Origin: a virus
Reading direction: 5' to 3' (one strand)
DNA: 64,000 nt
Virus record (IMG/VR): IMGVR_UViG_3300009183_008543
Coordinates: 64,001-128,000 of that record
The notes beneath the pieces were generated by a model. The model was not told the origin of the DNA. It made no database searches and was given only the letters and a program-made list of their open reading frames with translations. This document shows positions 1 to 64,000 of the stretch, in pieces. The position numbers and the translations under genes were made by a program. Every line of letters starts with the position of its first letter. The first letter of the stretch is position 1.

Positions 1-836
1 GTTCCAGATGGTATCTTTGCTACTATTTTTTCTTTATAAACAGTTGGAACCTCTACTTCAAATCCCTTATAAAGTTGAGGATATGTACATGGCATTTCAA
101 TAATTATATGATTGTCATGTCTCTGAAAAATTTCATGCTTCAATACATTTACCAAAATGATAAGATCACCAGCAGAACCTCTCTTTTCTCGACAAGGCTC
201 ACCTTGTCCAGAAAATTTCATCATGCCATCAACAGCACCCGCTGCTATATTAATTTGTATTTCTGCAGATTCTTGTTCTTTTGAAAAACTAGATCCAGAA
301 CACACATCACAAGATTCTGCACTTATTTTTCCAGAACCGGCACAAGTCGAACATTGAGTTTGCAAATTAAAATTTGGCTCTATTTTGACAAATTGCAGAC
401 CACTTCCATTACATTTATTACATGTCTGAATAGATTTAGAACCACTACCAGAACATGTATTGCAAATCTTACTTTTTGTCACACTAATTGTTTTGGAACA
501 ACCAGATGCAATTTCTTCTAAAGTTACATCAACTTTAGATTGTATATTTCTACCTTTAAATGTTGATCTTCCAAAAATATCATTCATGGTTTGTGAAAAA
601 CCATGCGACCATTCATTATTTGATCCAGAAAAACCAAATTGATCAAAATGACCCTTTTTACGAGGATCATTTAAAATGTCATAGGCTTCTTGAACATCAC
701 GAAATTTTTTTTCGGCATCAAGAACGCCTATATTTCTATCTGGATGATATTGTTTTGCCAACTTTCTGTAGGCATTTTGAATATCATCAGAATTAGAATT
801 TCTGGAGAGACCCAGTATTTGATAAGGGTCATTCAT
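1..836 (-). CDS. dnaJ: Chaperone DnaJ (3' end runs off the window; not in the ORF track)
   Basis: Manual translation from ATG 836: MNDPYQILGL...AYRKLAKQYHPDRN (J-domain HPD), four CxxCxGxG-type zinc motifs (CNTCSGSG, CNKCNGSG, CSTCAGSG, CDVCSGSS), GDLIILV. Confidence 0.93.
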   Translation of the reverse strand, partial: MNDPYQILGLSRNSNSDDIQNAYRKLAKQYHPDRNIGVLDAEKKFRDVQEAYDILNDPRKKGHFDQFGFSGSNNEWSHGFSQTMNDIFGRSTFKGRNIQSKVDVTLEEIASGCSKTISVTKSKICNTCSGSGSKSIQTCNKCNGSGLQFVKIEPNFNLQTQCSTCAGSGKISAESCDVCSGSSFSKEQESAEIQINIAAGAVDGMMKFSGQGEPCREKRGSAGDLIILVNVLKHEIFQRHDNHIIIEMPCTYPQLYKGFEVEVPTVYKEKIVAKIPSG

Positions 837-847
837 ATAATAATTTC

Positions 848-1186
848 CTACTCAGACAAAACCGCCCTAATTGCCATAGGTTCCATCAAAAAAGTATCTC
901 TATGTGTTCCGTTTACATTTGGAGATAAAACACCAGCACCACTAATAAGAACTCTATCACCAACCTTAAAGCCCCAAGATTCATCATAGGTTGGTCCTAC
1001 AGCCTTTACATAGCCTTGGAGTGGAACCTTAGGATCAGTTCCATCAGATAGCTTAAGAACAGTATTCATGAGTTCTTGTGCAGTTAAAACTTCAACAAGG
1101 ATTTGAGATCCGCAAGGTTTAACTCCCTTGATAGAAGACGAACAAGATAAAGCCATTCCATCTGCTCCAACAATTTTCTTAGTCAT
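848..1186 (-). CDS. groES: GroES/Cpn10-like co-chaperonin
   Basis: VKPCGSQILVE, GYVKAVGP, FKVGDRVL and IRAVL match the Cpn10 pattern; adjacent to dnaJ. Confidence 0.8.
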   Translation of the reverse strand: MTKKIVGADGMALSCSSSIKGVKPCGSQILVEVLTAQELMNTVLKLSDGTDPKVPLQGYVKAVGPTYDESWGFKVGDRVLISGAGVLSPNVNGTHRDTFLMEPMAIRAVLSE

Positions 1187-1238
1187 ATAAATGCCCTTTG
1201 TAAAAATTCCTGATTATTATTTGTTATAGTAACTTTTA

Positions 1239-1475
1239 TTATATTTCTTCGCTACTAAAATAATGAAAATTTGGCAATATTGGTGCTGTAGTCAAAGTTA
1301 TTTTTCCAACTGAATCAACAATATCTCCTGATGGGAGTTTTTTATAAAAGTCTTCCACTAAATTATCACAAAAATTATCAATTAGGTCTAAATGACCAAA
1401 ACATCCTTCTTGATATACTGATTTCACAAAAGATAAAAGTTCTTCTTTGTTTATAAGTTTGCAATCCTTATTCAT
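1239..1475 (-). CDS. Hypothetical protein
   Basis: 78-aa ORF with GAGG RBS, packed in a minus-strand operon. Confidence 0.6.
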   Translation of the reverse strand: MNKDCKLINKEELLSFVKSVYQEGCFGHLDLIDNFCDNLVEDFYKKLPSGDIVDSVGKITLTTAPILPNFHYFSSEEI

Positions 1476-1482
1476 ATAATCC

Positions 1483-2691
1483 TCACAGCCAATAAGTAAT
1501 AAAATAACACTTGTGATCTTTTTCAGCCACTATGATTGGATAAAAAATATTATTTTGAATCATATAACGATCAAAATCAAGCTTGCAATCGTTATAATCT
1601 TTATGTCTTCTTTCACAACCATTCAAATCAACAAAACCATAATGAGACTCATATTCTGGAATCTTAACTGATGGAACAATTATTCCAAAAAAATCAAAAA
1701 TAGGTTTATTTCCAACTTCTGGAAAATTATCTAATGTATTAAAAACGCCATTTACATTATCGGTTACAATAGATTTGAAATAAGATAAAGGATAAATAAT
1801 TGGCTGATATTCAAAGGCATCTAAATTTGAATCGCCAATAAATTTAACTCCCTGCAAATAATCATTTTTTATACTTATTTTTAAATTATCAGAAGAAAAT
1901 TGATAATCTATGTTTTCAACCTTCATTTCAAAGCCAATATTTCTTGCCAATATAATAGCAGATGAAGACATTGTTATTCTGTTGAATCCAAAGTATGTAT
2001 TATATACATGATCTTGAATATTTATAAGGTTTTTTCTAATCTCTTGAGCCAACATCAAACAACCCATTTGTTCGTATCTATCAGCCTTAATTTCCATGTC
2101 TTTTAATTCAGAAAACAAAGATTCATCGAAACGCAAGTGCTTATAAAAATCTTGCGAGTGACTTGTATAATAACTAATTCCTTTTTTATAAACTCCATGC
2201 AAATCAATAAATTGCATCTTCTTTTGACATCTTATTTTTTCAATTTTATCTCTATCGTTGACAAAGCGAACATTACATCTATTTTTTTCTGGTTCATCTA
2301 TTTTCATGATAGAGTTATATTTTTTTTCAATATAATTTATTGAATGTTCCATCAAAATATTTTGAACATGTGCAAATTCTTTTTTTTTCAATAATTTATA
2401 AGATATAATTATTTCATTTATAAAATGCGAAAGATCACTTTTATCTTTAAATGATCCATCATAGCAATTTGAAAGGTCTGGATGTTTTCTATCGATTGAA
2501 GAAAAAAAAGCATACATCTTCTTACCAATACTTCCAAACAATGATTCAATCAATTGCTCGTCACAAGACAAAATTTTATCTATAATCTTACAATCAGACT
2601 TTTTTAATTTTAAATTATTCTTTGTTCGATTGAGTCTTTTACAAAACTCTTCAAAAAAAGCTTTTGTATTATCTGACAAAATATTATTCAT
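1483..2691 (-). CDS. Hypothetical protein
   Basis: 402-aa ORF with GAGG RBS; no motif recognised. Confidence 0.75.
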   Translation of the reverse strand: MNNILSDNTKAFFEEFCKRLNRTKNNLKLKKSDCKIIDKILSCDEQLIESLFGSIGKKMYAFFSSIDRKHPDLSNCYDGSFKDKSDLSHFINEIIISYKLLKKKEFAHVQNILMEHSINYIEKKYNSIMKIDEPEKNRCNVRFVNDRDKIEKIRCQKKMQFIDLHGVYKKGISYYTSHSQDFYKHLRFDESLFSELKDMEIKADRYEQMGCLMLAQEIRKNLINIQDHVYNTYFGFNRITMSSSAIILARNIGFEMKVENIDYQFSSDNLKISIKNDYLQGVKFIGDSNLDAFEYQPIIYPLSYFKSIVTDNVNGVFNTLDNFPEVGNKPIFDFFGIIVPSVKIPEYESHYGFVDLNGCERRHKDYNDCKLDFDRYMIQNNIFYPIIVAEKDHKCYFITYWL

Positions 2692-2698
2692 TTGTGCC

Positions 2699-3256
2699 TC
2701 ATGATTTGGAAAATATACTACAAATCATTTTTGAGCCATCAAATTTTGGTGCAATTTCCACTTGACTTTCTTTAGCTAAACCATCGATCAACTTTTGCAT
2801 CAAAATAATTCCACCTTCACGATGATTCATTTCCCTGCCTTTGAATTTTATTACAAACTGCACCTTATAACCATCTTCAAGAAACTTTCTTGCCTGACTA
2901 AGCTTTGTTTCAATATCTCCACACGCAATTGCTGGACGCAATCTAATTTCTTTATACTGAACAGTTGCTTCTCTTTGCTTTTTTGCCGCCTCTTTTTCCT
3001 TCAGCTTCTTTTCATATTTAAATTTTCCATAATCCATTATTTTACATATAGGTGGAGATGTATTTGCAACTACTTCGACTAAATCTAAACCAGCTTCATC
3101 GGCAATTTTTCTGGCATAGTCTGTATTTACGATTCCAAGCTGTTCATCTCCATTTGAAAGTCTAACTTGTGGTACTTTTATTTGAAAATTTATTCTTAAC
3201 TCACCGGGCTTTAAAAAATTGTTATTGTCTGGTCTTCGATAATTCGAATGATACAT
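2699..3256 (-). CDS. infC: Translation initiation factor IF-3
   Basis: RINFQIKVPQVRL, GLDLVEV, PPICKIMDYGKFKYE, KEIRLRP, KFKGRE; ATG start overlaps the upstream TAA (TAATG). Confidence 0.96.
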   Translation of the reverse strand: MYHSNYRRPDNNNFLKPGELRINFQIKVPQVRLSNGDEQLGIVNTDYARKIADEAGLDLVEVVANTSPPICKIMDYGKFKYEKKLKEKEAAKKQREATVQYKEIRLRPAIACGDIETKLSQARKFLEDGYKVQFVIKFKGREMNHREGGIILMQKLIDGLAKESQVEIAPKFDGSKMICSIFSKS

Positions 3257-4767
3257 TAATTTTTTCCTTCATTGAAATTCAAATTTATAATACTAAGCTC
3301 TTTAGATTTTAGGCACTGATTGATTATACTTTCTAAATCAGTCTCGGAATTGGCTGCATAGCCATTTCCAGATCCATAAAAATCTCTAAACATTTTGAAA
3401 TTAAATCCAGTGTTTCCCAAAACGATAATGATTGGGTTTAACTTAAATTTCAATATGGTCGGTAACTCTAACATAGATATTTTAAATGAATTCTCATCAA
3501 TAATAACTATTGGTCTCAATTCTTGCTTTGCTAATTGAACTCCCAAACATCCGGGAATGGCAAATCCACTAGAATATTTGAATGCTGGACTGAAAAATCT
3601 ACTTTGTCTAACTTTAATCTTTGATGCATATATGAGATAATCGCCAGCATCAGATATTACAGTAAGATTCTTATCATTTGCCATAAGTTGATCTATAAAT
3701 GAAAATAATTTTGAATATTTTTTACAATCATTTTCATTTAAAGTTTTATAATCAACAACTTTTTTGGCGAATGATTTTGCAAATAAAGAATTACAAAAAT
3801 CTATAAATGTAACATTGTTATAAACATGATTTTTTATATACAATCCATCGGTAGAACAAAAAACAACTTGCCTTTTAGCAAATCTTGGAGATTCAAATCC
3901 TAAAGTCATATCAGCAATACATTCTCCAAAAACCAACAAACAATCACTACTATCAATCATTTCAATTACTTTTGCATCAGAAGATTTCCCGCAATAAACT
4001 CCACAAAATAAAGGATGATTTTCATCAATCGATGATTTTCCCAATAGCGTTGTCATAAATGGAATATTATACTTTTCAGCAAAACGAACCAATCTATCAC
4101 TTAATCCATAACGAACAACTTGAACTCCAACTAAAATAACTGGTTTATTTGATGATTCAAGCCAAATAGAAGTCTCTTCTATGGCATCACTTAAAGTTTC
4201 CGCATCACTTAATTTTGTGCTTGGTGTGCCTTGACGATAAACATCGTATTTTATTGGTGTGTTTGCAATATCGACTGGTAATTCCAAATAAATTGGTTGT
4301 TTTTTATTTTGTAGATCTTCAATAGCAGAATCTATCGCAAATCCAGCTTTTGTTGCATCATCTAATATTATTGAATTACATGTTATATTTTTAAATATTT
4401 TTTGCTGGTTATCAAAGCTTTTTACCAAATGATGAAGAATAAAATCTTTATTTCTATTTTTTATAGATGGAGAAATAGAAACAACTAAAATAGGAGATTT
4501 TTCTGCGTAGGCTCCAGCAATAGAATTACATAATTTTAATGCACCAGCATTGTAATTTGCACAAACACAACCGACTCCATTTATTCTTGCATATGTATCT
4601 GCAGAAAATCCAGAGCCTGTTTCATCAACATTATTTATGAATTGAATTTTATTGCTTAATTTTATATTTTCAATAAATGGATTGCCGTCTTGTCTAGAAA
4701 CTCCAAATATGTGTTTTACACCTAGATTTTCTAGTCTTTCAATAAGAAATTCAGAGACAGAAGGCAT
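3256..4767 (-). CDS. Pyruvate/indolepyruvate decarboxylase-family (ThDP-dependent) protein with divergent cofactor motif
   Basis: SVSEFLIERLENLGVKHIFG, ADTYARING, NSIAGAYAEKSP, ILHHL, TTLLGKSSIDENHP; the GDG...NN motif is replaced by DEN...GN. Confidence 0.85.
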   Translation of the reverse strand: MPSVSEFLIERLENLGVKHIFGVSRQDGNPFIENIKLSNKIQFINNVDETGSGFSADTYARINGVGCVCANYNAGALKLCNSIAGAYAEKSPILVVSISPSIKNRNKDFILHHLVKSFDNQQKIFKNITCNSIILDDATKAGFAIDSAIEDLQNKKQPIYLELPVDIANTPIKYDVYRQGTPSTKLSDAETLSDAIEETSIWLESSNKPVILVGVQVVRYGLSDRLVRFAEKYNIPFMTTLLGKSSIDENHPLFCGVYCGKSSDAKVIEMIDSSDCLLVFGECIADMTLGFESPRFAKRQVVFCSTDGLYIKNHVYNNVTFIDFCNSLFAKSFAKKVVDYKTLNENDCKKYSKLFSFIDQLMANDKNLTVISDAGDYLIYASKIKVRQSRFFSPAFKYSSGFAIPGCLGVQLAKQELRPIVIIDENSFKISMLELPTILKFKLNPIIIVLGNTGFNFKMFRDFYGSGNGYAANSETDLESIINQCLKSKELSIINLNFNEGKN

Positions 4768-4786
4768 AGGCTATTCTCCTACACTA

Positions 4787-5542
4787 CTATGACAACTCAT
4801 TACTTGGACTATCATATATCTTAATTTTATATCCCTCTGTATCGACAGGGAACCTTCTGATCCACTCAACATTTTGAGGAAGGCTGCAATTATAGTCAAC
4901 CAAACTAGGATCAGTAAAACTTGGTGTCGCCATTGCAGCTACAGCTACAGGAGTTACCATTTTCATAAGTTTAAATTCTAAAAAATAACAACCCGGCAAA
5001 CATGTGTCTGCTGGTTGCCAATTATAAACCAAGAAACTTTCTGTAAATACATCTTTTTTAGTTGTTCCGTCAATATTGATAATGTCTTCCATTGCCATTT
5101 CTGTGACTGCCGAAACATTTGTGAATTTTATAATCTTTAAAGATTGTCCTTTTTTCCAAGATTGTACCAAAGTTCCATGATAGCCTCTTTCGACTTGAAC
5201 ATAATAATTTGATTCATCGAAAGCAGTTACCAACAAATGTTCGGATTGTCTTGGTCTATCGATTACTATTACATCTCCAATCATGATTTGATTAAAGCCA
5301 ATATTATCAGCCAAAGAAATGTAAGTATCTGAATCTGAAATAGATGACTTAATCTTTCCATTTGCCCACATACTGGCTTCTAACACCAAATCTGTGAGGT
5401 CCAAAGGTCCATCACAATCTTCGACTTTAATTCGCAAGTCAGGCTTTGTGTCATTCCTGCGAATTTTAAAGTCTGGACAATCATTAGTGCCACAATTATA
5501 TTGATCAATGCATCCAGTATTTGTATTTGATGTACATCCCAT
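4787..5542 (-). CDS. Putative virion structural protein (BppU N-terminal-like)
   Basis: FKIRRNDTKPDL...GPLDLT and YNWQPADT...GCYFLEF resemble baseplate-upper-protein N-domains; VERGYHGT insert; ATAAATA just upstream. Confidence 0.5.
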   Translation of the reverse strand: MGCTSNTNTGCIDQYNCGTNDCPDFKIRRNDTKPDLRIKVEDCDGPLDLTDLVLEASMWANGKIKSSISDSDTYISLADNIGFNQIMIGDVIVIDRPRQSEHLLVTAFDESNYYVQVERGYHGTLVQSWKKGQSLKIIKFTNVSAVTEMAMEDIINIDGTTKKDVFTESFLVYNWQPADTCLPGCYFLEFKLMKMVTPVAVAAMATPSFTDPSLVDYNCSLPQNVEWIRRFPVDTEGYKIKIYDSPSNELS

Positions 5543-5546
5543 AAAT

Positions 5547-5969
5547 CTATTTATGCGTGTTTGACAATATATCTTTTGAGCGCATGAAAAAAATATAATC
5601 TCTCATCCAATTAAGATTGCCAACATAGGCAAAAATCTCAATTTCTAATGTCGAACACAAAGAAATAACTTCATCGTTAATTTTGAGCGTTTGGAAAAAA
5701 ATTATTTTTTTTACATAGGAATTAGCCAGCATTTGAATTGATTTGTAATCTGGCGTATATGTAAAAAATACCTCTTTGCATTCTGGAATTCCAGTTGTTG
5801 AAGCCATGAATAGCTCCGGATCTAATGAATCTTTTTCAGATTCTCCAGTACAAATATTGAAGTTGTCAAAATAATCAACAAACAAAATACACTTTCCATG
5901 AATTGTTCTAGATGCACTTAAAAGTGCTATTCCCATATAATAATCATTATCACGAACTTTTATGCTCAT
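5547..5969 (-). CDS. dCMP-deaminase-like protein lacking catalytic Zn ligands
   Basis: N-terminal DYYMGIALLSASR matches the deaminase start; HAE appears as DPE and PCxxC as PDYKS. Confidence 0.5.
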   Translation of the reverse strand: MSIKVRDNDYYMGIALLSASRTIHGKCILFVDYFDNFNICTGESEKDSLDPELFMASTTGIPECKEVFFTYTPDYKSIQMLANSYVKKIIFFQTLKINDEVISLCSTLEIEIFAYVGNLNWMRDYIFFMRSKDILSNTHK

Positions 5970-6376
5970 TAACTCGCCACCGTCTGTAAAAATTCGACTT
6001 CTAAATTTTTATATCCCTTTTTCTTTACAAATGACTTAATGGCATTTCTCTGCTCTTCATTCATCAATTTGAAACAAAGTTGCTTGCAGATTGGAACTCT
6101 AATTACATAATTTTCATGTAATTTCAAATAACAGCTATAACCAATATAACCAATACTGATAAAGTCAACACATTCACGCAAATAGGAATCTGATGTGCAA
6201 TCATAAGGATAACCACTTATAGCCGTTCCTTGATAACATGGAATATGCATAAGATTATTATTCTTTTGATTTTCATCTGTGAATACAGCAACCAAATATG
6301 TCTTCTTTGTGCAATCTAAACTTAGATTGATGGATTTTTTTTGACTCGACAACAATGTCTTTATGTTAAAACTCAT
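5969..6376 (-). CDS. Hypothetical protein
   Basis: 135-aa ORF, stop overlaps the next start (TAATG). Confidence 0.65.
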   Translation of the reverse strand: MSFNIKTLLSSQKKSINLSLDCTKKTYLVAVFTDENQKNNNLMHIPCYQGTAISGYPYDCTSDSYLRECVDFISIGYIGYSCYLKLHENYVIRVPICKQLCFKLMNEEQRNAIKSFVKKKGYKNLEVEFLQTVAS

Positions 6377-6382
6377 AATATC

Positions 6383-6412
6383 ATTGTATAGCTAGAACCA
6401 CATTTCAGTCAA
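6383..6412 (-). promoter_or_regulatory. Sigma70-like promoter, probably giving a leaderless mRNA
   Basis: TTGACT-N18-TACAAT, then 6 nt to ATG 6376; no SD. Confidence 0.5.
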
Positions 6413-6446
6413 TATGACACCATAAAAGTAAAGATTGTTGATCAAA

Positions 6447-6965
6447 TTAAGATGATCTTTTGTCTTTCTTGTCTACTTCTGTTTTTTTCTTTGTTTTATT
6501 TAATTCTATTTTTTTCTTAGGCTTATCTTGTTTCGATATTTTTGCCTTATTCTCTTTTTTGTCTTTTTTGTCTTCTTCTTTATCTTTGTCTTCTTCTTTA
6601 TCTGTAACCTTAACGCCATGCTTCTTCATTATCTTTTTAATCTTTTCTTGAGATTCAGACTTTTTCTTGGCAAGTTGTAATTCCCAAAGATCTTTAGCCA
6701 AAGATTCTACTGACTTTATAAATGCATCTATATTAGGATTAACTAACTTTGAAGCAGATGCCTCCCTAATATACCTTTTCTTTCTTTTCTTTTTTTTGTG
6801 GCTTCGCTTTAAAGCTTTGGTAAGCCTTTCGACTTGCCAAGGAGGTGGTGTTCCGTGGCTGAATATATCAGCAACAGGAGGAGCCAAACCTAATGAGGCT
6901 TGTGTTTTAAGCCTTGTTGCTGGACTTGATTCTCGTATTTTTACCCAATCAGAAAATTTAATCAT
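6447..6965 (-). CDS. Basic/charged protein with capsid-targeting-like N-terminus
   Basis: Starts MIKFSDWVKIRE; Lys/Glu-rich C-terminus. Confidence 0.65.
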   Translation of the reverse strand: MIKFSDWVKIRESSPATRLKTQASLGLAPPVADIFSHGTPPPWQVERLTKALKRSHKKKKRKKRYIREASASKLVNPNIDAFIKSVESLAKDLWELQLAKKKSESQEKIKKIMKKHGVKVTDKEEDKDKEEDKKDKKENKAKISKQDKPKKKIELNKTKKKTEVDKKDKRSS

Positions 6966-6975
6966 AGTGAACTAG

Positions 6976-7293
6976 TTATACTTTTGGCAATGAAGTTATA
7001 GAAAATTTTCCATTTTCTATTTTTACCAAAAAGTCAAAATCTAATTCTTTTTTAGCTTTAGCATGAGCTTCCTGTAATTTAAGCAAAGCATTCCACATAA
7101 TTTTCATATATCGTTCTTGGCAATATATTCCAGTATGATCGACAAAGTTTCTATAATTCCCAAAGAGAAAAATGTATCTTAAAAAAGAAATCTGAATATT
7201 TGTTGTAAAATATTTCAGCAGATACTTTTTTTCTCTTGGAAATTCATAGTTTTCAAAATCTCCAGCGATAAATATCGCATCTTCCTTAGACAT
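6976..7293 (-). CDS. Hypothetical protein
   Basis: 105-aa ORF overlapping the upstream gene end. Confidence 0.65.
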   Translation of the reverse strand: MSKEDAIFIAGDFENYEFPREKKYLLKYFTTNIQISFLRYIFLFGNYRNFVDHTGIYCQERYMKIMWNALLKLQEAHAKAKKELDFDFLVKIENGKFSITSLPKV

Positions 7294-7693
7294 TAATTTG
7301 AATGCCCTTTACAAATTTCAAATACATTAGCATCATACCGCCAACAAATTGCTGTGGCACTCCTGCCTTACTTATAACAGATATTGATTCCGCAACCATT
7401 TTAATGTCAGGGGCGACATCTCCATTCATCTTGGTATCTTCTTCTGAAATATTACGCATACATTCGTAGGCTATATCGACACTATCGATCAACGATGTTG
7501 ACAAAACCATTGAAACTTTCTTTTCGTTTGTGACCATATACTTAGGAATCTTACCACCACAATGCATACTCTTATCTTCAAAGAATTTGTCTATACATTC
7601 TTTGACAAATTTATGAATACTTTGAGTTATTGGGTCTGAAGATTGATCGCTATTGTCTTCGAAAAAATCGTCTTCAAAAAAATCGTCACGCAT
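7286..7693 (-). CDS. Hypothetical protein
   Basis: 135-aa ORF with AAGGAG RBS and acidic N-terminus. Confidence 0.7.
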   Translation of the reverse strand: MRDDFFEDDFFEDNSDQSSDPITQSIHKFVKECIDKFFEDKSMHCGGKIPKYMVTNEKKVSMVLSTSLIDSVDIAYECMRNISEEDTKMNGDVAPDIKMVAESISVISKAGVPQQFVGGMMLMYLKFVKGIQINV

Positions 7694-7779
7694 GTGTGCT
7701 TACTCCTTGCAGCTAGGGTGATATTTGTTTGGTATTTAATCCTATATTTCAACCAAACAAAATTTATAGACTTGGTAAG

Positions 7780-7787
7780 TATAAATA
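7780..7787 (+). promoter_or_regulatory. T4-type late promoter TATAAATA
   Basis: Exact T4 late consensus 18 nt upstream of ATG 7806, ahead of a GAGGTG RBS. Confidence 0.55.
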
Positions 7788-7805
7788 ACAAAGAGGTGAT
7801 GTCAA

Positions 7806-8294
7806 ATGAAAAATATTATTTTATCAATCATTTTATGTTTTAGCTTAGTTGGATGCTCCAATTTCAATCCACGCATGCAAAATAAAATTGATAATAAGAA
7901 TGGTAAAATAGATGAAATAAAGAATAATCAAAATGGACTCATGCTTGAGCTTGGAAAACTTAGGCAAGATGCAGAAATTCAAAATAGTCAACTTAAAGAA
8001 GTTCAGCAAGGTATGCTAAATTTAAATGCCACAGGAATTCGCAATGAAAATAAAGGAGTTCAAATTTTACAAGGAGATGGAGCTTTGATACTAATATTTG
8101 CTTTAGGAACTGTTGCTATGTTGCTCTTCTATAAGAGAAAGTCAGATAAAAATGAAAAAATTGCAAATATCATGGCTAAAGAAGTGATGTTGCTAAATGA
8201 TCAAAAACTAAATGATAAAATTTTAAATTTATCCATAAAAACAAAACTAGAAAAAGATGTTTACAAGATGATGTTCAAACATATTAGGAAATAA
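7806..8294 (+). CDS. Lipoprotein with coiled coil and a second hydrophobic helix (possible spanin-like lysis protein)
   Basis: Signal peptide ending LVG-C (lipobox), heptad-rich middle, TM-like ALILIFALGTVAMLLFY followed by KRK. Confidence 0.6.
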   Translation: MKNIILSIILCFSLVGCSNFNPRMQNKIDNKNGKIDEIKNNQNGLMLELGKLRQDAEIQNSQLKEVQQGMLNLNATGIRNENKGVQILQGDGALILIFALGTVAMLLFYKRKSDKNEKIANIMAKEVMLLNDQKLNDKILNLSIKTKLEKDVYKMMFKHIRK

Positions 8295-8612
8295 TTACTT
8301 AACATCAAATCCCTGCAAAACTGTTTTTAGCTTTATAAATCCAGAACAATTATCTCCCAAAGGAACTCCATCAAGATAAGGATTATTTCCTTTTGATTTA
8401 GAATTTGCAATAAAATCATCCACATCAGTATCAATCATATGCCTTTTCTGCTTTATCAATTTCAAACAATAGTATTTCGAATGATCCGAATCATCTTGTT
8501 CTAAGTATCTGCATTGATCTGATGGGTTAGAAAAATCTCCATAACAAACATGCTTTATTTGCTTTAGGCTCAACATATAATCAACTCCTATGAATAGAAA
8601 TTTGTTTTCCAA
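8295..8612 (-). CDS. Hypothetical Cys-containing protein (start probably MLSLKQ)
   Basis: Four spaced Cys; GGAG upstream of the internal ATG. Confidence 0.6.
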   Translation of the reverse strand: MENKFLFIGVDYMLSLKQIKHVCYGDFSNPSDQCRYLEQDDSDHSKYYCLKLIKQKRHMIDTDVDDFIANSKSKGNNPYLDGVPLGDNCSGFIKLKTVLQGFDVK

Positions 8613-9081
8613 TTTGTGAAATTAGAATTCCATTAGCATGATCTATTTCGTGCTGACATATAATGCATTTGAATCCAGAAACCTCTTCATCAACATCAAT
8701 AAGATTCAATGTCGGATCTGTGGGAGAAACCACTAGCTTCTTGCCTTTTAATTTTATCTTTGGAAACCTTAATACTTCATATTGCTTTAATGTTCCATCA
8801 TCATTTCGAAGTGACAAACAACCTTCTAAATAATTTATTTTTTCGCCTATCCCATCATAACTGCAATTTACAAGATATTCAAAACCAATATCTTTGATGG
8901 CGATAAAAAAATTATACGGCACATTGACTTGTGTTGCAGATAAGCCAACACCTCTATTTTTTACGCAAAGTTCCTCCATATGAATTGCCAATTTATAAAT
9001 ATCCATCAAATCATCTAATGGAATATCTTTGCCAATTGGTATTTCTTCTGGAGGAATTAATTTAAGATTTTTAAAATCCAT
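8581..9081 (-). CDS. def: Peptide deformylase
   Basis: All three PDF motifs: GVGLSATQ, EGCLS, QHEIDH. Confidence 0.95.
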   Translation of the reverse strand: MDFKNLKLIPPEEIPIGKDIPLDDLMDIYKLAIHMEELCVKNRGVGLSATQVNVPYNFFIAIKDIGFEYLVNCSYDGIGEKINYLEGCLSLRNDDGTLKQYEVLRFPKIKLKGKKLVVSPTDPTLNLIDVDEEVSGFKCIICQHEIDHANGILISQIGKQISIHRS

Positions 9082-9083
9082 TA

Positions 9084-9347
9084 TTATTCTTTAATAGATG
9101 TTAATGTTCCTACAACAGCTTCCACTCTTTGAGATAGCCAATCCTTAAGTGCTACATCATTTTTGCGAAGATCCTTAGGAACTTTCAATATTACCATGTC
9201 AACATTATCTTCTTCATTTAAAAATTTGTCTGCCAAATCTCTTACCAATTTAGAAACAGATACATTTCTTTTCTTGGCAACCGATTTAAGCTTTTCTTGA
9301 ATGTCCGTATCCATGGACAAACTAAGAATATTTCCTTTTTTACTCAT
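9084..9347 (-). CDS. Ribbon-helix-helix (CopG-like) DNA-binding protein
   Basis: ILSLSMDTDIQEKLKSVAKKRNVSVSKLVRDL. Confidence 0.7.
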   Translation of the reverse strand: MSKKGNILSLSMDTDIQEKLKSVAKKRNVSVSKLVRDLADKFLNEEDNVDMVILKVPKDLRKNDVALKDWLSQRVEAVVGTLTSIKE

Positions 9348-9352
9348 GTTAC

Positions 9353-9637
9353 CTACTTCTTTTTCTTGTTTGTGCGATTGTCTTTCTTTTCCGTTTTTCG
9401 ATTCGGGAAATTCTCACGCAATTTTACTTTCAAACGCTGAAGTTCTGCATCTCTCTTTTTCTTACGCTTCTTGCGTCTCTCGCTTTCATAGAACTCATGT
9501 TCTTTATAATCATGTAAAATTCCAGCATCGGTAACAGCTTTTTTAAATGTAGCGAACATTCTTCTAAACGCTGTTTCTCTTTCATCTCTAGAACAATTAG
9601 GATGCAAGTCACGCATCTCAACTCTAACAAGCCTCAT
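9353..9637 (-). CDS. rpsU: Phage-encoded ribosomal protein bS21
   Basis: AFRRMFATFKKAVTDAGILHDYKEHEFYES followed by a basic helix; GAGGTG RBS before ATG 9637. Confidence 0.75.
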   Translation of the reverse strand: MRLVRVEMRDLHPNCSRDERETAFRRMFATFKKAVTDAGILHDYKEHEFYESERRKKRKKKRDAELQRLKVKLRENFPNRKTEKKDNRTNKKKK

Positions 9638-9645
9638 AAAACACC

Positions 9646-10782
9646 TCAATCTCTGTTAATTTTCAACAATTTAATGCCTAATTTCAAAGGCTCTATCTCA
9701 CGAACCACTTCCTCGTATGAAACCTTTTCATATATTTCGGATGTCATCGGCCAGTTATCACGATCCAACTCTGGTAAAAATAGATTTAATCTACTAACGA
9801 TGCATTGCAGAATGTCCTGATTCCACATTTCTATAGTTCCATCAGTTATAATAGTGCTAAATGTAAAAATATGCTGCTTTGGAAGTTCCAAAGAAGATAA
9901 ATCTTCCACTTCATAATCTTTAAGATTGTTATATCTAGATCTTTCATCTATACAAAGAAATGGAGTTCTAGCCATCATAGCGAAACGAGAAATCCCATTA
10001 AATACATCAAGTACACAACCAGATGTACGCATGGCGGATAAAACCTTAGTGATATCCTTATCATTAAAAAACAAACAATCATCTATAAATTCTGGCGATA
10101 TATCATATGAAAAATTGCTTTGCCATATGACTGGCACAAATCCATTAGCGATGAGCTTTTTGGTAAGTGCTATCCAGAAATCTTTTTTAGACCTAACATT
10201 TGTAGACTTTCCATTGTGCCATAATTTGCAAAATATAGTTGGAGAAAACAAAACCTTAAATCCAGCCCTATTGTTGATTTGCCTTACAAATTCTTTTCCA
10301 AGAATTGAACTTGAAGGAACAAAAGGAAGAAAAACTTCTATATCTTTTTCTGTAAACTCTTTTTTCAATCCATTAAAATAATTGACAGAAATCTCTTTTA
10401 TATCAATGACATTTCTGAAAAACTCATTCAAATTTCTTTTATATACAGTTATAATATCGCATGTATTTTCGAAGCCAATGGCTTTTTCATATATGCGACT
10501 TATTTGACCTTCATCTGAAAATCCCCAATACTCATCAACATATGGGAACAAACCAGCCATTCCCGGATAAGAACAAAGAATAAAATATTTTGATGTTTTG
10601 TTCTTTTTTCTAAATACATGCAGAAACAAAGAAGATAAAATAAACAAAGTGCAAAAATCGCCAAAAAATGGAATAATGCAAACATCACCAAAATCAGTTG
10701 GAATGTTTTTCTCTTCATATCTTTCACGAACAAATCCATTTCGTTGCGATGCTCTTTTAAGAAAATCTGATACATTATTCAA
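9646..10782 (-). CDS. GT9 (heptosyltransferase)-like glycosyltransferase
   Basis: FPYVDEYW, FWIALTKKL and DVFNGISRFAMMARTPFL fit a GT-B/GT9 layout. Confidence 0.55.
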   Translation of the reverse strand: MNNVSDFLKRASQRNGFVRERYEEKNIPTDFGDVCIIPFFGDFCTLFILSSLFLHVFRKKNKTSKYFILCSYPGMAGLFPYVDEYWGFSDEGQISRIYEKAIGFENTCDIITVYKRNLNEFFRNVIDIKEISVNYFNGLKKEFTEKDIEVFLPFVPSSSILGKEFVRQINNRAGFKVLFSPTIFCKLWHNGKSTNVRSKKDFWIALTKKLIANGFVPVIWQSNFSYDISPEFIDDCLFFNDKDITKVLSAMRTSGCVLDVFNGISRFAMMARTPFLCIDERSRYNNLKDYEVEDLSSLELPKQHIFTFSTIITDGTIEMWNQDILQCIVSRLNLFLPELDRDNWPMTSEIYEKVSYEEVVREIEPLKLGIKLLKINRD

Positions 10783-10783
10783 T

Positions 10784-11998
10784 TTATACTTTCCTCCACC
10801 AATAATCTAGTTTTTCTGTGTTCATTCTCACCATGTCGGGATTGTCTATCATTGCTATTTTTGTTTCAAAATTTCCAGATGTAATTTCTTGAATTGCTTC
10901 TTTGGCAACTTTAATTCCTTGATCTTCGTCATTTGTCAATTTGAAAAAATTTGCAATAACTATCTTCTTTTTGTCATAGTCAGTAGTCAAAATAACACGC
11001 ATTCCTTCCTGACCATGACCAACTAATTGATCTGCACTCTCGAAAAGTATCCATGGTGTTTTTACCATTGATGCAAGGCGAGTTGATGCTGTGTAAAACT
11101 GTATAGTAAATTTACATTGAGATAATATTGCCAAAGTAAACTCTAAATCTCTTGCCTCTTGCCTATTTGTAAAATCAACTATTGAATCATCTGGACATGG
11201 ATATACACTTTGTTTTTCACCCATCCAAATTGGGTTATATCCCATCGATTTAAGCAAATTGATAAGGCTCTTATAAAATTCAATACTTAAATTTCTTCCA
11301 TATCGCTTTCTGTTTCTAGCAAAAATAGCAACAGAATTTTCTCGCATGATAAGTTTCGCTTGTTCCTTCTTGCCTTCGCTTGGTTTTGGCGTTGAAACAA
11401 ATCTTTTTTTACTTACACCCAAATCACCAAACAAAGGCTTCACCAAATTGGTGCTTGAACATTTATCACACTTTGTATCAATGTGATTGTGCGATACAAA
11501 ATAATTCTTACATTCAGTGCAAAAATATTGCACACACAATTGAGCCATAGAACTGCCAGTAACCACACGACCAAATTGACTTAACTTAATTTCAAACTTA
11601 CTTATATTTCTTGAATCATTACGAAAAGCATCAGAATATTCACGCAACCATTGGTGGTCTTCATCTAACTCCCAATACTCATCAGCTATCTTACTATAAA
11701 GAAATTGTCTTCCATACCAACCGACCACTATCACATAACAATCTGGATTTGCATGAATTATTTGAGGCAAACAAAAGCATATTCCTATAGTCTCGACTCC
11801 AAATTCGTAAAAAGATGGAACCAACAATATCTTCCTGTTGTCGGTTGGTTTAACTCTATTGGTAAATTTATGAATGTGAAAGTTAAGAGATTCTAACTTT
11901 CTTTCTGGTATCATTTTAATTCTACTACCAGAAGCATAATCATAAGCTGGTAGTAATTTTAATTTTTTATTGGGAGTTGTTTTGCTATTTGACCACAT
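10784..11998 (-). CDS. GT9-like glycosyltransferase with zinc-ribbon insert (true start possibly MIPERK)
   Basis: IADEYW, RNLSIEFY, TASTRLASMVKTPWI; CTEC...CDKC insert; paralogous to the adjacent gene. Confidence 0.55.
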   Translation of the reverse strand: MWSNSKTTPNKKLKLLPAYDYASGSRIKMIPERKLESLNFHIHKFTNRVKPTDNRKILLVPSFYEFGVETIGICFCLPQIIHANPDCYVIVVGWYGRQFLYSKIADEYWELDEDHQWLREYSDAFRNDSRNISKFEIKLSQFGRVVTGSSMAQLCVQYFCTECKNYFVSHNHIDTKCDKCSSTNLVKPLFGDLGVSKKRFVSTPKPSEGKKEQAKLIMRENSVAIFARNRKRYGRNLSIEFYKSLINLLKSMGYNPIWMGEKQSVYPCPDDSIVDFTNRQEARDLEFTLAILSQCKFTIQFYTASTRLASMVKTPWILFESADQLVGHGQEGMRVILTTDYDKKKIVIANFFKLTNDEDQGIKVAKEAIQEITSGNFETKIAMIDNPDMVRMNTEKLDYWWRKV

Positions 11999-12138
11999 TT
12001 AGGACACCTAAATCTTCTGAATTGCTTGCATTTAGTACAAGACTTATATTCAAACAAATCCTTAACTTGCTCTGGCTCATTGTCTACGACTCTTGACCAG
12101 CTACATTTGACGCATTTTATAATATGTCTGTTAGCCAT
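11959..12138 (-). CDS. Small zinc-finger protein (59 aa, below the ORF-track cutoff)
   Basis: Manual translation MANRHIIKCVKC...SCTKCKQFRRFRCPKCGQ with three CxxC; fills the gap between genes. Confidence 0.65.
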   Translation of the reverse strand: MANRHIIKCVKCSWSRVVDNEPEQVKDLFEYKSCTKCKQFRRFRCPKCGQIAKQLPIKN

Positions 12139-12532
12139 ATGTAAACCTATTAGACTTAAGCCAATCTGAAAATTTTATATCTTCTCCATTTTGAGCGAAA
12201 ATAAAATCAATAATGTAAAAGTCAGATGACTTCGAAATGATTATCATCCGAGGTTTTTCTACTTTATTTAAGAAATTAATGATTTTATTTTTCGCAGAAG
12301 ATTTTATCTTTAGCGGTGTTTTTCCATAAATACATGATAATTCTCCATTTGAAGTGAAAGAAACTTCAAATGCATCATCGACAATTCTAATGCTTTTAAC
12401 TTTGTATGATTTTCCAAAATTTTCAATAATAGAAGATTTTTTATAATAACCAATACCATTTACAGCACAATAAAGATGAGCAGATATGAGAACAAATAGA
12501 ATTATCAATAAAAAATTTCTTTTACTCATCAT
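12131..12532 (-). CDS. Hypothetical exported or membrane-anchored protein
   Basis: Basic plus hydrophobic N-terminus. Confidence 0.6.
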   Translation of the reverse strand: MMSKRNFLLIILFVLISAHLYCAVNGIGYYKKSSIIENFGKSYKVKSIRIVDDAFEVSFTSNGELSCIYGKTPLKIKSSAKNKIINFLNKVEKPRMIIISKSSDFYIIDFIFAQNGEDIKFSDWLKSNRFTYG

Positions 12533-12546
12533 ATCCGCATAAGTTT

Positions 12547-13161
12547 TTACTTTTTGGTGTCTATAGTGCTGCCGTTGAGAGAATCGCTCAACTTATCAAT
12601 TTCTTTAAACATCTTGTCAATTGCAGATTGTGCGCTCTTAGAATCTTTTCCAAGAGTTTCATTTTTCTGCATTTCTGACAACATGGAATGAAGTTTTGAT
12701 TTGAGTTCAATCAAATCATCTAAAAGCTTTCCATTTGTGAAATTGTTTTCTGGCTTAATCTTGTTGTCTTTTCCAATAGTATTTGGATAAACAGGATTGT
12801 TTGTATTAGCCATTTTTTTGCTATAACTCTTGATCTTTTTTTTGCTTGGAGTTTTCTCCTCAGTCAAAAAAACATCAGATTCATCAGATTGATCGGAATA
12901 AGAATTATCAGAATAAGATTCCTTATTAGAAAAAGATGAATCGCCAAGCGTTACCATAACATCTTTCCAATTAGAAATATCTGAATCTGTAATTTCAGTA
13001 TCTTTTCCTGTCATCTGACCAAAAAAGTCAACTTCTTTATTGTTGTTATTTGTTTGTTGTTTTGGCTTTACATCATCAAAGATGCCAGCAGCCAAAGCTT
13101 TATCCCATTGTGCGCTTAATTTATCAATATCATCTTTAAAACTAGACATTCTTTTCACCAT
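12547..13161 (-). CDS. Hypothetical protein (start MVKR 13161 or MSS 13149)
   Basis: Long ORF with a C-terminal coiled coil. Confidence 0.7.
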   Translation of the reverse strand: MVKRMSSFKDDIDKLSAQWDKALAAGIFDDVKPKQQTNNNNKEVDFFGQMTGKDTEITDSDISNWKDVMVTLGDSSFSNKESYSDNSYSDQSDESDVFLTEEKTPSKKKIKSYSKKMANTNNPVYPNTIGKDNKIKPENNFTNGKLLDDLIELKSKLHSMLSEMQKNETLGKDSKSAQSAIDKMFKEIDKLSDSLNGSTIDTKK

Positions 13162-13270
13162 TCTTTCTTCCAAGCAGTTTGTCAACCAATTGTTTAACCC
13201 AGTCTGGTTGAGGTAAAAAATTCCATCCTATTATCAATCCAGCCACAAAACACAATATGTAAGTAACCAT
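13142..13270 (-). CDS. 42-aa membrane peptide (not in the ORF track)
   Basis: AAGGAG RBS; MVTYILCFVAGLIIGWNFLPQPDWVKQLVDKLLGRKNGEKNV; ATATATAAAT upstream. Confidence 0.7.
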   Translation of the reverse strand: MVTYILCFVAGLIIGWNFLPQPDWVKQLVDKLLGRKNGEKNV

Positions 13271-13347
13271 ATGACTCCTTCATGTTTAATTTATATATTG
13301 TTTGTTTTTTGATATTCCCTTACAATTAAATAATAAAGGAGAAAAAA

Positions 13348-14298
13348 ATGCCTCACGATCATATGATTTTTTCTGTAGAAGAATGCGAAAACGCAACACT
13401 AATTCCCGAAAAAAATACAGCAATAATAGCCACATATCAAGGTCCGATAAAACTTCTCATGCTGACACTATTCAGCCTCCTTCTTAGGAGTAATCAAAAA
13501 TATCTTGAACACATCATAGTTTGCATCAATGGTCCAGACACAAGATGTGGAGACCCATCACTTCAAGACAAAAAACAGAAATTCCTTGAAGAACTAAGAA
13601 ATATGAAGTGGGAAAACAAAGACATGCCATTGACCGTCATAAGGGCATGGAGCAGAGTTGGACATAGCCAAGCACTAGAAATGGCAATTCCTTGGGTTCA
13701 TACAGAATACTACACAATCATGCATGATGACATCGTTGTGTTGGAAAATGATTGGTGCGAAGAAGCTAATGAAATATTTAAAGATCCCAAGGTTGCCATT
13801 GTACAAAATGGAGTTCCATATTTTGGAGCATGTGCTGAAATAGTCATGGATAAAACCATGAATTGGATTGAAACGGCACATATGAACTCCACATTCATCA
13901 TGTGTAAAAAATCAATTCTCACAGAATTAGGATGCAGATGGTATGGATATTATATTAAAAAAGATTACAGTATGAAGAATATAAATTATAAAGAATATAA
14001 AAACAAAAATATACAGTACAAATCAAATATTGAATTTCCGAAAGAAAATAGCGACTACAATGGTATAAGTTTTGACATAGGATCTTGGGTAATGTACAAA
14101 ATAAAAAACAATAATTACAAAATTGAAATTTTTTCAAATAAAAAAATAGAACATTTTTGGAGTGCCAGTTGGACTCCAGATAAAAATTATCTTGAGAACA
14201 CGGAAATCCAATACAAAAATGTGTTCGAAAGTATTGAAAAAGAAATAAACAACCATCCTCAGTTCGCAGAACTTTACAAAAAATACAATAATTCTTAA
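13348..14298 (+). CDS. GT2-like glycosyltransferase
   Basis: AIIATY, GHSQALE, YYTIMHDDIVV (DxD-type); AAGGAG RBS. Confidence 0.75.
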   Translation: MPHDHMIFSVEECENATLIPEKNTAIIATYQGPIKLLMLTLFSLLLRSNQKYLEHIIVCINGPDTRCGDPSLQDKKQKFLEELRNMKWENKDMPLTVIRAWSRVGHSQALEMAIPWVHTEYYTIMHDDIVVLENDWCEEANEIFKDPKVAIVQNGVPYFGACAEIVMDKTMNWIETAHMNSTFIMCKKSILTELGCRWYGYYIKKDYSMKNINYKEYKNKNIQYKSNIEFPKENSDYNGISFDIGSWVMYKIKNNNYKIEIFSNKKIEHFWSASWTPDKNYLENTEIQYKNVFESIEKEINNHPQFAELYKKYNNS

Positions 14299-14308
14299 GG
14301 AGTTAAAT

Positions 14309-15964
14309 ATGCTTACATACATCAAAGAACTTGCCATAATACCACAAGATACATGTGAAAAACTTGCTGTTGTTGTCACATACAACCGTAAAGAATTTGT
14401 ATCTAAATGGTTGAAAGCTTGGAACAATGCAGAGCATTATGGCGTTAAACTAGCTGTAATTCATACATTTGAAGGCGATAAACCAAAACAAGATGAAATG
14501 GAAAATATACTTCAATATAAACCAACCTATTATATTCCAGTACATAATAGCATATTAAGAGATTTTGGACCACTTATGATGGTTCTGAAAAATCTCACAG
14601 AACTTCCAAATTGGGAATATCTCTTCTGGTTCACAGACGATATGCTTCCGATGAGAAGAACATTCCTTCGTCCTTTTGTTGAAAAAATAATCTCACCAGA
14701 TGTTGGACTTGTAGCTCAATGTTATGAACCAAAAACTACATCTGGTGGCGGTGGACACATAAGAACCATAGCCTATGCGACAAAAAGAGAAGTAACCGAC
14801 AAGCTTAAACTTCCAGATCCAAAAATACAAGGTGGAAATTGCGGATTTGCATTTGAATACCACGCAGGAAGCCACATACTAGAACAAGTGACTAATCTAG
14901 GATATAGATTCGAATTAGCACATGGTGGTCTTCCCGATTCTTTAGGCTATCAGCATTGGACTTCATTCCTTGATTGGATGTGGGATTGTCATCTTCTTGG
15001 TTCTTGGACAGAATATTTGGATGTTTATGAAGAACAATTCAAATCAATTCAAAGGATTGAACATGCCTCTGGTAAAATTGAAACTTTACTTTCTATTGGC
15101 GAATGCGAAAAAAGAACTTTAAGTCAAAAAAAATTATCATTTTTGATCGAATCCTCTTATTTTTCATCTTCGTGTGATTTTGTCACTTGTATTGCTTCTA
15201 TTTTAAACAATTTCCCAAACAAATATCTAGAAGAAATAATCATCGGAATTCATGGAAATGATGAAGATGTATTAGATCAAAAACAAATAATTTTACAAGA
15301 AATTAAAAAAAATTGTTCAACCATACCAATCTCTTTTATTCGAACATCTAATGGAACTAAATCATCAATAATAAAAGATCAACTTGTATTGATGTGTAAA
15401 AGTGAATCTTATGCACTTCTAGATGACACGGTAAAAATTGAAAAAGGAGATTGGGAAAAGCATATGGATAATTTTTTCTCAAATGATAATTTAGCAATTA
15501 TTTGTTGGCAAAGAAATAATGCCACAAAACTTAAATGCGAAAATGAAAAAATGCAAATGCCAAGTATATCCGATAAATTCATTATATGTAAAAAACATAT
15601 AATGAAAGAAATTAATGCAAGTTGGGAAGATTATGAAATTGAATTTAAATTTGGAATAAGCAATTTTGTCAGTTATAATAAATTTATACAATGGCATGAA
15701 AAAAATAAAAGTATAATTAGCAGACGACCAGAAGAAGACAAGTATTTTGAAAAAATTGTATTAAAAAGCGGTTCATTTGTAATTGATAAAATTATAAATA
15801 ACAATTACACAATTGATAAAATTGATGCAGAAATGATTGTTGAAATAAAAGAATCAGATTGTGGAATTTTTAGAAACACAGAAATAAACAATAATTTTTT
15901 TGTTAATATTAAAAACATCATTGAGATAGAAAAGTTAAATTCTCAGGAACAAGTAATTTCTTAA
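14309..15964 (+). CDS. Two-domain glycosyltransferase-like protein
   Basis: N-domain AVVVTYNR...WFTDDM; C-domain is a diverged copy of the upstream gene (KYLEEIIIGIHG vs KYLEHIIVCING; LLDD). Confidence 0.65.
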   Translation: MLTYIKELAIIPQDTCEKLAVVVTYNRKEFVSKWLKAWNNAEHYGVKLAVIHTFEGDKPKQDEMENILQYKPTYYIPVHNSILRDFGPLMMVLKNLTELPNWEYLFWFTDDMLPMRRTFLRPFVEKIISPDVGLVAQCYEPKTTSGGGGHIRTIAYATKREVTDKLKLPDPKIQGGNCGFAFEYHAGSHILEQVTNLGYRFELAHGGLPDSLGYQHWTSFLDWMWDCHLLGSWTEYLDVYEEQFKSIQRIEHASGKIETLLSIGECEKRTLSQKKLSFLIESSYFSSSCDFVTCIASILNNFPNKYLEEIIIGIHGNDEDVLDQKQIILQEIKKNCSTIPISFIRTSNGTKSSIIKDQLVLMCKSESYALLDDTVKIEKGDWEKHMDNFFSNDNLAIICWQRNNATKLKCENEKMQMPSISDKFIICKKHIMKEINASWEDYEIEFKFGISNFVSYNKFIQWHEKNKSIISRRPEEDKYFEKIVLKSGSFVIDKIINNNYTIDKIDAEMIVEIKESDCGIFRNTEINNNFFVNIKNIIEIEKLNSQEQVIS

Positions 15965-16511
15965 GGCTTTCTTCAGTTACAATTACTTCTCCAAATTGTC
16001 TGTGCCATCCTCGTCTCTTGCCCTTATATACAGTATTTCCTTCAAGGAAATACTGTATAGCCTTACGAGTTCTTTCAGCATAAAAGTTGCTATAAAGAGC
16101 CTCTTCAAAATTATCTAAAGAAATATCATAGGAACTAGAAGATCTCAATAAAATTGTAAATAAGGATCTTCTCATCGTGTATTTCAGCCACCACTTACTT
16201 GGCTTTACATACATAATATGTTTTTTTTGAGTAGGACCAAAAATACTTTTTTCTTGAACATTTAAAATCGTTTCTATTTTTTCAAAAAAAGCATTTAGTG
16301 ATTTATTTCTTGAGACTGGATGAGCATAAAAAAATAGTTTGGCATTATACATTTGATTGTGCCAAATCTCTCTGCAATGATACCAATTCTTGACAACATA
16401 TCTTTCGTTTTTTATTCCATTCGGTTTCCCGAAAGAACCAATAGAAGGACGATATACAGTATCGATTAAAATCATATCACCAATATTATTCGCTTTTTTC
16501 TTTGTCATCAA
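15918..16511 (-). CDS. Hypothetical protein
   Basis: 197-aa ORF downstream of dnaE-C. Confidence 0.7.
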   Translation of the reverse strand: MMTKKKANNIGDMILIDTVYRPSIGSFGKPNGIKNERYVVKNWYHCREIWHNQMYNAKLFFYAHPVSRNKSLNAFFEKIETILNVQEKSIFGPTQKKHIMYVKPSKWWLKYTMRRSLFTILLRSSSSYDISLDNFEEALYSNFYAERTRKAIQYFLEGNTVYKGKRRGWHRQFGEVIVTEESLKKLLVPENLTFLSQ

Positions 16512-16965
16512 TGCTATCTACGATTTTTGCTGTTATTTTACACTTTTTATTCGATGCGTCTAAAAACTCATCCATGTTTTTTACATTTATCAATACCCAA
16601 TGAGGATCATTTGAAGGAAAATTTTCTTTTTGTGTATAATAAAAAGATTCCAAAGTATATTTGTAAACCTTTTTTTCAACATCTTCTTTAGTCATTCCAT
16701 AAACAAGATCATCACAAACTTCTCTTACTATACGAATAGATTCCTTTTCTGTGGCACAACCAAGATTCCTCATTACAGAAACAGCTGCTTCTGCTTTGTC
16801 TTTATGCAACAAATCAATTATATTTTTCTTCATAAGACCATCAATAAATTCAGCAATTGCGGTATACTTTACCATAATCTGACCTTTTTGTGGCTTATGT
16901 CTTCTGACATCAAAAAAATACTGCTCAAAGTTATTCTCATCAATAATCAATTCTGAATCGCTCAT
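16486..16965 (-). CDS. Hypothetical protein
   Basis: 159-aa ORF with GAGG RBS, starting 1 nt after the dnaE-C stop. Confidence 0.7.
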   Translation of the reverse strand: MSDSELIIDENNFEQYFFDVRRHKPQKGQIMVKYTAIAEFIDGLMKKNIIDLLHKDKAEAAVSVMRNLGCATEKESIRIVREVCDDLVYGMTKEDVEKKVYKYTLESFYYTQKENFPSNDPHWVLINVKNMDEFLDASNKKCKITAKIVDSIDDKEKSE

Positions 16966-16966
16966 A

Positions 16967-19684
16967 TTATTCCTCTAAACACTTTTCAAATTGTTTCAAA
17001 ACTTCATCATCCGTTTGATATTTTTCATCATCAGAGGCAGGGTTTTTCAACACAATAACCCTAAAATCTAACTCCTTAGTTGGATATTTCTGTTGCCATC
17101 TTTTGTTTGGATCTCTCAGATTCCTTTCTAATGAATACCCATTAAATCCTCCAGATGGCGGAGAAAGCCTCACTCTAAGTAAGTTATCTTTCTTTAATTC
17201 TTCTTCCCATCTAAAAACATCTTCTTCCCAAAAGAATATTCTGTTTTTTTCTCCCATAGCATCTTCGGCTTCTATAGAGATATAATCTTTTCCATTTTTG
17301 GTTTTGTTTTTTTTTGTAGACAAAACTTTAATCTCGACAGGAACAATGCAATTTTCATGTTCCCGCAAAATTTGAAATGTATACCCCTTAAAATCAGAGC
17401 TTTTCTCCAAGTCATGTTCCCATGCAAATCCATAATATTTCAACTCACAAGATGAAACGCTTCTCAATTCTTTGGCAAATGTTTTATCTATCTGATGATC
17501 ATCGGAATTGAAATCAACAAGTTTTGGCAAATCAAAAACCTTAGATTCATCAAACTTTTTAATCGCCCTTTGTCTTCTTGCCCATATTTTTTTCAATTCT
17601 TTTAACTTATTGTAAGTTTTCTTGACCAACATTTTTTTATAAAATCTTTCAGTCTGAACTTCTACAAAGTCATCAGTGCCTTTGACCTTAATATATTCAA
17701 CCTCAATTCTTCTTTCTCCAGTAGTACTTTCGACAATTTTTTCAGTTTCTATGATTTCATCAATATCATATTTTTTCCATTCTGGATCATCGAAAACATT
17801 ATCGCCAACCAAATCAGTTAACTTTCTAGATTCTCCAACACAAATTTTAGAAAAATCTTCTTCGTAATTTTCCATGCCGTCTATAAATCTTTTTCTCTTG
17901 TCCTCTATTTTTTTAACAGCAGATTTATAATGTTCGTAAAATTTCCAAAGCGTAATTGGATCAGCATCTTTGAAGCAACGCAATCCAACAAGTGCTTTTA
18001 ATATGCTAGCATCTGTTCCAAACTTAAAAAGAAAATCTTCAAAATTTGCATATGGCTGATTATCAACAATTTTTTTCGCTGGTATTTCTCCTACGCCTTT
18101 AATGTTTGACAATCCATAATAGATAACATCATCAACAAGAGAAAAGGTTTCTTTAGACTTATTTATATCGACCTTTTCCATCTCAACATCATGCCGTCTT
18201 GCCTCTATCTTGTAGTCCTTTATTTTATCGCTCAATGTTTCGCAGCTAAGAACAGCAGCGTAAAATTCTTGAGGATGATGAGCCTTTAGATATAATAATC
18301 GAGAAGAAACATAGGTATAAGCAACGGAATGACTCATATTGAAGCCATATTCTGCGAAAGATTTTATCTGTTCCCACAAGCTCTGAACTTCTTCCTGAGT
18401 AGCATCTAGATTTTTTTGTCCATTTTCAATAAACATAATTTCATATTTCTTAAAAGCTTCTGCCTTCTTTTTAGAAATAGCTTTTCTTACAACTTCACAA
18501 TCTCTTAAAGGAATTTCACCAACAATATTTAAAATTTTCATAATCTGTTCTTGAAAAACCATAACTCCATATGTGTTTCCAAGAATAGGCTCAATCAATG
18601 GATGTAAGGTGTATTCTTCTTCTTCTTTTTTTCTTTTCGTATATCTTTCATGCATTAACATGCCAAGAGGACCGGGGCGATACAAAGCCGTATATGCAAC
18701 TAAATCTTCAAATCTATCAACACCACCAGCTTTTACCAATCTTCTTATGCCTTCTGAATCAAATTGAAATATGCATTTCAAATCACCTTCATTTGCCATA
18801 GCCAAAGATTTTTGATCATTTCTCCAAGAAGAAACATCTGTCCAATCAGAGTCATCATTGTTAGCACATATGCTTTTTATATTTTTTCTTTTTTTGACCA
18901 ATTCGCAACATGTAGATATTTGTTTTAAATTAGAAATTACAAGCAAATCGAATTTCACCAAACCTACTGGTTGTAAGTCTTGACCATTAAGACCTTCCAC
19001 CCAAGCAGATGCTTGCGGATTATCTTTTCTTTTTACTAATGGAACCATATCGGACAAAGGAACTGAACTTATAATCAAACCTCCAGCATGTTGACCCATA
19101 CCTCTATTTCTATTGATTAACTTGTGTGCTGCCGCAGTTGCTTCGGGATGATCTTCACAATATTTTTTCAATTTTGGATACAATTCCATGGCAGATTCCC
19201 ATGTCATAACATTTCCATCTTCATCTTTTGAATCAAGATTCTTGGTAAGTTCAAGTATTTCTTCTCTAGGATTGTCGTGAACCCGTGCCATATCAATCAA
19301 GGCACTCTTCATTCCGAAGGTTGTATAGTTGCTAATATTACAAACATATTCTTCACCAAAAGTTTCTAAAGCCCACTTGTTTTTTAAATAATCACGAACT
19401 TCAGACAAATAATCCACATCAATATCTGGCATATCGCCTTGGACAAATTTTGGATCAACATCGACATTAAAATCATCACATATACCAAGAAGCCAAGGAA
19501 CAATGATATTGTTTGTATTTTTAAATTTATTTTTCTCGCTAAATAATTTCAAAAAATATTCAGCTTTTCCTTGAACATCTATTTCTCGAAGCTCCCACTC
19601 AAGCCTTTTGCGATATTTTTCTCCAAGATTTCTTTTGTCGAAAACATGCCACAAACCTTTTTCTAATTTTTGAAAAGCATTCAT
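16967..19684 (-). CDS. dnaE: DNA polymerase III alpha, C-terminal subunit (palm/thumb/fingers/HhH/OB) of a split DnaE
   Basis: MPDIDVD, HAGGL, GLVKFDLL, IFQF, ALYRPGP, YGVMVFQEQ, YGFNMSH, GLSNIKGVG; no PHP domain; GGAG RBS before ATG 19684. Confidence 0.95.
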   Translation of the reverse strand: MNAFQKLEKGLWHVFDKRNLGEKYRKRLEWELREIDVQGKAEYFLKLFSEKNKFKNTNNIIVPWLLGICDDFNVDVDPKFVQGDMPDIDVDYLSEVRDYLKNKWALETFGEEYVCNISNYTTFGMKSALIDMARVHDNPREEILELTKNLDSKDEDGNVMTWESAMELYPKLKKYCEDHPEATAAAHKLINRNRGMGQHAGGLIISSVPLSDMVPLVKRKDNPQASAWVEGLNGQDLQPVGLVKFDLLVISNLKQISTCCELVKKRKNIKSICANNDDSDWTDVSSWRNDQKSLAMANEGDLKCIFQFDSEGIRRLVKAGGVDRFEDLVAYTALYRPGPLGMLMHERYTKRKKEEEEYTLHPLIEPILGNTYGVMVFQEQIMKILNIVGEIPLRDCEVVRKAISKKKAEAFKKYEIMFIENGQKNLDATQEEVQSLWEQIKSFAEYGFNMSHSVAYTYVSSRLLYLKAHHPQEFYAAVLSCETLSDKIKDYKIEARRHDVEMEKVDINKSKETFSLVDDVIYYGLSNIKGVGEIPAKKIVDNQPYANFEDFLFKFGTDASILKALVGLRCFKDADPITLWKFYEHYKSAVKKIEDKRKRFIDGMENYEEDFSKICVGESRKLTDLVGDNVFDDPEWKKYDIDEIIETEKIVESTTGERRIEVEYIKVKGTDDFVEVQTERFYKKMLVKKTYNKLKELKKIWARRQRAIKKFDESKVFDLPKLVDFNSDDHQIDKTFAKELRSVSSCELKYYGFAWEHDLEKSSDFKGYTFQILREHENCIVPVEIKVLSTKKNKTKNGKDYISIEAEDAMGEKNRIFFWEEDVFRWEEELKKDNLLRVRLSPPSGGFNGYSLERNLRDPNKRWQQKYPTKELDFRVIVLKNPASDDEKYQTDDEVLKQFEKCLEE

Positions 19685-19758
19685 AAGTAACTCCAAATAA
19701 AATGAATTAATATTGTATCACGAAATCTAAATAAATCTAGTCAACAAAAGGAGCATAT

Positions 19759-20130
19759 ATGAATTCATCAAAAGAACAGATATTAAAACTTTCTGGTTTG
19801 ATAAACGAACAACAAGCAGAATTGTCAATTGAAGAATTTGCAGAAAAAAGACATGCTGGTGCAGAAAAAATTGCAAATGCCGCAAAAGAAAAAGGTGGCG
19901 TTGCATTACTTACCTATGATCATTTTCATGTCAAATTACCTTATTACAAAAAAACATCAGAAGGAAAATTCAATCGTAAAAAACTTCAAGAAGAATATAA
20001 AGAGTTATGCTCTGAGCTTCATTCCTATATGGATGATATCGCAAGTATAGACCAATCTAAATTTCAAAAATTAGTTGGCAAAATAGAAGTTGTAGGAGAA
20101 TTGCTTATAAAAAACAAAAAGAGCCTCTAG
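19759..20130 (+). CDS. Hypothetical, probably late/virion protein
   Basis: AAGGAG RBS, CTAAATA at 19727-19733, N-terminal ILKLSGLINE. Confidence 0.7.
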   Translation: MNSSKEQILKLSGLINEQQAELSIEEFAEKRHAGAEKIANAAKEKGGVALLTYDHFHVKLPYYKKTSEGKFNRKKLQEEYKELCSELHSYMDDIASIDQSKFQKLVGKIEVVGELLIKNKKSL

Positions 20131-20154
20131 AAAACTAGAGACTCTTTTTTTTTT
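20116..20154. terminator. Bidirectional intrinsic terminator
   Basis: AAAAAGAGCCTCTAG-AAAA-CTAGAGACTC followed by a long T run, between convergent units. Confidence 0.8.
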
Positions 20155-20358
20155 GACTTCGATTTAAAGTTGCTCAAGATCCGATCCCGATCTCGATTAA
20201 TTTTGGCGAGTTACTAAGGAATGTGTGGAAAACTAAAACCCACACTTGAAAGTCAACACAACTTTATTCTTTCAGTCTATCTCTGTGCCAGAGTCTCAAA
20301 TTTGCCAAATTTAAGAATAAGAGTTTTGCACTTTAGTTTATTTAAAGAACACGAAGTC
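20155..20358 (-). ncRNA. Candidate ~200-nt structured non-coding RNA (unassigned)
   Basis: Terminal pairing GACTTCG/CGAAGTC, four internal hairpins, G-U pairs on the minus strand only, abuts a terminator. Confidence 0.45.
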
Positions 20359-20372
20359 GTGGCTAAGATTGA

Positions 20373-20879
20373 TTACTTATTTTCTGGTAATGGTTTAAAT
20401 TCAATAATAGGCTTTGAATCTTTTATAGGATCAACTTGTGGCTTCGAAGAGTCTGTAGCCTTGCTTGGCATCGTCTTTTTTGGATTTTGACTAGCTCCGC
20501 TAACAGCAGGACAATTCATATCATCACAAGCTTTGTGATAACCTTCTTCATAGGAAATGGTTCGAACATAGTCAACTTGATCCATTCCACGATAATATCC
20601 ACTATGCCAAATTGAAGAAATTTCATTTTCTTCTGGTTTTACATTATTGACAATAGATAATATTCCTTCAATCTTTCCTTGTCCTTTTGCATTTTCCATC
20701 ATGCCATCACGATGACTATTTATTTGACTGTATAATAACTCTGTGTAACCGCTTTGTTGCAAACGATCTTTTTGATCCATCAAGTTAGTAATATCCTTAT
20801 ATGTGTCAATTCGATAAATTTGATACGCATTGACAATCAAAGAAAATCCCAAAACAGTACACAAAACATAATTGCTCAT
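20373..20879 (-). CDS. Membrane-anchored hypothetical protein
   Basis: N-terminal TM; GYYRG/YEEGY motifs; GAGGAG RBS. Confidence 0.7.
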   Translation of the reverse strand: MSNYVLCTVLGFSLIVNAYQIYRIDTYKDITNLMDQKDRLQQSGYTELLYSQINSHRDGMMENAKGQGKIEGILSIVNNVKPEENEISSIWHSGYYRGMDQVDYVRTISYEEGYHKACDDMNCPAVSGASQNPKKTMPSKATDSSKPQVDPIKDSKPIIEFKPLPENK

Positions 20880-21026
20880 CCCACTCTCCTCAAATTAAAT
20901 AGTCCTTAAATTCAGTAACGAAAAGTAAAATATCACATTTTTTTTTTAAAATCAAGTCATTGAGACAATTATTTTCATATTTCTTCCTTATATATAAGGA
21001 AAGACATTCCGTAAGAGGAGATTACC

Positions 21027-21995
21027 ATGGCGTTTAAGAAATTTAGAGAATATTTAAAAGACGAAAAAAATATCGTTGAAAAACCAGAAGTGCAAAAAGT
21101 TCCCGACTATAAAGGACCTTCTAGCTCTGCTCCACCACAAGCAAAAATGGATAAAAATGCTGGTGGTCATGGTTACAAGGGTTCTGCAAAGCCTTACAGT
21201 GCAGGGAAAAATGCTGCCAATCCAAACAAATCAGAAAAAGGATTTGCACACGAAGGCGACAAAGATCTGAAATATGAACCTAAAGTCGATGTCGATACTA
21301 AAGATCCAGCAAAAGGCGAAGAACTTAAATCTTGGCATAAATCCAAAAGTGTATCTGAATGGCTCCAAAAAACACGCAAATTAAGCAATGCTGGCTTTAT
21401 AAAAGGAATGCAAAATGAAGGTATTGCCTATGGAGTTATAAAAGAAACTATAACCGAATGTGCAAAATCAAATAGAAATGTCGCTCAACTTGTCATGGAA
21501 ATGAAACGAAATAAATTGCTTAAATCTTTGATTTCTGAGATTTGCAGTCACGAATCTGCAATTCCTGCGATTCTTTCAGAAATCAAAAAAAATAGTTTGT
21601 TCTTAAAGTACTTAAATGAATTTCATGATATGGACCATGATGAAAATAATAGTGATGATGAAGAACCTATGGAAATGGATGATGAAGAACCTATGGAAAT
21701 GGATGATGATGAATCCATGGGTGATGACGATGAATCCATGGGTGATGACGATGAATCCATGGGTGATGATGATGAATCCATGGGCGATGACGATGAATCC
21801 ATGGATGATGACGATGAATCCATGGGTGATGATGATGAATCCATGGGTGATGATGATGAATCCATGGGTGATGACGATGAATCCATGGGCGATGATGATG
21901 ACGAATCTGCTCTTTCCAACCCAATTGGAAAACACCATGCAAGAAAAGCATTGAAAAAAATGGGACCACCACCCGGTCCTTCTAGTGAATTCTAA
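21027..21995 (+). CDS. Acidic-repeat protein, probable head core/scaffold-type protein
   Basis: Starts MAFKKFREYLKDE; internal YLNE; (DDDESMG)x9; GAGGAG RBS; TATATAA upstream. Confidence 0.7.
   Translation: MAFKKFREYLKDEKNIVEKPEVQKVPDYKGPSSSAPPQAKMDKNAGGHGYKGSAKPYSAGKNAANPNKSEKGFAHEGDKDLKYEPKVDVDTKDPAKGEELKSWHKSKSVSEWLQKTRKLSNAGFIKGMQNEGIAYGVIKETITECAKSNRNVAQLVMEMKRNKLLKSLISEICSHESAIPAILSEIKKNSLFLKYLNEFHDMDHDENNSDDEEPMEMDDEEPMEMDDDESMGDDDESMGDDDESMGDDDESMGDDDESMDDDDESMGDDDESMGDDDESMGDDDESMGDDDDESALSNPIGKHHARKALKKMGPPPGPSSEF
21654..21890 (+). repeat. Coding tandem repeat: 2 x 24 bp followed by 9 x 21 bp
   Basis: DDEEPMEM x2, then GATGAYGATGAATCCATGGGY-type units x9. Confidence 0.95.
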
Positions 21996-22002
21996 AAAAA
22001 GC

Positions 22003-22028
22003 AAGCTCCGAAAGGGGCTTACTTTTTT
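22003..22028 (+). terminator. Intrinsic terminator
   Basis: AAGCTCC-GAAA-GGGGCTT then ACTTTTTT. Confidence 0.75.
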
Positions 22029-22060
22029 ATAGCAGGAGGCTTTATCATAGCAGGAGGCTA

Positions 22061-22753
22061 ATGATTTTACATGGAAGTAAAGAAAAAATCTTAATTTGTA
22101 TGCCCACCTATCACTCTAAAATGGAGTGGCTTGTTCGATCTGTAGATTCATTGCACTTTCAAACATATAAGAATTTTGATTGCTATGTTGTAAAAGATGG
22201 ATGCTCAGAATCATGCACATTTACCAATTTTGAAAAAACATGTATTGAATGTGCAGATTGCAAAAAAACAAGAATATTTTTTGAAAAAGTTTGCAAGGCA
22301 GATTCTAGATTTAAATTTTTTACATTGCCAATACATCATAGCGGTGCAGGTTGGGGTCCAAGAAATTTTGCCATCATGAATACACATCACAATTACATTG
22401 GATATCTTGATGATGATAATTGGTATGAAAAAGATCATATAGAATTACTTTATAAAACAATAACTGAAACCAAAAGCGACATGTGCTACACAGGAACCAG
22501 ACTTTACGATCACAACAAAAAAGTTGTCGGAGAAAGAATTCATAATGATATTCCAAAAGCTGGTTATATAGATACTTCTGAGATTATGCACACTAGATAC
22601 CTTATAGAAAAACACGGAGGTTGGCGCTATGTAAAAAAGTGCAATGATTGGGATATAGTTTCAAGATGGGTTCCCGATGTGAAATGGAGTCACACCAACA
22701 AGGTAACACTTAATTTCTTTCTGAGGGATGGATGCGGAATACACAGGAAATAA
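22061..22753 (+). CDS. GT2 glycosyltransferase
   Basis: ICMPTY, VKDG, PRNFAI, YIGYLDDDNWY, NDWD. Confidence 0.9.
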   Translation: MILHGSKEKILICMPTYHSKMEWLVRSVDSLHFQTYKNFDCYVVKDGCSESCTFTNFEKTCIECADCKKTRIFFEKVCKADSRFKFFTLPIHHSGAGWGPRNFAIMNTHHNYIGYLDDDNWYEKDHIELLYKTITETKSDMCYTGTRLYDHNKKVVGERIHNDIPKAGYIDTSEIMHTRYLIEKHGGWRYVKKCNDWDIVSRWVPDVKWSHTNKVTLNFFLRDGCGIHRK

Positions 22754-24012
22754 AACAGTTCATCCAGAAGTGGAAAAACTTCACCGATCCTTCCACGCAA
22801 ATTCCTTACGACTACAAACCAATATGCAAAGATTTACTTCTACACGATGAAGAACTTGTTGTCGAAACAATAGACATACTGAAAAGAAACATATCGTCTT
22901 GGGCAGAAAAAAATTCCGAAATTTATGAAAGTAAAAAAGCCTTTACTTTTTTGGAAAAAAAAGATCTCAACGATAAAAGCAAATGGTATGTAAAATCCTT
23001 GGAAAAGGAATCCATGCCAATGAAAAGTAGCGGAAGCACCACTGGCGAGGGATTTGAATACTTGCGATGGGAACCTTTCCTTTATTTCATCGAAGGAGAA
23101 AACCACTACGACCTTATTCTGGATGAGTACGAAATACCACAGAACCCACACATCATGTACTTTTTTAATTCCTCGTTCGGAAGTGGTCCAAGACACATAA
23201 ACAACACATCGAAAAGCAAGAACTTCATGGAACACCACGGAACGAAAAGAACCGCAATGGTTCATTATGCAAACACAAAACTCCAAAAAGAAAAAGAAGA
23301 AGTATTCCAAAAATATCTACTCAAGTATTTAAATGCAAAAAAAATGGATGTAATATTCGCTCCCGGTCCACAAATAAAAAAAATATGCTCTTATATAAAA
23401 AAGGAAAACTATAAGGGTAAACTGTGCAACTTGTTAAGTAATAGCAATGAGAAACTTCTAGATGAGGATGCTAAGTTCCTTCTGGAAAACAAATATGTAT
23501 CACATATATGCGACCACATGCGGTGTTGGGATGGTGGTGCTTCATTCTTCACATGCAAAGACAAGAACTATCACTTGATGGACAACCTTTCTTGGTGTGT
23601 CGAAAACGAAGAAAGACTTATATCAACCGATTACTTCTCCTTGGCTTGTCCTTTCGTAAAATTCTGGAATGGCGATAGGTGCAAGATAGGCGAGAAATAC
23701 CAGAGATGTTCTTGCGGAAGGTTGTACAGAGATTTTAAATTCTTAGAGAATCGACCCTTCGCCATAAAAGGGCATTCGATCAACGAGTATAAGAAAAAGC
23801 TCATGGAAACTGGTCTTACAGAGATAAAACAGGTGAATTGCGGAAATGATTTCATAGAGATCGTATCTAATAAGGAAATAGATCCATCCAAGAAAGATGA
23901 AGTTGCCAAAATATTTAAGTCTCACAAGTTGAGATTCAAGGTTATTCCAGACCAAATATTGGCATCGCAAAAAGTACAGAACAGAAATCCATCTGGAAAG
24001 GATGGAGACTAA
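22732..24012 (+). CDS. Phenylacetate-CoA ligase/CapK-like adenylating (ANL) enzyme
   Basis: SSGSTTGE P-loop, CWDGG, FWNGD, RCSCGR. Confidence 0.7.
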   Translation: MRNTQEIKQFIQKWKNFTDPSTQIPYDYKPICKDLLLHDEELVVETIDILKRNISSWAEKNSEIYESKKAFTFLEKKDLNDKSKWYVKSLEKESMPMKSSGSTTGEGFEYLRWEPFLYFIEGENHYDLILDEYEIPQNPHIMYFFNSSFGSGPRHINNTSKSKNFMEHHGTKRTAMVHYANTKLQKEKEEVFQKYLLKYLNAKKMDVIFAPGPQIKKICSYIKKENYKGKLCNLLSNSNEKLLDEDAKFLLENKYVSHICDHMRCWDGGASFFTCKDKNYHLMDNLSWCVENEERLISTDYFSLACPFVKFWNGDRCKIGEKYQRCSCGRLYRDFKFLENRPFAIKGHSINEYKKKLMETGLTEIKQVNCGNDFIEIVSNKEIDPSKKDEVAKIFKSHKLRFKVIPDQILASQKVQNRNPSGKDGD

Positions 24013-27000
24013 ATGATAGATCCAAAACTGGTAGAAAATTGGAATATAATTTTCGCACTTGCCGACAAAGCTTGTGGGCATTTCGCAACATATGAAGCAA
24101 TAGTCCTTGTGCCACGACCTTGTACCGGAGGGTCAAGTGCTTATTGGACTCTTGGTACTTCTTGTCCAGATGGTTGCACATCTTCTCCTCCTTCTGAATT
24201 GCCAACAAATCCTCCATGCGATCCTAATTACCCTGATAATGGAACGGAAAATGACATAATCGGGTGCTGCGGAGGGATAGTTGAAGTCGAATGCACTGGA
24301 ACCTGCTGTAACTGTGGTGGAGTTCAATGCGAACCATCAGAGACATGCTGCGACAATGTTTGCGTGGACTTGCAAACGGATCATGACCATTGTGGCGGTT
24401 GCCCTATAGTTTGCGAACCTTCAGAAAGCTGCAAGAATGGTGTTTGCAAAGGCGCTTGTGCTTCGAGCAACTGCTCATGGACTTGGAGCGAAGGCTGTCA
24501 GGCTGATTGTGCTTATGTCCTCCTTGATGGTGTGTATGTGCAGAATCAATTTTGCACAGAAGGATCAAATTGCATTTGTCCTGCCGCTCCTGCCGTAACC
24601 GAATCATCACCACTTTATGTATACATTTCTTGTGTTGGAAATCCAAGACCATCGGGTGTTTGGTCACAGACTTCGACATGCCCACAGGGATGCACCTGTC
24701 CAGAAGAAGCACCAACGACAAATGGAACGACAAATGGTCAAGTTATAACCCATGAATGCGTCAGTTGCTCCCCTCCATGCGGAGAAGGACAAGACTGCTG
24801 CGGTGGCGAATGCAAAAACATATATGAAGACAGCAATAATTGTGATGGTTGCGGAAATGTTTGCCCTGAAGCAACACCAACTTGCTGCAATGGCGAGTGC
24901 TGTGTGTCAAACAATTGTTGTTCGGTTGATGGAACAAATACTTGTATTGATGTTATGAATGATCCAAATCATTGTGGTGATTGCATAACATTTTGCAGCG
25001 GTCCAGAAACTACAACGCCACAAAAGTGTTGCCATGGCGAATGCAAATTCACAGAAACAGATAATGAAAATTGCGGATCTTGTGACTTTCCTTGTCCTGT
25101 CGGATACACATGCTGTTTTGGTGTATGCAAAGAACTATATGGTGATGATCGCTTGAACTGTGGCGATTGTGGTAAAACTTGCCCTGTCGGAGAGTTTTGT
25201 AAAGATGGCAATTGCGTAGACCCTTGTACGCTGGAGGAATGCTCATACACATGGGATGCACAAACATGCACATTCATGTACAATAACCCAAATGGGTATA
25301 AAATATGTTCTGGAACTGCGGTCATGAAATGGGTTCCAACTGGACCTCCTAGCGACCCTGATTCAATAACTGGTACATGTCCGGGTCGTTGGGATACAGT
25401 AGTTCCATGCGAATATTCAGATAACTGCGGTTGTATAAATGGGTATGGGTTTGAACAAACTATTGGACCATGCTGGGAATATACACAAGAATGCTATTGT
25501 GGTCAGAGAAATGATGTAATCACTCCATGTGGCGCAATTTTCCCTGTTCTAGATCCAGTTATAGGTTGGGCAGGAGGAACATGGGAACAGTTAACCGACT
25601 GCGATGGTTGTCCAAAACCAGTAGATCCTCCTGCAATACCAGCCTGTATGGGACAAACTTACAGTTTCAACTGTGCAGGATCTTGGATCTACAGACCATG
25701 CCCAAGCTGCGTATGCCCAATAAACGAGCCACTTCGAGAAGGAACACCAAATGAAAAAGTTTCTTCTCCCTGTAAAAACTGTGATCCAGCTTGTGGTGCC
25801 AATCAAAAGTGTTGCAATCATGTTTGTAAAAACATACTTACAGATGTTCGTAATTGCGGAGATTGCGGAAGAGATTGCGGATCTGCTGCGGGAACCGCTT
25901 GCTGTAGGGGAACATGCGTAAACACACTTACAGAAGAACTTTACTGCGGAGGTTGCAATACCGTTTGTGCATGGTCAGAAACTTGTTGCAATGGTTTTTG
26001 CAAAGATACTCACACAGACCCTGCTAACTGTGGTAGTTGCGGACATCCTTGTGCTGCTGGCGAAGTTTGCTGTAATAGTTTTTGCGTAAACACAAATACC
26101 GACAGAAATAACTGTGGAAGTTGCCCATTTGTATGTCCCAACGCAGATAAGTGCATTGACGGAAGATGCGTTCCATGCGACCCCCCATGTCTAGAAGCTG
26201 GAACCGCTTGCTGCAACAATTCATGCATCGACATATTGTCTGACGAGAACAACTGCGGTGGTTGCAACATACCCTGTGCTGGCAAATGCTGCAATGGGTC
26301 TTGCGTATTAGATTTGAACACCATGTACAACTGTGGTGATTGCGGAATAGCGTGTCCGCAAATGATCAACCAGATCAATCTGTGGCAGTGCTGCAATGGT
26401 CAGTGCAAGAATCTAAAAACTGATCCAGAAAACTGCGGTTTTTGCGGAAGAGTATGTCAAGAGCCTCCGGGTGACACATTTAAAGTTCCAAAATGTTTCT
26501 TGGGAAACTGTGCAGAACCAGAATGTGTATGTTTGGGAGGGGAAACCCCCGGACCTGACGATGTTGTTTTCGTATCCACATGCCTTGGGAACACGATAAG
26601 CTGTGAGGGGTCTTGTTATTTTGAGAATGTGGGCGGAAGTTGGGTTCTTCATGAAGAGCCGGGCGGAACTGGATTTTCTGGATCTTGCGGAAAAGAACCA
26701 GACTACACATATTGTGTTGATGACAAATATGCCTGTGTTGGAGATATATATTATTGCGTAAAACCCATAGAAGGACAAGATATGCCAACTTATTGTATAC
26801 CAAAACCATCATTTGACCCATTAGCACAAGCACTAATCGGATCGTATATCGGAGCAGAAAACTGTGCTGCTGGTTGCAGCGGGGATGGAAGCTGTCCAGA
26901 CGGTTGTGCAAACGGATTGACCTGTTGTAATACGGAATGCGTGGACACGCAAACGGACAGTGCCAATTGCGGTGGTTGTGGTGGCGGTCCTTGTGCCTCT

Positions 27001-30000
27001 GATGAGACTTGCAAAGACGGAGCTTGCACGGGTTGCCCTTCTCCATGTGCCGAAGACGAATCGTGCTGCGAAGGAGGAACGACATGCTGCAAGGTCTGCT
27101 GTAATGATGGGTGTTGTGCGGATACCGATCATTGCGGAGAAGGTGGTGCATGCACTCCATGCGAATGTACCGCTGGACAAACCTGCTGCGGTCCTAATTG
27201 TTGCGATCCGGGAAAAGAATGCTGTGGTTCTGGAAGTAGTGCAACATGTTGCACCGGAGATCAATACTGCGATGGAACTGGACACTGCGCATCATGCAAC
27301 CCAGTATGCTACCCGAACGAAACATGCTGCGGTGCGTCTGGATGTATAGCAAACAAGTGTGGCGACTGTCCTAATTCGTGTCCAGAAGGAATAGTTTGCT
27401 GCGGTCTTCCTCACCACGAGGTGTGTTGCGGCGAAGGTCAAACTTGTGTCGATAATAAATGTTACGGATGTACGCCTCCTTGTTCGGAAAGTCAAGATTG
27501 CTGCGATGAGGTGTGTACCGAACTTGGAACCGACACAGATTGTACTGGTTGCGGTGCAGCTTGCGGAGAAGGAACAAAATGTTGCGGTGGCTCATGCATA
27601 GATGTGATGGATGATGTGAACAATTGTGGTGGTTGCGGTGTCGTGTGCGAGGAAGATGGTGCAACTCCTCTTTGCTGCGATGGAACTCCGACAGCAAATG
27701 GAACGAATGAAAATTGCTTGAGTTGCGGAGACACAGCCGATCCAGACAATGCGACAAACCCTACATCATGCTGTCCTAAAGCAGTTGTTGTTGCTGGCGC
27801 TCCAGACACCTCGACTTTCTTTGTTACCGCTACAAACAGTGACGACAAGAATTGCGGTGGTTGCGGAAATGTTGCTGACACATCGCCACAAGTGCAAGAA
27901 AAATGCTGTGCGGGTGAAATCGTTAGCCTTTTGACTGATCCAGACAACTGTGGAGGGTGTGGCGTTAGGGTTGTTGATCCTATGAGTTGCTGTCCAAGTT
28001 GGGGTCCGCCAAATCAGTTTGGCGATCTACCAACACCAACCTCTGGTCCAGTAAACACACAAACAGACAACGACCATTGCGGCGGTTGCAACATCCCATG
28101 CAATCCAATAGAAACTGGTGATGACTGCCCACCTCCCGGCGCTCCACCAACGACAAAATGCAAGGATGGCACATGTGTGCCATGCGGAACATGCAAGCTT
28201 CCGACAGAACAACAACAAGCACAATTGTTGGGATCTCAACCAACTGTATGGGGGTCACACACGACCATACCATGCACCTATGACGGATGTCCTATGCCGG
28301 TAACCGATCCGCCAACTCCTGCCCCTCCGGGGAAAACATGCTTCGGTGGCTGTGACTACAAAGCGGTAGGAAATGTTGGAAACCTGTCATGGGAACTGGT
28401 TGGTTGCGAATGCTACGACTCTTGCACACTTCCAGAATGCAACGCCTCAAATCCACATGCCACTCCATGTCCAAGTGTTGGAACCTGTTCTGGAGAAGGA
28501 CCTTGCGGCGGATGCCTTTATGACGACTATGACCATCCTTCTGCATACAAATGCTTCGCGCCATGGGGTCATGATACTGTTAGCTGCGGGAGTCTCTATA
28601 ACTATAGTAGTACATTTGGCTATTGCTGTACGAAAGACGCAAATCATCCAAATGGCGGAGTTCTATGTCTTAGTGGCAGTTGTTCAGGTGCTGCGGGAGA
28701 CTGCGAACCTTGCGGCGGATCATGTGCCGCAGGACTTACATGTTGCGGGGTTTTTCCGAATGATGTGTGTTTGAACCTGAAAACGGATGAAAGTCATTGC
28801 GGATCATGTACGAATGTTTGTGCCGCAGGAGAGACATGCTGTAATAGCTCATGTAAAAATACCAACACAGACAATAACAATTGTGGCGGTTGCGGTATAA
28901 AATGCAGTGGAGTTTCGGAATGTTGCAATGGCAGCTGCAAAGTTCTAAACACTCCAACTAATTGTGGTGCTTGCGGAATAGTATGTACTGTCCTTGAACC
29001 ACTCTGTTGCAACAATAACTGCACACCGTCTGATGAATTCAACTGCGGAGGGTGCGGAAGAACATGTGATGCTGGTGAAAAATGTTGTGATGGTGAATGC
29101 ACAGAGGTGATGGGCGATGACGAATCTAACTGCGGTGATTGTGGCTTTACTTGTGCTTCTAGTGGAACTTGCTGCTCTGGCGAATGTATCGAAAACCAAT
29201 GCGGAACATGTCCTACTGCATGTACCGAAGGTCAGGGATGTTGTGGTACGCCTCCAAATCTAACTTGCACCGATCTTGGAACAGACGAAAACTGTATCAG
29301 TTGTGGCAATGCTTGCGCTGCAGGAACGAAATGTTGCTTTGATGGAGTTGAAAACTTATGCATATCAGTAATGGGTGCTGATAAAAATAACTGTGGCGAT
29401 TGTAACATAATTTGTGAAAATAATGAACGATGTGAAGACGGTGTATGCATAAATTTAAGTGAAGGGTGTGATCCGGAATGTGTTGAGGGAGAAGAATGTT
29501 GCGAAGGAACTGCCTGTTGTAGTCTGCCAGAATTTCAATGTTGCTCTGGCTCATGTACTGCCGTTTTCTCTTTCCAAACAGATAGTTCCAACTGCGGAAG
29601 TTGTGGAAACGCTTGTGCTGCTGGCGAGCAATGTTGCAATGGCGATTGTATTGCCACTAGCTCTTTCCAAACAGATGAATCTAATTGCGGAACTTGTGGT
29701 AACGCTTGTTCCGGAAGCCAAACTTGTTGCTCTGGCTCATGTATCGCCACTAGCTCTCTCCAAACAGATGAAGCAAACTGCGGAACTTGCGGAAACGCTT
29801 GTGGTGCTGGTGAAACATGTTGCTCTGGTGTTTGTAAAGCACTTCAAACAGATGAAGCTAATTGCGGAACTTGCGGAAACGCTTGTGGTGCTGGTCAAGA
29901 ATGTTGTAGTGGTGTTTGCAAAGCCGTACAAACTGATAGTTCCAACTGCGGAACTTGCGGAAACGCTTGTTCCGGAAGCCAAACATGTTGCTCTGGATCA

Positions 30001-31977
30001 TGTATCGCCACTAGCTCTCTCCAAACAGATGAAGCAAACTGCGGAACTTGCGGAAACACTTGTTCCGGAAGCCAAACATGTTGCTCTGGATCATGTATCG
30101 CCACTAGCTCTCTCCAAACAGATGAAGCAAACTGCGGAACTTGCGGAAACGCTTGTGCTGCTGGTGAACTATGTTGTTCTGGTGTTTGCAAAGCCGTACA
30201 AACAGATGAAGCTAATTGCGGAACTTGCGGAAACGCTTGTGCTGCTGGCGAACTATGTTGTTCTGGTGTTTGCAAAGCCGTACAAACAGATGAAGCTAAT
30301 TGCGGAACTTGCGGAAACGCTTGTTCCGGAAGCCAAACTTGCTGCTCTGGATCATGTATCGCCACTATCTCTCTCCAAACAGATGAAGCAAACTGCGGAA
30401 CTTGCGGAAACACTTGTTCCGGAAGCCAAACATGTTGCTCTGGCTCATGTATCGCCACTAGCTCTCTCCAAACAGATGAAGCAAACTGCGGAACTTGTGG
30501 TAACGCCTGTAGTGCTGGCGAACTATGTTGTGGTGGTGTTTGTAAAATCGTACAAATAGATGAAGCTAACTGCGGAACTTGTGGTAACACTTGTGGTCTT
30601 GGTCAAGAATGTTGTAGTGGTGTTTGTAAATCATTACAAACAGATGAATTTAATTGCGGAACTTGCGGAAACACTTGTGGTGCTGGCGAACTATGTTGTT
30701 CTGGTGTTTGCAAAACCGTACAAACAGATGTAATAAACTGCGGAACTTGTGGTAACACTTGTGGTCTTGGTCAAGAATGTTGTAGTGGTGTTTGCACAGT
30801 ATTTCAAATAGATGAAGACAATTGCGGAAGTTGTGGAAACGCTTGTGCTGCTGGAGAAACTTGTTGTAATAGCGTTTGCACAGTATTACAAACAGATGAA
30901 GGTAATTGCGGAATTTGCGGAAACATGTGTGGTGCTGGTCAAGAATGTTGCTCTGGTGTTTGTAAATCAGTACAAACAGATGAAGCTAATTGCGGAACTT
31001 GTGGAACTGTATGTGGTGCTGGTCAAGAATGTTGCTCTGGTGTTTGCAAATCAATACAAACAGATGAAGAAAATTGTGGAACATGTGGAACTGCATGTGC
31101 TTCTGGCTACACATGTTGCTCTGGTGTTTGTAGAAACACAGCAACCGATCTCAGCAATTGTGGAACATGCGGAAGCTCTTGTAGCGGAACATGTTGCAAC
31201 GGCTTTTGCAAAGCGACATATGAGGATGAATTAAATTGTGGTGATTGCGGAATAGAATGTGCTGTTGGCGAAACATGTTGCTATAGCATCCTTTTGAACA
31301 CTGGAGTTTGCAAAGCCGTACTAACAGATGAAGCTAATTGTGGAACTTGTGGAAACACTTGTGCTGCTGGTTACACATGTTGCTCTGGTGTCTGCAAAGC
31401 ACTTCAAACAGATGAAGCTAATTGCGGAACTTGCGGAAGTGTATGTTCTGCTGGCTACACATGTTGTGATGGTGTCTGCAAAGCACTTCAAACAGATGAA
31501 GCAAACTGTGGAACTTGCGGAAACGCTTGTGCTGCTGGAGAAACTTGTTGCTCTGGTGTTTGTGCAAATACAGAAACAAGTTCATCTAATTGTGGATCTT
31601 GCGGACACGCTTGTGCTGCTGGAGAAACTTGCGAAGAAGGAATTTGCTCTCTGCCTCCACTAACAATAAAATTAGTTTTCCGTGCTTTCGCATGTGCAAG
31701 TAATTTTTCAAATCTTTCAAGTGAGCTTTCTGCTGGATCTAGAAGTGTTAGCTTCACAATCACTGTCAGTGGAACTACTTTTGCCAGTGGTTCTGTTTCA
31801 AACATTGGACCCGGAGGAGTTGCAGCAACCTTAGCATCAATTACGATTCCAACAGGAACATCATTTAATATAAATATAAGTGGATATGCTGGATCTGCAA
31901 TTATTGGTAGTACTAGAGCATCTGGTCAACTGACTTATACTGGTGCTGTTAAAACTGCAGATAATAATGCATGTTAA
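24013..31977 (+). CDS. Giant (2654 aa) cysteine-rich repeat protein, Stig1/MXAN_6577-type repeats; possible virion fibre
   Basis: Dozens of DxxNCGxCGxxCxxGxxCCxGxC units; Cys-poor, Ser/Thr/Gly-rich C-terminal ~105 aa; GGAG RBS. Confidence 0.85.
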   Translation: MIDPKLVENWNIIFALADKACGHFATYEAIVLVPRPCTGGSSAYWTLGTSCPDGCTSSPPSELPTNPPCDPNYPDNGTENDIIGCCGGIVEVECTGTCCNCGGVQCEPSETCCDNVCVDLQTDHDHCGGCPIVCEPSESCKNGVCKGACASSNCSWTWSEGCQADCAYVLLDGVYVQNQFCTEGSNCICPAAPAVTESSPLYVYISCVGNPRPSGVWSQTSTCPQGCTCPEEAPTTNGTTNGQVITHECVSCSPPCGEGQDCCGGECKNIYEDSNNCDGCGNVCPEATPTCCNGECCVSNNCCSVDGTNTCIDVMNDPNHCGDCITFCSGPETTTPQKCCHGECKFTETDNENCGSCDFPCPVGYTCCFGVCKELYGDDRLNCGDCGKTCPVGEFCKDGNCVDPCTLEECSYTWDAQTCTFMYNNPNGYKICSGTAVMKWVPTGPPSDPDSITGTCPGRWDTVVPCEYSDNCGCINGYGFEQTIGPCWEYTQECYCGQRNDVITPCGAIFPVLDPVIGWAGGTWEQLTDCDGCPKPVDPPAIPACMGQTYSFNCAGSWIYRPCPSCVCPINEPLREGTPNEKVSSPCKNCDPACGANQKCCNHVCKNILTDVRNCGDCGRDCGSAAGTACCRGTCVNTLTEELYCGGCNTVCAWSETCCNGFCKDTHTDPANCGSCGHPCAAGEVCCNSFCVNTNTDRNNCGSCPFVCPNADKCIDGRCVPCDPPCLEAGTACCNNSCIDILSDENNCGGCNIPCAGKCCNGSCVLDLNTMYNCGDCGIACPQMINQINLWQCCNGQCKNLKTDPENCGFCGRVCQEPPGDTFKVPKCFLGNCAEPECVCLGGETPGPDDVVFVSTCLGNTISCEGSCYFENVGGSWVLHEEPGGTGFSGSCGKEPDYTYCVDDKYACVGDIYYCVKPIEGQDMPTYCIPKPSFDPLAQALIGSYIGAENCAAGCSGDGSCPDGCANGLTCCNTECVDTQTDSANCGGCGGGPCASDETCKDGACTGCPSPCAEDESCCEGGTTCCKVCCNDGCCADTDHCGEGGACTPCECTAGQTCCGPNCCDPGKECCGSGSSATCCTGDQYCDGTGHCASCNPVCYPNETCCGASGCIANKCGDCPNSCPEGIVCCGLPHHEVCCGEGQTCVDNKCYGCTPPCSESQDCCDEVCTELGTDTDCTGCGAACGEGTKCCGGSCIDVMDDVNNCGGCGVVCEEDGATPLCCDGTPTANGTNENCLSCGDTADPDNATNPTSCCPKAVVVAGAPDTSTFFVTATNSDDKNCGGCGNVADTSPQVQEKCCAGEIVSLLTDPDNCGGCGVRVVDPMSCCPSWGPPNQFGDLPTPTSGPVNTQTDNDHCGGCNIPCNPIETGDDCPPPGAPPTTKCKDGTCVPCGTCKLPTEQQQAQLLGSQPTVWGSHTTIPCTYDGCPMPVTDPPTPAPPGKTCFGGCDYKAVGNVGNLSWELVGCECYDSCTLPECNASNPHATPCPSVGTCSGEGPCGGCLYDDYDHPSAYKCFAPWGHDTVSCGSLYNYSSTFGYCCTKDANHPNGGVLCLSGSCSGAAGDCEPCGGSCAAGLTCCGVFPNDVCLNLKTDESHCGSCTNVCAAGETCCNSSCKNTNTDNNNCGGCGIKCSGVSECCNGSCKVLNTPTNCGACGIVCTVLEPLCCNNNCTPSDEFNCGGCGRTCDAGEKCCDGECTEVMGDDESNCGDCGFTCASSGTCCSGECIENQCGTCPTACTEGQGCCGTPPNLTCTDLGTDENCISCGNACAAGTKCCFDGVENLCISVMGADKNNCGDCNIICENNERCEDGVCINLSEGCDPECVEGEECCEGTACCSLPEFQCCSGSCTAVFSFQTDSSNCGSCGNACAAGEQCCNGDCIATSSFQTDESNCGTCGNACSGSQTCCSGSCIATSSLQTDEANCGTCGNACGAGETCCSGVCKALQTDEANCGTCGNACGAGQECCSGVCKAVQTDSSNCGTCGNACSGSQTCCSGSCIATSSLQTDEANCGTCGNTCSGSQTCCSGSCIATSSLQTDEANCGTCGNACAAGELCCSGVCKAVQTDEANCGTCGNACAAGELCCSGVCKAVQTDEANCGTCGNACSGSQTCCSGSCIATISLQTDEANCGTCGNTCSGSQTCCSGSCIATSSLQTDEANCGTCGNACSAGELCCGGVCKIVQIDEANCGTCGNTCGLGQECCSGVCKSLQTDEFNCGTCGNTCGAGELCCSGVCKTVQTDVINCGTCGNTCGLGQECCSGVCTVFQIDEDNCGSCGNACAAGETCCNSVCTVLQTDEGNCGICGNMCGAGQECCSGVCKSVQTDEANCGTCGTVCGAGQECCSGVCKSIQTDEENCGTCGTACASGYTCCSGVCRNTATDLSNCGTCGSSCSGTCCNGFCKATYEDELNCGDCGIECAVGETCCYSILLNTGVCKAVLTDEANCGTCGNTCAAGYTCCSGVCKALQTDEANCGTCGSVCSAGYTCCDGVCKALQTDEANCGTCGNACAAGETCCSGVCANTETSSSNCGSCGHACAAGETCEEGICSLPPLTIKLVFRAFACASNFSNLSSELSAGSRSVSFTITVSGTTFASGSVSNIGPGGVAATLASITIPTGTSFNINISGYAGSAIIGSTRASGQLTYTGAVKTADNNAC
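29572..31640 (+). repeat. Near-identical coding tandem array of 84-bp and 93-bp units
   Basis: CAAACAGATGAAGCWAAYTGCGGAACTTGCGGAAAC recurs; 28-aa and 31-aa peptide variants. Confidence 0.9.
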
Positions 31978-32011
31978 AAAAACAGGCTTGAAAATCAAGC
32001 CTGTTTTTTTT
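31976..32011. terminator. Bidirectional intrinsic terminator
   Basis: AAAAAAACAGGCTTGA-AAA-TCAAGCCTGTTTTTTTT between convergent genes. Confidence 0.85.
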
Positions 32012-32030
32012 CTTTAATTTATAATTTTTT

Positions 32031-32333
32031 CTATTCTTTGTAGGCTACCCATCGGTTACGAACAAATAAAAGATTTGCAAAAAACCCGCAAAAGGCAGAA
32101 ATGAGATTTCCCGCAAACGGAACATATAGTTCGCCTACTGGATTAAGCACGAATGAAATTCCCAATGAAAACCAAAAACTGCTGCATTCATGGCAGAGCA
32201 TTGGAACATTAACATACGGTATCTTGGCTACCAAGTTTCTAAAAGGTCGTGCAACATCGGTATCAGACCAAGCGTAAGCGACACCAAGACATGTGACCAA
32301 ATAAATCAAAAACATCATAGGAAATATACCCAC
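32031..32333 (-). CDS. Small membrane protein with CxxC (DUF1360-like)
   Basis: Three hydrophobic segments; RPFR and LCHECSSFW. Confidence 0.6.
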   Translation of the reverse strand: MGIFPMMFLIYLVTCLGVAYAWSDTDVARPFRNLVAKIPYVNVPMLCHECSSFWFSLGISFVLNPVGELYVPFAGNLISAFCGFFANLLFVRNRWVAYKE

Positions 32334-32734
32334 ATATAGTCAAATTCTCGAACAACAGAGAAACTTCTGAATGTTTTTCCAACAATAGTCTTGTTGAAAT
32401 TAGCCCAAGCTTCATCACCAAGCTGAACCTTGAATACTTTGCCACCAATAGCATTGTTTACTCTTTTTAGCCTAATAGCTTCGAGTTCTTTGACTATCGC
32501 AGCCTTGTCCTTGTAATACTTTTCCAAGATATTCGGATCAGTAGTCACTTTATCTGAAAAGAACTTGCCAACCTTACCTCTGCATGAGCAGTTTGGGTTG
32601 GTCTTTAATGTTGTTAGGTCGGCAAGAATATCTGGAAATTCCGCCTTTAGTTCAGCGAATGAACTTTCGTCCTTGATGATCATATAGATGAGATCTGGCA
32701 TCGTGCCAAGATCTACAGTGATTGTAGTTTCCAT
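32315..32734 (-). CDS. Hypothetical protein with CxC motif
   Basis: TNPNCSCRGK; overlaps the membrane-protein gene. Confidence 0.7.
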   Translation of the reverse strand: METTITVDLGTMPDLIYMIIKDESSFAELKAEFPDILADLTTLKTNPNCSCRGKVGKFFSDKVTTDPNILEKYYKDKAAIVKELEAIRLKRVNNAIGGKVFKVQLGDEAWANFNKTIVGKTFRSFSVVREFDYMWVYFL

Positions 32735-32785
32735 AAAATTAATATAGTTTTATTGTTTTATTTTTTTGATTTTTAAAAATATTTT

Positions 32786-34148
32786 TTACAAATCAAAACA
32801 AATAGATCTACCGCCTCTAGCCTCAGACATGAATCGACTAAACAAAAGACCTTCATATACTGGATCTACATCAGTAATTCCAAGACAATAGCAAATTAAA
32901 GAACCACAAGCACTTCCCCTTCCGGGTCCAACAGCTTGAGTTCCATCGCCACCTATATTTTCTCTGCACCACCTTCTTGCTTCATCAGTCATCATCTTTT
33001 GAATAAGAAAATATGTACTAAAACCTTTACGAGTTATAAGGCTCAACTCTTCAATTATTCTATTTTTATACTCTGTAGTCATTGGCAAATTACGATGTTT
33101 AAATCCTCTCAAGACTTCATCCTTAAGCCTTTGGTCACAATCTGGAAATATAGGTAGTTTCAGACTTCTATCTAATTCGACACCTTTTGCTTTACGACAA
33201 ATCTCTACTGTATTTTTTTTAGCTTCGCAAAAAATTTCATAAGGAATAATATCTTTATAATCACTCAGCCACTTTTCATTAAGTTCTTCCTCAGATTTCA
33301 TCCATAGATTAGCATCCTGCAATTCGAAGAAATCCTGCATTGAATCTTCTTTCATTGCCCTTTGAATTTCTTTTAATGTTCTGTTGGTCTGAACCATCAA
33401 CATAAGTCTTTGCAAGTGACTATCTTCTTTACGGCAATAATGACAATCTTGCGTAAGAATAATCTTCAATCCAAATTTCTGCTTTGCTTTAACAATAAAA
33501 GCGTCATAAGGTTTTTGTTTAACAAAATCTAAAAGCATAATTTCAAGCAGATAATTTTCTTTACCAAACATCTGAATGTATCGTTCTATCATTTGAAATC
33601 CAGCTTCTTCTCCGCCAGCATCAAATGCTCTGCCAACTTCGCTGTTATAGCAACAACTTGTAAAAAATAAGCCTTCTTTATGCTTCTCAAGTTGTTCGTA
33701 ATTTACTCTTGGCTTTCTATAAAATCCTTTCGTCCAACCCCAAGATGTCAAACGAACAAGATTTTTATATCCAGTTTCATTGTATGCTATGGCTAATAAG
33801 TGTGGACTTGCTCTCAGTTCCAATAATTCACTTGGAGAGAGAGATTCAGAAAATTTTTGCATGTCTGACAAAGAAGAGGATTGCGGTTGCAATCTATTTA
33901 CATAAAGTTCCGCAGCGAATATGGGAGAAAGTTTATTTTTCCCATATTTATCACATATCTTTTCGCATGCTTTAATTTGTCTGGGAACTGCTCCCAACAT
34001 GCCATGATCACTAATTGTAAGAAAATTTTGATTTATTTCTGTAGCACGAACCGAATATTCTTCGCATGTTCCAAGCCCATCGAGGACGGAAAAATCGGAG
34101 TAACTAATGAAGGTGGAGATGTTCAAAACCAACAATCTCCACCTTCAT
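32786..34148 (-). CDS. dnaE: DNA polymerase III alpha, N-terminal (PHP) subunit of a split DnaE, interrupted by a 7-nt coding gap at 34100-34106
   Basis: AAGGAG then ATG 34148 gives MKVEIVGFEHLHLH*; the +1 frame continues SDFSVLDG, SDHG, AELY, HLL, SCC, QDCHY, GPGRGS, GITDVDP, LLFSRF and ends before PDID. Confidence 0.9.
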
Positions 34149-34157
34149 TGTTACTCC
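34097..34157. promoter_or_regulatory. 23-bp inverted repeat (one bulged base) covering the dnaE-N SD, start codon, HLHLH codons and coding gap
   Basis: mRNA GGAGUAACAAUGAAGGUGGAGAU-N14-AUCUCCACCUUCAUU(A)GUUACUCC. Confidence 0.9.
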
Positions 34158-34168
34158 TTTCGTAAATG

Positions 34169-34963
34169 TCATTGTTCAATCTCTTGTTTAGTTTGAAGCC
34201 AAATTAAAAATTCTTGCTTATCGTACTTTGCATTTTTACGACAATTCTCAGAAGCTGAAATTGGTCGTAAATTCTCCAGACAATTAATCAAAGACAAATC
34301 GTAAATCTTATGATCTGAAAACGCCTTTATTGGGAAAATATGGTCAATATGCCACTTTCCATTTTTTACCTTTTCATAATTCTCATGATTGATTATATGA
34401 TTTTGCAATTCTTTATAATCATAGCCAAGTAAAGCTGAAGTTTTAGACTTTTTTACTCTGCCAGTAACAGCCAAACTCATACTCAACAACTTATACGATC
34501 TCTGTCGAAATATCAAGTCCATTTTAAATTTCTCTCGATCATCAACCCATTCATAATGATTTTCTCCAGATCGTTTGGCAATTCCGCAATCCCAACATCT
34601 TTTACCTGTTCTGAAATTATTCCAAGAGATCTTTGCTTCTTTGCCACAAGAACAAATATATCGCATATTCTTGGAAGACTTTTCGTATTGATCCAAAAGC
34701 ATACAACCAACGGCTGCGAATTCAGATTTTATTTTTTCATGAGAATAAGAGAATCGTTCGCTTATTTTGCGAGAACCGCAATTTTTACATCTATTGCCAG
34801 ATTTGAAACTATAAAAAACAATTTTAGATTCGTTTCCACAAGAACAACGATACCTCATTGGTGTGCGAGCATTGATATAAGTATCTTCTAATAATTTGCA
34901 ACCATTTTTTAAGAAGAAACTTTGAACGAATTGATAGGTAAGTCTTTGACTTGAATATTTCAT
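34169..34963 (-). CDS. Free-standing HNH (homing-type) endonuclease with tandem zinc-ribbon repeats
   Basis: Two GCxLL...YxCSCG...RCxxCG repeats; WHIDHIFP...LENLRPI...NCRKN; GGAGG RBS before ATG 34963. Confidence 0.88.
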   Translation of the reverse strand: MKYSSQRLTYQFVQSFFLKNGCKLLEDTYINARTPMRYRCSCGNESKIVFYSFKSGNRCKNCGSRKISERFSYSHEKIKSEFAAVGCMLLDQYEKSSKNMRYICSCGKEAKISWNNFRTGKRCWDCGIAKRSGENHYEWVDDREKFKMDLIFRQRSYKLLSMSLAVTGRVKKSKTSALLGYDYKELQNHIINHENYEKVKNGKWHIDHIFPIKAFSDHKIYDLSLINCLENLRPISASENCRKNAKYDKQEFLIWLQTKQEIEQ

Positions 34964-34994
34964 AAAACCTCCAATATATTTAGTTGGAGGCTTC
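34964..34994 (-). promoter_or_regulatory. RBS-sequestering hairpin with late-promoter-like CTAAATA in its loop
   Basis: GAAGCCTCCAA-CTAAATATA-TTGGAGGTTTT-ATG. Confidence 0.75.
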
Positions 34995-35036
34995 ACAATT
35001 ATTTCAATCTTTTAGACGGTTCTGCAGAATTAAAAG

Positions 35037-35258
35037 TTATTTCTTAATTGATGCCTTTGTAGGTTCTTCAGACTGTATTTTTTTCCATTTTTCAAATTCA
35101 TCAGATAAAGCTTGAGCTTGAGCTTCAAGTTCTTTTAATTTTACCTGTGTTTTTTCATAATACTCTTTTAATTGTTGTTTAATCTGTTTTTTCTCATTGT
35201 GAATTTCAGAAACTCGCTGAGAAAAAGTGACAAATTCATCTGATAATAGCCAATCCAT
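35037..35258 (-). CDS. Small coiled-coil protein
   Basis: 73 aa with heptad pattern and AAGG RBS. Confidence 0.65.
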   Translation of the reverse strand: MDWLLSDEFVTFSQRVSEIHNEKKQIKQQLKEYYEKTQVKLKELEAQAQALSDEFEKWKKIQSEEPTKASIKK

Positions 35259-35269
35259 AATTTTTTCCT

Positions 35270-36847
35270 TTATTTCTTTTCTCGAATTCTTACATTAGCA
35301 GGATCATTATCGAAACATTCGAATACGACATCAGTACCATCATGACCTTTGGTGGAAAGAAAAACATCATTTCCCCAAATGAATCTTAGACCAACCAATA
35401 CATCTCGAACATAAGGCTCATGAAGCGGTCTGCCTTCAAATGTATGCTCAAGCATCAGATAGCCCTTACCACGATAATTAGGCTCTGTTAAACGAATATC
35501 TGGCAGTCCTCCATTTACATGGCGAGCCATCAACAATTTTTTTATCTTATTGTAATCATGACTTTCAAGAATCGTCTCTCCGCTTGGATAACGCTTATGT
35601 TCAAAGTATTCTTGTTCTCGACAGAAATCCTCAGTAAAAAATTCATGTATTAAAGTTAGATCATCGTAATACTTTCTAACTTCAAAAATCTTTTCCTTAC
35701 CAAGCATTGCCTTGGTATCCCATTTTTCTTTCTTACTAGAATTTGTGCAATCATCCCATTCATTGCCGAATTGACCTTTATCCCAACGATTGCGAATATC
35801 GGACAAAAGATTATATCCTAGCTTATAAGGATTGGTGCTATATTTTCCACCAAGAACACCCATCTTGTGTGCAGCGTATTCAATGATTCCAGAATCATGA
35901 GTCTTTTGACCCAAGCCGACATAACCCTGTTCTGCCATGATAACATGGTCAGTCATAGAAGCCCAGCCCTCGTTTAATACTTTGGTTTGTCTCTGTGGGA
36001 AAAAATAAATTGATTCTTCATAGATCATAGACATGATATCTTGTTGCCAAGGCTTAAGTGGAGCATTATCACGCAAAAATCCAAATATATCTTTAACTGG
36101 TTCTATAAAAAATCCAAGTTCCTCTGCAAGATCTTTATCTTTTACCTTTTCATTTTCTCTTTCTTTGAACTCTTTTGTGTTGATGTAATTATCCATATAG
36201 AAGCGATCACTATCAACTTTAAGTCTTTTTGGAAATCTATAATTTCTTTTATCAATAATATTTCTATCTTTGATAACTTTTTGATGCCAAGCCGATGCTC
36301 CATCAACCAAAGTATCGATGCGAAGTAAATAATCAAGAAATTCAGTAACCTTTTCCTTGCCCCATCTAGCCATATATTTTTTAATACGGCTACTATGATT
36401 TGCCATGTTGTTCAACATGTTTGTATCAGTAGCAGAAAAGTGAATATTATTTTTAAAGAAATCATTATGACCAGTGGCGTGAGCGATAACAGTCAGATGA
36501 TCCAATAATGTGTTGCTATCTAAGCAATAGATGTAACATGGCGATGTATTGATTACCATCTCATATATTTTATGCATTTGATTTTCATATCCACGCTGCA
36601 ATTCTTCATATTGCATGCCAAATGACCAATGTGGATATCGTACTGGAAAACCACCATACGCTGCTACTTCGGATATTTCATCGTAGGTAAGAAGCTGCAC
36701 TACGGTTGGATAAAAGTCCAAACCCCAATCTTTACAAACATTCAAAATTATTTGAGCATATTCTTTTAATTGTTTTGGAAGCTGAACTCCGGGAATTGTG
36801 TTATCGCCAATAAGAAGTGAAGAACCATGCATGAACTTATTAGACAT
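35270..36847 (-). CDS. spoVR: SpoVR/YcgB family protein
   Basis: GGFPVRYPHWSFG, KIYEMVIN, AHATGHNDFFKNN, YFFPQRQTKVLNEGWAS, NPYKLG. Confidence 0.95.
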   Translation of the reverse strand: MSNKFMHGSSLLIGDNTIPGVQLPKQLKEYAQIILNVCKDWGLDFYPTVVQLLTYDEISEVAAYGGFPVRYPHWSFGMQYEELQRGYENQMHKIYEMVINTSPCYIYCLDSNTLLDHLTVIAHATGHNDFFKNNIHFSATDTNMLNNMANHSSRIKKYMARWGKEKVTEFLDYLLRIDTLVDGASAWHQKVIKDRNIIDKRNYRFPKRLKVDSDRFYMDNYINTKEFKERENEKVKDKDLAEELGFFIEPVKDIFGFLRDNAPLKPWQQDIMSMIYEESIYFFPQRQTKVLNEGWASMTDHVIMAEQGYVGLGQKTHDSGIIEYAAHKMGVLGGKYSTNPYKLGYNLLSDIRNRWDKGQFGNEWDDCTNSSKKEKWDTKAMLGKEKIFEVRKYYDDLTLIHEFFTEDFCREQEYFEHKRYPSGETILESHDYNKIKKLLMARHVNGGLPDIRLTEPNYRGKGYLMLEHTFEGRPLHEPYVRDVLVGLRFIWGNDVFLSTKGHDGTDVVFECFDNDPANVRIREKK

Positions 36848-36865
36848 CTTATAAATCCTTAAATT

Positions 36866-38062
36866 TTACTTTGATTTTTGAGTACCCATCAAACTTTTAA
36901 TTGCATCTAAAATTTGATTATTTCTAATTTCATCATCACGCATATTCGGATCATTAGGATTTCCATTTCCAAAGTTAATTTCGGTGGTACGAATATTATT
37001 CTTATCAAGCTCTCCACTTTCCAACGCCTTATCGACATGATACTTAACACTATTGGTATAGTTGTAAGGCAAAATTTGTGTGATCCCGACTAAATTAATA
37101 TCCTTTTCTGGAAATGATTCTTTTAATGTGTTGATAAATACTTGATTATCATCGCCCCAATTATCTCCATCCGTAAAGTAAAAAACATAAATGTTCCACT
37201 TTTGCGGAGGGTATCTATTCTCAAATTGCTTTTGAATAAATTTCAAAGCAGAAGAACAAGTTGTTCCTCCACCATATCGGTAGTTATAAAACTTTTCTTC
37301 ATCTACTTCCATGGCAAGAGAATCGTGCCACACAAAAAGTCGATCAACTCTTTTGTAAAATTGTCTAATCCAAACATCAATCCACCAAGCCATATCTGAG
37401 ACGATCTCGCATTTAGCTTGATCCATCGATCCAGATCCATCACGGGCATAAATGATCAAAGCATTGCTAGAAGGAACTTTAACTTCTTTATATTGCCTAT
37501 AACGCTTGTCACGCTTAATTGGCTTGATTGTCTTCATGGGCATGCTAAGACCCGGAACTATTTCAAAATTATTAGCAGTTCCATCTGCACATTGCCTTTT
37601 TAAAGCTTCGATAAAAGTTCTTCTATTATGACGCAAAGATTCGGGACCAACCAAAGATATATTATTATATTTGATTTTTACTTCATCGAATGTATCATTT
37701 ACTTTTGGCTTTAAATTTGGCAATTCCAGTTCATCTTGCATGAACTTCAATACAGTTTCCAAATCAAGACTTACGGTGATTCCTTCACCTTCATCCTGAG
37801 TTGCTCCATTGCCCTTTCCTTTTTTACCCTTATCAATGACATCGCCATCCTTGCCTTTACCTCTGCCGATGCCATTGCCGTTATCACCATAAAGAATTTG
37901 AGGAATATCAATTTTTGGAATTGTGATAGAAATTTTACCTCGTTTGCCACGAGATTTTACTATCTGTCCAGATTTGATAAACTTTTTAAGTGCTTTACGA
38001 AGTTTGCCTGAGACAACATCTATAAAGTCTTTATGATCTTCTTCAATTCTGCGTGGACACAT
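36866..38062 (-). CDS. yeaH: YeaH/YhbH (DUF444) vWA-like protein
   Basis: DELELPNLKPK, DGSGSM (MIDAS), GGGTTCSSA, RYPPQKWNIYVFYFTDGDNW. Confidence 0.93.
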   Translation of the reverse strand: MCPRRIEEDHKDFIDVVSGKLRKALKKFIKSGQIVKSRGKRGKISITIPKIDIPQILYGDNGNGIGRGKGKDGDVIDKGKKGKGNGATQDEGEGITVSLDLETVLKFMQDELELPNLKPKVNDTFDEVKIKYNNISLVGPESLRHNRRTFIEALKRQCADGTANNFEIVPGLSMPMKTIKPIKRDKRYRQYKEVKVPSSNALIIYARDGSGSMDQAKCEIVSDMAWWIDVWIRQFYKRVDRLFVWHDSLAMEVDEEKFYNYRYGGGTTCSSALKFIQKQFENRYPPQKWNIYVFYFTDGDNWGDDNQVFINTLKESFPEKDINLVGITQILPYNYTNSVKYHVDKALESGELDKNNIRTTEINFGNGNPNDPNMRDDEIRNNQILDAIKSLMGTQKSK

Positions 38063-38068
38063 GTTCTA

Positions 38069-40141
38069 TTATTCCTCGGCTAGATCGCCTCTTGCAAATA
38101 TAGATCCAACAAAATCCAGAACATCAGTTGCAGATCTTTCGTTATAACCATACTGTTTGATAAGGCGAGTTTTAATCGCATCTATTTTTTCTTGAATATC
38201 CTTATCAACCACAGTTGCTCCGCTAACATTAAGTGCGGACAACTTAATGGTATCTTTTACATCTTCAAAAAGCTTTGCTTCTAAAGCTTTTCTCAATTTT
38301 GGATTAGAATCCCAACTAAATTGCTTGTGCTTGATTGCAAGGTCGCCAATAAAAGCAGCTATCTGCCTACGGAAATCATCAGCACCCGGTTCTGGTATAT
38401 CGATCTTAGATTCAATGGCTCGCATCAATCTTTCGTCAGGCTTTCTATCTTGCCCTGTGATTGGGTCTTTAATCTTACTTTTGTTGATATACGCCATGAT
38501 ATTATCAATGTAATTGGCACAAAGTCGAATGATCGCATCTTCGTCACCAACAAGAGCCTTCTGAACTTCGGCTTTTAAAATTTCAGTCAACTTCTTAACC
38601 ACCAAATCAATGCATGTGATATATCGACCAACATCATCCTTATTGTTCAACAAAGAACTTCCTTCTAAACCTTCACGAAGCTCATTCAGAACCATGAACA
38701 TATTTACATAGTCATGATTATTGGCTAAACAATTTGAAAGCTTATCTTGAACATAACGAACTGAAACACCACGGGTCATACCCTCATCAGGATACCTATC
38801 CTTCAATTCCTTGACTTGCTCTTCTGTCCATCCAGAAAGAAGCTTGCCGTCATAAAGCTCTGCTTTTTCGACTAAGGAAATTTTACCATCCTTATCATCA
38901 TGAAGTCTGGTTAGAACTGCCCATAGAGCAGCAACTTCAAGTGTGTGTGGTGCGATATGTTGTTTGACCCTATCTACACCATAATCTTTTTCCAAGATTT
39001 TAAGTTCTTCGCCCCATCGAAGAGTATAAGGAACATCGATCTTTACAGTCCTATCACGCAACGCTTCCATATATTGGTTGCTTCGAAGCCTTTCGTATTC
39101 AGGACTATTGGTATGACAAAATATTGCCTCATCAATAGAAACTTGTGCAAACTTCTTTGGCTTAATACTTTGTTCTTGGCTTGCACCCAATAGATCATAT
39201 AAAAATGCTTGATCTAACTTCAAAGCTTCTATAAACTCTATCATTCCCCTGTTTCCGACACAAAATTCTCCGTCAAAATTAAAGCTTCTTGGGTCAGAGT
39301 CAGAACCAAAAGTGCTGATGCGACTAAAATTAATATCGCCTGTGAGTTCTGTAGAGTCTTGATTTTTTTCATCTTTAGGTTGGAATGTGGCGATACCAAC
39401 ACGATCTGCTTCGCTATATGTTTTTCGAATTACTCGAATATGTTTTTCAAGAACTTTTTCGAGATCTCCATCATACCTAATCAAAAGTTCTTTCATGAAG
39501 AACTTGCATCTTGGATCAAGCTCTCCCTCACACTTCAATACATATAGTTCATTTCTTTCTTCTGCAGATACAGACTCAGAAAGAACTCGATTCAAATCAT
39601 CCATAATGGGTTTACGAATTTCTGGCGGGAGCAACTTAAGTGGCTGCTCATGCATTGGGCATTCATCTTCTTCTTTGACATAAATTCCATCTTGTCCAGT
39701 CGGAAGATTTATCCATTTGAAAGTATACCAAGCACCGGCATCGGTTGTAGAATAGTTTTCCAATTCTCGCTTGAACAATCTACAGATTGTAGATTTAGAG
39801 CTACCTACAGGTCCGTGCAAAAGAAGAATTCTTTTTTCAGTACCAAAATATCCAGCTGCACCTTTGATGAACTTAACCAAAGAATCCTTAGTTGGTGTCA
39901 GACCAATGATTGGACATTCCTGATTATCAAAGAAATTATAATGTTTGTATGTCTTTCTATATTCTTCAACGGCATGACAGCCCTTTTCCATAATCATGTC
40001 GTAAATCATTTGCCAAGAATTACGGACAAGTCTTGGCTGCTGATAGCACAGATCAATGTATTCGGAAAATGACATTTCTCCGTTAAGAATTTTAAATTTG
40101 CTTTGATTGAATCTACCTATAAATCTTTTAAGTTCGTCCAT
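38069..40141 (-). CDS. prkA: PrkA/YeaG AAA+ serine protein kinase family
   Basis: LLLHGPVGSSKST, CPMHEQPL, QPKDEKNQDSTELTG, NRGMIEFIE, EALRDR, HIAPHTLE. Confidence 0.96.
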   Translation of the reverse strand: MDELKRFIGRFNQSKFKILNGEMSFSEYIDLCYQQPRLVRNSWQMIYDMIMEKGCHAVEEYRKTYKHYNFFDNQECPIIGLTPTKDSLVKFIKGAAGYFGTEKRILLLHGPVGSSKSTICRLFKRELENYSTTDAGAWYTFKWINLPTGQDGIYVKEEDECPMHEQPLKLLPPEIRKPIMDDLNRVLSESVSAEERNELYVLKCEGELDPRCKFFMKELLIRYDGDLEKVLEKHIRVIRKTYSEADRVGIATFQPKDEKNQDSTELTGDINFSRISTFGSDSDPRSFNFDGEFCVGNRGMIEFIEALKLDQAFLYDLLGASQEQSIKPKKFAQVSIDEAIFCHTNSPEYERLRSNQYMEALRDRTVKIDVPYTLRWGEELKILEKDYGVDRVKQHIAPHTLEVAALWAVLTRLHDDKDGKISLVEKAELYDGKLLSGWTEEQVKELKDRYPDEGMTRGVSVRYVQDKLSNCLANNHDYVNMFMVLNELREGLEGSSLLNNKDDVGRYITCIDLVVKKLTEILKAEVQKALVGDEDAIIRLCANYIDNIMAYINKSKIKDPITGQDRKPDERLMRAIESKIDIPEPGADDFRRQIAAFIGDLAIKHKQFSWDSNPKLRKALEAKLFEDVKDTIKLSALNVSGATVVDKDIQEKIDAIKTRLIKQYGYNERSATDVLDFVGSIFARGDLAEE

Positions 40142-40224
40142 TTAAGTCTCCAATAAAAATCTAGTTAATTAGATCTGCATTATTATAAGGTGAGTTTACA
40201 AAATTAAAAAAGACATATAAATGA

Positions 40225-40572
40225 TTATTTTACTTCGCCCCATGAAGAATCACTATCAATATCATTTATTGGACTATATGGTTCTGATCCCATATGACTA
40301 TTTTCTTTTGCATTTTTTCTTTGATCTCGGACACCGCCCGGACGATCAACATTGAAATTATGTCGATAATCATGCCCTTTTGAATCACTATTCCAGACAT
40401 CTGTTCCTACTGGATTTGTGAAACTAAAGCGACAAGTCGTCAATAATTTATTCTTCAATTTTGATTTACATTTAGGGCAGGAAACTTTTGAATATTTTCC
40501 AGTTTTATCGTATTCCGCTACTTCTTCCCATACTTTTGTACATTTCTTGCATTCGAACGCATATGTTGGCAT
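40225..40572 (-). CDS. FmdB-family zinc-ribbon protein
   Basis: MPTYAFECKKC...CPKCKS. Confidence 0.8.
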   Translation of the reverse strand: MPTYAFECKKCTKVWEEVAEYDKTGKYSKVSCPKCKSKLKNKLLTTCRFSFTNPVGTDVWNSDSKGHDYRHNFNVDRPGGVRDQRKNAKENSHMGSEPYSPINDIDSDSSWGEVK

Positions 40573-40582
40573 AAATATATTC

Positions 40583-40858
40583 CTAAATTTCTTGTAGATC
40601 TCGCAACTGAAAATATACCTTCGAGATCATGCTTAATTGAGTTTGCAAACTATAAAACTTCCAAAAGAAAGATTTTTCGCAGACTTTTATAGATTTGGCA
40701 ATTAACTTTTGATTTAAAGCCAAATATGTAAGCTCAACACCTTCTTGCTGTAAGGCTTGGTCTTCTGCTATCAGTTCTTTATATTCTTGTGGTGAGATTG
40801 GAGGTTCATTTGGTTCATCTTCATTCTCTTCATCATCATAATAATCAAATCGTTTCAT
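40583..40858 (-). CDS. Hypothetical protein
   Basis: 91 aa, GAGGAG RBS, acidic N-terminus. Confidence 0.65.
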   Translation of the reverse strand: MKRFDYYDDEENEDEPNEPPISPQEYKELIAEDQALQQEGVELTYLALNQKLIAKSIKVCEKSFFWKFYSLQTQLSMISKVYFQLRDLQEI

Positions 40859-40867
40859 TTTTTCTCC

Positions 40868-41485
40868 TCAACAAACACTATGGAAAACATTACATGCATC
40901 TTTCCATATATTTGAAAATCGTCTTTCATTAATAGTAAGCATCACATTGTCATGTTTGGAATAGACACTCAATGGATTCCCAAGTTTATTTATCCATGAA
41001 TCTGTATTAAAGTTCCCCCACCCAGAAGAATATGAAACAAATCTAGAAAATTTATTTTCTTTGACATTAGCAAATAAATTTTCATTTTTTACAACATCAT
41101 CAACTTCGTTATACAAAATATAACAATTTTCTTTTTTATAATTTTGCTTCGAACTGATGATGTTTTCTTCGGCATCTAATTCTTTCAAGCAAATTATGTC
41201 TGGTGATATAACAAGCACGGGATATTTAACATAAGATTTTTTAAGAGCATAGTTCAAGCAAGAAATTGGATTATCATTTTTTGTTATTTCGAATGTAACG
41301 CCAAGACGCTTAGTCCAATTAAATAAATTGAATTTCATATCTTTTCGATTACACAATATTGAAATTTTTGCATCTGGAAGATTTTGCTGGAAAGAATACC
41401 AACTAAGAAATGTCATCCAATCATGATGCAAAAGATGCGAACAACAAATCAAAACGCTTAGATTTTCACCTGTATAACTTATCAT
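40868..41485 (-). CDS. Hypothetical protein, possibly a degenerate GT-A fold
   Basis: LSWYSFQQNLPDAKI and VLVISPDII loosely resemble GT-A elements. Confidence 0.55.
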   Translation of the reverse strand: MISYTGENLSVLICCSHLLHHDWMTFLSWYSFQQNLPDAKISILCNRKDMKFNLFNWTKRLGVTFEITKNDNPISCLNYALKKSYVKYPVLVISPDIICLKELDAEENIISSKQNYKKENCYILYNEVDDVVKNENLFANVKENKFSRFVSYSSGWGNFNTDSWINKLGNPLSVYSKHDNVMLTINERRFSNIWKDACNVFHSVC

Positions 41486-41497
41486 GATCTAATGGAG

Positions 41498-41653
41498 TTA
41501 TTTTTTCTTTTTATTCAAGTGCAAAGGAGAAAAGAGGCTGAAAATTGGCTTTGCTGGCTTTACACTTTTAGACATTAATTGTGTAGGAGAATTTGAACCT
41601 CTAGAATTGAAGCCATACATCTTCTCATTTAAAAACTGCTGAAAAGTTTTCAT
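41498..41653 (-). CDS. 51-aa basic protein with capsid-targeting-like N-terminus (not in the ORF track)
   Basis: MKTFQQFLNEKMYGFNSRG...LNKKKK; GGAG upstream. Confidence 0.7.
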   Translation of the reverse strand: MKTFQQFLNEKMYGFNSRGSNSPTQLMSKSVKPAKPIFSLFSPLHLNKKKK

Positions 41654-41656
41654 TTA

Positions 41657-41947
41657 TTACTTTGGAACTCCAGTCGTAGCTTTAGCCTGATCTTTTTGAG
41701 CAGCATCCAATTGATTTTTAATTGTTTTTTGTAATGCTGCTGGATTAAGTGCGACTGGACTTTTAGATTTCAACATCAGATTTTTAACTTCTGTATCTTT
41801 TGTGATCTTGTCGGCAATTGCACTTGGATTTTTTCCAATCTTTGGGTCTGCAGATAGCATCGCTGATTTTCCTTGAATGGCTCCAGAAAGTTGTGCATCA
41901 AAATCACCATCTTCTGTAATTTTCAACCAATTTTTGAATGAATTCAT
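41657..41947 (-). CDS. Small protein with capsid-targeting-like N-terminus
   Basis: MNSFKNWLKITE; AAGGAG RBS; CTATATA upstream. Confidence 0.7.
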   Translation of the reverse strand: MNSFKNWLKITEDGDFDAQLSGAIQGKSAMLSADPKIGKNPSAIADKITKDTEVKNLMLKSKSPVALNPAALQKTIKNQLDAAQKDQAKATTGVPK

Positions 41948-41988
41948 ATTTACTCCTTATAAACATATATATAGAAGAAAGGAATAAA

Positions 41989-42192
41989 ATGAAAAAATGT
42001 TGTTTAACTAGAGTTTTGTTTGGTATGATTTTTGGTTTTTTTCTAAGTATTTTCGTAATGTATTCACAACTTTCTGGTGTCAAAAATCAACTTAAACATG
42101 ATCATAAAACATGTAGCATGTGTGTATGTGAAAAAAAATGCAATTGTCCTCACGAAAATGACAAATGTAAAAACAAATGCTTGTGTGATTAA
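41989..42192 (+). CDS. Membrane peptide with metallothionein-like Cys tail
   Basis: AAGGA RBS; TM helix, then CSMCVCEKKCNCPHENDKCKNKCLCD. Confidence 0.6.
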   Translation: MKKCCLTRVLFGMIFGFFLSIFVMYSQLSGVKNQLKHDHKTCSMCVCEKKCNCPHENDKCKNKCLCD

Positions 42193-43577
42193 ATTATTTT
42201 ATTGATAATTGAATCGATTATATTTGTTGTTGACAATCCATCAACAAATGGAGCAAAAACAACCTTTCCAGCATGATCTCTGCCAACTACTTCCTTGTCA
42301 ATATAATCATGACCTTTTACCAAAACCTCTGGATTTAAATGCTTGATGATTTCAATTGGTGTGTCTTCTTCAAAACAAGCAACATAATCAACACATTCCA
42401 ATGCAGCGAGCATTTGCATTCGATGTTGAATTTTATTCACAGGGCGACCCGGCTTTAACTTTCCAACCGACTCATCACTATTGACAGCAACAAGAAGTTT
42501 ATCACCTTGCTTTTTAGCAAATTCTAAACTCTCTATATGCCCTGCATGTAAAATATCAAAACATCCATTTGTAACGACCAGCTTAAAATCTCTTTTTTTA
42601 AATATCTTGTAATCAACAATTTTGGAAGAACTTCCAATAACTGTTTTTTTAATTGTGTCGATATCTAATGGCTTGTTGTGTTTTTCTGTAACATAAATTA
42701 AACCCATAGAAAATGCGAATTCAGCAGCTTCTTTGAGTGGTATGTTGTTGCCCAAGCATAATCCCAAAAATGCAATAAAACAGTCTCCTGCACCAATAAC
42801 ACTATTGGCTTGTTTGTCTGATTTTGGATTCTTATATTCAAAGTAATTTTCATTAAATCCAAAAAAACCACTTCCTTCTGAAGTTATAATTACAGACTTG
42901 CAATTAGTTTGTTTTATTATTGAATCAATTTGCTTAGGCTTTTCTTTTTCATTGGTAATCGCACAAGCTTCTTGTGTGTTTGGTTTTATTAGTGTGCATC
43001 CTTTCCACTTTGTAATATCTTTTTTTGGATCAACAATCCTTATGGAGCATGGATGTTTTTCTGCCAAAGAAGAAACAATTGAATTAGCAAATAATCCTTT
43101 GTCATAATCAGAAAATATCAAAACATCAAAATCTTTTGACATAATTTTTTTGCAAAGATTTTCAGAAACTTCCTGCAATTCATCTTTGTTCATGCCATAA
43201 TTATTTTTCTCGACATCCCAACGATATGTCGGAAAATCCGAACTATAAAATCTCTTTTTTCTTGGAACCAAATAAGGGCTTATACTCACCGATAATGATG
43301 TATCAATTTTATTTTTTTGTAAAATTTCATTCGCAGAATCATCTAAGAAAGAACATAGAAATGTATTTTTATTTATATTTTTAAGCTGATATGCAACATT
43401 AGCGGCTCCGCCCGGAAGAATTGCACTTGGCATGCATTCCTCTGAATGCATTACTGGAATTGGAAATTCTGGAGATATTTTTCGAACATTTACATTGAAA
43501 TATTCGTCTAGCATAGAATCTCCAACGATTCCAATTTTTAAATTGCTAGAATTAATTGATTCTATAATATTCTTCAT
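42189..43577 (-). CDS. hldE: Bifunctional heptose-7-phosphate kinase / heptose-1-phosphate adenylyltransferase
   Basis: GDSMLDEY, ISPEFPIPV, GGAANVA, SDYDKG, GAGDCF, TNGCFDILHAGH, NSDESV, GLSTT. Confidence 0.93.
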   Translation of the reverse strand: MKNIIESINSSNLKIGIVGDSMLDEYFNVNVRKISPEFPIPVMHSEECMPSAILPGGAANVAYQLKNINKNTFLCSFLDDSANEILQKNKIDTSLSVSISPYLVPRKKRFYSSDFPTYRWDVEKNNYGMNKDELQEVSENLCKKIMSKDFDVLIFSDYDKGLFANSIVSSLAEKHPCSIRIVDPKKDITKWKGCTLIKPNTQEACAITNEKEKPKQIDSIIKQTNCKSVIITSEGSGFFGFNENYFEYKNPKSDKQANSVIGAGDCFIAFLGLCLGNNIPLKEAAEFAFSMGLIYVTEKHNKPLDIDTIKKTVIGSSSKIVDYKIFKKRDFKLVVTNGCFDILHAGHIESLEFAKKQGDKLLVAVNSDESVGKLKPGRPVNKIQHRMQMLAALECVDYVACFEEDTPIEIIKHLNPEVLVKGHDYIDKEVVGRDHAGKVVFAPFVDGLSTTNIIDSIINKII

Positions 43578-43623
43578 ATGTGCAGCCCAATAATAGATGT
43601 TGCTATTATTTGAGTTACACAAT

Positions 43624-44508
43624 TTATTTTTCTATATTTTTAACAGACAAGCCAAGCATTGCAGCTTTAGTTTTCCATTCTTCCTGTTCTCTTTTATTAT
43701 CTGTTTTTAAAGAATTTACAGATATTCCTCCCAAGGATGAGACCATTGCATCTACTTCCAATTTGGTCAATCTAATCGCTCCACGATGCTCATGATAATC
43801 TTCCCAAGCTTCAACAGCCCAAGGAACAATAGGCTTGATAAGTTCTAGCATAGCATTTGCAAACACTCTAATCTCCCATTGAGCATGAGCATCGCAACGC
43901 AAGGCTAAAAAATGCAAAAGATTATGCAGATCCACTTTCCAATACCACTCTGTATACAAATTGACTGGTAGGAGCATTCTGGCTTGTTCTCTAGCAACAC
44001 CATTTTGAATTGCTTTTTCGTATTCCTCATATGATTGATTGCAGATAAAATCTATTTTTTCAATAAATCCATAGGCATCAGTTTCATTTATTGATCCACT
44101 ACCTCCTTGTTTGTTTACTGACGATTGTTGTCTCACATTTTCAATTTCTGGTTTATAGAATTCATCCTTCATCATTGAATATCTTCCACTGTATTCATTC
44201 AAATTTGCAGTTCTGTGGCGCACCATTTGTCTGGCGATGAATATCGGTAATTTAACAGAAAATTTGAATTCAATCATCTCGAATGGAGTTGTGTGCTTGT
44301 GACGAAGTAAATAACGAATTAATCCTCTATCTTCATTAACAGTTTTAGTTCCATCTCCATAAGAAACTCTAGCAGCTTGGACTATTGCGTAATCTGCGGT
44401 CTTCCTATCATCTGGAACAAGTCTTGGCATAACATCAAGAATCGTCACATGACCCTTGTCCAAGCATTTAATTGTTTTTTCAGAAACATTTGTCAAAACA
44501 TCATGCAT
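43624..44508 (-). CDS. thyX: FAD-dependent thymidylate synthase
   Basis: AARVSY, HTTPFE, RHRTANLNEYSGRY, REQAR, LRCDAHAQWEIR. Confidence 0.97.
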   Translation of the reverse strand: MHDVLTNVSEKTIKCLDKGHVTILDVMPRLVPDDRKTADYAIVQAARVSYGDGTKTVNEDRGLIRYLLRHKHTTPFEMIEFKFSVKLPIFIARQMVRHRTANLNEYSGRYSMMKDEFYKPEIENVRQQSSVNKQGGSGSINETDAYGFIEKIDFICNQSYEEYEKAIQNGVAREQARMLLPVNLYTEWYWKVDLHNLLHFLALRCDAHAQWEIRVFANAMLELIKPIVPWAVEAWEDYHEHRGAIRLTKLEVDAMVSSLGGISVNSLKTDNKREQEEWKTKAAMLGLSVKNIEK

Positions 44509-44638
44509 GAGATAACTCCAAAATAGTTAAATCTTATTCTATGAATTTATATTATAAAAAAAATAAAGGGAAATGAGAATAGCAATTAGAACCAACCTAT
44601 GTCTCCCATGACAACATCTGGCAGATTAGGAAACATTT

Positions 44639-44842
44639 TTAAAATTTTACTTTTTTTCTTTTTTTTTTCTCAAGATCATCAACAGTTATCAAACTTGGCG
44701 ATTGTCTAGTCACTGTTCCAATGCCAATAGGTCTAGCAAATTTCGCAACATCACCAGTCGATGTCATTCCGCCACCACCCGCAGCTGGTGCTGCTGCTGT
44801 TGCGACTTCATTTTGTTTCAACCATTCTTTGAACGATATCAT
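44639..44842 (-). CDS. Small protein with capsid-targeting-like N-terminus
   Basis: True start ATG 44842 (ATGA overlap, GGAGG RBS): MISFKEWLKQNE...TSTGDVA...KKKRKK. Confidence 0.7.
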   Translation of the reverse strand: MISFKEWLKQNEVATAAAPAAGGGGMTSTGDVAKFARPIGIGTVTRQSPSLITVDDLEKKKRKKVKF

Positions 44843-45315
44843 GTCATTCCTCCCATACCTGCATCTGGAGGCATACCACCTGCATCTGCCGGTGGTGGTG
44901 CAGGAACCCATGCAGTTGTCAAAAATTTTACAAGTTCATCACGACTTAAATAATATTTATCTTTATCTGGTGTAGCCCTATTAAGGCTTCCATTTTTGAG
45001 AAAGCTTCTCATTCCCTTGTTTGGCTTTAAACGAATATATGCTCCATTTTTAGAAATCGAGTCTGGATCGATTTCCCAAGAAGATGCTTTATATGACATT
45101 TCGTGATTTGGCTTGCCCATCATGAAATGAGTTGAAACCCAAGGCTCTGAAGCCAAAAGTGAAGATAAATCTTTCCATTTAATTCCAAACTCATCTTCGA
45201 GTGTATCAATATAATCATTTCCAACTGGCGTAGATTCGCTGCCTTCATCTTCTGATTTTTTCTCAGATGAGGGGTCCATTTCTTCAATATATTTTTTGAA
45301 TCCTGCGAAGCTCAT
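44839..45315 (-). CDS. Hypothetical late protein with Pro/Gly/Met-rich tail
   Basis: MSFAGFKKYIEE start, 5 nt after ATATATA. Confidence 0.7.
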   Translation of the reverse strand: MSFAGFKKYIEEMDPSSEKKSEDEGSESTPVGNDYIDTLEDEFGIKWKDLSSLLASEPWVSTHFMMGKPNHEMSYKASSWEIDPDSISKNGAYIRLKPNKGMRSFLKNGSLNRATPDKDKYYLSRDELVKFLTTAWVPAPPPADAGGMPPDAGMGGMT

Positions 45316-45404
45316 ATTTCTATATATAATATTACCTGCCAACTTATGAAGAACAATTAATTAAAATAAACTCTTGTACTGTTCCATAGGAATTTTGTTT
45401 TAGG

Positions 45405-45776
45405 ATGGCGTGGATATATAAATATATGATGAACGATATAGAAAATTTCAAAAACACCATGGCAACTTGGAATACATATCTTCTTAAGGAAGATAAGATT
45501 CAAAATTTTTTTGATGAAAATGAATTAATTTTCTTTTTTCAAAAAGGTGACAATATCTATGGAGCAAACGAAGATGGCAGATTGACATTTGCCACAATGA
45601 ATGACAAAAAAGAAGATAAAAGAGTTCGAGACGAAATTAGAGTCCTTGCAATAAATCTCGTCAAAAGTATCAATGACGAAAAATCAGAATCAATGTTCAA
45701 TATGAAAGAAATGAAAAAAATTAAAATTTTAGACAGAGATGAAGCAGAAAAAATTCTGCACAAAAAAATTAAATGA
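45405..45776 (+). CDS. Hypothetical protein (start probably downstream of TATAAATA at 45417-45424)
   Basis: ORF coupled by ATGA to the next gene. Confidence 0.6.
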   Translation: MAWIYKYMMNDIENFKNTMATWNTYLLKEDKIQNFFDENELIFFFQKGDNIYGANEDGRLTFATMNDKKEDKRVRDEIRVLAINLVKSINDEKSESMFNMKEMKKIKILDRDEAEKILHKKIK

Positions 45777-46444
45777 CATTGCCATTTCAAAAAAATAATC
45801 ATGTTCGCAAATATCAATGTTTCGTATGTGGCAGAGCCTATTACGAATATGACGAGTATAGCAAACACATAAAGGATACTCACGAACTTGGTCGTGATTA
45901 TGTTGTATGCCCACTACAAAGATGTGGTTGTCCAGTCAGAGATTTAAGGCTACATTTCAAATCAAAGCATCCACATGAAAAAGATATTCCAAAGATAGGA
46001 CAAATGCGAGCAACAATCTGGAAAGATATTGATAAAAAAAGTGGAAAATTAAAGCAGCAAAAGCCAAAATTTCGTGAAGGTTATTTCATGTCAGGAAAAA
46101 ATAGAAAAGAAATGCATTATCGAAGTGGCTACGAAGTAGAAGTATATGAACAATTAGAATATTTGCCAGAAGTTATAAAATACGATGTTGAACCATTCAA
46201 AGTTGATTATATTTTTGAAGGAGAAAAGCATGAATACAATCCCGATCTTAGTATTTACTTTATGGATGGACATGTAGAAATATGGGAAATAAAGCCAGCT
46301 AATCAAACGCAATTGCCAAAAAATCACGCTAAGTGGGCTGCGTGTCAACATCACTGCCAAGCAAGAGGTTGGCAGTTTGTAGTTATGACGGAAGTTGGTA
46401 TAGGAAAACTCAAAAGAAGAGTTGACGAAATAACAAGATCTTAA
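45773..46444 (+). CDS. C2H2 zinc fingers fused to a TnsA-like/T4 gp4 head-completion PD-(D/E)xK nuclease
   Basis: CFVC...HIKDTH, CPLQRC...HFKSKH; YRSGYE, YNPD, EIKP, KWAA. Confidence 0.8.
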   Translation: MTLPFQKNNHVRKYQCFVCGRAYYEYDEYSKHIKDTHELGRDYVVCPLQRCGCPVRDLRLHFKSKHPHEKDIPKIGQMRATIWKDIDKKSGKLKQQKPKFREGYFMSGKNRKEMHYRSGYEVEVYEQLEYLPEVIKYDVEPFKVDYIFEGEKHEYNPDLSIYFMDGHVEIWEIKPANQTQLPKNHAKWAACQHHCQARGWQFVVMTEVGIGKLKRRVDEITRS

Positions 46445-46447
46445 AGA

Positions 46448-46816
46448 CTAATCTCCTTTTTCCAATCTAATCGAATCGCTATCTTCATGATGCGTAGAAA
46501 ATTCTATAATTTTAGCTCCATTTTCTCCAGCTATCATTTGATGTCTTAATCCAGTAGGAATATGAAAAGACATTCCTTCTTTTAAAATAATTGATTTTAA
46601 TTCTTCTCCACCCCATCCATATAACATCTCTATATCATTTTCCAAAATAAATAAAACCTCATCCTTTATAGCATGATAATGGATAGAACATTTCTTTTTT
46701 GGATTAAAAAAAAGAATCTTACCACAATATTTTTCATTATTACATATCCATTGTTCATGTCCCCAACCCTTTGGAACAATAATATTTGGATGTAATGTAT
46801 AATTGTTTACTGGCAT
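46448..46816 (-). CDS. Cupin, sugar isomerase-like
   Basis: VPKGWGHEQWI, SIHYHAIKDE, GLRHQM, IEFST. Confidence 0.8.
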   Translation of the reverse strand: MPVNNYTLHPNIIVPKGWGHEQWICNNEKYCGKILFFNPKKKCSIHYHAIKDEVLFILENDIEMLYGWGGEELKSIILKEGMSFHIPTGLRHQMIAGENGAKIIEFSTHHEDSDSIRLEKGD

Positions 46817-47436
46817 TTATATGTACTCTCAATAAAAGGAATTAATTGGTCTCTAATTTTATAGTGAAGATCGACTATTTCTTTGTCATTTATAAGAAAA
46901 TAATCATAAAGTTCGCTTCCCTCTGGTGCGTTTGGATCATTATGCATGATTTCGCCTTCTTTTTGAGTTTTTAAACACCATTCAATGATTGGTTTTATTT
47001 GAGACTCTGAAGGATTGGTGTCATTGTTGAAATAATTAGTGCGATACATGATAACATTGATACCTTCTCGCCCACGAATGTTTTTTGCCTCATTGATATA
47101 TCGACAATCAGAAACAATGAGTTGCTTGCCATCATCTCTTAAGGCTATATCAATCCATATATCGCTTACAATTTGGCGAAATCCATCGCCAACGAATTGT
47201 AACGCCTTGCGGATATTCATTTTCATTCCGGGCGGTGCTTCATCAATTCTTTTCCATTTTTCTAGAAAATCTCTATCGACATTGAATGCCCTACAAAATG
47301 TGTCTTTTACAGCGTTTGCAAATGCTCCTCTTTCCCATGTTCCGGTAGTTTGAACACGATTAAGTTCGATAGCCAAATAATCGGCTGCGGTATCTTTTCC
47401 CATAGCCAATTGCGATGCAAAACCAATAATTTTCAT
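46807..47436 (-). CDS. Deoxynucleoside monophosphate kinase (T4 gp1-like)
   Basis: IIGFASQLAMGKDTAA, AFANAVK, RKALQFVG, VSDCRYINE, PSE. Confidence 0.85.
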   Translation of the reverse strand: MKIIGFASQLAMGKDTAADYLAIELNRVQTTGTWERGAFANAVKDTFCRAFNVDRDFLEKWKRIDEAPPGMKMNIRKALQFVGDGFRQIVSDIWIDIALRDDGKQLIVSDCRYINEAKNIRGREGINVIMYRTNYFNNDTNPSESQIKPIIEWCLKTQKEGEIMHNDPNAPEGSELYDYFLINDKEIVDLHYKIRDQLIPFIESTYKCQ

Positions 47437-47534
47437 AATAAAATCCTCGTTGTTTTAGTAATCATAAATGATTTATAAATTTTTATCAACAGCCAAGTCT
47501 GTTTTTTATAACCAATTGTCACTTATAATTTCTT

Positions 47535-47807
47535 ATGATACCTATGAAAAAAATAGAACCAATATGTAAAAATTGTTTGCTTTACAATCATGAAAAAAAA
47601 GAATGTAAAGTTGCAGTTCTAATTAATGGCACTGAACACCATCTGCCAGTAGATAAAAATGATAGATGTCATATGGATGAACTTGGAATTGAAGTTCAGC
47701 AAGTCAGATGGTGGACAGAAGACAAGGATGGCAATCCAACAAAAGAAAACGGCATTGTTAAGATTGAATATCCACAGAATTTCTTCGGAAAACAAGAGAA
47801 TCAATAA
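47535..47807 (+). CDS. Hypothetical Cys-motif protein
   Basis: CKNC...C...C; TATAAT 5 nt before the ATG. Confidence 0.65.
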   Translation: MIPMKKIEPICKNCLLYNHEKKECKVAVLINGTEHHLPVDKNDRCHMDELGIEVQQVRWWTEDKDGNPTKENGIVKIEYPQNFFGKQENQ

Positions 47808-47810
47808 GTA

Positions 47811-48581
47811 ATGGCTTGTGAAGGTCCTTTTAAAAATGGCGTTGCAGGAGATCCAGTCTGTGGTTGCTCATGCTCAGATTCTAAATGTTGTCCACCACCA
47901 TGCTGCAGTAGTGTTAGTCTTTTTTTTGAATTAGGACCAGCTTATGACGAAATAGATTATCCCGAAGGATGTAAATGCGAAGATCCAACTCCGCCAGAAG
48001 AACCCGCACCATTACTAAGAGAATTATCTGAAAAAGAAAATTGGGAAACTATAAACATTGGATCTCATCTCATACCTTTTCCAAAATTTAAAAAAAAATC
48101 AAATAAAAATTCAGATAATTATGTTTTTGCTCTTGGGGGAAGCTGTTCAGTGCCATGCGAAGTGGTAGAAATTCAATTAACTGTTGATAGCTGTTGCATA
48201 GAAATAGTAGATGGAACAGAAGGGCAAACAAACTTTGATCCAGATGTGTCGTTAAGAATGGTTGGTGATGGCTTTGTATTTGCCACATATGATGCTGGTG
48301 ATTGCGAATTTGATTTAAAAATAAATGGCACAACAATAACCGCAGAAGAAGATAGTGTATTTGTTGCTGATGGAGATCCAATTGATGTTTCGCTTGAACC
48401 AAAAGGAATAAATGCAGATTGTTGTACACCCTGCTGGATTGACACCCAATGCACACCATCGAGCATTCTTGCTACAAAGGTCTTCTTTAGAGCTAGATCT
48501 GTGAAAAAGGGTGCAAAGGGCTATTTGAACATAGCAAAGCTAATTGAAAGAGTAAACAGGCTAAAGCGCAGAAAGTCTTGA
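47811..48581 (+). CDS. Cys-rich acidic protein, possibly structural
   Basis: CGCSCSDSKCCPPPCC N-terminus, beta-rich middle, basic C-tail. Confidence 0.7.
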   Translation: MACEGPFKNGVAGDPVCGCSCSDSKCCPPPCCSSVSLFFELGPAYDEIDYPEGCKCEDPTPPEEPAPLLRELSEKENWETINIGSHLIPFPKFKKKSNKNSDNYVFALGGSCSVPCEVVEIQLTVDSCCIEIVDGTEGQTNFDPDVSLRMVGDGFVFATYDAGDCEFDLKINGTTITAEEDSVFVADGDPIDVSLEPKGINADCCTPCWIDTQCTPSSILATKVFFRARSVKKGAKGYLNIAKLIERVNRLKRRKS

Positions 48582-50585
48582 TGCAACGCTTTTAATTTCT
48601 TTGACCAAATCTTCTTTAAGATTCAATATTTTTTTCAATTTAGCATCATCTAATTCGGCAACAGAATCAACATCTTTATATCCCAAATCGTATAACTTTG
48701 TTGCTCTAACTTTACCTACATTTGGCAACTGGCACAAATTTATAAGATGTGCTGGTACTCCATGTCTAATGCGACTTCCCAAATCCTTTAAAAATGACTC
48801 TTGACCCCATTTCCCACTCATAGAATCAAGTGCGACCAATATCTGCTGTATTCTTTCAAATTCGCTTTGCAAACTTCTTTGATATCCAGCCAAAGCTGTT
48901 ACATACGATCCATTCAACAAATTAAAATAACAAAAGGCAGATTTCTTGATTCCTTCTGTGAAAAATTTATATTCTGAGTAAAAATCTTTTTGTAGCCTCT
49001 TGTCGAACAAGCTCATTTCTTGTTTTTCTGCGTTGTTGACTATATTTGCTCTATTGGTATCAATTTTTGCCAAAGCCAAAGCAACATGCAAATCAGAGTT
49101 TTGTTTTTTTTCCTTAAATAAAAAATAAAAATTTCTACTGTAGTCAGCGATGTCAAACGGAGAGTAATAAAAAATGCTTGCTATTTTTCCAACACTAGAA
49201 ACTTCCAAATTACCATTATCATTATGAACAATTTTTCTATCGATCATTTCGACAAGCAATTCGCTGATATAGGTCTGATTAAGATTCCTTGCTTGAAAAC
49301 TAGCCAATGATCTTTCATACCACTTCTTAATGTCTGCAACATTTTCAATTGATCTGTGATGAATTTCACTAACCAAATGAAATGCGAGATTTCTTGGCTT
49401 CTCTAAGAGTTTAGAAGTAATGTTTTGTGGAGTATTCAATCTGTCACGATGTCTTTTTGCATTAGAGTTTGGCAATAAGATATAAGCATCGCCACGAGGA
49501 TCGATTCCTAATCGTCCTGATCTACCGACCATTTGAGTCACATTATAAGTTTCTACTTCATCCTTGCCACGATGAACTCCAAGTATAATCACACGCCTAG
49601 CAGGTGTATTAACTCCCCAAGCCAAAGTTGGAGTTGCAACAATAATTCTCAAGCCATCTTTTTTCTTAAATCTTCTTTCTAAATCAATTCTTTTCTCTTT
49701 GTCCAAATCTGCATTATGGAACTCTGAATCAATTGAATTGGCTTTCAATGTCCGAGTTATCAAATCACCAGTTCTTTTTGTGTGTGCAAAAACCAAAAAT
49801 TTATCATCGGGATAATCGTTTATAATATCCAAAGCTTTGTCGATCTTTGCCTTTTCTTCAATGTCATAAGAATAACAATGCTCATCATCGTAGTTTTCAT
49901 AGTGAATTCCCAAAGGCACTGGTCTATACTCAGAATTCAAAATATAAGTTTTCTTTTTATTGAGTTCACATAACCATTCTGCGATTTGACTCACATTTGG
50001 CATAGTTGCAGACAAAAGAACAATCCGACAATTTGGATTAATTTGAGTAAATTTCATCAATCCAACCTCAAGATGTTCGCCTCTTCCGGGAACTGTCAAA
50101 AGATGAGATTCGTCAATTACTAAAGTTCCTATTTCTTTCAGATAGGCACTTTTTTCAGAATTGATATTTCTTGCTCTATGGTTGAGCATTTCCGAAGTCA
50201 TGATGATTAGATTTGATTTCAACAATTCTTCTTGTCTTTTTTCGGTGATCCTATAATCACCTGTGCATATTGAAATATTCAAATCATGAAAATGATATGA
50301 CGAGTCTGTCCATTGGTCTATTTTTTCTTGAGCCAAGGCTTTTAATGGTGCAAGAAACATTCCTTTGCCACCACGCTTACGAATTTCTTGAGCCAAAAAC
50401 ATTTCGGCAATAACAGTTTTTCCAGCACTAGTTCTTGCGGAAACTAAAAAGTTAGCATCATTTTCAAAAACTTCAAAAATTCTACTTTGAACTGGATTGA
50501 AATTTTCATATTCCCATTTTGCGTATGGATATTTCGAACAAGGAACAAGATCCGTCTGATCTATTATTTGGATCAATTCGCTCAT
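48561..50585 (-). CDS. Ski2/Hel308-like SF2 helicase with C-terminal HhH
   Basis: FNPVQ, RTSAGKT, PLKALA, DESH, LSATMPN, RPVPL, TPTLAWGVN, QMVGRSGR, LPNVGKVRA. Confidence 0.9.
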   Translation of the reverse strand: MSELIQIIDQTDLVPCSKYPYAKWEYENFNPVQSRIFEVFENDANFLVSARTSAGKTVIAEMFLAQEIRKRGGKGMFLAPLKALAQEKIDQWTDSSYHFHDLNISICTGDYRITEKRQEELLKSNLIIMTSEMLNHRARNINSEKSAYLKEIGTLVIDESHLLTVPGRGEHLEVGLMKFTQINPNCRIVLLSATMPNVSQIAEWLCELNKKKTYILNSEYRPVPLGIHYENYDDEHCYSYDIEEKAKIDKALDIINDYPDDKFLVFAHTKRTGDLITRTLKANSIDSEFHNADLDKEKRIDLERRFKKKDGLRIIVATPTLAWGVNTPARRVIILGVHRGKDEVETYNVTQMVGRSGRLGIDPRGDAYILLPNSNAKRHRDRLNTPQNITSKLLEKPRNLAFHLVSEIHHRSIENVADIKKWYERSLASFQARNLNQTYISELLVEMIDRKIVHNDNGNLEVSSVGKIASIFYYSPFDIADYSRNFYFLFKEKKQNSDLHVALALAKIDTNRANIVNNAEKQEMSLFDKRLQKDFYSEYKFFTEGIKKSAFCYFNLLNGSYVTALAGYQRSLQSEFERIQQILVALDSMSGKWGQESFLKDLGSRIRHGVPAHLINLCQLPNVGKVRATKLYDLGYKDVDSVAELDDAKLKKILNLKEDLVKEIKSVASRLSAL

Positions 50586-50652
50586 AACATTATTTCTCTT
50601 AAGGTTGAATTGCACATGATAGCAAAAGCAGCTTTGTTGGGAAAGATAACAT

Positions 50653-51111
50653 TTAAAAATTGGTTTTATTTTCTTTTCTAATTTGCCAGATTTGCGAAAT
50701 GGTTTTGCCCAAAGATCCCATTTCCTCTTGGCTAAAGCTATTGCTCTTTACTTTATTACATGCCAAACAACAAAGAACAATATTATCAAGTGTGTAATCC
50801 TTATCACTATCAATGCGATCTACACCTAATGATTCAACCAACAATCCAATTTGTGAATATATTGATAAATTTAAAATTTCTGCTTCTGTGACACCACAAT
50901 AAAAACATTTTCTCACATGAGATTTTATCCATGTAAGAAATTCTTCTTGGGTGATAGCGACTTGAGGAGTTTTTTTTCTTTTTCTTTTGACGGAACAATT
51001 TGCTTGAATATTTTTATATTTCTGACAATCTTTGCATGTACGCATTTTTCCAGAACTATATCTCAATGTCAAATCATCGGTTTTACAAATAGGACAAGTC
51101 CAAATAATCAT
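50653..51111 (-). CDS. HNH endonuclease
   Basis: CFYCG...GVDRID...YTLDNIVLCCLACNKVKSN; N-terminal CxxC pairs. Confidence 0.85.
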   Translation of the reverse strand: MIIWTCPICKTDDLTLRYSSGKMRTCKDCQKYKNIQANCSVKRKRKKTPQVAITQEEFLTWIKSHVRKCFYCGVTEAEILNLSIYSQIGLLVESLGVDRIDSDKDYTLDNIVLCCLACNKVKSNSFSQEEMGSLGKTISQIWQIRKENKTNF

Positions 51112-51149
51112 TTATCTCCATCGTCTGGATATGATTATTTAGACTTGTC
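51093..51149 (-). promoter_or_regulatory. Hairpin sequestering the HNH RBS and ATG, with CTAAATA in the 5' arm
   Basis: GACAAGTCTAAATAATCAT...ATGATTATTTGGACTTGTC (19 bp) enclosing TCCA/TGGA over the GGAG. Confidence 0.8.
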
Positions 51150-51163
51150 TGCTATTAAATTTA

Positions 51164-51418
51164 TTAGCGGTGAATATCAAATCTTTTTTGATATTCACGA
51201 TTTACAGCTTCATGCATAGTGTCAACCATGCCATAAAAATCAAAGCATCCAGATGCTCCACCAAGCCATCTGTCGAGATCTTTGTTGTTTCCAACAAAAT
51301 TCAAGACTTCTGGAATGTCGCCTTGATACCTAAAATGAAGTCTACTATGAAGCACTTTTAGATTCTCATCAGAAAGCCTATAAAAGTATTCTTTTAAAAA
51401 ATGATCGATATTTTTCAT
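51164..51418 (-). CDS. Hypothetical protein
   Basis: 84 aa, GAGG RBS. Confidence 0.65.
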   Translation of the reverse strand: MKNIDHFLKEYFYRLSDENLKVLHSRLHFRYQGDIPEVLNFVGNNKDLDRWLGGASGCFDFYGMVDTMHEAVNREYQKRFDIHR

Positions 51419-51432
51419 ACTATACCTCAGAT

Positions 51433-51771
51433 ATGGAAAAGATTTTTAACCAAAAAAAGTTTGAAGAACTACTAGTCTCCAAATGGGCTGAGTTCTTAGA
51501 TGCTCCAAAATTATTGAAAACAATCAATGATTTAGTCCAAGAACATAAAAATAATTTCGACATTGTTCCCAATACATCATATAAACAAAAAGGAACACAA
51601 ATAATGATATCCAGATTCCAACTTACAAATAATGGATTCATTATATGGGTAGACTTTTTGGTTCCACTCGCAGAAAACAAAGTTGCCGTAGGAACTACCG
51701 AGTTGTTCCTACTATCTACAGGAATTCTAAGTCATTCCAAAACTTTAGGCAATATATACGATTGTATTTAA
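51433..51771 (+). CDS. Hypothetical protein
   Basis: 112-aa ORF filling the gap between divergent and convergent neighbours. Confidence 0.6.
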   Translation: MEKIFNQKKFEELLVSKWAEFLDAPKLLKTINDLVQEHKNNFDIVPNTSYKQKGTQIMISRFQLTNNGFIIWVDFLVPLAENKVAVGTTELFLLSTGILSHSKTLGNIYDCI

Positions 51772-52067
51772 ACTACATCCAATCTTCTTACATGGTCTCC
51801 ATCTTGATTGATAAAGCTGTCTTCTAGTATTAAAGATTTTTTATCATCTGCAAAACGAAGCCCTAAATTGAATGCATCAATACATGCTGTTCGATCATTT
51901 TGTGATGCCATAACCCAACAATAGTCATTTTTCTTTATAAATTTTCCTCTTTGGTTTTCTTGTGTTATTCCTATTTCTAATGTAACATTGTCCGGCAAAA
52001 GTAATTCAATTTTCCCATGCCTCATAAGATGCTCTACAATCATAGATTGTATTTTATTTTGGCTCAT
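51768..52067 (-). CDS. Hypothetical protein
   Basis: 99 aa, GAGGTG RBS. Confidence 0.7.
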   Translation of the reverse strand: MSQNKIQSMIVEHLMRHGKIELLLPDNVTLEIGITQENQRGKFIKKNDYCWVMASQNDRTACIDAFNLGLRFADDKKSLILEDSFINQDGDHVRRLDVV

Positions 52068-52087
52068 GATTACACCTCGTAAAATTT

Positions 52088-52558
52088 TTAAATGAAAAAA
52101 ACTTTGCTAGGAGGAATATAAAAGTATTTGAACCCATCATAGAAACGATGTGTATAGTCACCATCTTTACGAATTGGAGATTCAATCACCCTCTCCTCCT
52201 TGTTCAAACAAACTGTCCAACAATATATCTTTTTTTGTTGTTTATAGGTTTCTATGAGAAACAATTCATCATTTCCTAAAAACAACTTTGCAATCTTACA
52301 ATTAACAGAAATCGGCAAAAAGGTGCTATAGTCACCATAAAGCTGTAAAACATCCATATAATAATGTTCATAATCACATCTTTGGTAGTGAGCTACTACA
52401 GAATATCCATCAACGACATATTTTCTACTTTTAAAAATAAGTAGATCTTCTTCGTAAGCTTCTGAATTTTTAATGGGATAATTGTATGGAATCAAAATCT
52501 TTGAGAGATTTTTTAATTCTTGAATCGAACTTTTTATCTTTGTGATGTTGTCCGACAT
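52088..52558 (-). CDS. Hypothetical protein
   Basis: 156 aa, AAGGTG RBS. Confidence 0.7.
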   Translation of the reverse strand: MSDNITKIKSSIQELKNLSKILIPYNYPIKNSEAYEEDLLIFKSRKYVVDGYSVVAHYQRCDYEHYYMDVLQLYGDYSTFLPISVNCKIAKLFLGNDELFLIETYKQQKKIYCWTVCLNKEERVIESPIRKDGDYTHRFYDGFKYFYIPPSKVFFI

Positions 52559-52586
52559 ATATTCACCTTCTATGAAGGTATATATC

Positions 52587-53582
52587 CTAATCCAAGAACT
52601 TATCTTCTATAAATTTATTATTCAATAATGAATTTGAATCTTTTTCGAATTGAAAAACATCATGCTGTTGATGAAATTTGAAATCATTGCCAAACACTCC
52701 ATCAATCTCACATAATATATTCTGCTTCATACGCATAAAAAGCCATTCTTTTACCTCTTTTAGACCAGACGATAAGTTAGAATCATCATCAAATCTAAGC
52801 AATTCCATGACTTTATTGAAATCTAACCAAGCATAGCCAGTCATTTGGTTATTTTTTTCATAATTTTTCAATAATGGTAATTTGGAAGTAATATTTACAA
52901 AATGAAGAAGAAATAAAATGTAATTTTTTGCATCAAAATAATTTAAACAAGCAGATGCATCCATTATTCTAAATTCAATAGTCTGTCTTTTATTGTTTAC
53001 GAAATGATATGTATTAATCGAATAATATTTATGCATCCCAATTGAATTTATAAGTTTATTAGAACTAATAAGTGGGTGTTCAACTTCATCAACAATGTCG
53101 GAAAAAGACAATAACTGGCAATATCTATTTCTTTTTCTTTTAATTGGAACCATGTTTGCGAACACATATTCGCATTTAATCCACCAACTAATTACAGAAG
53201 CAACTTGATCAACAGAAAGATCGTGAACATCAACATGAACATGAAACGAACATCTTTCATCTGCTTTTATATTGCTGTCATTGCTAAAAGCATTGACAAC
53301 AGTAGATACTTTTCTCACTCCATCAATTCCCTTTAAAACTGGTGTGCATACTTCGATACCACAACTACTATCTGGCTTTAAAATCCAAGAATCATTATTG
53401 TGATTATTTCCCCACTTTTGAATAAACACCTTATCTTTGGCAACTTTTTGAACCAGCCAAGAAACATAAAAAATTCCTTTTGGCAAATTTCCCAATTCAT
53501 AATCAAATGGACGACTTCTGCCATCGAAGGCATTAATTTCTAACTCAACTCCAAAACGCCTTTTATTATTACAATTATTCAT
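52587..53582 (-). CDS. Putative amidoligase (COOH-NH2 ligase family)
   Basis: RRFGVELE, WILKPDSSCGIEVCTPVL, CSFHVHV, KYYSIN, TIEFR. Confidence 0.85.
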   Translation of the reverse strand: MNNCNNKRRFGVELEINAFDGRSRPFDYELGNLPKGIFYVSWLVQKVAKDKVFIQKWGNNHNNDSWILKPDSSCGIEVCTPVLKGIDGVRKVSTVVNAFSNDSNIKADERCSFHVHVDVHDLSVDQVASVISWWIKCEYVFANMVPIKRKRNRYCQLLSFSDIVDEVEHPLISSNKLINSIGMHKYYSINTYHFVNNKRQTIEFRIMDASACLNYFDAKNYILFLLHFVNITSKLPLLKNYEKNNQMTGYAWLDFNKVMELLRFDDDSNLSSGLKEVKEWLFMRMKQNILCEIDGVFGNDFKFHQQHDVFQFEKDSNSLLNNKFIEDKFLD

Positions 53583-53649
53583 GTTCACCTCATTGCCAAG
53601 TCAACGACATCTCTTTTATAATACAGTAACACCAAATCAAGGAGTTTCT

Positions 53650-54132
53650 ATGAATTATTTGATGATTGAATTGAAGGACAAAAGAAAATTTATTACAAAT
53701 AAAAAAAATTTGAGTAATTTAATCGAATTTTCCAAGACATTTAACGCAGATCTTTCAATAATAAGCACTGAGAGTAAAAATTCTCTATCACTAGAACAAT
53801 TGGCAAATGAAATTTGCGACACAAATCGCAAACAAGAAGAATTTGAATATAAAACAATTGAAACTTTGAACAAAAAAGAAACAAACCAAAGTAATTTAAT
53901 ATTTTCACATATAATAAAAACACTTCAAAGCAAAAAAGAAATAGATACAAATAAACTAATTGCAAAATTCAAAAAAAAAGGAATAGATGAAAAAAACATC
54001 TATTCCCAAATAACAAAAGCAAAAAACTACATCAAAAATATAGGAAAAACTTTAAAGAGGCTTGGAAAAACCAAATATAAAATTGATTATTCTTCTATCT
54101 CTGAATCAATTTCATCATCTATTCCTTCTTGA
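53650..54132 (+). CDS. Hypothetical basic protein, possible C-terminal winged helix
   Basis: AAGGAG before ATG 53650. Confidence 0.6.
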   Translation: MNYLMIELKDKRKFITNKKNLSNLIEFSKTFNADLSIISTESKNSLSLEQLANEICDTNRKQEEFEYKTIETLNKKETNQSNLIFSHIIKTLQSKKEIDTNKLIAKFKKKGIDEKNIYSQITKAKNYIKNIGKTLKRLGKTKYKIDYSSISESISSSIPS

Positions 54133-55295
54133 TTGGTTATGTCTGTTTCTATGACATCACCACCAATCTGGAATTCCATAGCTGCTTTAAATGGCTCCAA
54201 ATAATCAATTATATCTTGTTCAGATGCTGCATCAATAATCGATGGGCATTTGAGCAAGATTTCAAGAGGAATTTCATTCTTGTCTAAGGAGGCTTTGAAT
54301 TTAATTTCCTCACCATTGCTATAAGGCTCTGCAACGATGAAATTTCCAGCACTCTTGGCAATAATCCTATTTGCATCAAGCAAACAAGATAATAAGCCAC
54401 TAACAGGATTTATTCCGTGTTCAAAAAGCAATTGAATGTTTTCTGTTGAAATAAATGGTGTATGAGTCTTATTTTTAACATTTTTAACACGAATGTTAAT
54501 GCCAAGAATCTTGGTTTTTTTTGCACTAATTTTATATTCTATCTTCTTCATTGTCGATGTTTCTAATCGACACGAAGCATAAAACGGTAAAGCATTACCA
54601 CCACCAGCAGTTGTGGTTGGATTTCCATAAAGAACACCAATTTTTGAACGAGTCTGATTCAAAATGACAACAGTAGCATCATTCTTTTCCATAACTGTGT
54701 TCAATTTTCGGAATTCTCTAGAACAAATCTTAGCTCTTTCTCCGGGTTGCTCATGCCCACCAACAATGCGTTTGAAATCAGCTTTCGAAGCGTTCTCTGG
54801 AAGATTAACCTCTCTAAGCTCTCTAGCCGATGGACTTACGCCAATGGAGTCATAAACAATAGCAATCGGACATTCTTTTCTTTTTGATCGAACAAATTCA
54901 ATAGATTTATACATCTTCAAAAAGACATCTTCCAATGCTTGTGGAGTATGTCTGACGATTTTATTCAAATCGCAATGTGATGCTCGTTGAATAAATTCTT
55001 TATTAGCAGAATTCTCACAATCTTCCAAAATAGCAATTCCACCAGAACGCTGGCAACCGAACAAAACATTTGTTCCAATCAAAGATTTTGAACTAGATGA
55101 AGGACCATAAATTTCCGTAAGCTTACCGCCCGGAACTCCACCGCCCATAAACTTTCCACTACAAATATAATTGATTGCCAAATTTCCACTATCTACAAAA
55201 TATTTAACGCTATCAATTTCAGCCACAATATCGCCACCAGTTTCATTTGCTAAATCTTGGAAGAAATTATCTTCATCGACTTTTTTACGAGCCAT
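54087..55295 (-). CDS. recA: RecA/UvsX recombinase
   Basis: GGVPGGKLTEIYGPSSSSKS, IVYDS, ILNQTR, GGNALPFYAS, KNK; AAGGAG before ATG 55295. Confidence 0.92.
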   Translation of the reverse strand: MARKKVDEDNFFQDLANETGGDIVAEIDSVKYFVDSGNLAINYICSGKFMGGGVPGGKLTEIYGPSSSSKSLIGTNVLFGCQRSGGIAILEDCENSANKEFIQRASHCDLNKIVRHTPQALEDVFLKMYKSIEFVRSKRKECPIAIVYDSIGVSPSARELREVNLPENASKADFKRIVGGHEQPGERAKICSREFRKLNTVMEKNDATVVILNQTRSKIGVLYGNPTTTAGGGNALPFYASCRLETSTMKKIEYKISAKKTKILGINIRVKNVKNKTHTPFISTENIQLLFEHGINPVSGLLSCLLDANRIIAKSAGNFIVAEPYSNGEEIKFKASLDKNEIPLEILLKCPSIIDAASEQDIIDYLEPFKAAMEFQIGGDVIETDITNQEGIDDEIDSEIEE

Positions 55296-55329
55296 AGTAT
55301 CTCCTTTGTATATTATTTGAATATGATAA

Positions 55330-55361
55330 AGCGTGAACACACCCATAGATGCGTTCACGCT
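55330..55361 (-). terminator. Stem-loop (terminator or processing site) between ssb and recA
   Basis: AGCGTGAACGCATC-TATG-GGTGTGTTCACGCT then TTAT. Confidence 0.6.
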
Positions 55362-55373
55362 AAAAGTGATTGT

Positions 55374-56378
55374 TTAGATTCCGTCAAGTTGCTTCAAGAA
55401 ATCATCATCAGCAAGAGATTCATCTTCGCTAATAACACTCTTTGAAACCTTCTTGGATACAAGAACTTCTTCTCTGATGACATCAGAGCCAGTTATTACA
55501 GATTCTGCAGATTTTGCAGCAGCTTGAACTGGTGATTTGCTATAAAACTCATCGAGTTCTCCAGCTGAGTCACCTTCAACAACCATACCTGTATGAACAC
55601 GAAGACCATGTTTGATTTCTTCGGAAGTCTTCAGTTTTCTCAACGCAGACAAATCGTTAAGATTGCTGAACCAATTTTCCAATTCTTCTGGTGTTCCAGC
55701 AATAGACGCTTCCTCAAACTTTGAAAAATCATAGTTTGGATACTCTCTATTCCCACTTTTAACAACCTTCTTTACAAGCCTAAAATCACGACCAGTTGTT
55801 GGATGTGTGATATCGCCTAGTTCTTTTTCTCCAGCAGCCTCATCACCAGAAATTGCTCTCATAATCTTGCTATGAACTTGCTTGCCACAAGAATAAATCT
55901 TAGGTCCAACATTAGCTGCTGTAGCTTTATTCTTCGGATCAACCTCTGAACGCACAATTACATTGTAATAATAGCGTTCTATAGGCTTGAGTTCTCGTGC
56001 TTTGTTCTGAAGATTTTCCTGTTCTTTTCCAGAAAGACCTTCGGACTTCTGCCACAAGTCAGAATAGTACTTGCAAATAATACATTCGCCACGCCAAGCT
56101 TCTGCACCTTTGTCGTTTGGTGAAAGCTCTCTAGGGCAATGATAGGTTTTCTTTTGATTGGTCGTAGGATTTGTCAGCGTGTGAATTCTGGTCGCACAGT
56201 AGAGTCGATGACCTTTTTTCTTTGGAAGAAATCGCATCATTACGAATCCATCCCTATCTGGCATCTTAACAAACTTTTGAAGGTACTCGTTGTCAAGACC
56301 TCCACCGTTTTCTGAGCTAACTCGTTTAGCTTCTGCTTTAATTTCGTTAATGTCTAGTGGTTCGTAGTCAATTCCCAT
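55374..56378 (-). CDS. T4 gp32-like single-stranded DNA-binding protein
   Basis: RFLP, H...CP...CIIC zinc ligands, RYYYNVIVR, GRDFRL, YPNYDFSKF, acidic tail DDDFLKQL. Confidence 0.88.
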   Translation of the reverse strand: MGIDYEPLDINEIKAEAKRVSSENGGGLDNEYLQKFVKMPDRDGFVMMRFLPKKKGHRLYCATRIHTLTNPTTNQKKTYHCPRELSPNDKGAEAWRGECIICKYYSDLWQKSEGLSGKEQENLQNKARELKPIERYYYNVIVRSEVDPKNKATAANVGPKIYSCGKQVHSKIMRAISGDEAAGEKELGDITHPTTGRDFRLVKKVVKSGNREYPNYDFSKFEEASIAGTPEELENWFSNLNDLSALRKLKTSEEIKHGLRVHTGMVVEGDSAGELDEFYSKSPVQAAAKSAESVITGSDVIREEVLVSKKVSKSVISEDESLADDDFLKQLDGI

Positions 56379-56507
56379 AGTTCGCCTCGTAGTTAAAAGT
56401 TAAGTAGTTTAGACAACGAACAACTCGTTGTCTGACTTCGTTTATTAGTATCATTATCTAGAATTCATTGCAAGATTAATTTATAAAAAAAACTATTCTT
56501 TTAAAAA

Positions 56508-56927
56508 TTAAATATTGATGGGTGAATCTGGATTCTGCAATTTCTCTTCCGACTCAACAACTTCCTTGTGCATTGCTGCGAGTTTATCTTGCAAGTTTCC
56601 ATGTCCTTTGGATTCCAAATCTCCATTGAGATCATCTCTGCTTTGTCGTTCTTTTGAAAATTCTTCCTCTAATGCTTTCAATATTTGTTGATTTTTCAAA
56701 AGCTGCTCTTTGATTTTTGCGTCTCTATCTTCCATGGATTCATCTTTCTTTTTCATGTTGATAATGGGATTTTGTTTTGGCTGAACTAATTTTTCGAGCA
56801 TATATTTCTTGGATTCTTCTTTACGCTCTTTGCGTACAGCCTCACGCCTTAGTAAAACTTTTACTTTAGACTTCTTTTCTCGCTCTTTACGCTTTTTTGC
56901 AATCTTTTCTTCTTTCTTCATGATCAT
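56508..56927 (-). CDS. Basic coiled-coil hypothetical protein
   Basis: Lys/Arg/Glu-rich 139 aa. Confidence 0.65.
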   Translation of the reverse strand: MIMKKEEKIAKKRKEREKKSKVKVLLRREAVRKERKEESKKYMLEKLVQPKQNPIINMKKKDESMEDRDAKIKEQLLKNQQILKALEEEFSKERQSRDDLNGDLESKGHGNLQDKLAAMHKEVVESEEKLQNPDSPINI

Positions 56928-56928
56928 C

Positions 56929-57720
56929 CTACTTTCTTAGGTTAGGCACATTATCAGCAACTGCTCCGCCCCAATAAAGGTTGCCATGTTCCCTTTGTTT
57001 TTGGGTTTCAGAAAAATTCAACTCACTATCCGCCAAAAGATTCACATTGCCGGGAACAAAAAACTTATCGCTTATTTTTATTTCCCGATTAGTGTCATCA
57101 ATAATTGTAAGTATCTCGCCATGTATAGAACCAGTCTTTCCATAAACTGCATACTTTTTATCCACCGTAAGTCTATATCCCTTGTTCCTTACTTCGGTAA
57201 TCATTTGTGGTTCTGGGAAAAACACCACATTGTCTACAATTCTTTTTCCTGACTGCCCACTTGCAGTTAATTCTTTTTTTGAATTTGCCAATTGTTCGTG
57301 GGGATAAAGAGTATTCTGCCCCTGCAATGGAACTACTGCGGTGCTTTTCTCTGGCTCTACTTCTTGTGTTATAAAATTTCCAGAAGTCTGATCAAATAAG
57401 AATTTTTTGTTCTTTATGACCACACCATTATCAGCTTCTCTAAAAGTAATTTTCTTTTTAGCGAGTTCAAATATTTCAACGCCAATAACAAAAATATCTC
57501 TTCTTGCCAATTGACCCATGACACTACTCGCCAATGTTTCTAGAGAAACATCTTCAAATGGATCTCCGACCTTTTTCTTTAAGGTTTTTGTTTCTTCTTT
57601 GTTGTAATTCCCATCCTGTTTTTCATGATAGGAATAAATAATTTCGTAGCCCACACGCACCCCCAGTGAACTAAATAAGTAACTACTTAAACAAAATACC
57701 AGTTCCATATCTTGTTTCAA
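56929..57720 (-). CDS. Hypothetical protein (true start probably a GTG near 57654-57660)
   Basis: Long ORF; the called 5' end overlaps the upstream gene. Confidence 0.65.
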   Translation of the reverse strand: MKQDMELVFCLSSYLFSSLGVRVGYEIIYSYHEKQDGNYNKEETKTLKKKVGDPFEDVSLETLASSVMGQLARRDIFVIGVEIFELAKKKITFREADNGVVIKNKKFLFDQTSGNFITQEVEPEKSTAVVPLQGQNTLYPHEQLANSKKELTASGQSGKRIVDNVVFFPEPQMITEVRNKGYRLTVDKKYAVYGKTGSIHGEILTIIDDTNREIKISDKFFVPGNVNLLADSELNFSETQKQREHGNLYWGGAVADNVPNLRK

Positions 57721-58309
57721 AAAAATTTGGCTTTACACCAACACTATCAGCAAAAGCCAAATACGCTTGTTTCACAGGTTTTAGATCCAAAGCATTGTCA
57801 ATAATAATACAGCCATCATCTGATAAATATTCCCATGATACTTCAAGCATATAGAGAATATAATCATAATTTTTTTCTTCATTTATAAAAATTGCATCCC
57901 ATTTTCTCTTCCCGATTCTATCGTGAAAATCATCATTTTTCATATCGCCTGTGAAAAAATCAAAATCTTTTTTGTAAGATTTTCTAATATTGTAAAAGCC
58001 CATACGATTAGAAAAGTAAACATTTTTATCAGTTTGATGGAAAGCAAGAAAATACTCTGTTTCTAAACAAGACATAAAAAAACACTTCTCTAATAATCCT
58101 AAATTGAAACTCAAAGATAATACACTCTTTGGCTTTATAAATTTACCTAAATGGTAATAAAAAGGAACATAAAGCGGGTCGCTATATGAAGGACTTCTTC
58201 TAGAATTTTCATCAATTAATTTGCAATCTTGAAGGAGTATCTTGCCGTTTACAAGTTTCTTTCTCAATAACTCTTTAATTTCTTTTTGAATGATATCAAA
58301 ATTAGGCAT
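57683..58309 (-). CDS. Class I SAM methyltransferase-like protein with degenerate motif I
   Basis: IKPKSVLSLSFNLG, WDAIFIN, LSDDGCIIIDN. Confidence 0.55.
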   Translation of the reverse strand: MPNFDIIQKEIKELLRKKLVNGKILLQDCKLIDENSRRSPSYSDPLYVPFYYHLGKFIKPKSVLSLSFNLGLLEKCFFMSCLETEYFLAFHQTDKNVYFSNRMGFYNIRKSYKKDFDFFTGDMKNDDFHDRIGKRKWDAIFINEEKNYDYILYMLEVSWEYLSDDGCIIIDNALDLKPVKQAYLAFADSVGVKPNFFETRYGTGILFK

Positions 58310-58340
58310 ATAATATTATAGCTTTAACTACGGATATATT

Positions 58341-59453
58341 ATGTACGACTTTATTATTGTTGGATCAGGATTTTTTGGATCAACATTTGCAAGGCGAGTT
58401 ACCGACCTTGGAAAAAAATGTTTAGTTCTAGATAAAAAGCCACACATTGCAGGGGCAGCACACGATATGCCTCAAGATGATTACTATGTTTCATCTTATG
58501 GCGCACATGTATTTCACACACACAGCGAAGAGGTTTGGGAATTTGCCAATAACTTTTCTGAATTTATTCCATTTATAAATAGACCAAAAGTTCTATCGAA
58601 TGAAAAAATATATTCATTTCCAATAAATTTGATGACACTTCAACAACTTTGGGGAATAAAAACTCCAGCTGAAGCAAAAAAAATATTAGAAGAAAAAAAA
58701 ATTCCATGCGAAAATCCAAGTAATTTTGAAGAATGGGCATTATCCATGGTTGGAGAAGAAATATATAAAAAATTCTTCTATGGATATACAAAAAAACAAT
58801 ATATGCGAGAACCAAAAGAACTTCCAACATCAATAATTCAAAGACTTCCTATTCGACTTACATATGACGAAAATTATTTTACTACGAAATTTCAAGGGAT
58901 TCCAAAAAATGGATATACAAATCTAATTTATAATATGCTTGATGGTATTGATGTTGAGGTTGGTGTAGATTTTATAAAACAAAAAGACAAACTAATGCGT
59001 CTCGCAAAACAGATTGTCTATACAGGTCGAATAGATGAATTTTTTGATTTTGAATTTGGGAAACTTGAATACAACACCATGAAATTTGAGAAAAAAGAAT
59101 TTATTGGAGATCAACAAGGAAATGCAGTTATAAATCATGTTGATGAATCGGTTCGATATCTTCGAAGCATAGAGCATCGTCATTTCTACAAACACGGAGA
59201 GTCTATCAAACATTATGCTGGTAAAAAAGAAGATTTCACTAGCGTAATAACCTACGACATTCCAGCAACATATGAAGAAAATCCAGACCCATTATACCCA
59301 ATTAGAAATAAAATAAATTCTGAAATTTATCAAAAATATTCATCAATCAAACCAAGTAATGTAACATTTGGCGGAAGATTGGGAGAATATAAATATTTGG
59401 ACATGGATCAAAGTATGGCTTCTGCTCTTCAAAAGGCTAAATCCTTTGAATGA
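58341..59453 (+). CDS. glf: UDP-galactopyranose mutase
   Basis: IVGSGFFG, YGAHVFHT, YGYTKKQ, RLPIR, FQGIP, GRLGEYKYLDMDQ. Confidence 0.96.
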   Translation: MYDFIIVGSGFFGSTFARRVTDLGKKCLVLDKKPHIAGAAHDMPQDDYYVSSYGAHVFHTHSEEVWEFANNFSEFIPFINRPKVLSNEKIYSFPINLMTLQQLWGIKTPAEAKKILEEKKIPCENPSNFEEWALSMVGEEIYKKFFYGYTKKQYMREPKELPTSIIQRLPIRLTYDENYFTTKFQGIPKNGYTNLIYNMLDGIDVEVGVDFIKQKDKLMRLAKQIVYTGRIDEFFDFEFGKLEYNTMKFEKKEFIGDQQGNAVINHVDESVRYLRSIEHRHFYKHGESIKHYAGKKEDFTSVITYDIPATYEENPDPLYPIRNKINSEIYQKYSSIKPSNVTFGGRLGEYKYLDMDQSMASALQKAKSFE

Positions 59454-59455
59454 AA

Positions 59456-59908
59456 TTATTCATGATCATATAGACACAACTCAACACCAGCCTCTTTGAA
59501 CATTGTTCTGGAAATGTCACAGGAATCTTTCCATCTTTTTGCCAATTCTTCTGATAAGTTTGGTGCTATGCATCTTTTAATTCCACTTTGAATGATTAGA
59601 GAGGCACAACCAGAACATGGCATGAATGGATATGTAACTATAGAACATCCATTCAAATTCCTTTGGGCAAATAAAATAGCATTAGCCTCTGCGTGGACTA
59701 CCATTTTATACTTTATATCTCGATCATCATATCTTTGAGGATCATCACAAACACCTTTTGGAAATCCATTGTAACCTATAGAGACTATTCTTTTGTCGGA
59801 ATCAAAAATAACAGCACCAACTTTGGTTGATGGATCTTTGCTCCAAAGAGAAATGTGTTTAGCTAAATCTAAAAATCTAATATCCCAAATCATTAAATTC
59901 CTTCGCAA
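59456..59908 (-). CDS. dCMP deaminase
   Basis: SKDPSTKVGA, GYNGFP, HAEANA, PCSGC. Confidence 0.95.
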   Translation of the reverse strand: MRRNLMIWDIRFLDLAKHISLWSKDPSTKVGAVIFDSDKRIVSIGYNGFPKGVCDDPQRYDDRDIKYKMVVHAEANAILFAQRNLNGCSIVTYPFMPCSGCASLIIQSGIKRCIAPNLSEELAKRWKDSCDISRTMFKEAGVELCLYDHE

Positions 59909-60435
59909 TCTTCAGCATCATAAGCCATTAAATTACTTGCAAATTCGTCTTGTGGCTGGCAATAATTCGTCTTATACAAAAAATGATACGCATCAAAGAT
60001 TCCCTCGTCATCTCTAAAAAAATCTTTTTCTATAGATACAGCTTTAAATCCCATGCTCTTGAAAAAAAGATGGGCATGAAATCTTTCTTCAGAAATATAG
60101 GAATTTATATAATTTCGTTTATCTTTTTCTTCTGGATTGCAAGATTCTGATCCTAGTTTGTCAATCAATTGATCTACCATCGCTCTGGCATAACCACGCC
60201 TACGATAATTTGGATTTATTGCTATATTGATAATATAAAATCCTTTAGGCATCAGTTCGTACAAAATAAAGCCAACTATATTATTATCAACTATAATTAC
60301 CTTTCCAATGTTGCCCCTATTTTTCAAACAATCCAAGAAATCTTTATGACACCAAGGTTGAGAAAAAGAATCTTTTTCAATTTTTACAACCAAATCAATA
60401 TCATCTTTTATCATCCAACGAATATTATATTTCAT
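59893..60435 (-). CDS. rimI: RimI-like GNAT N-acetyltransferase
   Basis: IRWM, IEKDSFSQPW, NIAINPNYRRRGYA, AHLFFKSMGF. Confidence 0.8.
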   Translation of the reverse strand: MKYNIRWMIKDDIDLVVKIEKDSFSQPWCHKDFLDCLKNRGNIGKVIIVDNNIVGFILYELMPKGFYIINIAINPNYRRRGYARAMVDQLIDKLGSESCNPEEKDKRNYINSYISEERFHAHLFFKSMGFKAVSIEKDFFRDDEGIFDAYHFLYKTNYCQPQDEFASNLMAYDAEDCEGI

Positions 60436-60441
60436 CTACAT

Positions 60442-60933
60442 TCACCGTTTTAAAATGTCTTCAGCATTGCACAATCCATCACTTCCATCTCTCCCTTCGT
60501 ATATGTCCTTATTTAATTTGTCCAACTCCTTACGCAAAGTATGTCCACGATTTTGTGCATTGTCATGATTTTTATCCCAAGCTTTTAAATACATTTTCAA
60601 AAATCCAACCGCAGATTTTCTTTCTATGACTTTTCCGAACAACTCAACACATTCCTGATTGCATTGAGATTTAGCCTTGCAATAAGTGTCAGAGCCTCCT
60701 TGGTCTTTATTCGAAATGTATATTTCGTTATATTTAGTCTCATAGGCAAGTTCAGCTAGTGATAGCTCTTTGTTTGCCATTTCAAGTTGTTTTCCGTAAT
60801 AATCAATCCAAGCATATTCCTTATCCATATATTCGCTCAATGTAAATTCATTGAATTTCATATTATCTGGATCAAGAATTATTTCTTTATTATTTACAAT
60901 TACCTTAATCTTTTCGCTCGGTATTTCTGACAT
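60442..60933 (-). CDS. UvsY-like recombination mediator
   Basis: Helical protein with UvsY-type pattern next to the helicase gene; synteny-supported only. Confidence 0.5.
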   Translation of the reverse strand: MSEIPSEKIKVIVNNKEIILDPDNMKFNEFTLSEYMDKEYAWIDYYGKQLEMANKELSLAELAYETKYNEIYISNKDQGGSDTYCKAKSQCNQECVELFGKVIERKSAVGFLKMYLKAWDKNHDNAQNRGHTLRKELDKLNKDIYEGRDGSDGLCNAEDILKR

Positions 60934-60935
60934 GT

Positions 60936-62462
60936 TTATTCCTCTGCATCTATGACGCTATTTTTGGGTGATGTAACTTTCTTCTTCTTCTTATCAACAG
61001 AGTAAGTATCAAAAGCAATATCTTCGCTTCGTTGCATTTGAACCCTAGTGAGCCTTTCCTTGTAAGTTTCCACACTGATCTCGTAAATGTCCAAAGTTCC
61101 CATTGAAAAATCAAAAGCCATCTTGAATGGGAATCTTGATTTTCCATTTCTATGTTTTATAACAAATCCACGACCAACCTCTGCATCTTTTTCAATCGTT
61201 TGTTGATTGATCGACCAAAATCCATCCAAAGGTTTGAACTGGTCGAATGATGTTCCAATATTTGATTCATCAATATATTGCGATATTTCTAACTTTGCGG
61301 CAGTTTGATTTGGTTGCACACAAGTTAATGTGCAATGTTGTTTCTCGACACCAAATCCACGCAAATCTCTCAATATTCTATAAGCAGATTCATACTTTTT
61401 TACAGTTGGATCATCTTTCATTTCACCAACATAATCTATAATAACCAATGCTGGTTTCCATCCCATTGCCTCTAATCGTGAACAATATCCACGAATGCCA
61501 TTCACATCTATAGAACCACCCGGAAATTGCTTTAATATAAAAAGATTTTGATCATCTTTGTCTTTTCCAAATTCAGCAATAGTCTTCTTTATCTGTTCTT
61601 TTGATTCTCTTAAAAGATTAATATCTATCTTTGCAAATTGACTTGTAAATCTCTGAGCAATCCCAACTTCATCCATTTCTAATGTTATGTACAAAACTTT
61701 ATGACCAAGAAGAACATTTGCAACAGCAGCCTTTACTAGTGCCAAACTTTTTCCAGTTCCCGGCAAACCAATCCAAGCTGCAATCTGTCCGGGAAATAAA
61801 CCACCATTCGTCAAGGCATCATCGATGGAAGGAAAACCACTAGTGAATCTTTCCTTGCCTTGAAATTGATCTTCCATTCTTCTGAACATCTCTTCGATAT
61901 TCAAAAAATACTCTAATCCCGGTTCGTAGTCCGTATCCACACTCATAGACTCACGCATTTTTTCATAAACATAAGACCATGTTTTTTCGTCTTCTGGTGC
62001 TTCCGACATCTTTTGCAAACATTCATGAAATGCTACTTTAATTGCTTGCACCCTTGCAAAATATGTAACTCTTTCCAAAAGATATTCACGAGTATCAATG
62101 CCGGGAACATAGTAGTCATATAAGGCTTCAAGTTCAGAAATATAATACAATTGAACTGAATTATCTTTTTCTTTAAGGTGATTTAAAAGCTCTTGCTTCA
62201 AAACAGCCATGTGAGGAGAAATTCTTTTTTCTTGAAAATAATTGAATAATATTTTTGTAATAGTGACATGAACTTCATTGCTGAAATAATGGGGCTTTAA
62301 TTTGTCTATGCTTTGAATGAGCATAGTCTGATCCATCAACAACATTCCAAGAATTCTTCTTTGAAATGTATCATCCCATGCAAAATTTGTTTTTATACTA
62401 TCTGGATCAGAGAAAGAATCGAATTTGGATTGTTCTTCTGGTGTCAACTCTCGCATGTACAT
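60936..62462 (-). CDS. Replicative helicase, T4 gp41/DnaB family
   Basis: TSGFPSID, GLPGTGKS, YITLEM, LVIIDY, QPNQ, KHRNG. Confidence 0.93.
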   Translation of the reverse strand: MYMRELTPEEQSKFDSFSDPDSIKTNFAWDDTFQRRILGMLLMDQTMLIQSIDKLKPHYFSNEVHVTITKILFNYFQEKRISPHMAVLKQELLNHLKEKDNSVQLYYISELEALYDYYVPGIDTREYLLERVTYFARVQAIKVAFHECLQKMSEAPEDEKTWSYVYEKMRESMSVDTDYEPGLEYFLNIEEMFRRMEDQFQGKERFTSGFPSIDDALTNGGLFPGQIAAWIGLPGTGKSLALVKAAVANVLLGHKVLYITLEMDEVGIAQRFTSQFAKIDINLLRESKEQIKKTIAEFGKDKDDQNLFILKQFPGGSIDVNGIRGYCSRLEAMGWKPALVIIDYVGEMKDDPTVKKYESAYRILRDLRGFGVEKQHCTLTCVQPNQTAAKLEISQYIDESNIGTSFDQFKPLDGFWSINQQTIEKDAEVGRGFVIKHRNGKSRFPFKMAFDFSMGTLDIYEISVETYKERLTRVQMQRSEDIAFDTYSVDKKKKKVTSPKNSVIDAEE

Positions 62463-62504
62463 CTCCGTTTTTATTTGATTCCAGAGATTACCAAATTTTA
62501 CAAT

Positions 62505-63353
62505 TTAAGTAAAGGTGCTTTTTGGTTTTAAAAGCGATAGTTTCATCTTCTTTTGCGGAGAAGATGTTCCTTCAATCAAATCCTTGAATCTAAAATAACC
62601 ATCCATCCAATTTTGCGTCAAAGTGTGATAAATCAGACAATCTCCATAATAATTGTTTGTCTGCACATCTTGCTTTGTAAAATATTTGTATTTTAAATTT
62701 TTATCAAGCACGAAAATCGAACAAGCAAGTTCTTCCCTTCCTTGTGGCGGTTCATTCTTATCAGAAGTAACTTGGTGCAACCAATCACCCAATTCATGCG
62801 TTCTATCTTTGAGTGCAAGGCATAAATCAAAAACCTTTGTTGCATATTCTTTCAACAAACCTTTATTCCACAAAACCACACCACTATTGAATGGTCGCAT
62901 AGTCGTAGATTTATAGGTCATAGAATATCTTTCACCAAAACAATTCTTATCAGCAACAAAATCATACTCATCAAGCAAATTGAAAAGATGTGATATATCA
63001 CCAAAGATAAAAGTGTCGGCATCCAACAACAATGTTTTTTCTTCAGATGCATTAACTAAAAACTTTCGTTGTGCGGAACAATAACCTTTCTCCTGACCCA
63101 TCTGAATGTCGTCTATTACTTTAACATTTACATTCAAACGATTACACAACTCCATAAATTCATTTGTGGTGATCTGTGGGATTTTAGCGGCACATTGAAG
63201 CAGTCCGCCAACATTACGATTATTTTCGTTATTATCTTTGATGTAAAAAACATCGACTGGAATAGAAGGATTATGCTTACGCAAGGTTATTAGGCTGCAC
63301 CTTGCCATAGAAAGATAAAACCAGAATTCATTTACAATATAAACTATTCGCAT
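62505..63353 (-). CDS. GT8-like nucleotide-sugar transferase
   Basis: SLITLRKHNP, LLLDADTF, FNSGVVLW. Confidence 0.8.
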   Translation of the reverse strand: MRIVYIVNEFWFYLSMARCSLITLRKHNPSIPVDVFYIKDNNENNRNVGGLLQCAAKIPQITTNEFMELCNRLNVNVKVIDDIQMGQEKGYCSAQRKFLVNASEEKTLLLDADTFIFGDISHLFNLLDEYDFVADKNCFGERYSMTYKSTTMRPFNSGVVLWNKGLLKEYATKVFDLCLALKDRTHELGDWLHQVTSDKNEPPQGREELACSIFVLDKNLKYKYFTKQDVQTNNYYGDCLIYHTLTQNWMDGYFRFKDLIEGTSSPQKKMKLSLLKPKSTFT

Positions 63354-63366
63354 GTTTTTATATTAT

Positions 63367-63438
63367 GGAGTGGGGGGTTACAAAACTGGGCTTTGGAATT
63401 ATTATATATATTATCCCGGCAACCTAATACCCCACTCC
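63367..63438 (-). promoter_or_regulatory. Extended GC-rich stem-loop with AT-rich ATATATA loop
   Basis: GGAGTGGGG/CCCCACTCC, GGTTGC/GTAACC and GGG/CCC stacked stems. Confidence 0.55.
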
Positions 63439-63453
63439 GTTGATTTATAATAG

Positions 63454-64000
63454 CTATTCGCCATTTAAATAATCATATTCAGAAAGAGAAACCTGACCCG
63501 ATCTTATTGATTTCTCTCTTGTTATTTTTTTGCCCATACTTTTTTGCCCATTCCAAACAATTGCTTTGCAGTATGTGGAAAATTTTGTGTCTATTTTCAA
63601 TCGTTCATTTCTATCTGGTCTAACTTTCTTTGGAACTACAGACTTCACAATCAAATCAAGCATGCGTTCCTGCTTGTATCCAAACTTCTGTCTGTTCGCA
63701 CCATGCCTAGTTCTATTGCTCCACAAATCTTGAAGCTTAACTATTATCTTCTTCATGAAGCCATCAATATTGTGCTGATCTACAGAAGCCAAACACTTCT
63801 CAATATATATCTGTCTTTTATAATAAGATCCAGCACGAATGATTGACAATTGCAATTCTTGATTTATATCTTCAAAATCATCAGTGTAATTATTTTTTGA
63901 GTTTTTCTTTTGCAATTGATGTGCTGCGTAATAACAAAGCTTTCCAAAGCACTTAGTGAGATGATCATATTCCAATTGAGTTATCGGAAACGATTGGCAA
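63454..64000 (-). CDS. Sigma-factor-like protein, region 2 only (gp55-like); frame open to the window edge
   Basis: EDINQELQLSIIRAGSYY (2.2-like) and KFSTYCKAIVWN (2.3/2.4-like); no region 4. Confidence 0.55.
   Translation of the reverse strand, partial: CQSFPITQLEYDHLTKCFGKLCYYAAHQLQKKNSKNNYTDDFEDINQELQLSIIRAGSYYKRQIYIEKCLASVDQHNIDGFMKKIIVKLQDLWSNRTRHGANRQKFGYKQERMLDLIVKSVVPKKVRPDRNERLKIDTKFSTYCKAIVWNGQKSMGKKITREKSIRSGQVSLSEYDYLNGE

Follow-up and report, generated by a model that had tools for sequence, protein, structure and literature searches.

Background

The locus described here raises the question of how a phage can make its replicative polymerase from a gene that is broken almost at its start. 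The window, by which we mean the whole stretch of 64,000 nucleotides (nt) that was analyzed, comes from an uncultured lake jumbo phage in which dnaE is interrupted after codon 14 by a stop-led block of 7 nt. No paper on such a dnaE gap was found in the literature searched.

Very few systems are known in which programmed bypassing is efficient: gene 60 of phage T4 with its homologues, the terminase of phage Hau3 and the mitochondrion of one yeast. The rules of the process have mostly been derived from a single 50-nt element. T4 gene 60 and the endonuclease MobA have been treated in two preprints (Manning & Atkins, bioRxiv 10.1101/2022.08.31.505936; Wills et al., bioRxiv 10.1101/2024.12.09.627546), the second of which proposed pairing of the exiting mRNA as the driver of forward bypassing. 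The word "polymerase" is absent from the main text of the first. The terminase gene of Streptomyces phage Hau3 contains two 10-nt gaps after UUA, with a 5' stem-loop and a flanking internal SD proposed as the stimulator, and bypass rather than +1 shifting was shown there by mass spectrometry of a UAA variant in E. coli (Antonov et al. 2023, PMC10732093). Mitochondria of Magnusiomyces capitatus contain byps, many short noncoding inserts that are skipped in translation (PMC10732093). Unprogrammed stop-hopping, in which a peptidyl-tRNA skips a stop codon and lands on a similar triplet close by, is also reported to occur in E. coli (Weiss et al. 1987 and later work). Finally, collaborative homing, in which a free-standing endonuclease of the HNH/EndoVII type adjoins a gene with its target site split by an ORF-less group I intron, has been described for T4 mobE/I-TevIII (PMC2790892) and F-CphI (PMC6083498).

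We show herein that the 7-nt block is genuine sequence, present in independent DNA assemblies. We lean towards the view, without protein or RNA evidence, that ribosomes cross it by translational bypass, leaving CAU and passing over UAG as an upstream hairpin refolds and drives the hop, in a cassette derived from an HNH-type endonuclease.

Results

Organization of the interrupted dnaE gene

On the minus strand, AAAGGAG (34160-34154) is followed by five nucleotides and an ATG (34148-34146), after which the codons AAG GTG GAG ATT GTT GGT TTT GAA CAT CTC CAC CTT CAT lead to the His codon at 34109-34107. The block TAG TTA C (34106-34100) comes next, and then TCC GAT TTT TCC GTC CTC GAT GGG, with TCC (34099-34097) as the resume codon. 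Frame 0 from ATG 34148 gives MKVEIVGFEHLHLH with the stop next, and the +1 frame reads SDFSVLDGLGTCEEY, which includes SDFSVLDG and remains open as far as the stop at 32786. The Pfam PHP match in the +1 frame begins only at profile position 6; hence, the H-x-H positions are absent from this frame. The features of the locus are as follows.

34169..34996, minus strand: free-standing HNH/EndoVII-type endonuclease gene; longest ORF, from GTG 34996 to stop TGA 34171-34169
34149..34172, minus strand: 5' extension, putatively cassette-borne; codons MTFTKGVT; includes the conserved SD-like AAAGGAG at 34160-34154
34107..34148, minus strand: frame-0 leader, from ATG 34148 to the putative take-off CAT; bears the first two PHP metal-binding histidines
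34100..34106, minus strand: coding gap TAGTTAC, 7 nt; UAG at 34106-34104, UAC at 34102-34100 directly before the resume codon
32786..34099, minus strand: dnaE-N main frame, from TCC 34099 to the stop at 32786; 437 codons
16967..19696, minus strand: dnaE-C, the separately encoded second half of the polymerase; 909 aa
34106..34149, minus strand: conserved inner hairpin; 5' arm 34149-34135, loop 34134-34121, 3' arm 34120-34106
34097..34157, minus strand: extended 23-bp hairpin; outer 8 bp pair 34157-34150 with 34104-34097, A 34105 bulged

A second in-frame ATG (34172-34170) overlaps the TGA of the endonuclease gene as ATGA, and the leader read from it has 22 codons, MTFTKGVTMKVEIVGFEHLHLH, ending at the stop. 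The overlap (34172-34169) makes translational coupling to the HNH gene more plausible. An in-frame upstream ATG was present in those gap-bearing loci whose sequence was printed, and AAAGGAG, with at most one mismatch, appeared by eye at a constant distance from the stem in 12 of the 15 leader types.

The dnaE-N main frame encodes the rest of PHP as well as positions 1-98 of the Pol III alpha NTPase domain (Pfam: PHP, 7.1e-30; DNA_pol3_alpha, 1e-23), and shows no further frame break over its 437 codons. The earlier note, made before any database search, had read the letters, the two frames, the 7-nt block and an HNH stop 20 nt upstream, all of which held, as did its claim that the other PHP ligand motifs are intact (DHG, ELY, HLL, SCC and DCH are all visible in the translation). 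In dnaE-C, PF07733 positions 100-259 were matched at G000:C1:82941-83435 (window 18941-19435), and no PF07733 match besides this one was found in the 136-kb record, which is only ~28% complete. TAG is the terminator of 15 of 108 long ORFs in the source genome.

The 7-nt block in independent assemblies

An assembly artefact, which the earlier note had wished to exclude over 34090-34165, can be set aside. Contigs from two other DNA runs, X2 (2017) and X3 (2023), cover this interval and keep the 7 nt without any indel there, the X3 contig with 13 substitutions over 1 kb, and an identical block occurs in five IMG/VR contigs with different metagenome ids. All DNA contigs examined retain the 7 nt; contigs cannot reveal minority DNA variants. 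In the only RNA run that contained the source phage, contigs were limited to 33610-33878 and 34332-34482, leaving the site uncovered.

Gaps of several lengths at one spot in dnaE

The possibility that the gap is unique to one assembly failed as well, as 24 of 60 related IMG/VR loci, at 60-99% protein identity, have a stop-led block of 5, 6, 7 or 8 nt in this position. The gap is 5 nt long in one locus, 6 nt in one, 7 nt in ten plus the window, and 8 nt in 12 (L062 included). Its first triplet is UAG in all but one of the 15 leader types, the exception having UGA, and the 7-nt variants besides TAGTTAC are TAGTTAT, TAGCTAC and TAGCTAT. Because these lengths cover all three frame classes, no single frameshift type explains the blocks.

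All 25 uninterrupted IMG/VR loci share one HLHLH-to-[ST]DxSxLDG spacing, and the flanks of the gap are contiguous in these homologues. The nearest of them, L008 (85% identity), has the N-terminus MKVEIVGFEHLHLHSDFSVLDGLGTCEEY, in which every residue agrees with the window leader joined to the resumed frame, the leader being identical to L008 residues 1-14. The prediction that skipping exactly 7 nt yields an intact PHP motif I therefore held, since L008 reads exactly that sequence.

The triplet before the resume codon, read by eye, has the form NAY in 12 leader types; the remaining three of the 15 have CUU, CUU and GUC. Re-pairing of tRNA-His on UAC, as proposed at the outset, is thus plausible and not general. 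Matched take-off and landing codons were not met in the window (CAU versus UAC); they were met only in the sister loci L045, L051 and L055, which bear Leu-UAA-Leu between S-V-L and D-G (CTT TAA CTA, CTC TAA CTT and CTT TAA CTT). As an observation that speaks against bypass, CAU and UAC are unmatched, and the CUU, CUU and GUC types share little or nothing with the His codon.

Other interruptions occur in the same motif. Four relatives (L012, L015, L024 and L048) have GC-rich hairpin inserts of 40-47 nt, two (L040 and L057) have true group I introns, as detected by a covariance-model search, and a distant relative, LR756511, accommodates one extra residue in this loop. The DnaE-N tree requires at least 3 changes for the 7-nt label, at least 5 for the 8-nt label and at least 10 for the uninterrupted one, as counted on starred branches only, in a tree from a quick search rather than a finished careful one. 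The gap states are scattered over this tree, and the hairpin-gap link has therefore been gained or lost repeatedly.

Both frames evolve as coding sequence

Between the window and gap-bearing L006, dN/dS of the downstream frame is 0.076, and the values between gap-bearing genes are 0.076, 0.068 and 0.076 at a dS of 0.5-1.1. From these ratios and from the distribution of the gap, we conclude that the downstream frames are intact and under strong purifying selection, and that the gap is old and maintained.

Every one of the 15 leader types retains the peptide x-V-[EK]-I-[VT]-G-[FY]-E-H-L-H-L-H. Of the 21 minority cells that these types show in the loop, 17 fall at frame-0 third codon positions, and the two other frames of the leader hold stops in most types. 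We infer from sequence alone, having no protein data, that frame 0 of the leader is translated and under selection.

In at least nine related gap-bearing loci (L019, L036, L039, L054, L056 and L053 among them), no ATG, GTG or TTG was found in the downstream frame between the nearest upstream stop and the LDG codons. Ordinary initiation cannot rescue such loci, because the downstream frame there has no start codon.

A conserved hairpin over the start region

The perfect 15-nt arms of the inner hairpin (34149-34135 with 34120-34106) consist of the start codon plus the K-V-E-I codons on the 5' side, and of the H-L-H-L-H codons plus the first T of TAG on the 3' side. The 121-nt fold in the window has an MFE of -45.7 kcal/mol (z = -6.1), a value as good being reached by 0 of 200 shuffles. 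The outer 8 bp, which pair GGAG..AAC with the gap block and the resume codon, are specific to the window lineage, and their pairing is not kept in L006, L017 or L039. The 23-bp hairpin claimed at first is thus present as 15+8 bp, and the claim held only in part: the conserved, co-varying portion is the inner 12-14 bp, which pairs the start region with the HLHLH codons.

This inner stem was found in 25 of 25 short-gap sources (MFE -18.3 to -25.9 kcal/mol over 62 nt) and in 0 of 26 gap-free sources (-4.5 to -17.1 kcal/mol). Because the loci counted are related, 25 versus 0 overstates the number of independent events. Compensatory changes occur at three pairs, and 12 pairs are intact in each of the 14 distinct rows; 90.8% of stem cells are paired, versus 36-56% for slid alignments, and the covariation score of 0.213 (shuffled mean, 0.099) was reached by 0 of 500 shuffles. 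The 3' arm in the window uses CTC, which accounts for 91 of the 2741 Leu codons in the source genome, and CAC, which occurs 162 times versus 543 for CAT. A script found about 12 distinct perfect hairpins of at least 12 bp with loops of at most 30 nt in the 136-kb record, most of them terminator-like by eye.

The stem is conserved, co-varies and ends at the CAU codon; its role in bypass is inferred. No stem-loop was found inside the window gap, the sole hairpin being 5' of the gap and overlapping it. The long-gap relatives L048 and L062 do have a stem-loop within the gap at the take-off site.

A free-standing endonuclease gene upstream of dnaE-N

The endonuclease ORF encodes 264 aa from ATG 34963, and its TGA (34171-34169) lies 20 nt before ATG 34148. 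It matched the PHROG profiles phrog_559 "HNH endonuclease" (1.8e-17) and phrog_1035 "endonuclease VII" (3.1e-8); it had no match to Pfam at E<0.01 and none to PDB sequences. Its tblastn matches were phage genes annotated as HNH, endonuclease VII or homing endonuclease, and the motif WH[IVL]DHIFP..N.L.NL.P..N..KN is kept in five homologues that adjoin dnaE in other loci. The nuclease part of an AlphaFold model had a pLDDT of <50.

The gene is single-copy in the 136-kb record, and is missing at the same place from L008 and L010, where flanking homology is kept; homology between the window and L008 breaks near 35125 and resumes exactly at ATG 34148. Nuclease homologues or remnants lie upstream of many interrupted alleles, with remnants in L006/7, L044, L054 and L045. 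In L057, a homologue of the window nuclease (53% identity) lies directly upstream of dnaE, together with a 228-nt ORF-less group I intron in the PHP motif.

That the gap is linked to the HNH gene, as had been suggested, held only loosely: an intact endonuclease gene adjoins 3 of the 15 short-gap leader types, remnants adjoin 3, and none was detected in 9. One uninterrupted locus, L034, has the gene nonetheless. The nine types without a detectable endonuclease, and the gene in L034, count against bypass. That the gap is part of a cassette introduced by a free-standing HNH-type endonuclease seems to us, taken jointly with the bypass reading, the better supported option by a narrow margin.

Discussion

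A ribosome hop as the best explanation

The comparative data best fit, by inference, an endonuclease-linked bypass that is separate from but analogous to T4 gene 60/MobA; the independent bypass-plus-endonuclease element envisaged in the earlier note is in this sense supported, and remains an inference because neither a joined protein nor a spanning RNA was seen. CAU is followed by the stop UAG, which meets the bypass criterion of a stop or slow codon at take-off.

The proposed course of events is as follows. The ribosome would initiate at ATG 34148 or at the upstream ATG in the same frame (34172), which shares bases with the HNH stop, and would translate as far as CAU (34109-34107, His), where the RF1 stop UAG would occupy its A site. 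At that point the 3' arm, i.e., the HLHLH codons, would be within the ribosome, and the 5' arm (the start-codon region) and the loop would already be out. Refolding of the hairpin at the mRNA exit would draw the message forward; peptidyl-tRNA-His would leave CAU and land ~7 nt downstream, possibly on UAC, with one G-U and two Watson-Crick pairs, and decoding would restart at UCC. This would yield a DnaE-N of 451 aa, or of 459 aa if the upstream ATG is used, with PHP motif I intact. Because the 5' arm is the initiation region, the refolded hairpin would also bar a second ribosome from the leader during the hop of the first. A stem of -20 to -45 kcal/mol on the start codon is expected to lower initiation, which counts against the bypass reading.

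The cassette would comprise the gap, the hairpin-tuned codons and a short 5' extension with AAAGGAG; it would have come with an HNH-type homing endonuclease and would outlast that gene. By analogy with T4 gene 60/MobA, and without cleavage data, the interrupted motif-I coding sequence probably shields the carrier genome from the enzyme.

Comparison with known systems

Like T4 gene 60, the window has an essential replication gene split by a noncoding block at a point where the gene of relatives is continuous, a putative take-off codon followed by UAG, an upstream stem-loop from mRNA that would already be outside the ribosome, and an N-terminal extension added by the putative cassette. In both, a free-standing HNH gene lies directly upstream, many carriers have lost this gene or retain it in decayed form yet keep the gap, and the insertions are scattered over the host-gene tree. 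Unlike gene 60, the host gene is dnaE rather than a topoisomerase gene, the gap is 5-8 nt rather than 50 (20 in one clade) and lacks an internal stem-loop in the window, take-off and landing codons are unmatched, and the 5' arm of the hairpin is the initiation region itself. With only 14-22 codons, the leader in the window is unlikely to encode a long nascent-peptide signal. Assignment to the MobA/gene 60 element by homology was rejected, the host gene not being that of the topoisomerase II large subunit. No Escherichia phage was among the 15 listed of 142 nuclease-matching phage records (MobA was not compared directly).

Hau3 and the window are alike in that an essential phage gene is put out of frame by a very short block with contiguous flanks in relatives, that a slow A-site codon stands at the 5' end of the block, and that there is a 5' stem-loop with a flanking SD. 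However, the trigger in Hau3 is a rare sense codon linked to host physiology rather than a stop, no endonuclease is mentioned in the passages of PMC10732093 used here, and natural variants there are few (3 of 100 genes); in dnaE the variants form a series that differs in both length and sequence.

The Leu-UAA-Leu inserts of L045, L051 and L055 have exactly the form of stop-hopping sites. Those events are low-level and lack dedicated signals, whereas a conserved, co-varying hairpin in an essential gene is found here. The 40-47-nt inserts of L012, L015, L024 and L048 resemble byps in form; byps, however, belong to another domain of life and another translation system, and the window gap has no internal hairpin. 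As in collaborative homing, L057 pairs a free-standing nuclease with an adjoining gene interrupted by an ORF-less group I intron. The window has the layout of L057 with a 7-nt gap in the intron's place; because this interruption is far too short for a ribozyme, repair must occur elsewhere, most likely on the ribosome.

Alternative explanations

The alternative that survives best, although unlikely, is a programmed +1 frameshift at CAU-UAG, in which, after a stall at the stop, the incoming tRNA decodes AGU and the product gains Ser-Tyr between HLHLH and SDFS. Seven nucleotides are two codons plus one, the +1 path is free of stops, and all four 7-nt variants give Ser-Tyr (AGT/AGC, TAC/TAT). As the variation at positions 4 (T/C) and 7 (C/T) is synonymous in +1 (AGY UAY), a plain +1 shift is not excluded for the 7-nt class. 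A-site stop codons are a classic stimulus to +1 shifting (prfB), and one extra residue is tolerated in the same loop by LR756511. Against this, tRNA-His cannot re-pair on AUU, and no SD-like element lies 3 nt upstream (CUU CAU), unlike in prfB. Shifting of the prfB type needs P-site +1 re-pairing plus an SD ~3 nt upstream; with CAU to AUU and CUU CAU, the window does not belong to that class. Moreover, the 5-, 6- and 8-nt cassettes would need +2/-1 shifts or readthrough, the shifted-frame residues of these blocks are unconserved (V-Y, A-N, V-D, V-L, A-V, V-N, G-Y), and exact spacing is kept in 25 of 25 uninterrupted IMG/VR loci.

It is also unlikely that the two frames are never joined, the leader being a regulatory uORF of 14 or 22 codons and DnaE-N starting at the loop TTG 34135 without H-x-H. 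A TTG-started ORF (32786..34135) does exist, three TTG codons lie in the window loop, and the PHP domains of some DnaE proteins are catalytically inactive. However, a uORF has no reason to keep the E-H-L-H-L-H of uninterrupted relatives with drift at third positions only, the other PHP ligand motifs are retained in the downstream frame, and at least nine related gap-bearing loci lack a downstream-frame start before the LDG codons.

Removal of the gap before translation, by cutting and rejoining of mRNA at the hairpin base or by loss from a DNA subpopulation, is very unlikely. A long perfect stem ending at the gap might serve as a recognition element, RNA-level solutions exist at this spot since the same motif hosts true group I introns in relatives, and minority DNA variants would be invisible in contigs. 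To our knowledge, however, no intron class of 5-8 nt exists, the 7 nt are present in all DNA contigs seen, and a stop codon opening all 15 gap types, like the matched Leu-stop-Leu codons, is relevant to a ribosome and not to a nuclease or ligase. An Rfam search of window 32000-36000 gave no hit that reached threshold, the one generic hairpin scoring 24 bits against a gathering score of 63. A group I intron was rejected for the window, which has no ribozyme core; the same tool found the true ones in L040 and L057.

A dead gene or artefact, i.e., a frameshift mutation or hairpin-induced assembly error in a decaying dnaE, can be all but dismissed: a stop-bearing frame break in a single sequence resembles a pseudogene and hairpins may provoke template switching, but the same block was assembled from different samples and years, related blocks persist in lineages with saturated synonymous sites and a dN/dS of ~0.07, and 437 codons follow without a further break, dnaE-C being the only other PF07733 match in the incomplete record.

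A broader reading

Returning to bypass, a bolder version can be framed, which as a whole we consider rather more doubtful than probable. Lake jumbo phages may hold an allelic series of hop elements in one dnaE motif, consisting of stop-led 5-, 6-, 7- and 8-nt gaps, Leu-stop-Leu hops and 40-47-nt hairpin gaps. The short hops would be set not by codon-anticodon re-pairing but by a hairpin that has the initiation region as its 5' arm: refolding behind the first ribosome would move the mRNA forward by a fixed few nucleotides and would also close the start site, so that only a lone ribosome would reach the gap. Bypass elements, introns and inteins might then be interchangeable immunity devices against homing endonucleases with the same target sequence.

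Conclusions

Such polymerase genes are now called from the wrong start or as broken. If the bypass reading is true, they would constitute a second, unrelated, endonuclease-linked bypass family, located in a replicative polymerase and supplied with dozens of natural length and sequence variants as well as uninterrupted controls. This family would tell whether short hops require matched landing codons and whether an exiting-mRNA hairpin alone suffices as the driver, and it would reveal how homing endonucleases shape recoding.

An interrupted dnaE-N gene

The earlier note had read the dnaE-N gene of this phage as a leader, a block TAG TTA C and a frame resumed after it, and the letters and positions of that reading were confirmed. 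The 136-kb source record, estimated to be ~28% complete and with 33.5% G+C, is present in freshwater and lake metagenomes. The features concerned are as follows.

34996/34963-34169, minus strand: predicted endonuclease gene, preceding dnaE-N
34148-34107, minus strand: leader ORF MKVEIVGFEHLHLH, from ATG 34148 to the last His codon, CAT 34109-34107 (sequence and translation)
34106-34100, minus strand: 7-nt gap TAG TTA C (sequence)
From TCC 34099, minus strand: resumed frame, SDFSVLDGLGTCEEY and 422 more residues (translation)
16967-19696, minus strand: dnaE-C, the rest of the polymerase, a separate 909-aa gene (ORF list and profile match)

The resumed frame matches the Pfam PHP profile at 7.1e-30, from profile position 6 onward only, and therefore lacks the H-x-H; a second Pfam match, to the Pol III alpha NTPase domain, covers positions 1-98 of 260. 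Beyond what had been noted before, an in-frame ATG (34172-34170) stands in ATGA overlap with the endonuclease stop codon TGA, giving a possible 22-codon leader, MTFTKGVTMKVEIVGFEHLHLH-stop.

DnaE is split in this phage without an intein (16967-19696; 32786-34148): the N part ends ...SRFMSEARGGRSICFDL, and the C part lies 13 kb away. The split point after ...SRFMSEARGG is common to the window and nearly all of 60 relatives. Between the two halves, the ORF list places a 2654-aa cysteine-rich repeat protein (24013-31977). Upstream of the cassette (the gap, its hairpin and a 5' extension), the genes at 35270-40141 include SpoVR-like proteins, as judged by SpoVR Pfam matches on the homologous ORF of the related locus L010.

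Interruptions at PHP motif I among relatives

A protein-guided scan of IMG/VR yielded 60 related loci (L numbers; 54-99% identity), which were classified at PHP motif I. The closest GenBank phage, LR756511 (595 kb, 54% identity), has an uninterrupted DnaE of 1179 aa, and only there is the polymerase unsplit. The motif is uninterrupted in 25 of the 60 loci, and a stop-led block stands immediately 3' of the HLHLH codons in 24, with lengths of 5 nt (n = 1), 6 nt (n = 1), 7 nt (n = 10) and 8 nt (n = 12). One of the 8-nt loci, L062 (2931-3004), has two gaps in one gene: after the 8 nt behind HLHLH comes another further on, consisting of CTC TAA and a perfect 15-bp stem that contains the take-off codon. 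For this second gap, the take-off and landing sites could not be fixed from sequence; the candidates, CTC and CTT, are a matched pair, but their use would add five residues to the product.

Three further loci (L045, L051 and L055; about 3010-3030 in each) carry a six-base Leu-TAA-Leu insert inside S-V-L|D-G, with codons CTT TAA CTA, CTC TAA CTT and CTT TAA CTT, respectively. In four (L012, L015, L024 and L048; about 3000-3070), the [ST]-D codons precede an insert of 40-47 nt that contains a GC-rich stem-loop; their take-off and landing candidates are near-matches, GAY to GAA or AAC, and the sites are likewise not fixable. The remaining class consists of four loci (L040, L041, L042 and L057) that carry a group I intron, about 225 nt long. 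Only L040 (2767-2992) and L057 (2769-2996) were tested against Rfam RF00028, scoring 90.7 and 102.4 bits; both introns, of about 226-228 nt, lie in the same PHP motif after the T/S-D-F-S-L codons. L041 and L042 were classed with L040 on the basis of the same translations in the region. Further along dnaE-N, inteins are found in L034, L056 and L060, and probably in L036, whose ORF is 839 aa vs about 435 in others; the intein-like inserts of L034 and L056 (about 2900-3000 in each) end ...VHN|C before ELYVNPLQ. Phage-encoded genes for tmRNA (RF00023, 100-130 bits) were observed 1-3 kb downstream of dnaE-N in L015 (5501-5853), L048 (6216-6579), L040 (6703-7061) and L012 (4959-5302).

Comparative evidence for joining of the two frames

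In L008, which at 85% identity is the nearest relative without an interruption, the protein begins MKVEIVGFEHLHLHSDFSVLDGLGTCEEY; this corresponds to the 14 leader residues of the window plus its 15 resumed residues. The leader evolves as a frame-0 coding sequence: its peptide is conserved among the 15 distinct leader types of gap-bearing sources, 17 of 21 minority cells in the hairpin loop (where no pairing constraint applies) fall on frame-0 third positions, and the other frames contain stops in most types.

The gap-bearing dnaE-N genes are not decaying. With synonymous sites far diverged, dN/dS between them is 0.076 (window-L006), 0.068 (L049-L054) and 0.076 (L053-L054); further valid values are 0.156 for L047-L054 and 0.045 for L050-L054, L050 being uninterrupted. 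Five pairs with saturated synonymous sites, and hence no valid dS, were left out (window-L010, L006-L010, window-L008, L011-L013 and L017-L025), as was L039-L056, in which an intein puts the pair out of register.

The downstream frame of nine related gap-bearing loci contains no ATG, GTG or TTG between the nearest upstream stop and the LDG codons, and therefore ordinary initiation cannot make a PHP domain there. The comparative data call for recoding; direct RNA or protein evidence is lacking.

A hairpin that accompanies the gap

In the window, the two hairpin arms (34149-34135 and 34120-34106) form 15 uninterrupted base pairs, and, with a bulged A, the stem gains 8 pairs that reach the GGAG of an AAAGGAG box and the resume codon. 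The fold has an MFE of -45.7 kcal/mol (z = -6.1), and none of 200 shuffles was as stable. The 23-bp hairpin described earlier is present in the window; its outer 8-bp stem is not conserved among relatives and was rejected as a general feature.

To compare sources, the 62 nt ending at the last His codon were folded for each. All 25 short-gap sources form a perfect stem of 12-14 bp that joins the start region to the HLHLH codons (-18.3 to -25.9 kcal/mol), whereas none of 26 gap-free sources does so (-4.5 to -17.1 kcal/mol). When the 15 leader types were aligned, all 14 distinct rows (14 of 14) proved able to form the 12 inner pairs, and three pairs showed double-sided changes (CG/AU, GC/AU and AU/GC/GU); 90.8% of cells are paired vs 36-56% with the partner slid. 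The covariation score exceeds those of all 500 shuffles, a type of test that relatedness inflates. Uninterrupted relatives encode the same amino acids and differ in codon choice only. For example, the 3' arm of the window contains CTC, which accounts for 91 of 2741 Leu codons, and CAC (162 vs 543 CAT). The Leu-TAA-Leu loci have a stem of their own, in which the start region, as far as the GTG start, pairs with the codons immediately preceding take-off; it is made by synonymous TCG GTG vs TCC GTC in uninterrupted L050.

A quick maximum-likelihood (IQ-TREE) search with 61 DnaE-N rows, in which changes were counted on well-supported branches only, placed the gap states interspersed on the tree, with minimum changes of 3 for the 7-nt label, 5 for the 8-nt label and 10 for the uninterrupted label. 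L011 (7 nt), for instance, is sister to the uninterrupted L013 with a support of 100. The pairing of hairpin and gap has therefore been gained or lost repeatedly, which speaks more strongly than any other observation for a joint function. By eye, the leader sequences revealed no sign that gap length compensates for the distance from SD to stem. The SpoVR gene of L010 contains, at 1656-1680 and in codons H-E-G-G-D, a 15-nt copy of the hairpin 5' arm; it is probably a chance product of these codons, and it is conceivable that it pairs with the dnaE 3' arm 400 nt away.

Bypassing as the probable mechanism, and alternative explanations

Blocks of 5, 6, 7 and 8 nt represent all three frame classes. 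Bypassing is blind to frame and so covers all of them, where four different mechanisms would otherwise be needed. Motif spacing is invariant across all 25 uninterrupted loci. The first codon of the block is UAG in 14 leader types and UGA in one; no slippery motif was found in any block among these types, and the shifted-frame residues of the 8-nt blocks are not conserved. In the three Leu-TAA-Leu loci, matched codons flank the stop, as in a textbook stop-hop. Against simple re-pairing, the take-off and landing triplets of the window, CAU and UAC, are unmatched; as judged by eye, 12 of 15 types have NAY immediately ahead of the resume codon, and the other three have CUU, CUU and GUC. The observation in the earlier note is confirmed, and bypassing, which it had inferred, is the most economical mechanism; in the absence of direct RNA or protein evidence we consider it more likely than not.

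A +1 frameshift remains a live rival for the 7-nt class, because the variation observed there is also synonymous in the +1 frame (Ser-Tyr). However, such a shift fits this class alone, and homologous cassettes have blocks of 5, 6 and 8 nt. A second possibility is that dnaE-N of the window starts, without any joining, at one of three TTG codons in the hairpin loop; this is formally open for the window.

That the gap is an artefact or marks a pseudogene is all but excluded. The 7 nt are present, with no indel at the site, in contigs spanning it from two more DNA runs (other samples and years), one of which, with 13 substitutions per kb relative to the window, is therefore an independent strain. 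The identical block occurs in five IMG/VR contigs from different metagenomes. The artefact check proposed earlier was thus made on contigs rather than raw reads, and no assembly lacking the 7 nt was seen among them. An exact 36-nt search of IMG/VR gave no match; near-identical loci carry one synonymous change (GAC for GAT). In a lake metatranscriptome (X20, the single RNA run in which this phage is present), 100%-identical contigs cover only 33610-33878 (dnaE-N) and 34332-34482 (nuclease gene), and DNA carry-over is possible; as they miss the gap, they have no bearing on RNA-level excision or expression of the site. Four other RNA runs (X21-X24) contained next to none of the sampled phage words.

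An alternative genetic code was rejected: among 108 long ORFs, TAG is the terminator of 15, and the 136-kb record has neither tRNA nor tmRNA genes (ARAGORN: no tmRNA). Decoding of TAG as a residue would, moreover, still leave reading in the wrong frame.

Association with endonuclease genes

Two PHROG families, 'HNH endonuclease' and 'endonuclease VII', are matched by the ORF upstream of dnaE-N, which shares an H-x-D-H...N...N motif with homologues at the same place in L034, L036, L055 and L057. It had no Pfam match at E up to 10 and no match among PDB sequences; an AlphaFold2 model from a 5-row alignment (mean pLDDT 62, nuclease part <50) left the fold unresolved. Homology between the window and L008 ends near 35125 and resumes exactly at ATG 34148, and the nuclease gene together with the 24-nt extension is therefore an insertion.

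Co-occurrence of gap and HNH gene, proposed earlier as a check, proved loose. An intact nuclease gene is found in 3 of 15 short-gap types (the window, L036 and L062, the last with a different phrog_559 protein) and remnants in another three (L006/7, L044 and L054); none was detected in the other nine, and L010 has the gap and hairpin without a nuclease. Nuclease genes or remnants also lie beside the Leu-TAA-Leu loci L045 and L055 and the 47-nt-gap locus L048, and L051 has a remnant visible only by eye in translation. In L057, a homologue of the window nuclease directly upstream of a dnaE with an ORF-less group I intron forms a 'collaborative homing' layout. The one reverse exception is L034, with a nuclease and an uninterrupted motif. 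By analogy with T4 gene 60 and MobA, it is inferred that the gap would protect its carrier against cleavage by the nuclease.

A proposed mechanism and its relation to known systems

When CAU occupies the P site and UAG the A site, the ribosome would enclose the 3' arm, with the loop and 5' arm outside. The 5' side of the loop lies about 25 nt behind the take-off codon, a value near the 26 nt given for the 5' stem-loop of gene 60 (bioRxiv 10.1101/2024.12.09.627546). Every base pair formed at the ribosome exit would draw the mRNA one nucleotide forward, and a slide of 5-8 nt would bring the [ST] codon into the A site; exit pairing was proposed as the 'driver' of gene 60 bypassing in the same preprint. 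The 5' arm can pair only without a second ribosome on it, because it is the start codon region. Once paired, it would block further initiation and so impose a lone-ribosome condition, and a lone ribosome favours gene 60 bypassing (bioRxiv 10.1101/2024.12.09.627546). A conserved AAAGGAG just 5' of the stem has the same position in 12 of 15 types; the GGA codon within it is nearly invariant, in contrast to the loop's Gly codon. Two readings of this box are possible: an SD for the internal start or, by analogy, a stem-flanking SD of the kind proposed for Hau3 terminase gaps (PMC10732093).

The full texts searched, supplements excluded, describe neither a coding gap nor recoding for the dnaE of any phage, and the word 'polymerase' is absent from the main text of a gene 60 survey preprint (bioRxiv 10.1101/2022.08.31.505936). 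Among known systems, T4 gene 60/MobA and the gaps of the Hau3 terminase come closest. The dnaE element is not a member of the MobA element, since it differs in its host gene, in having no stem-loop inside the gap of the window and in its unmatched codons. Nonetheless, it is inferred to work alike in outline, and the likeness extends to its history: the MobA nuclease is often decayed or lost and the bypass cassette stays (bioRxiv 10.1101/2022.08.31.505936), just as the dnaE gaps outlast the nuclease in many carriers.
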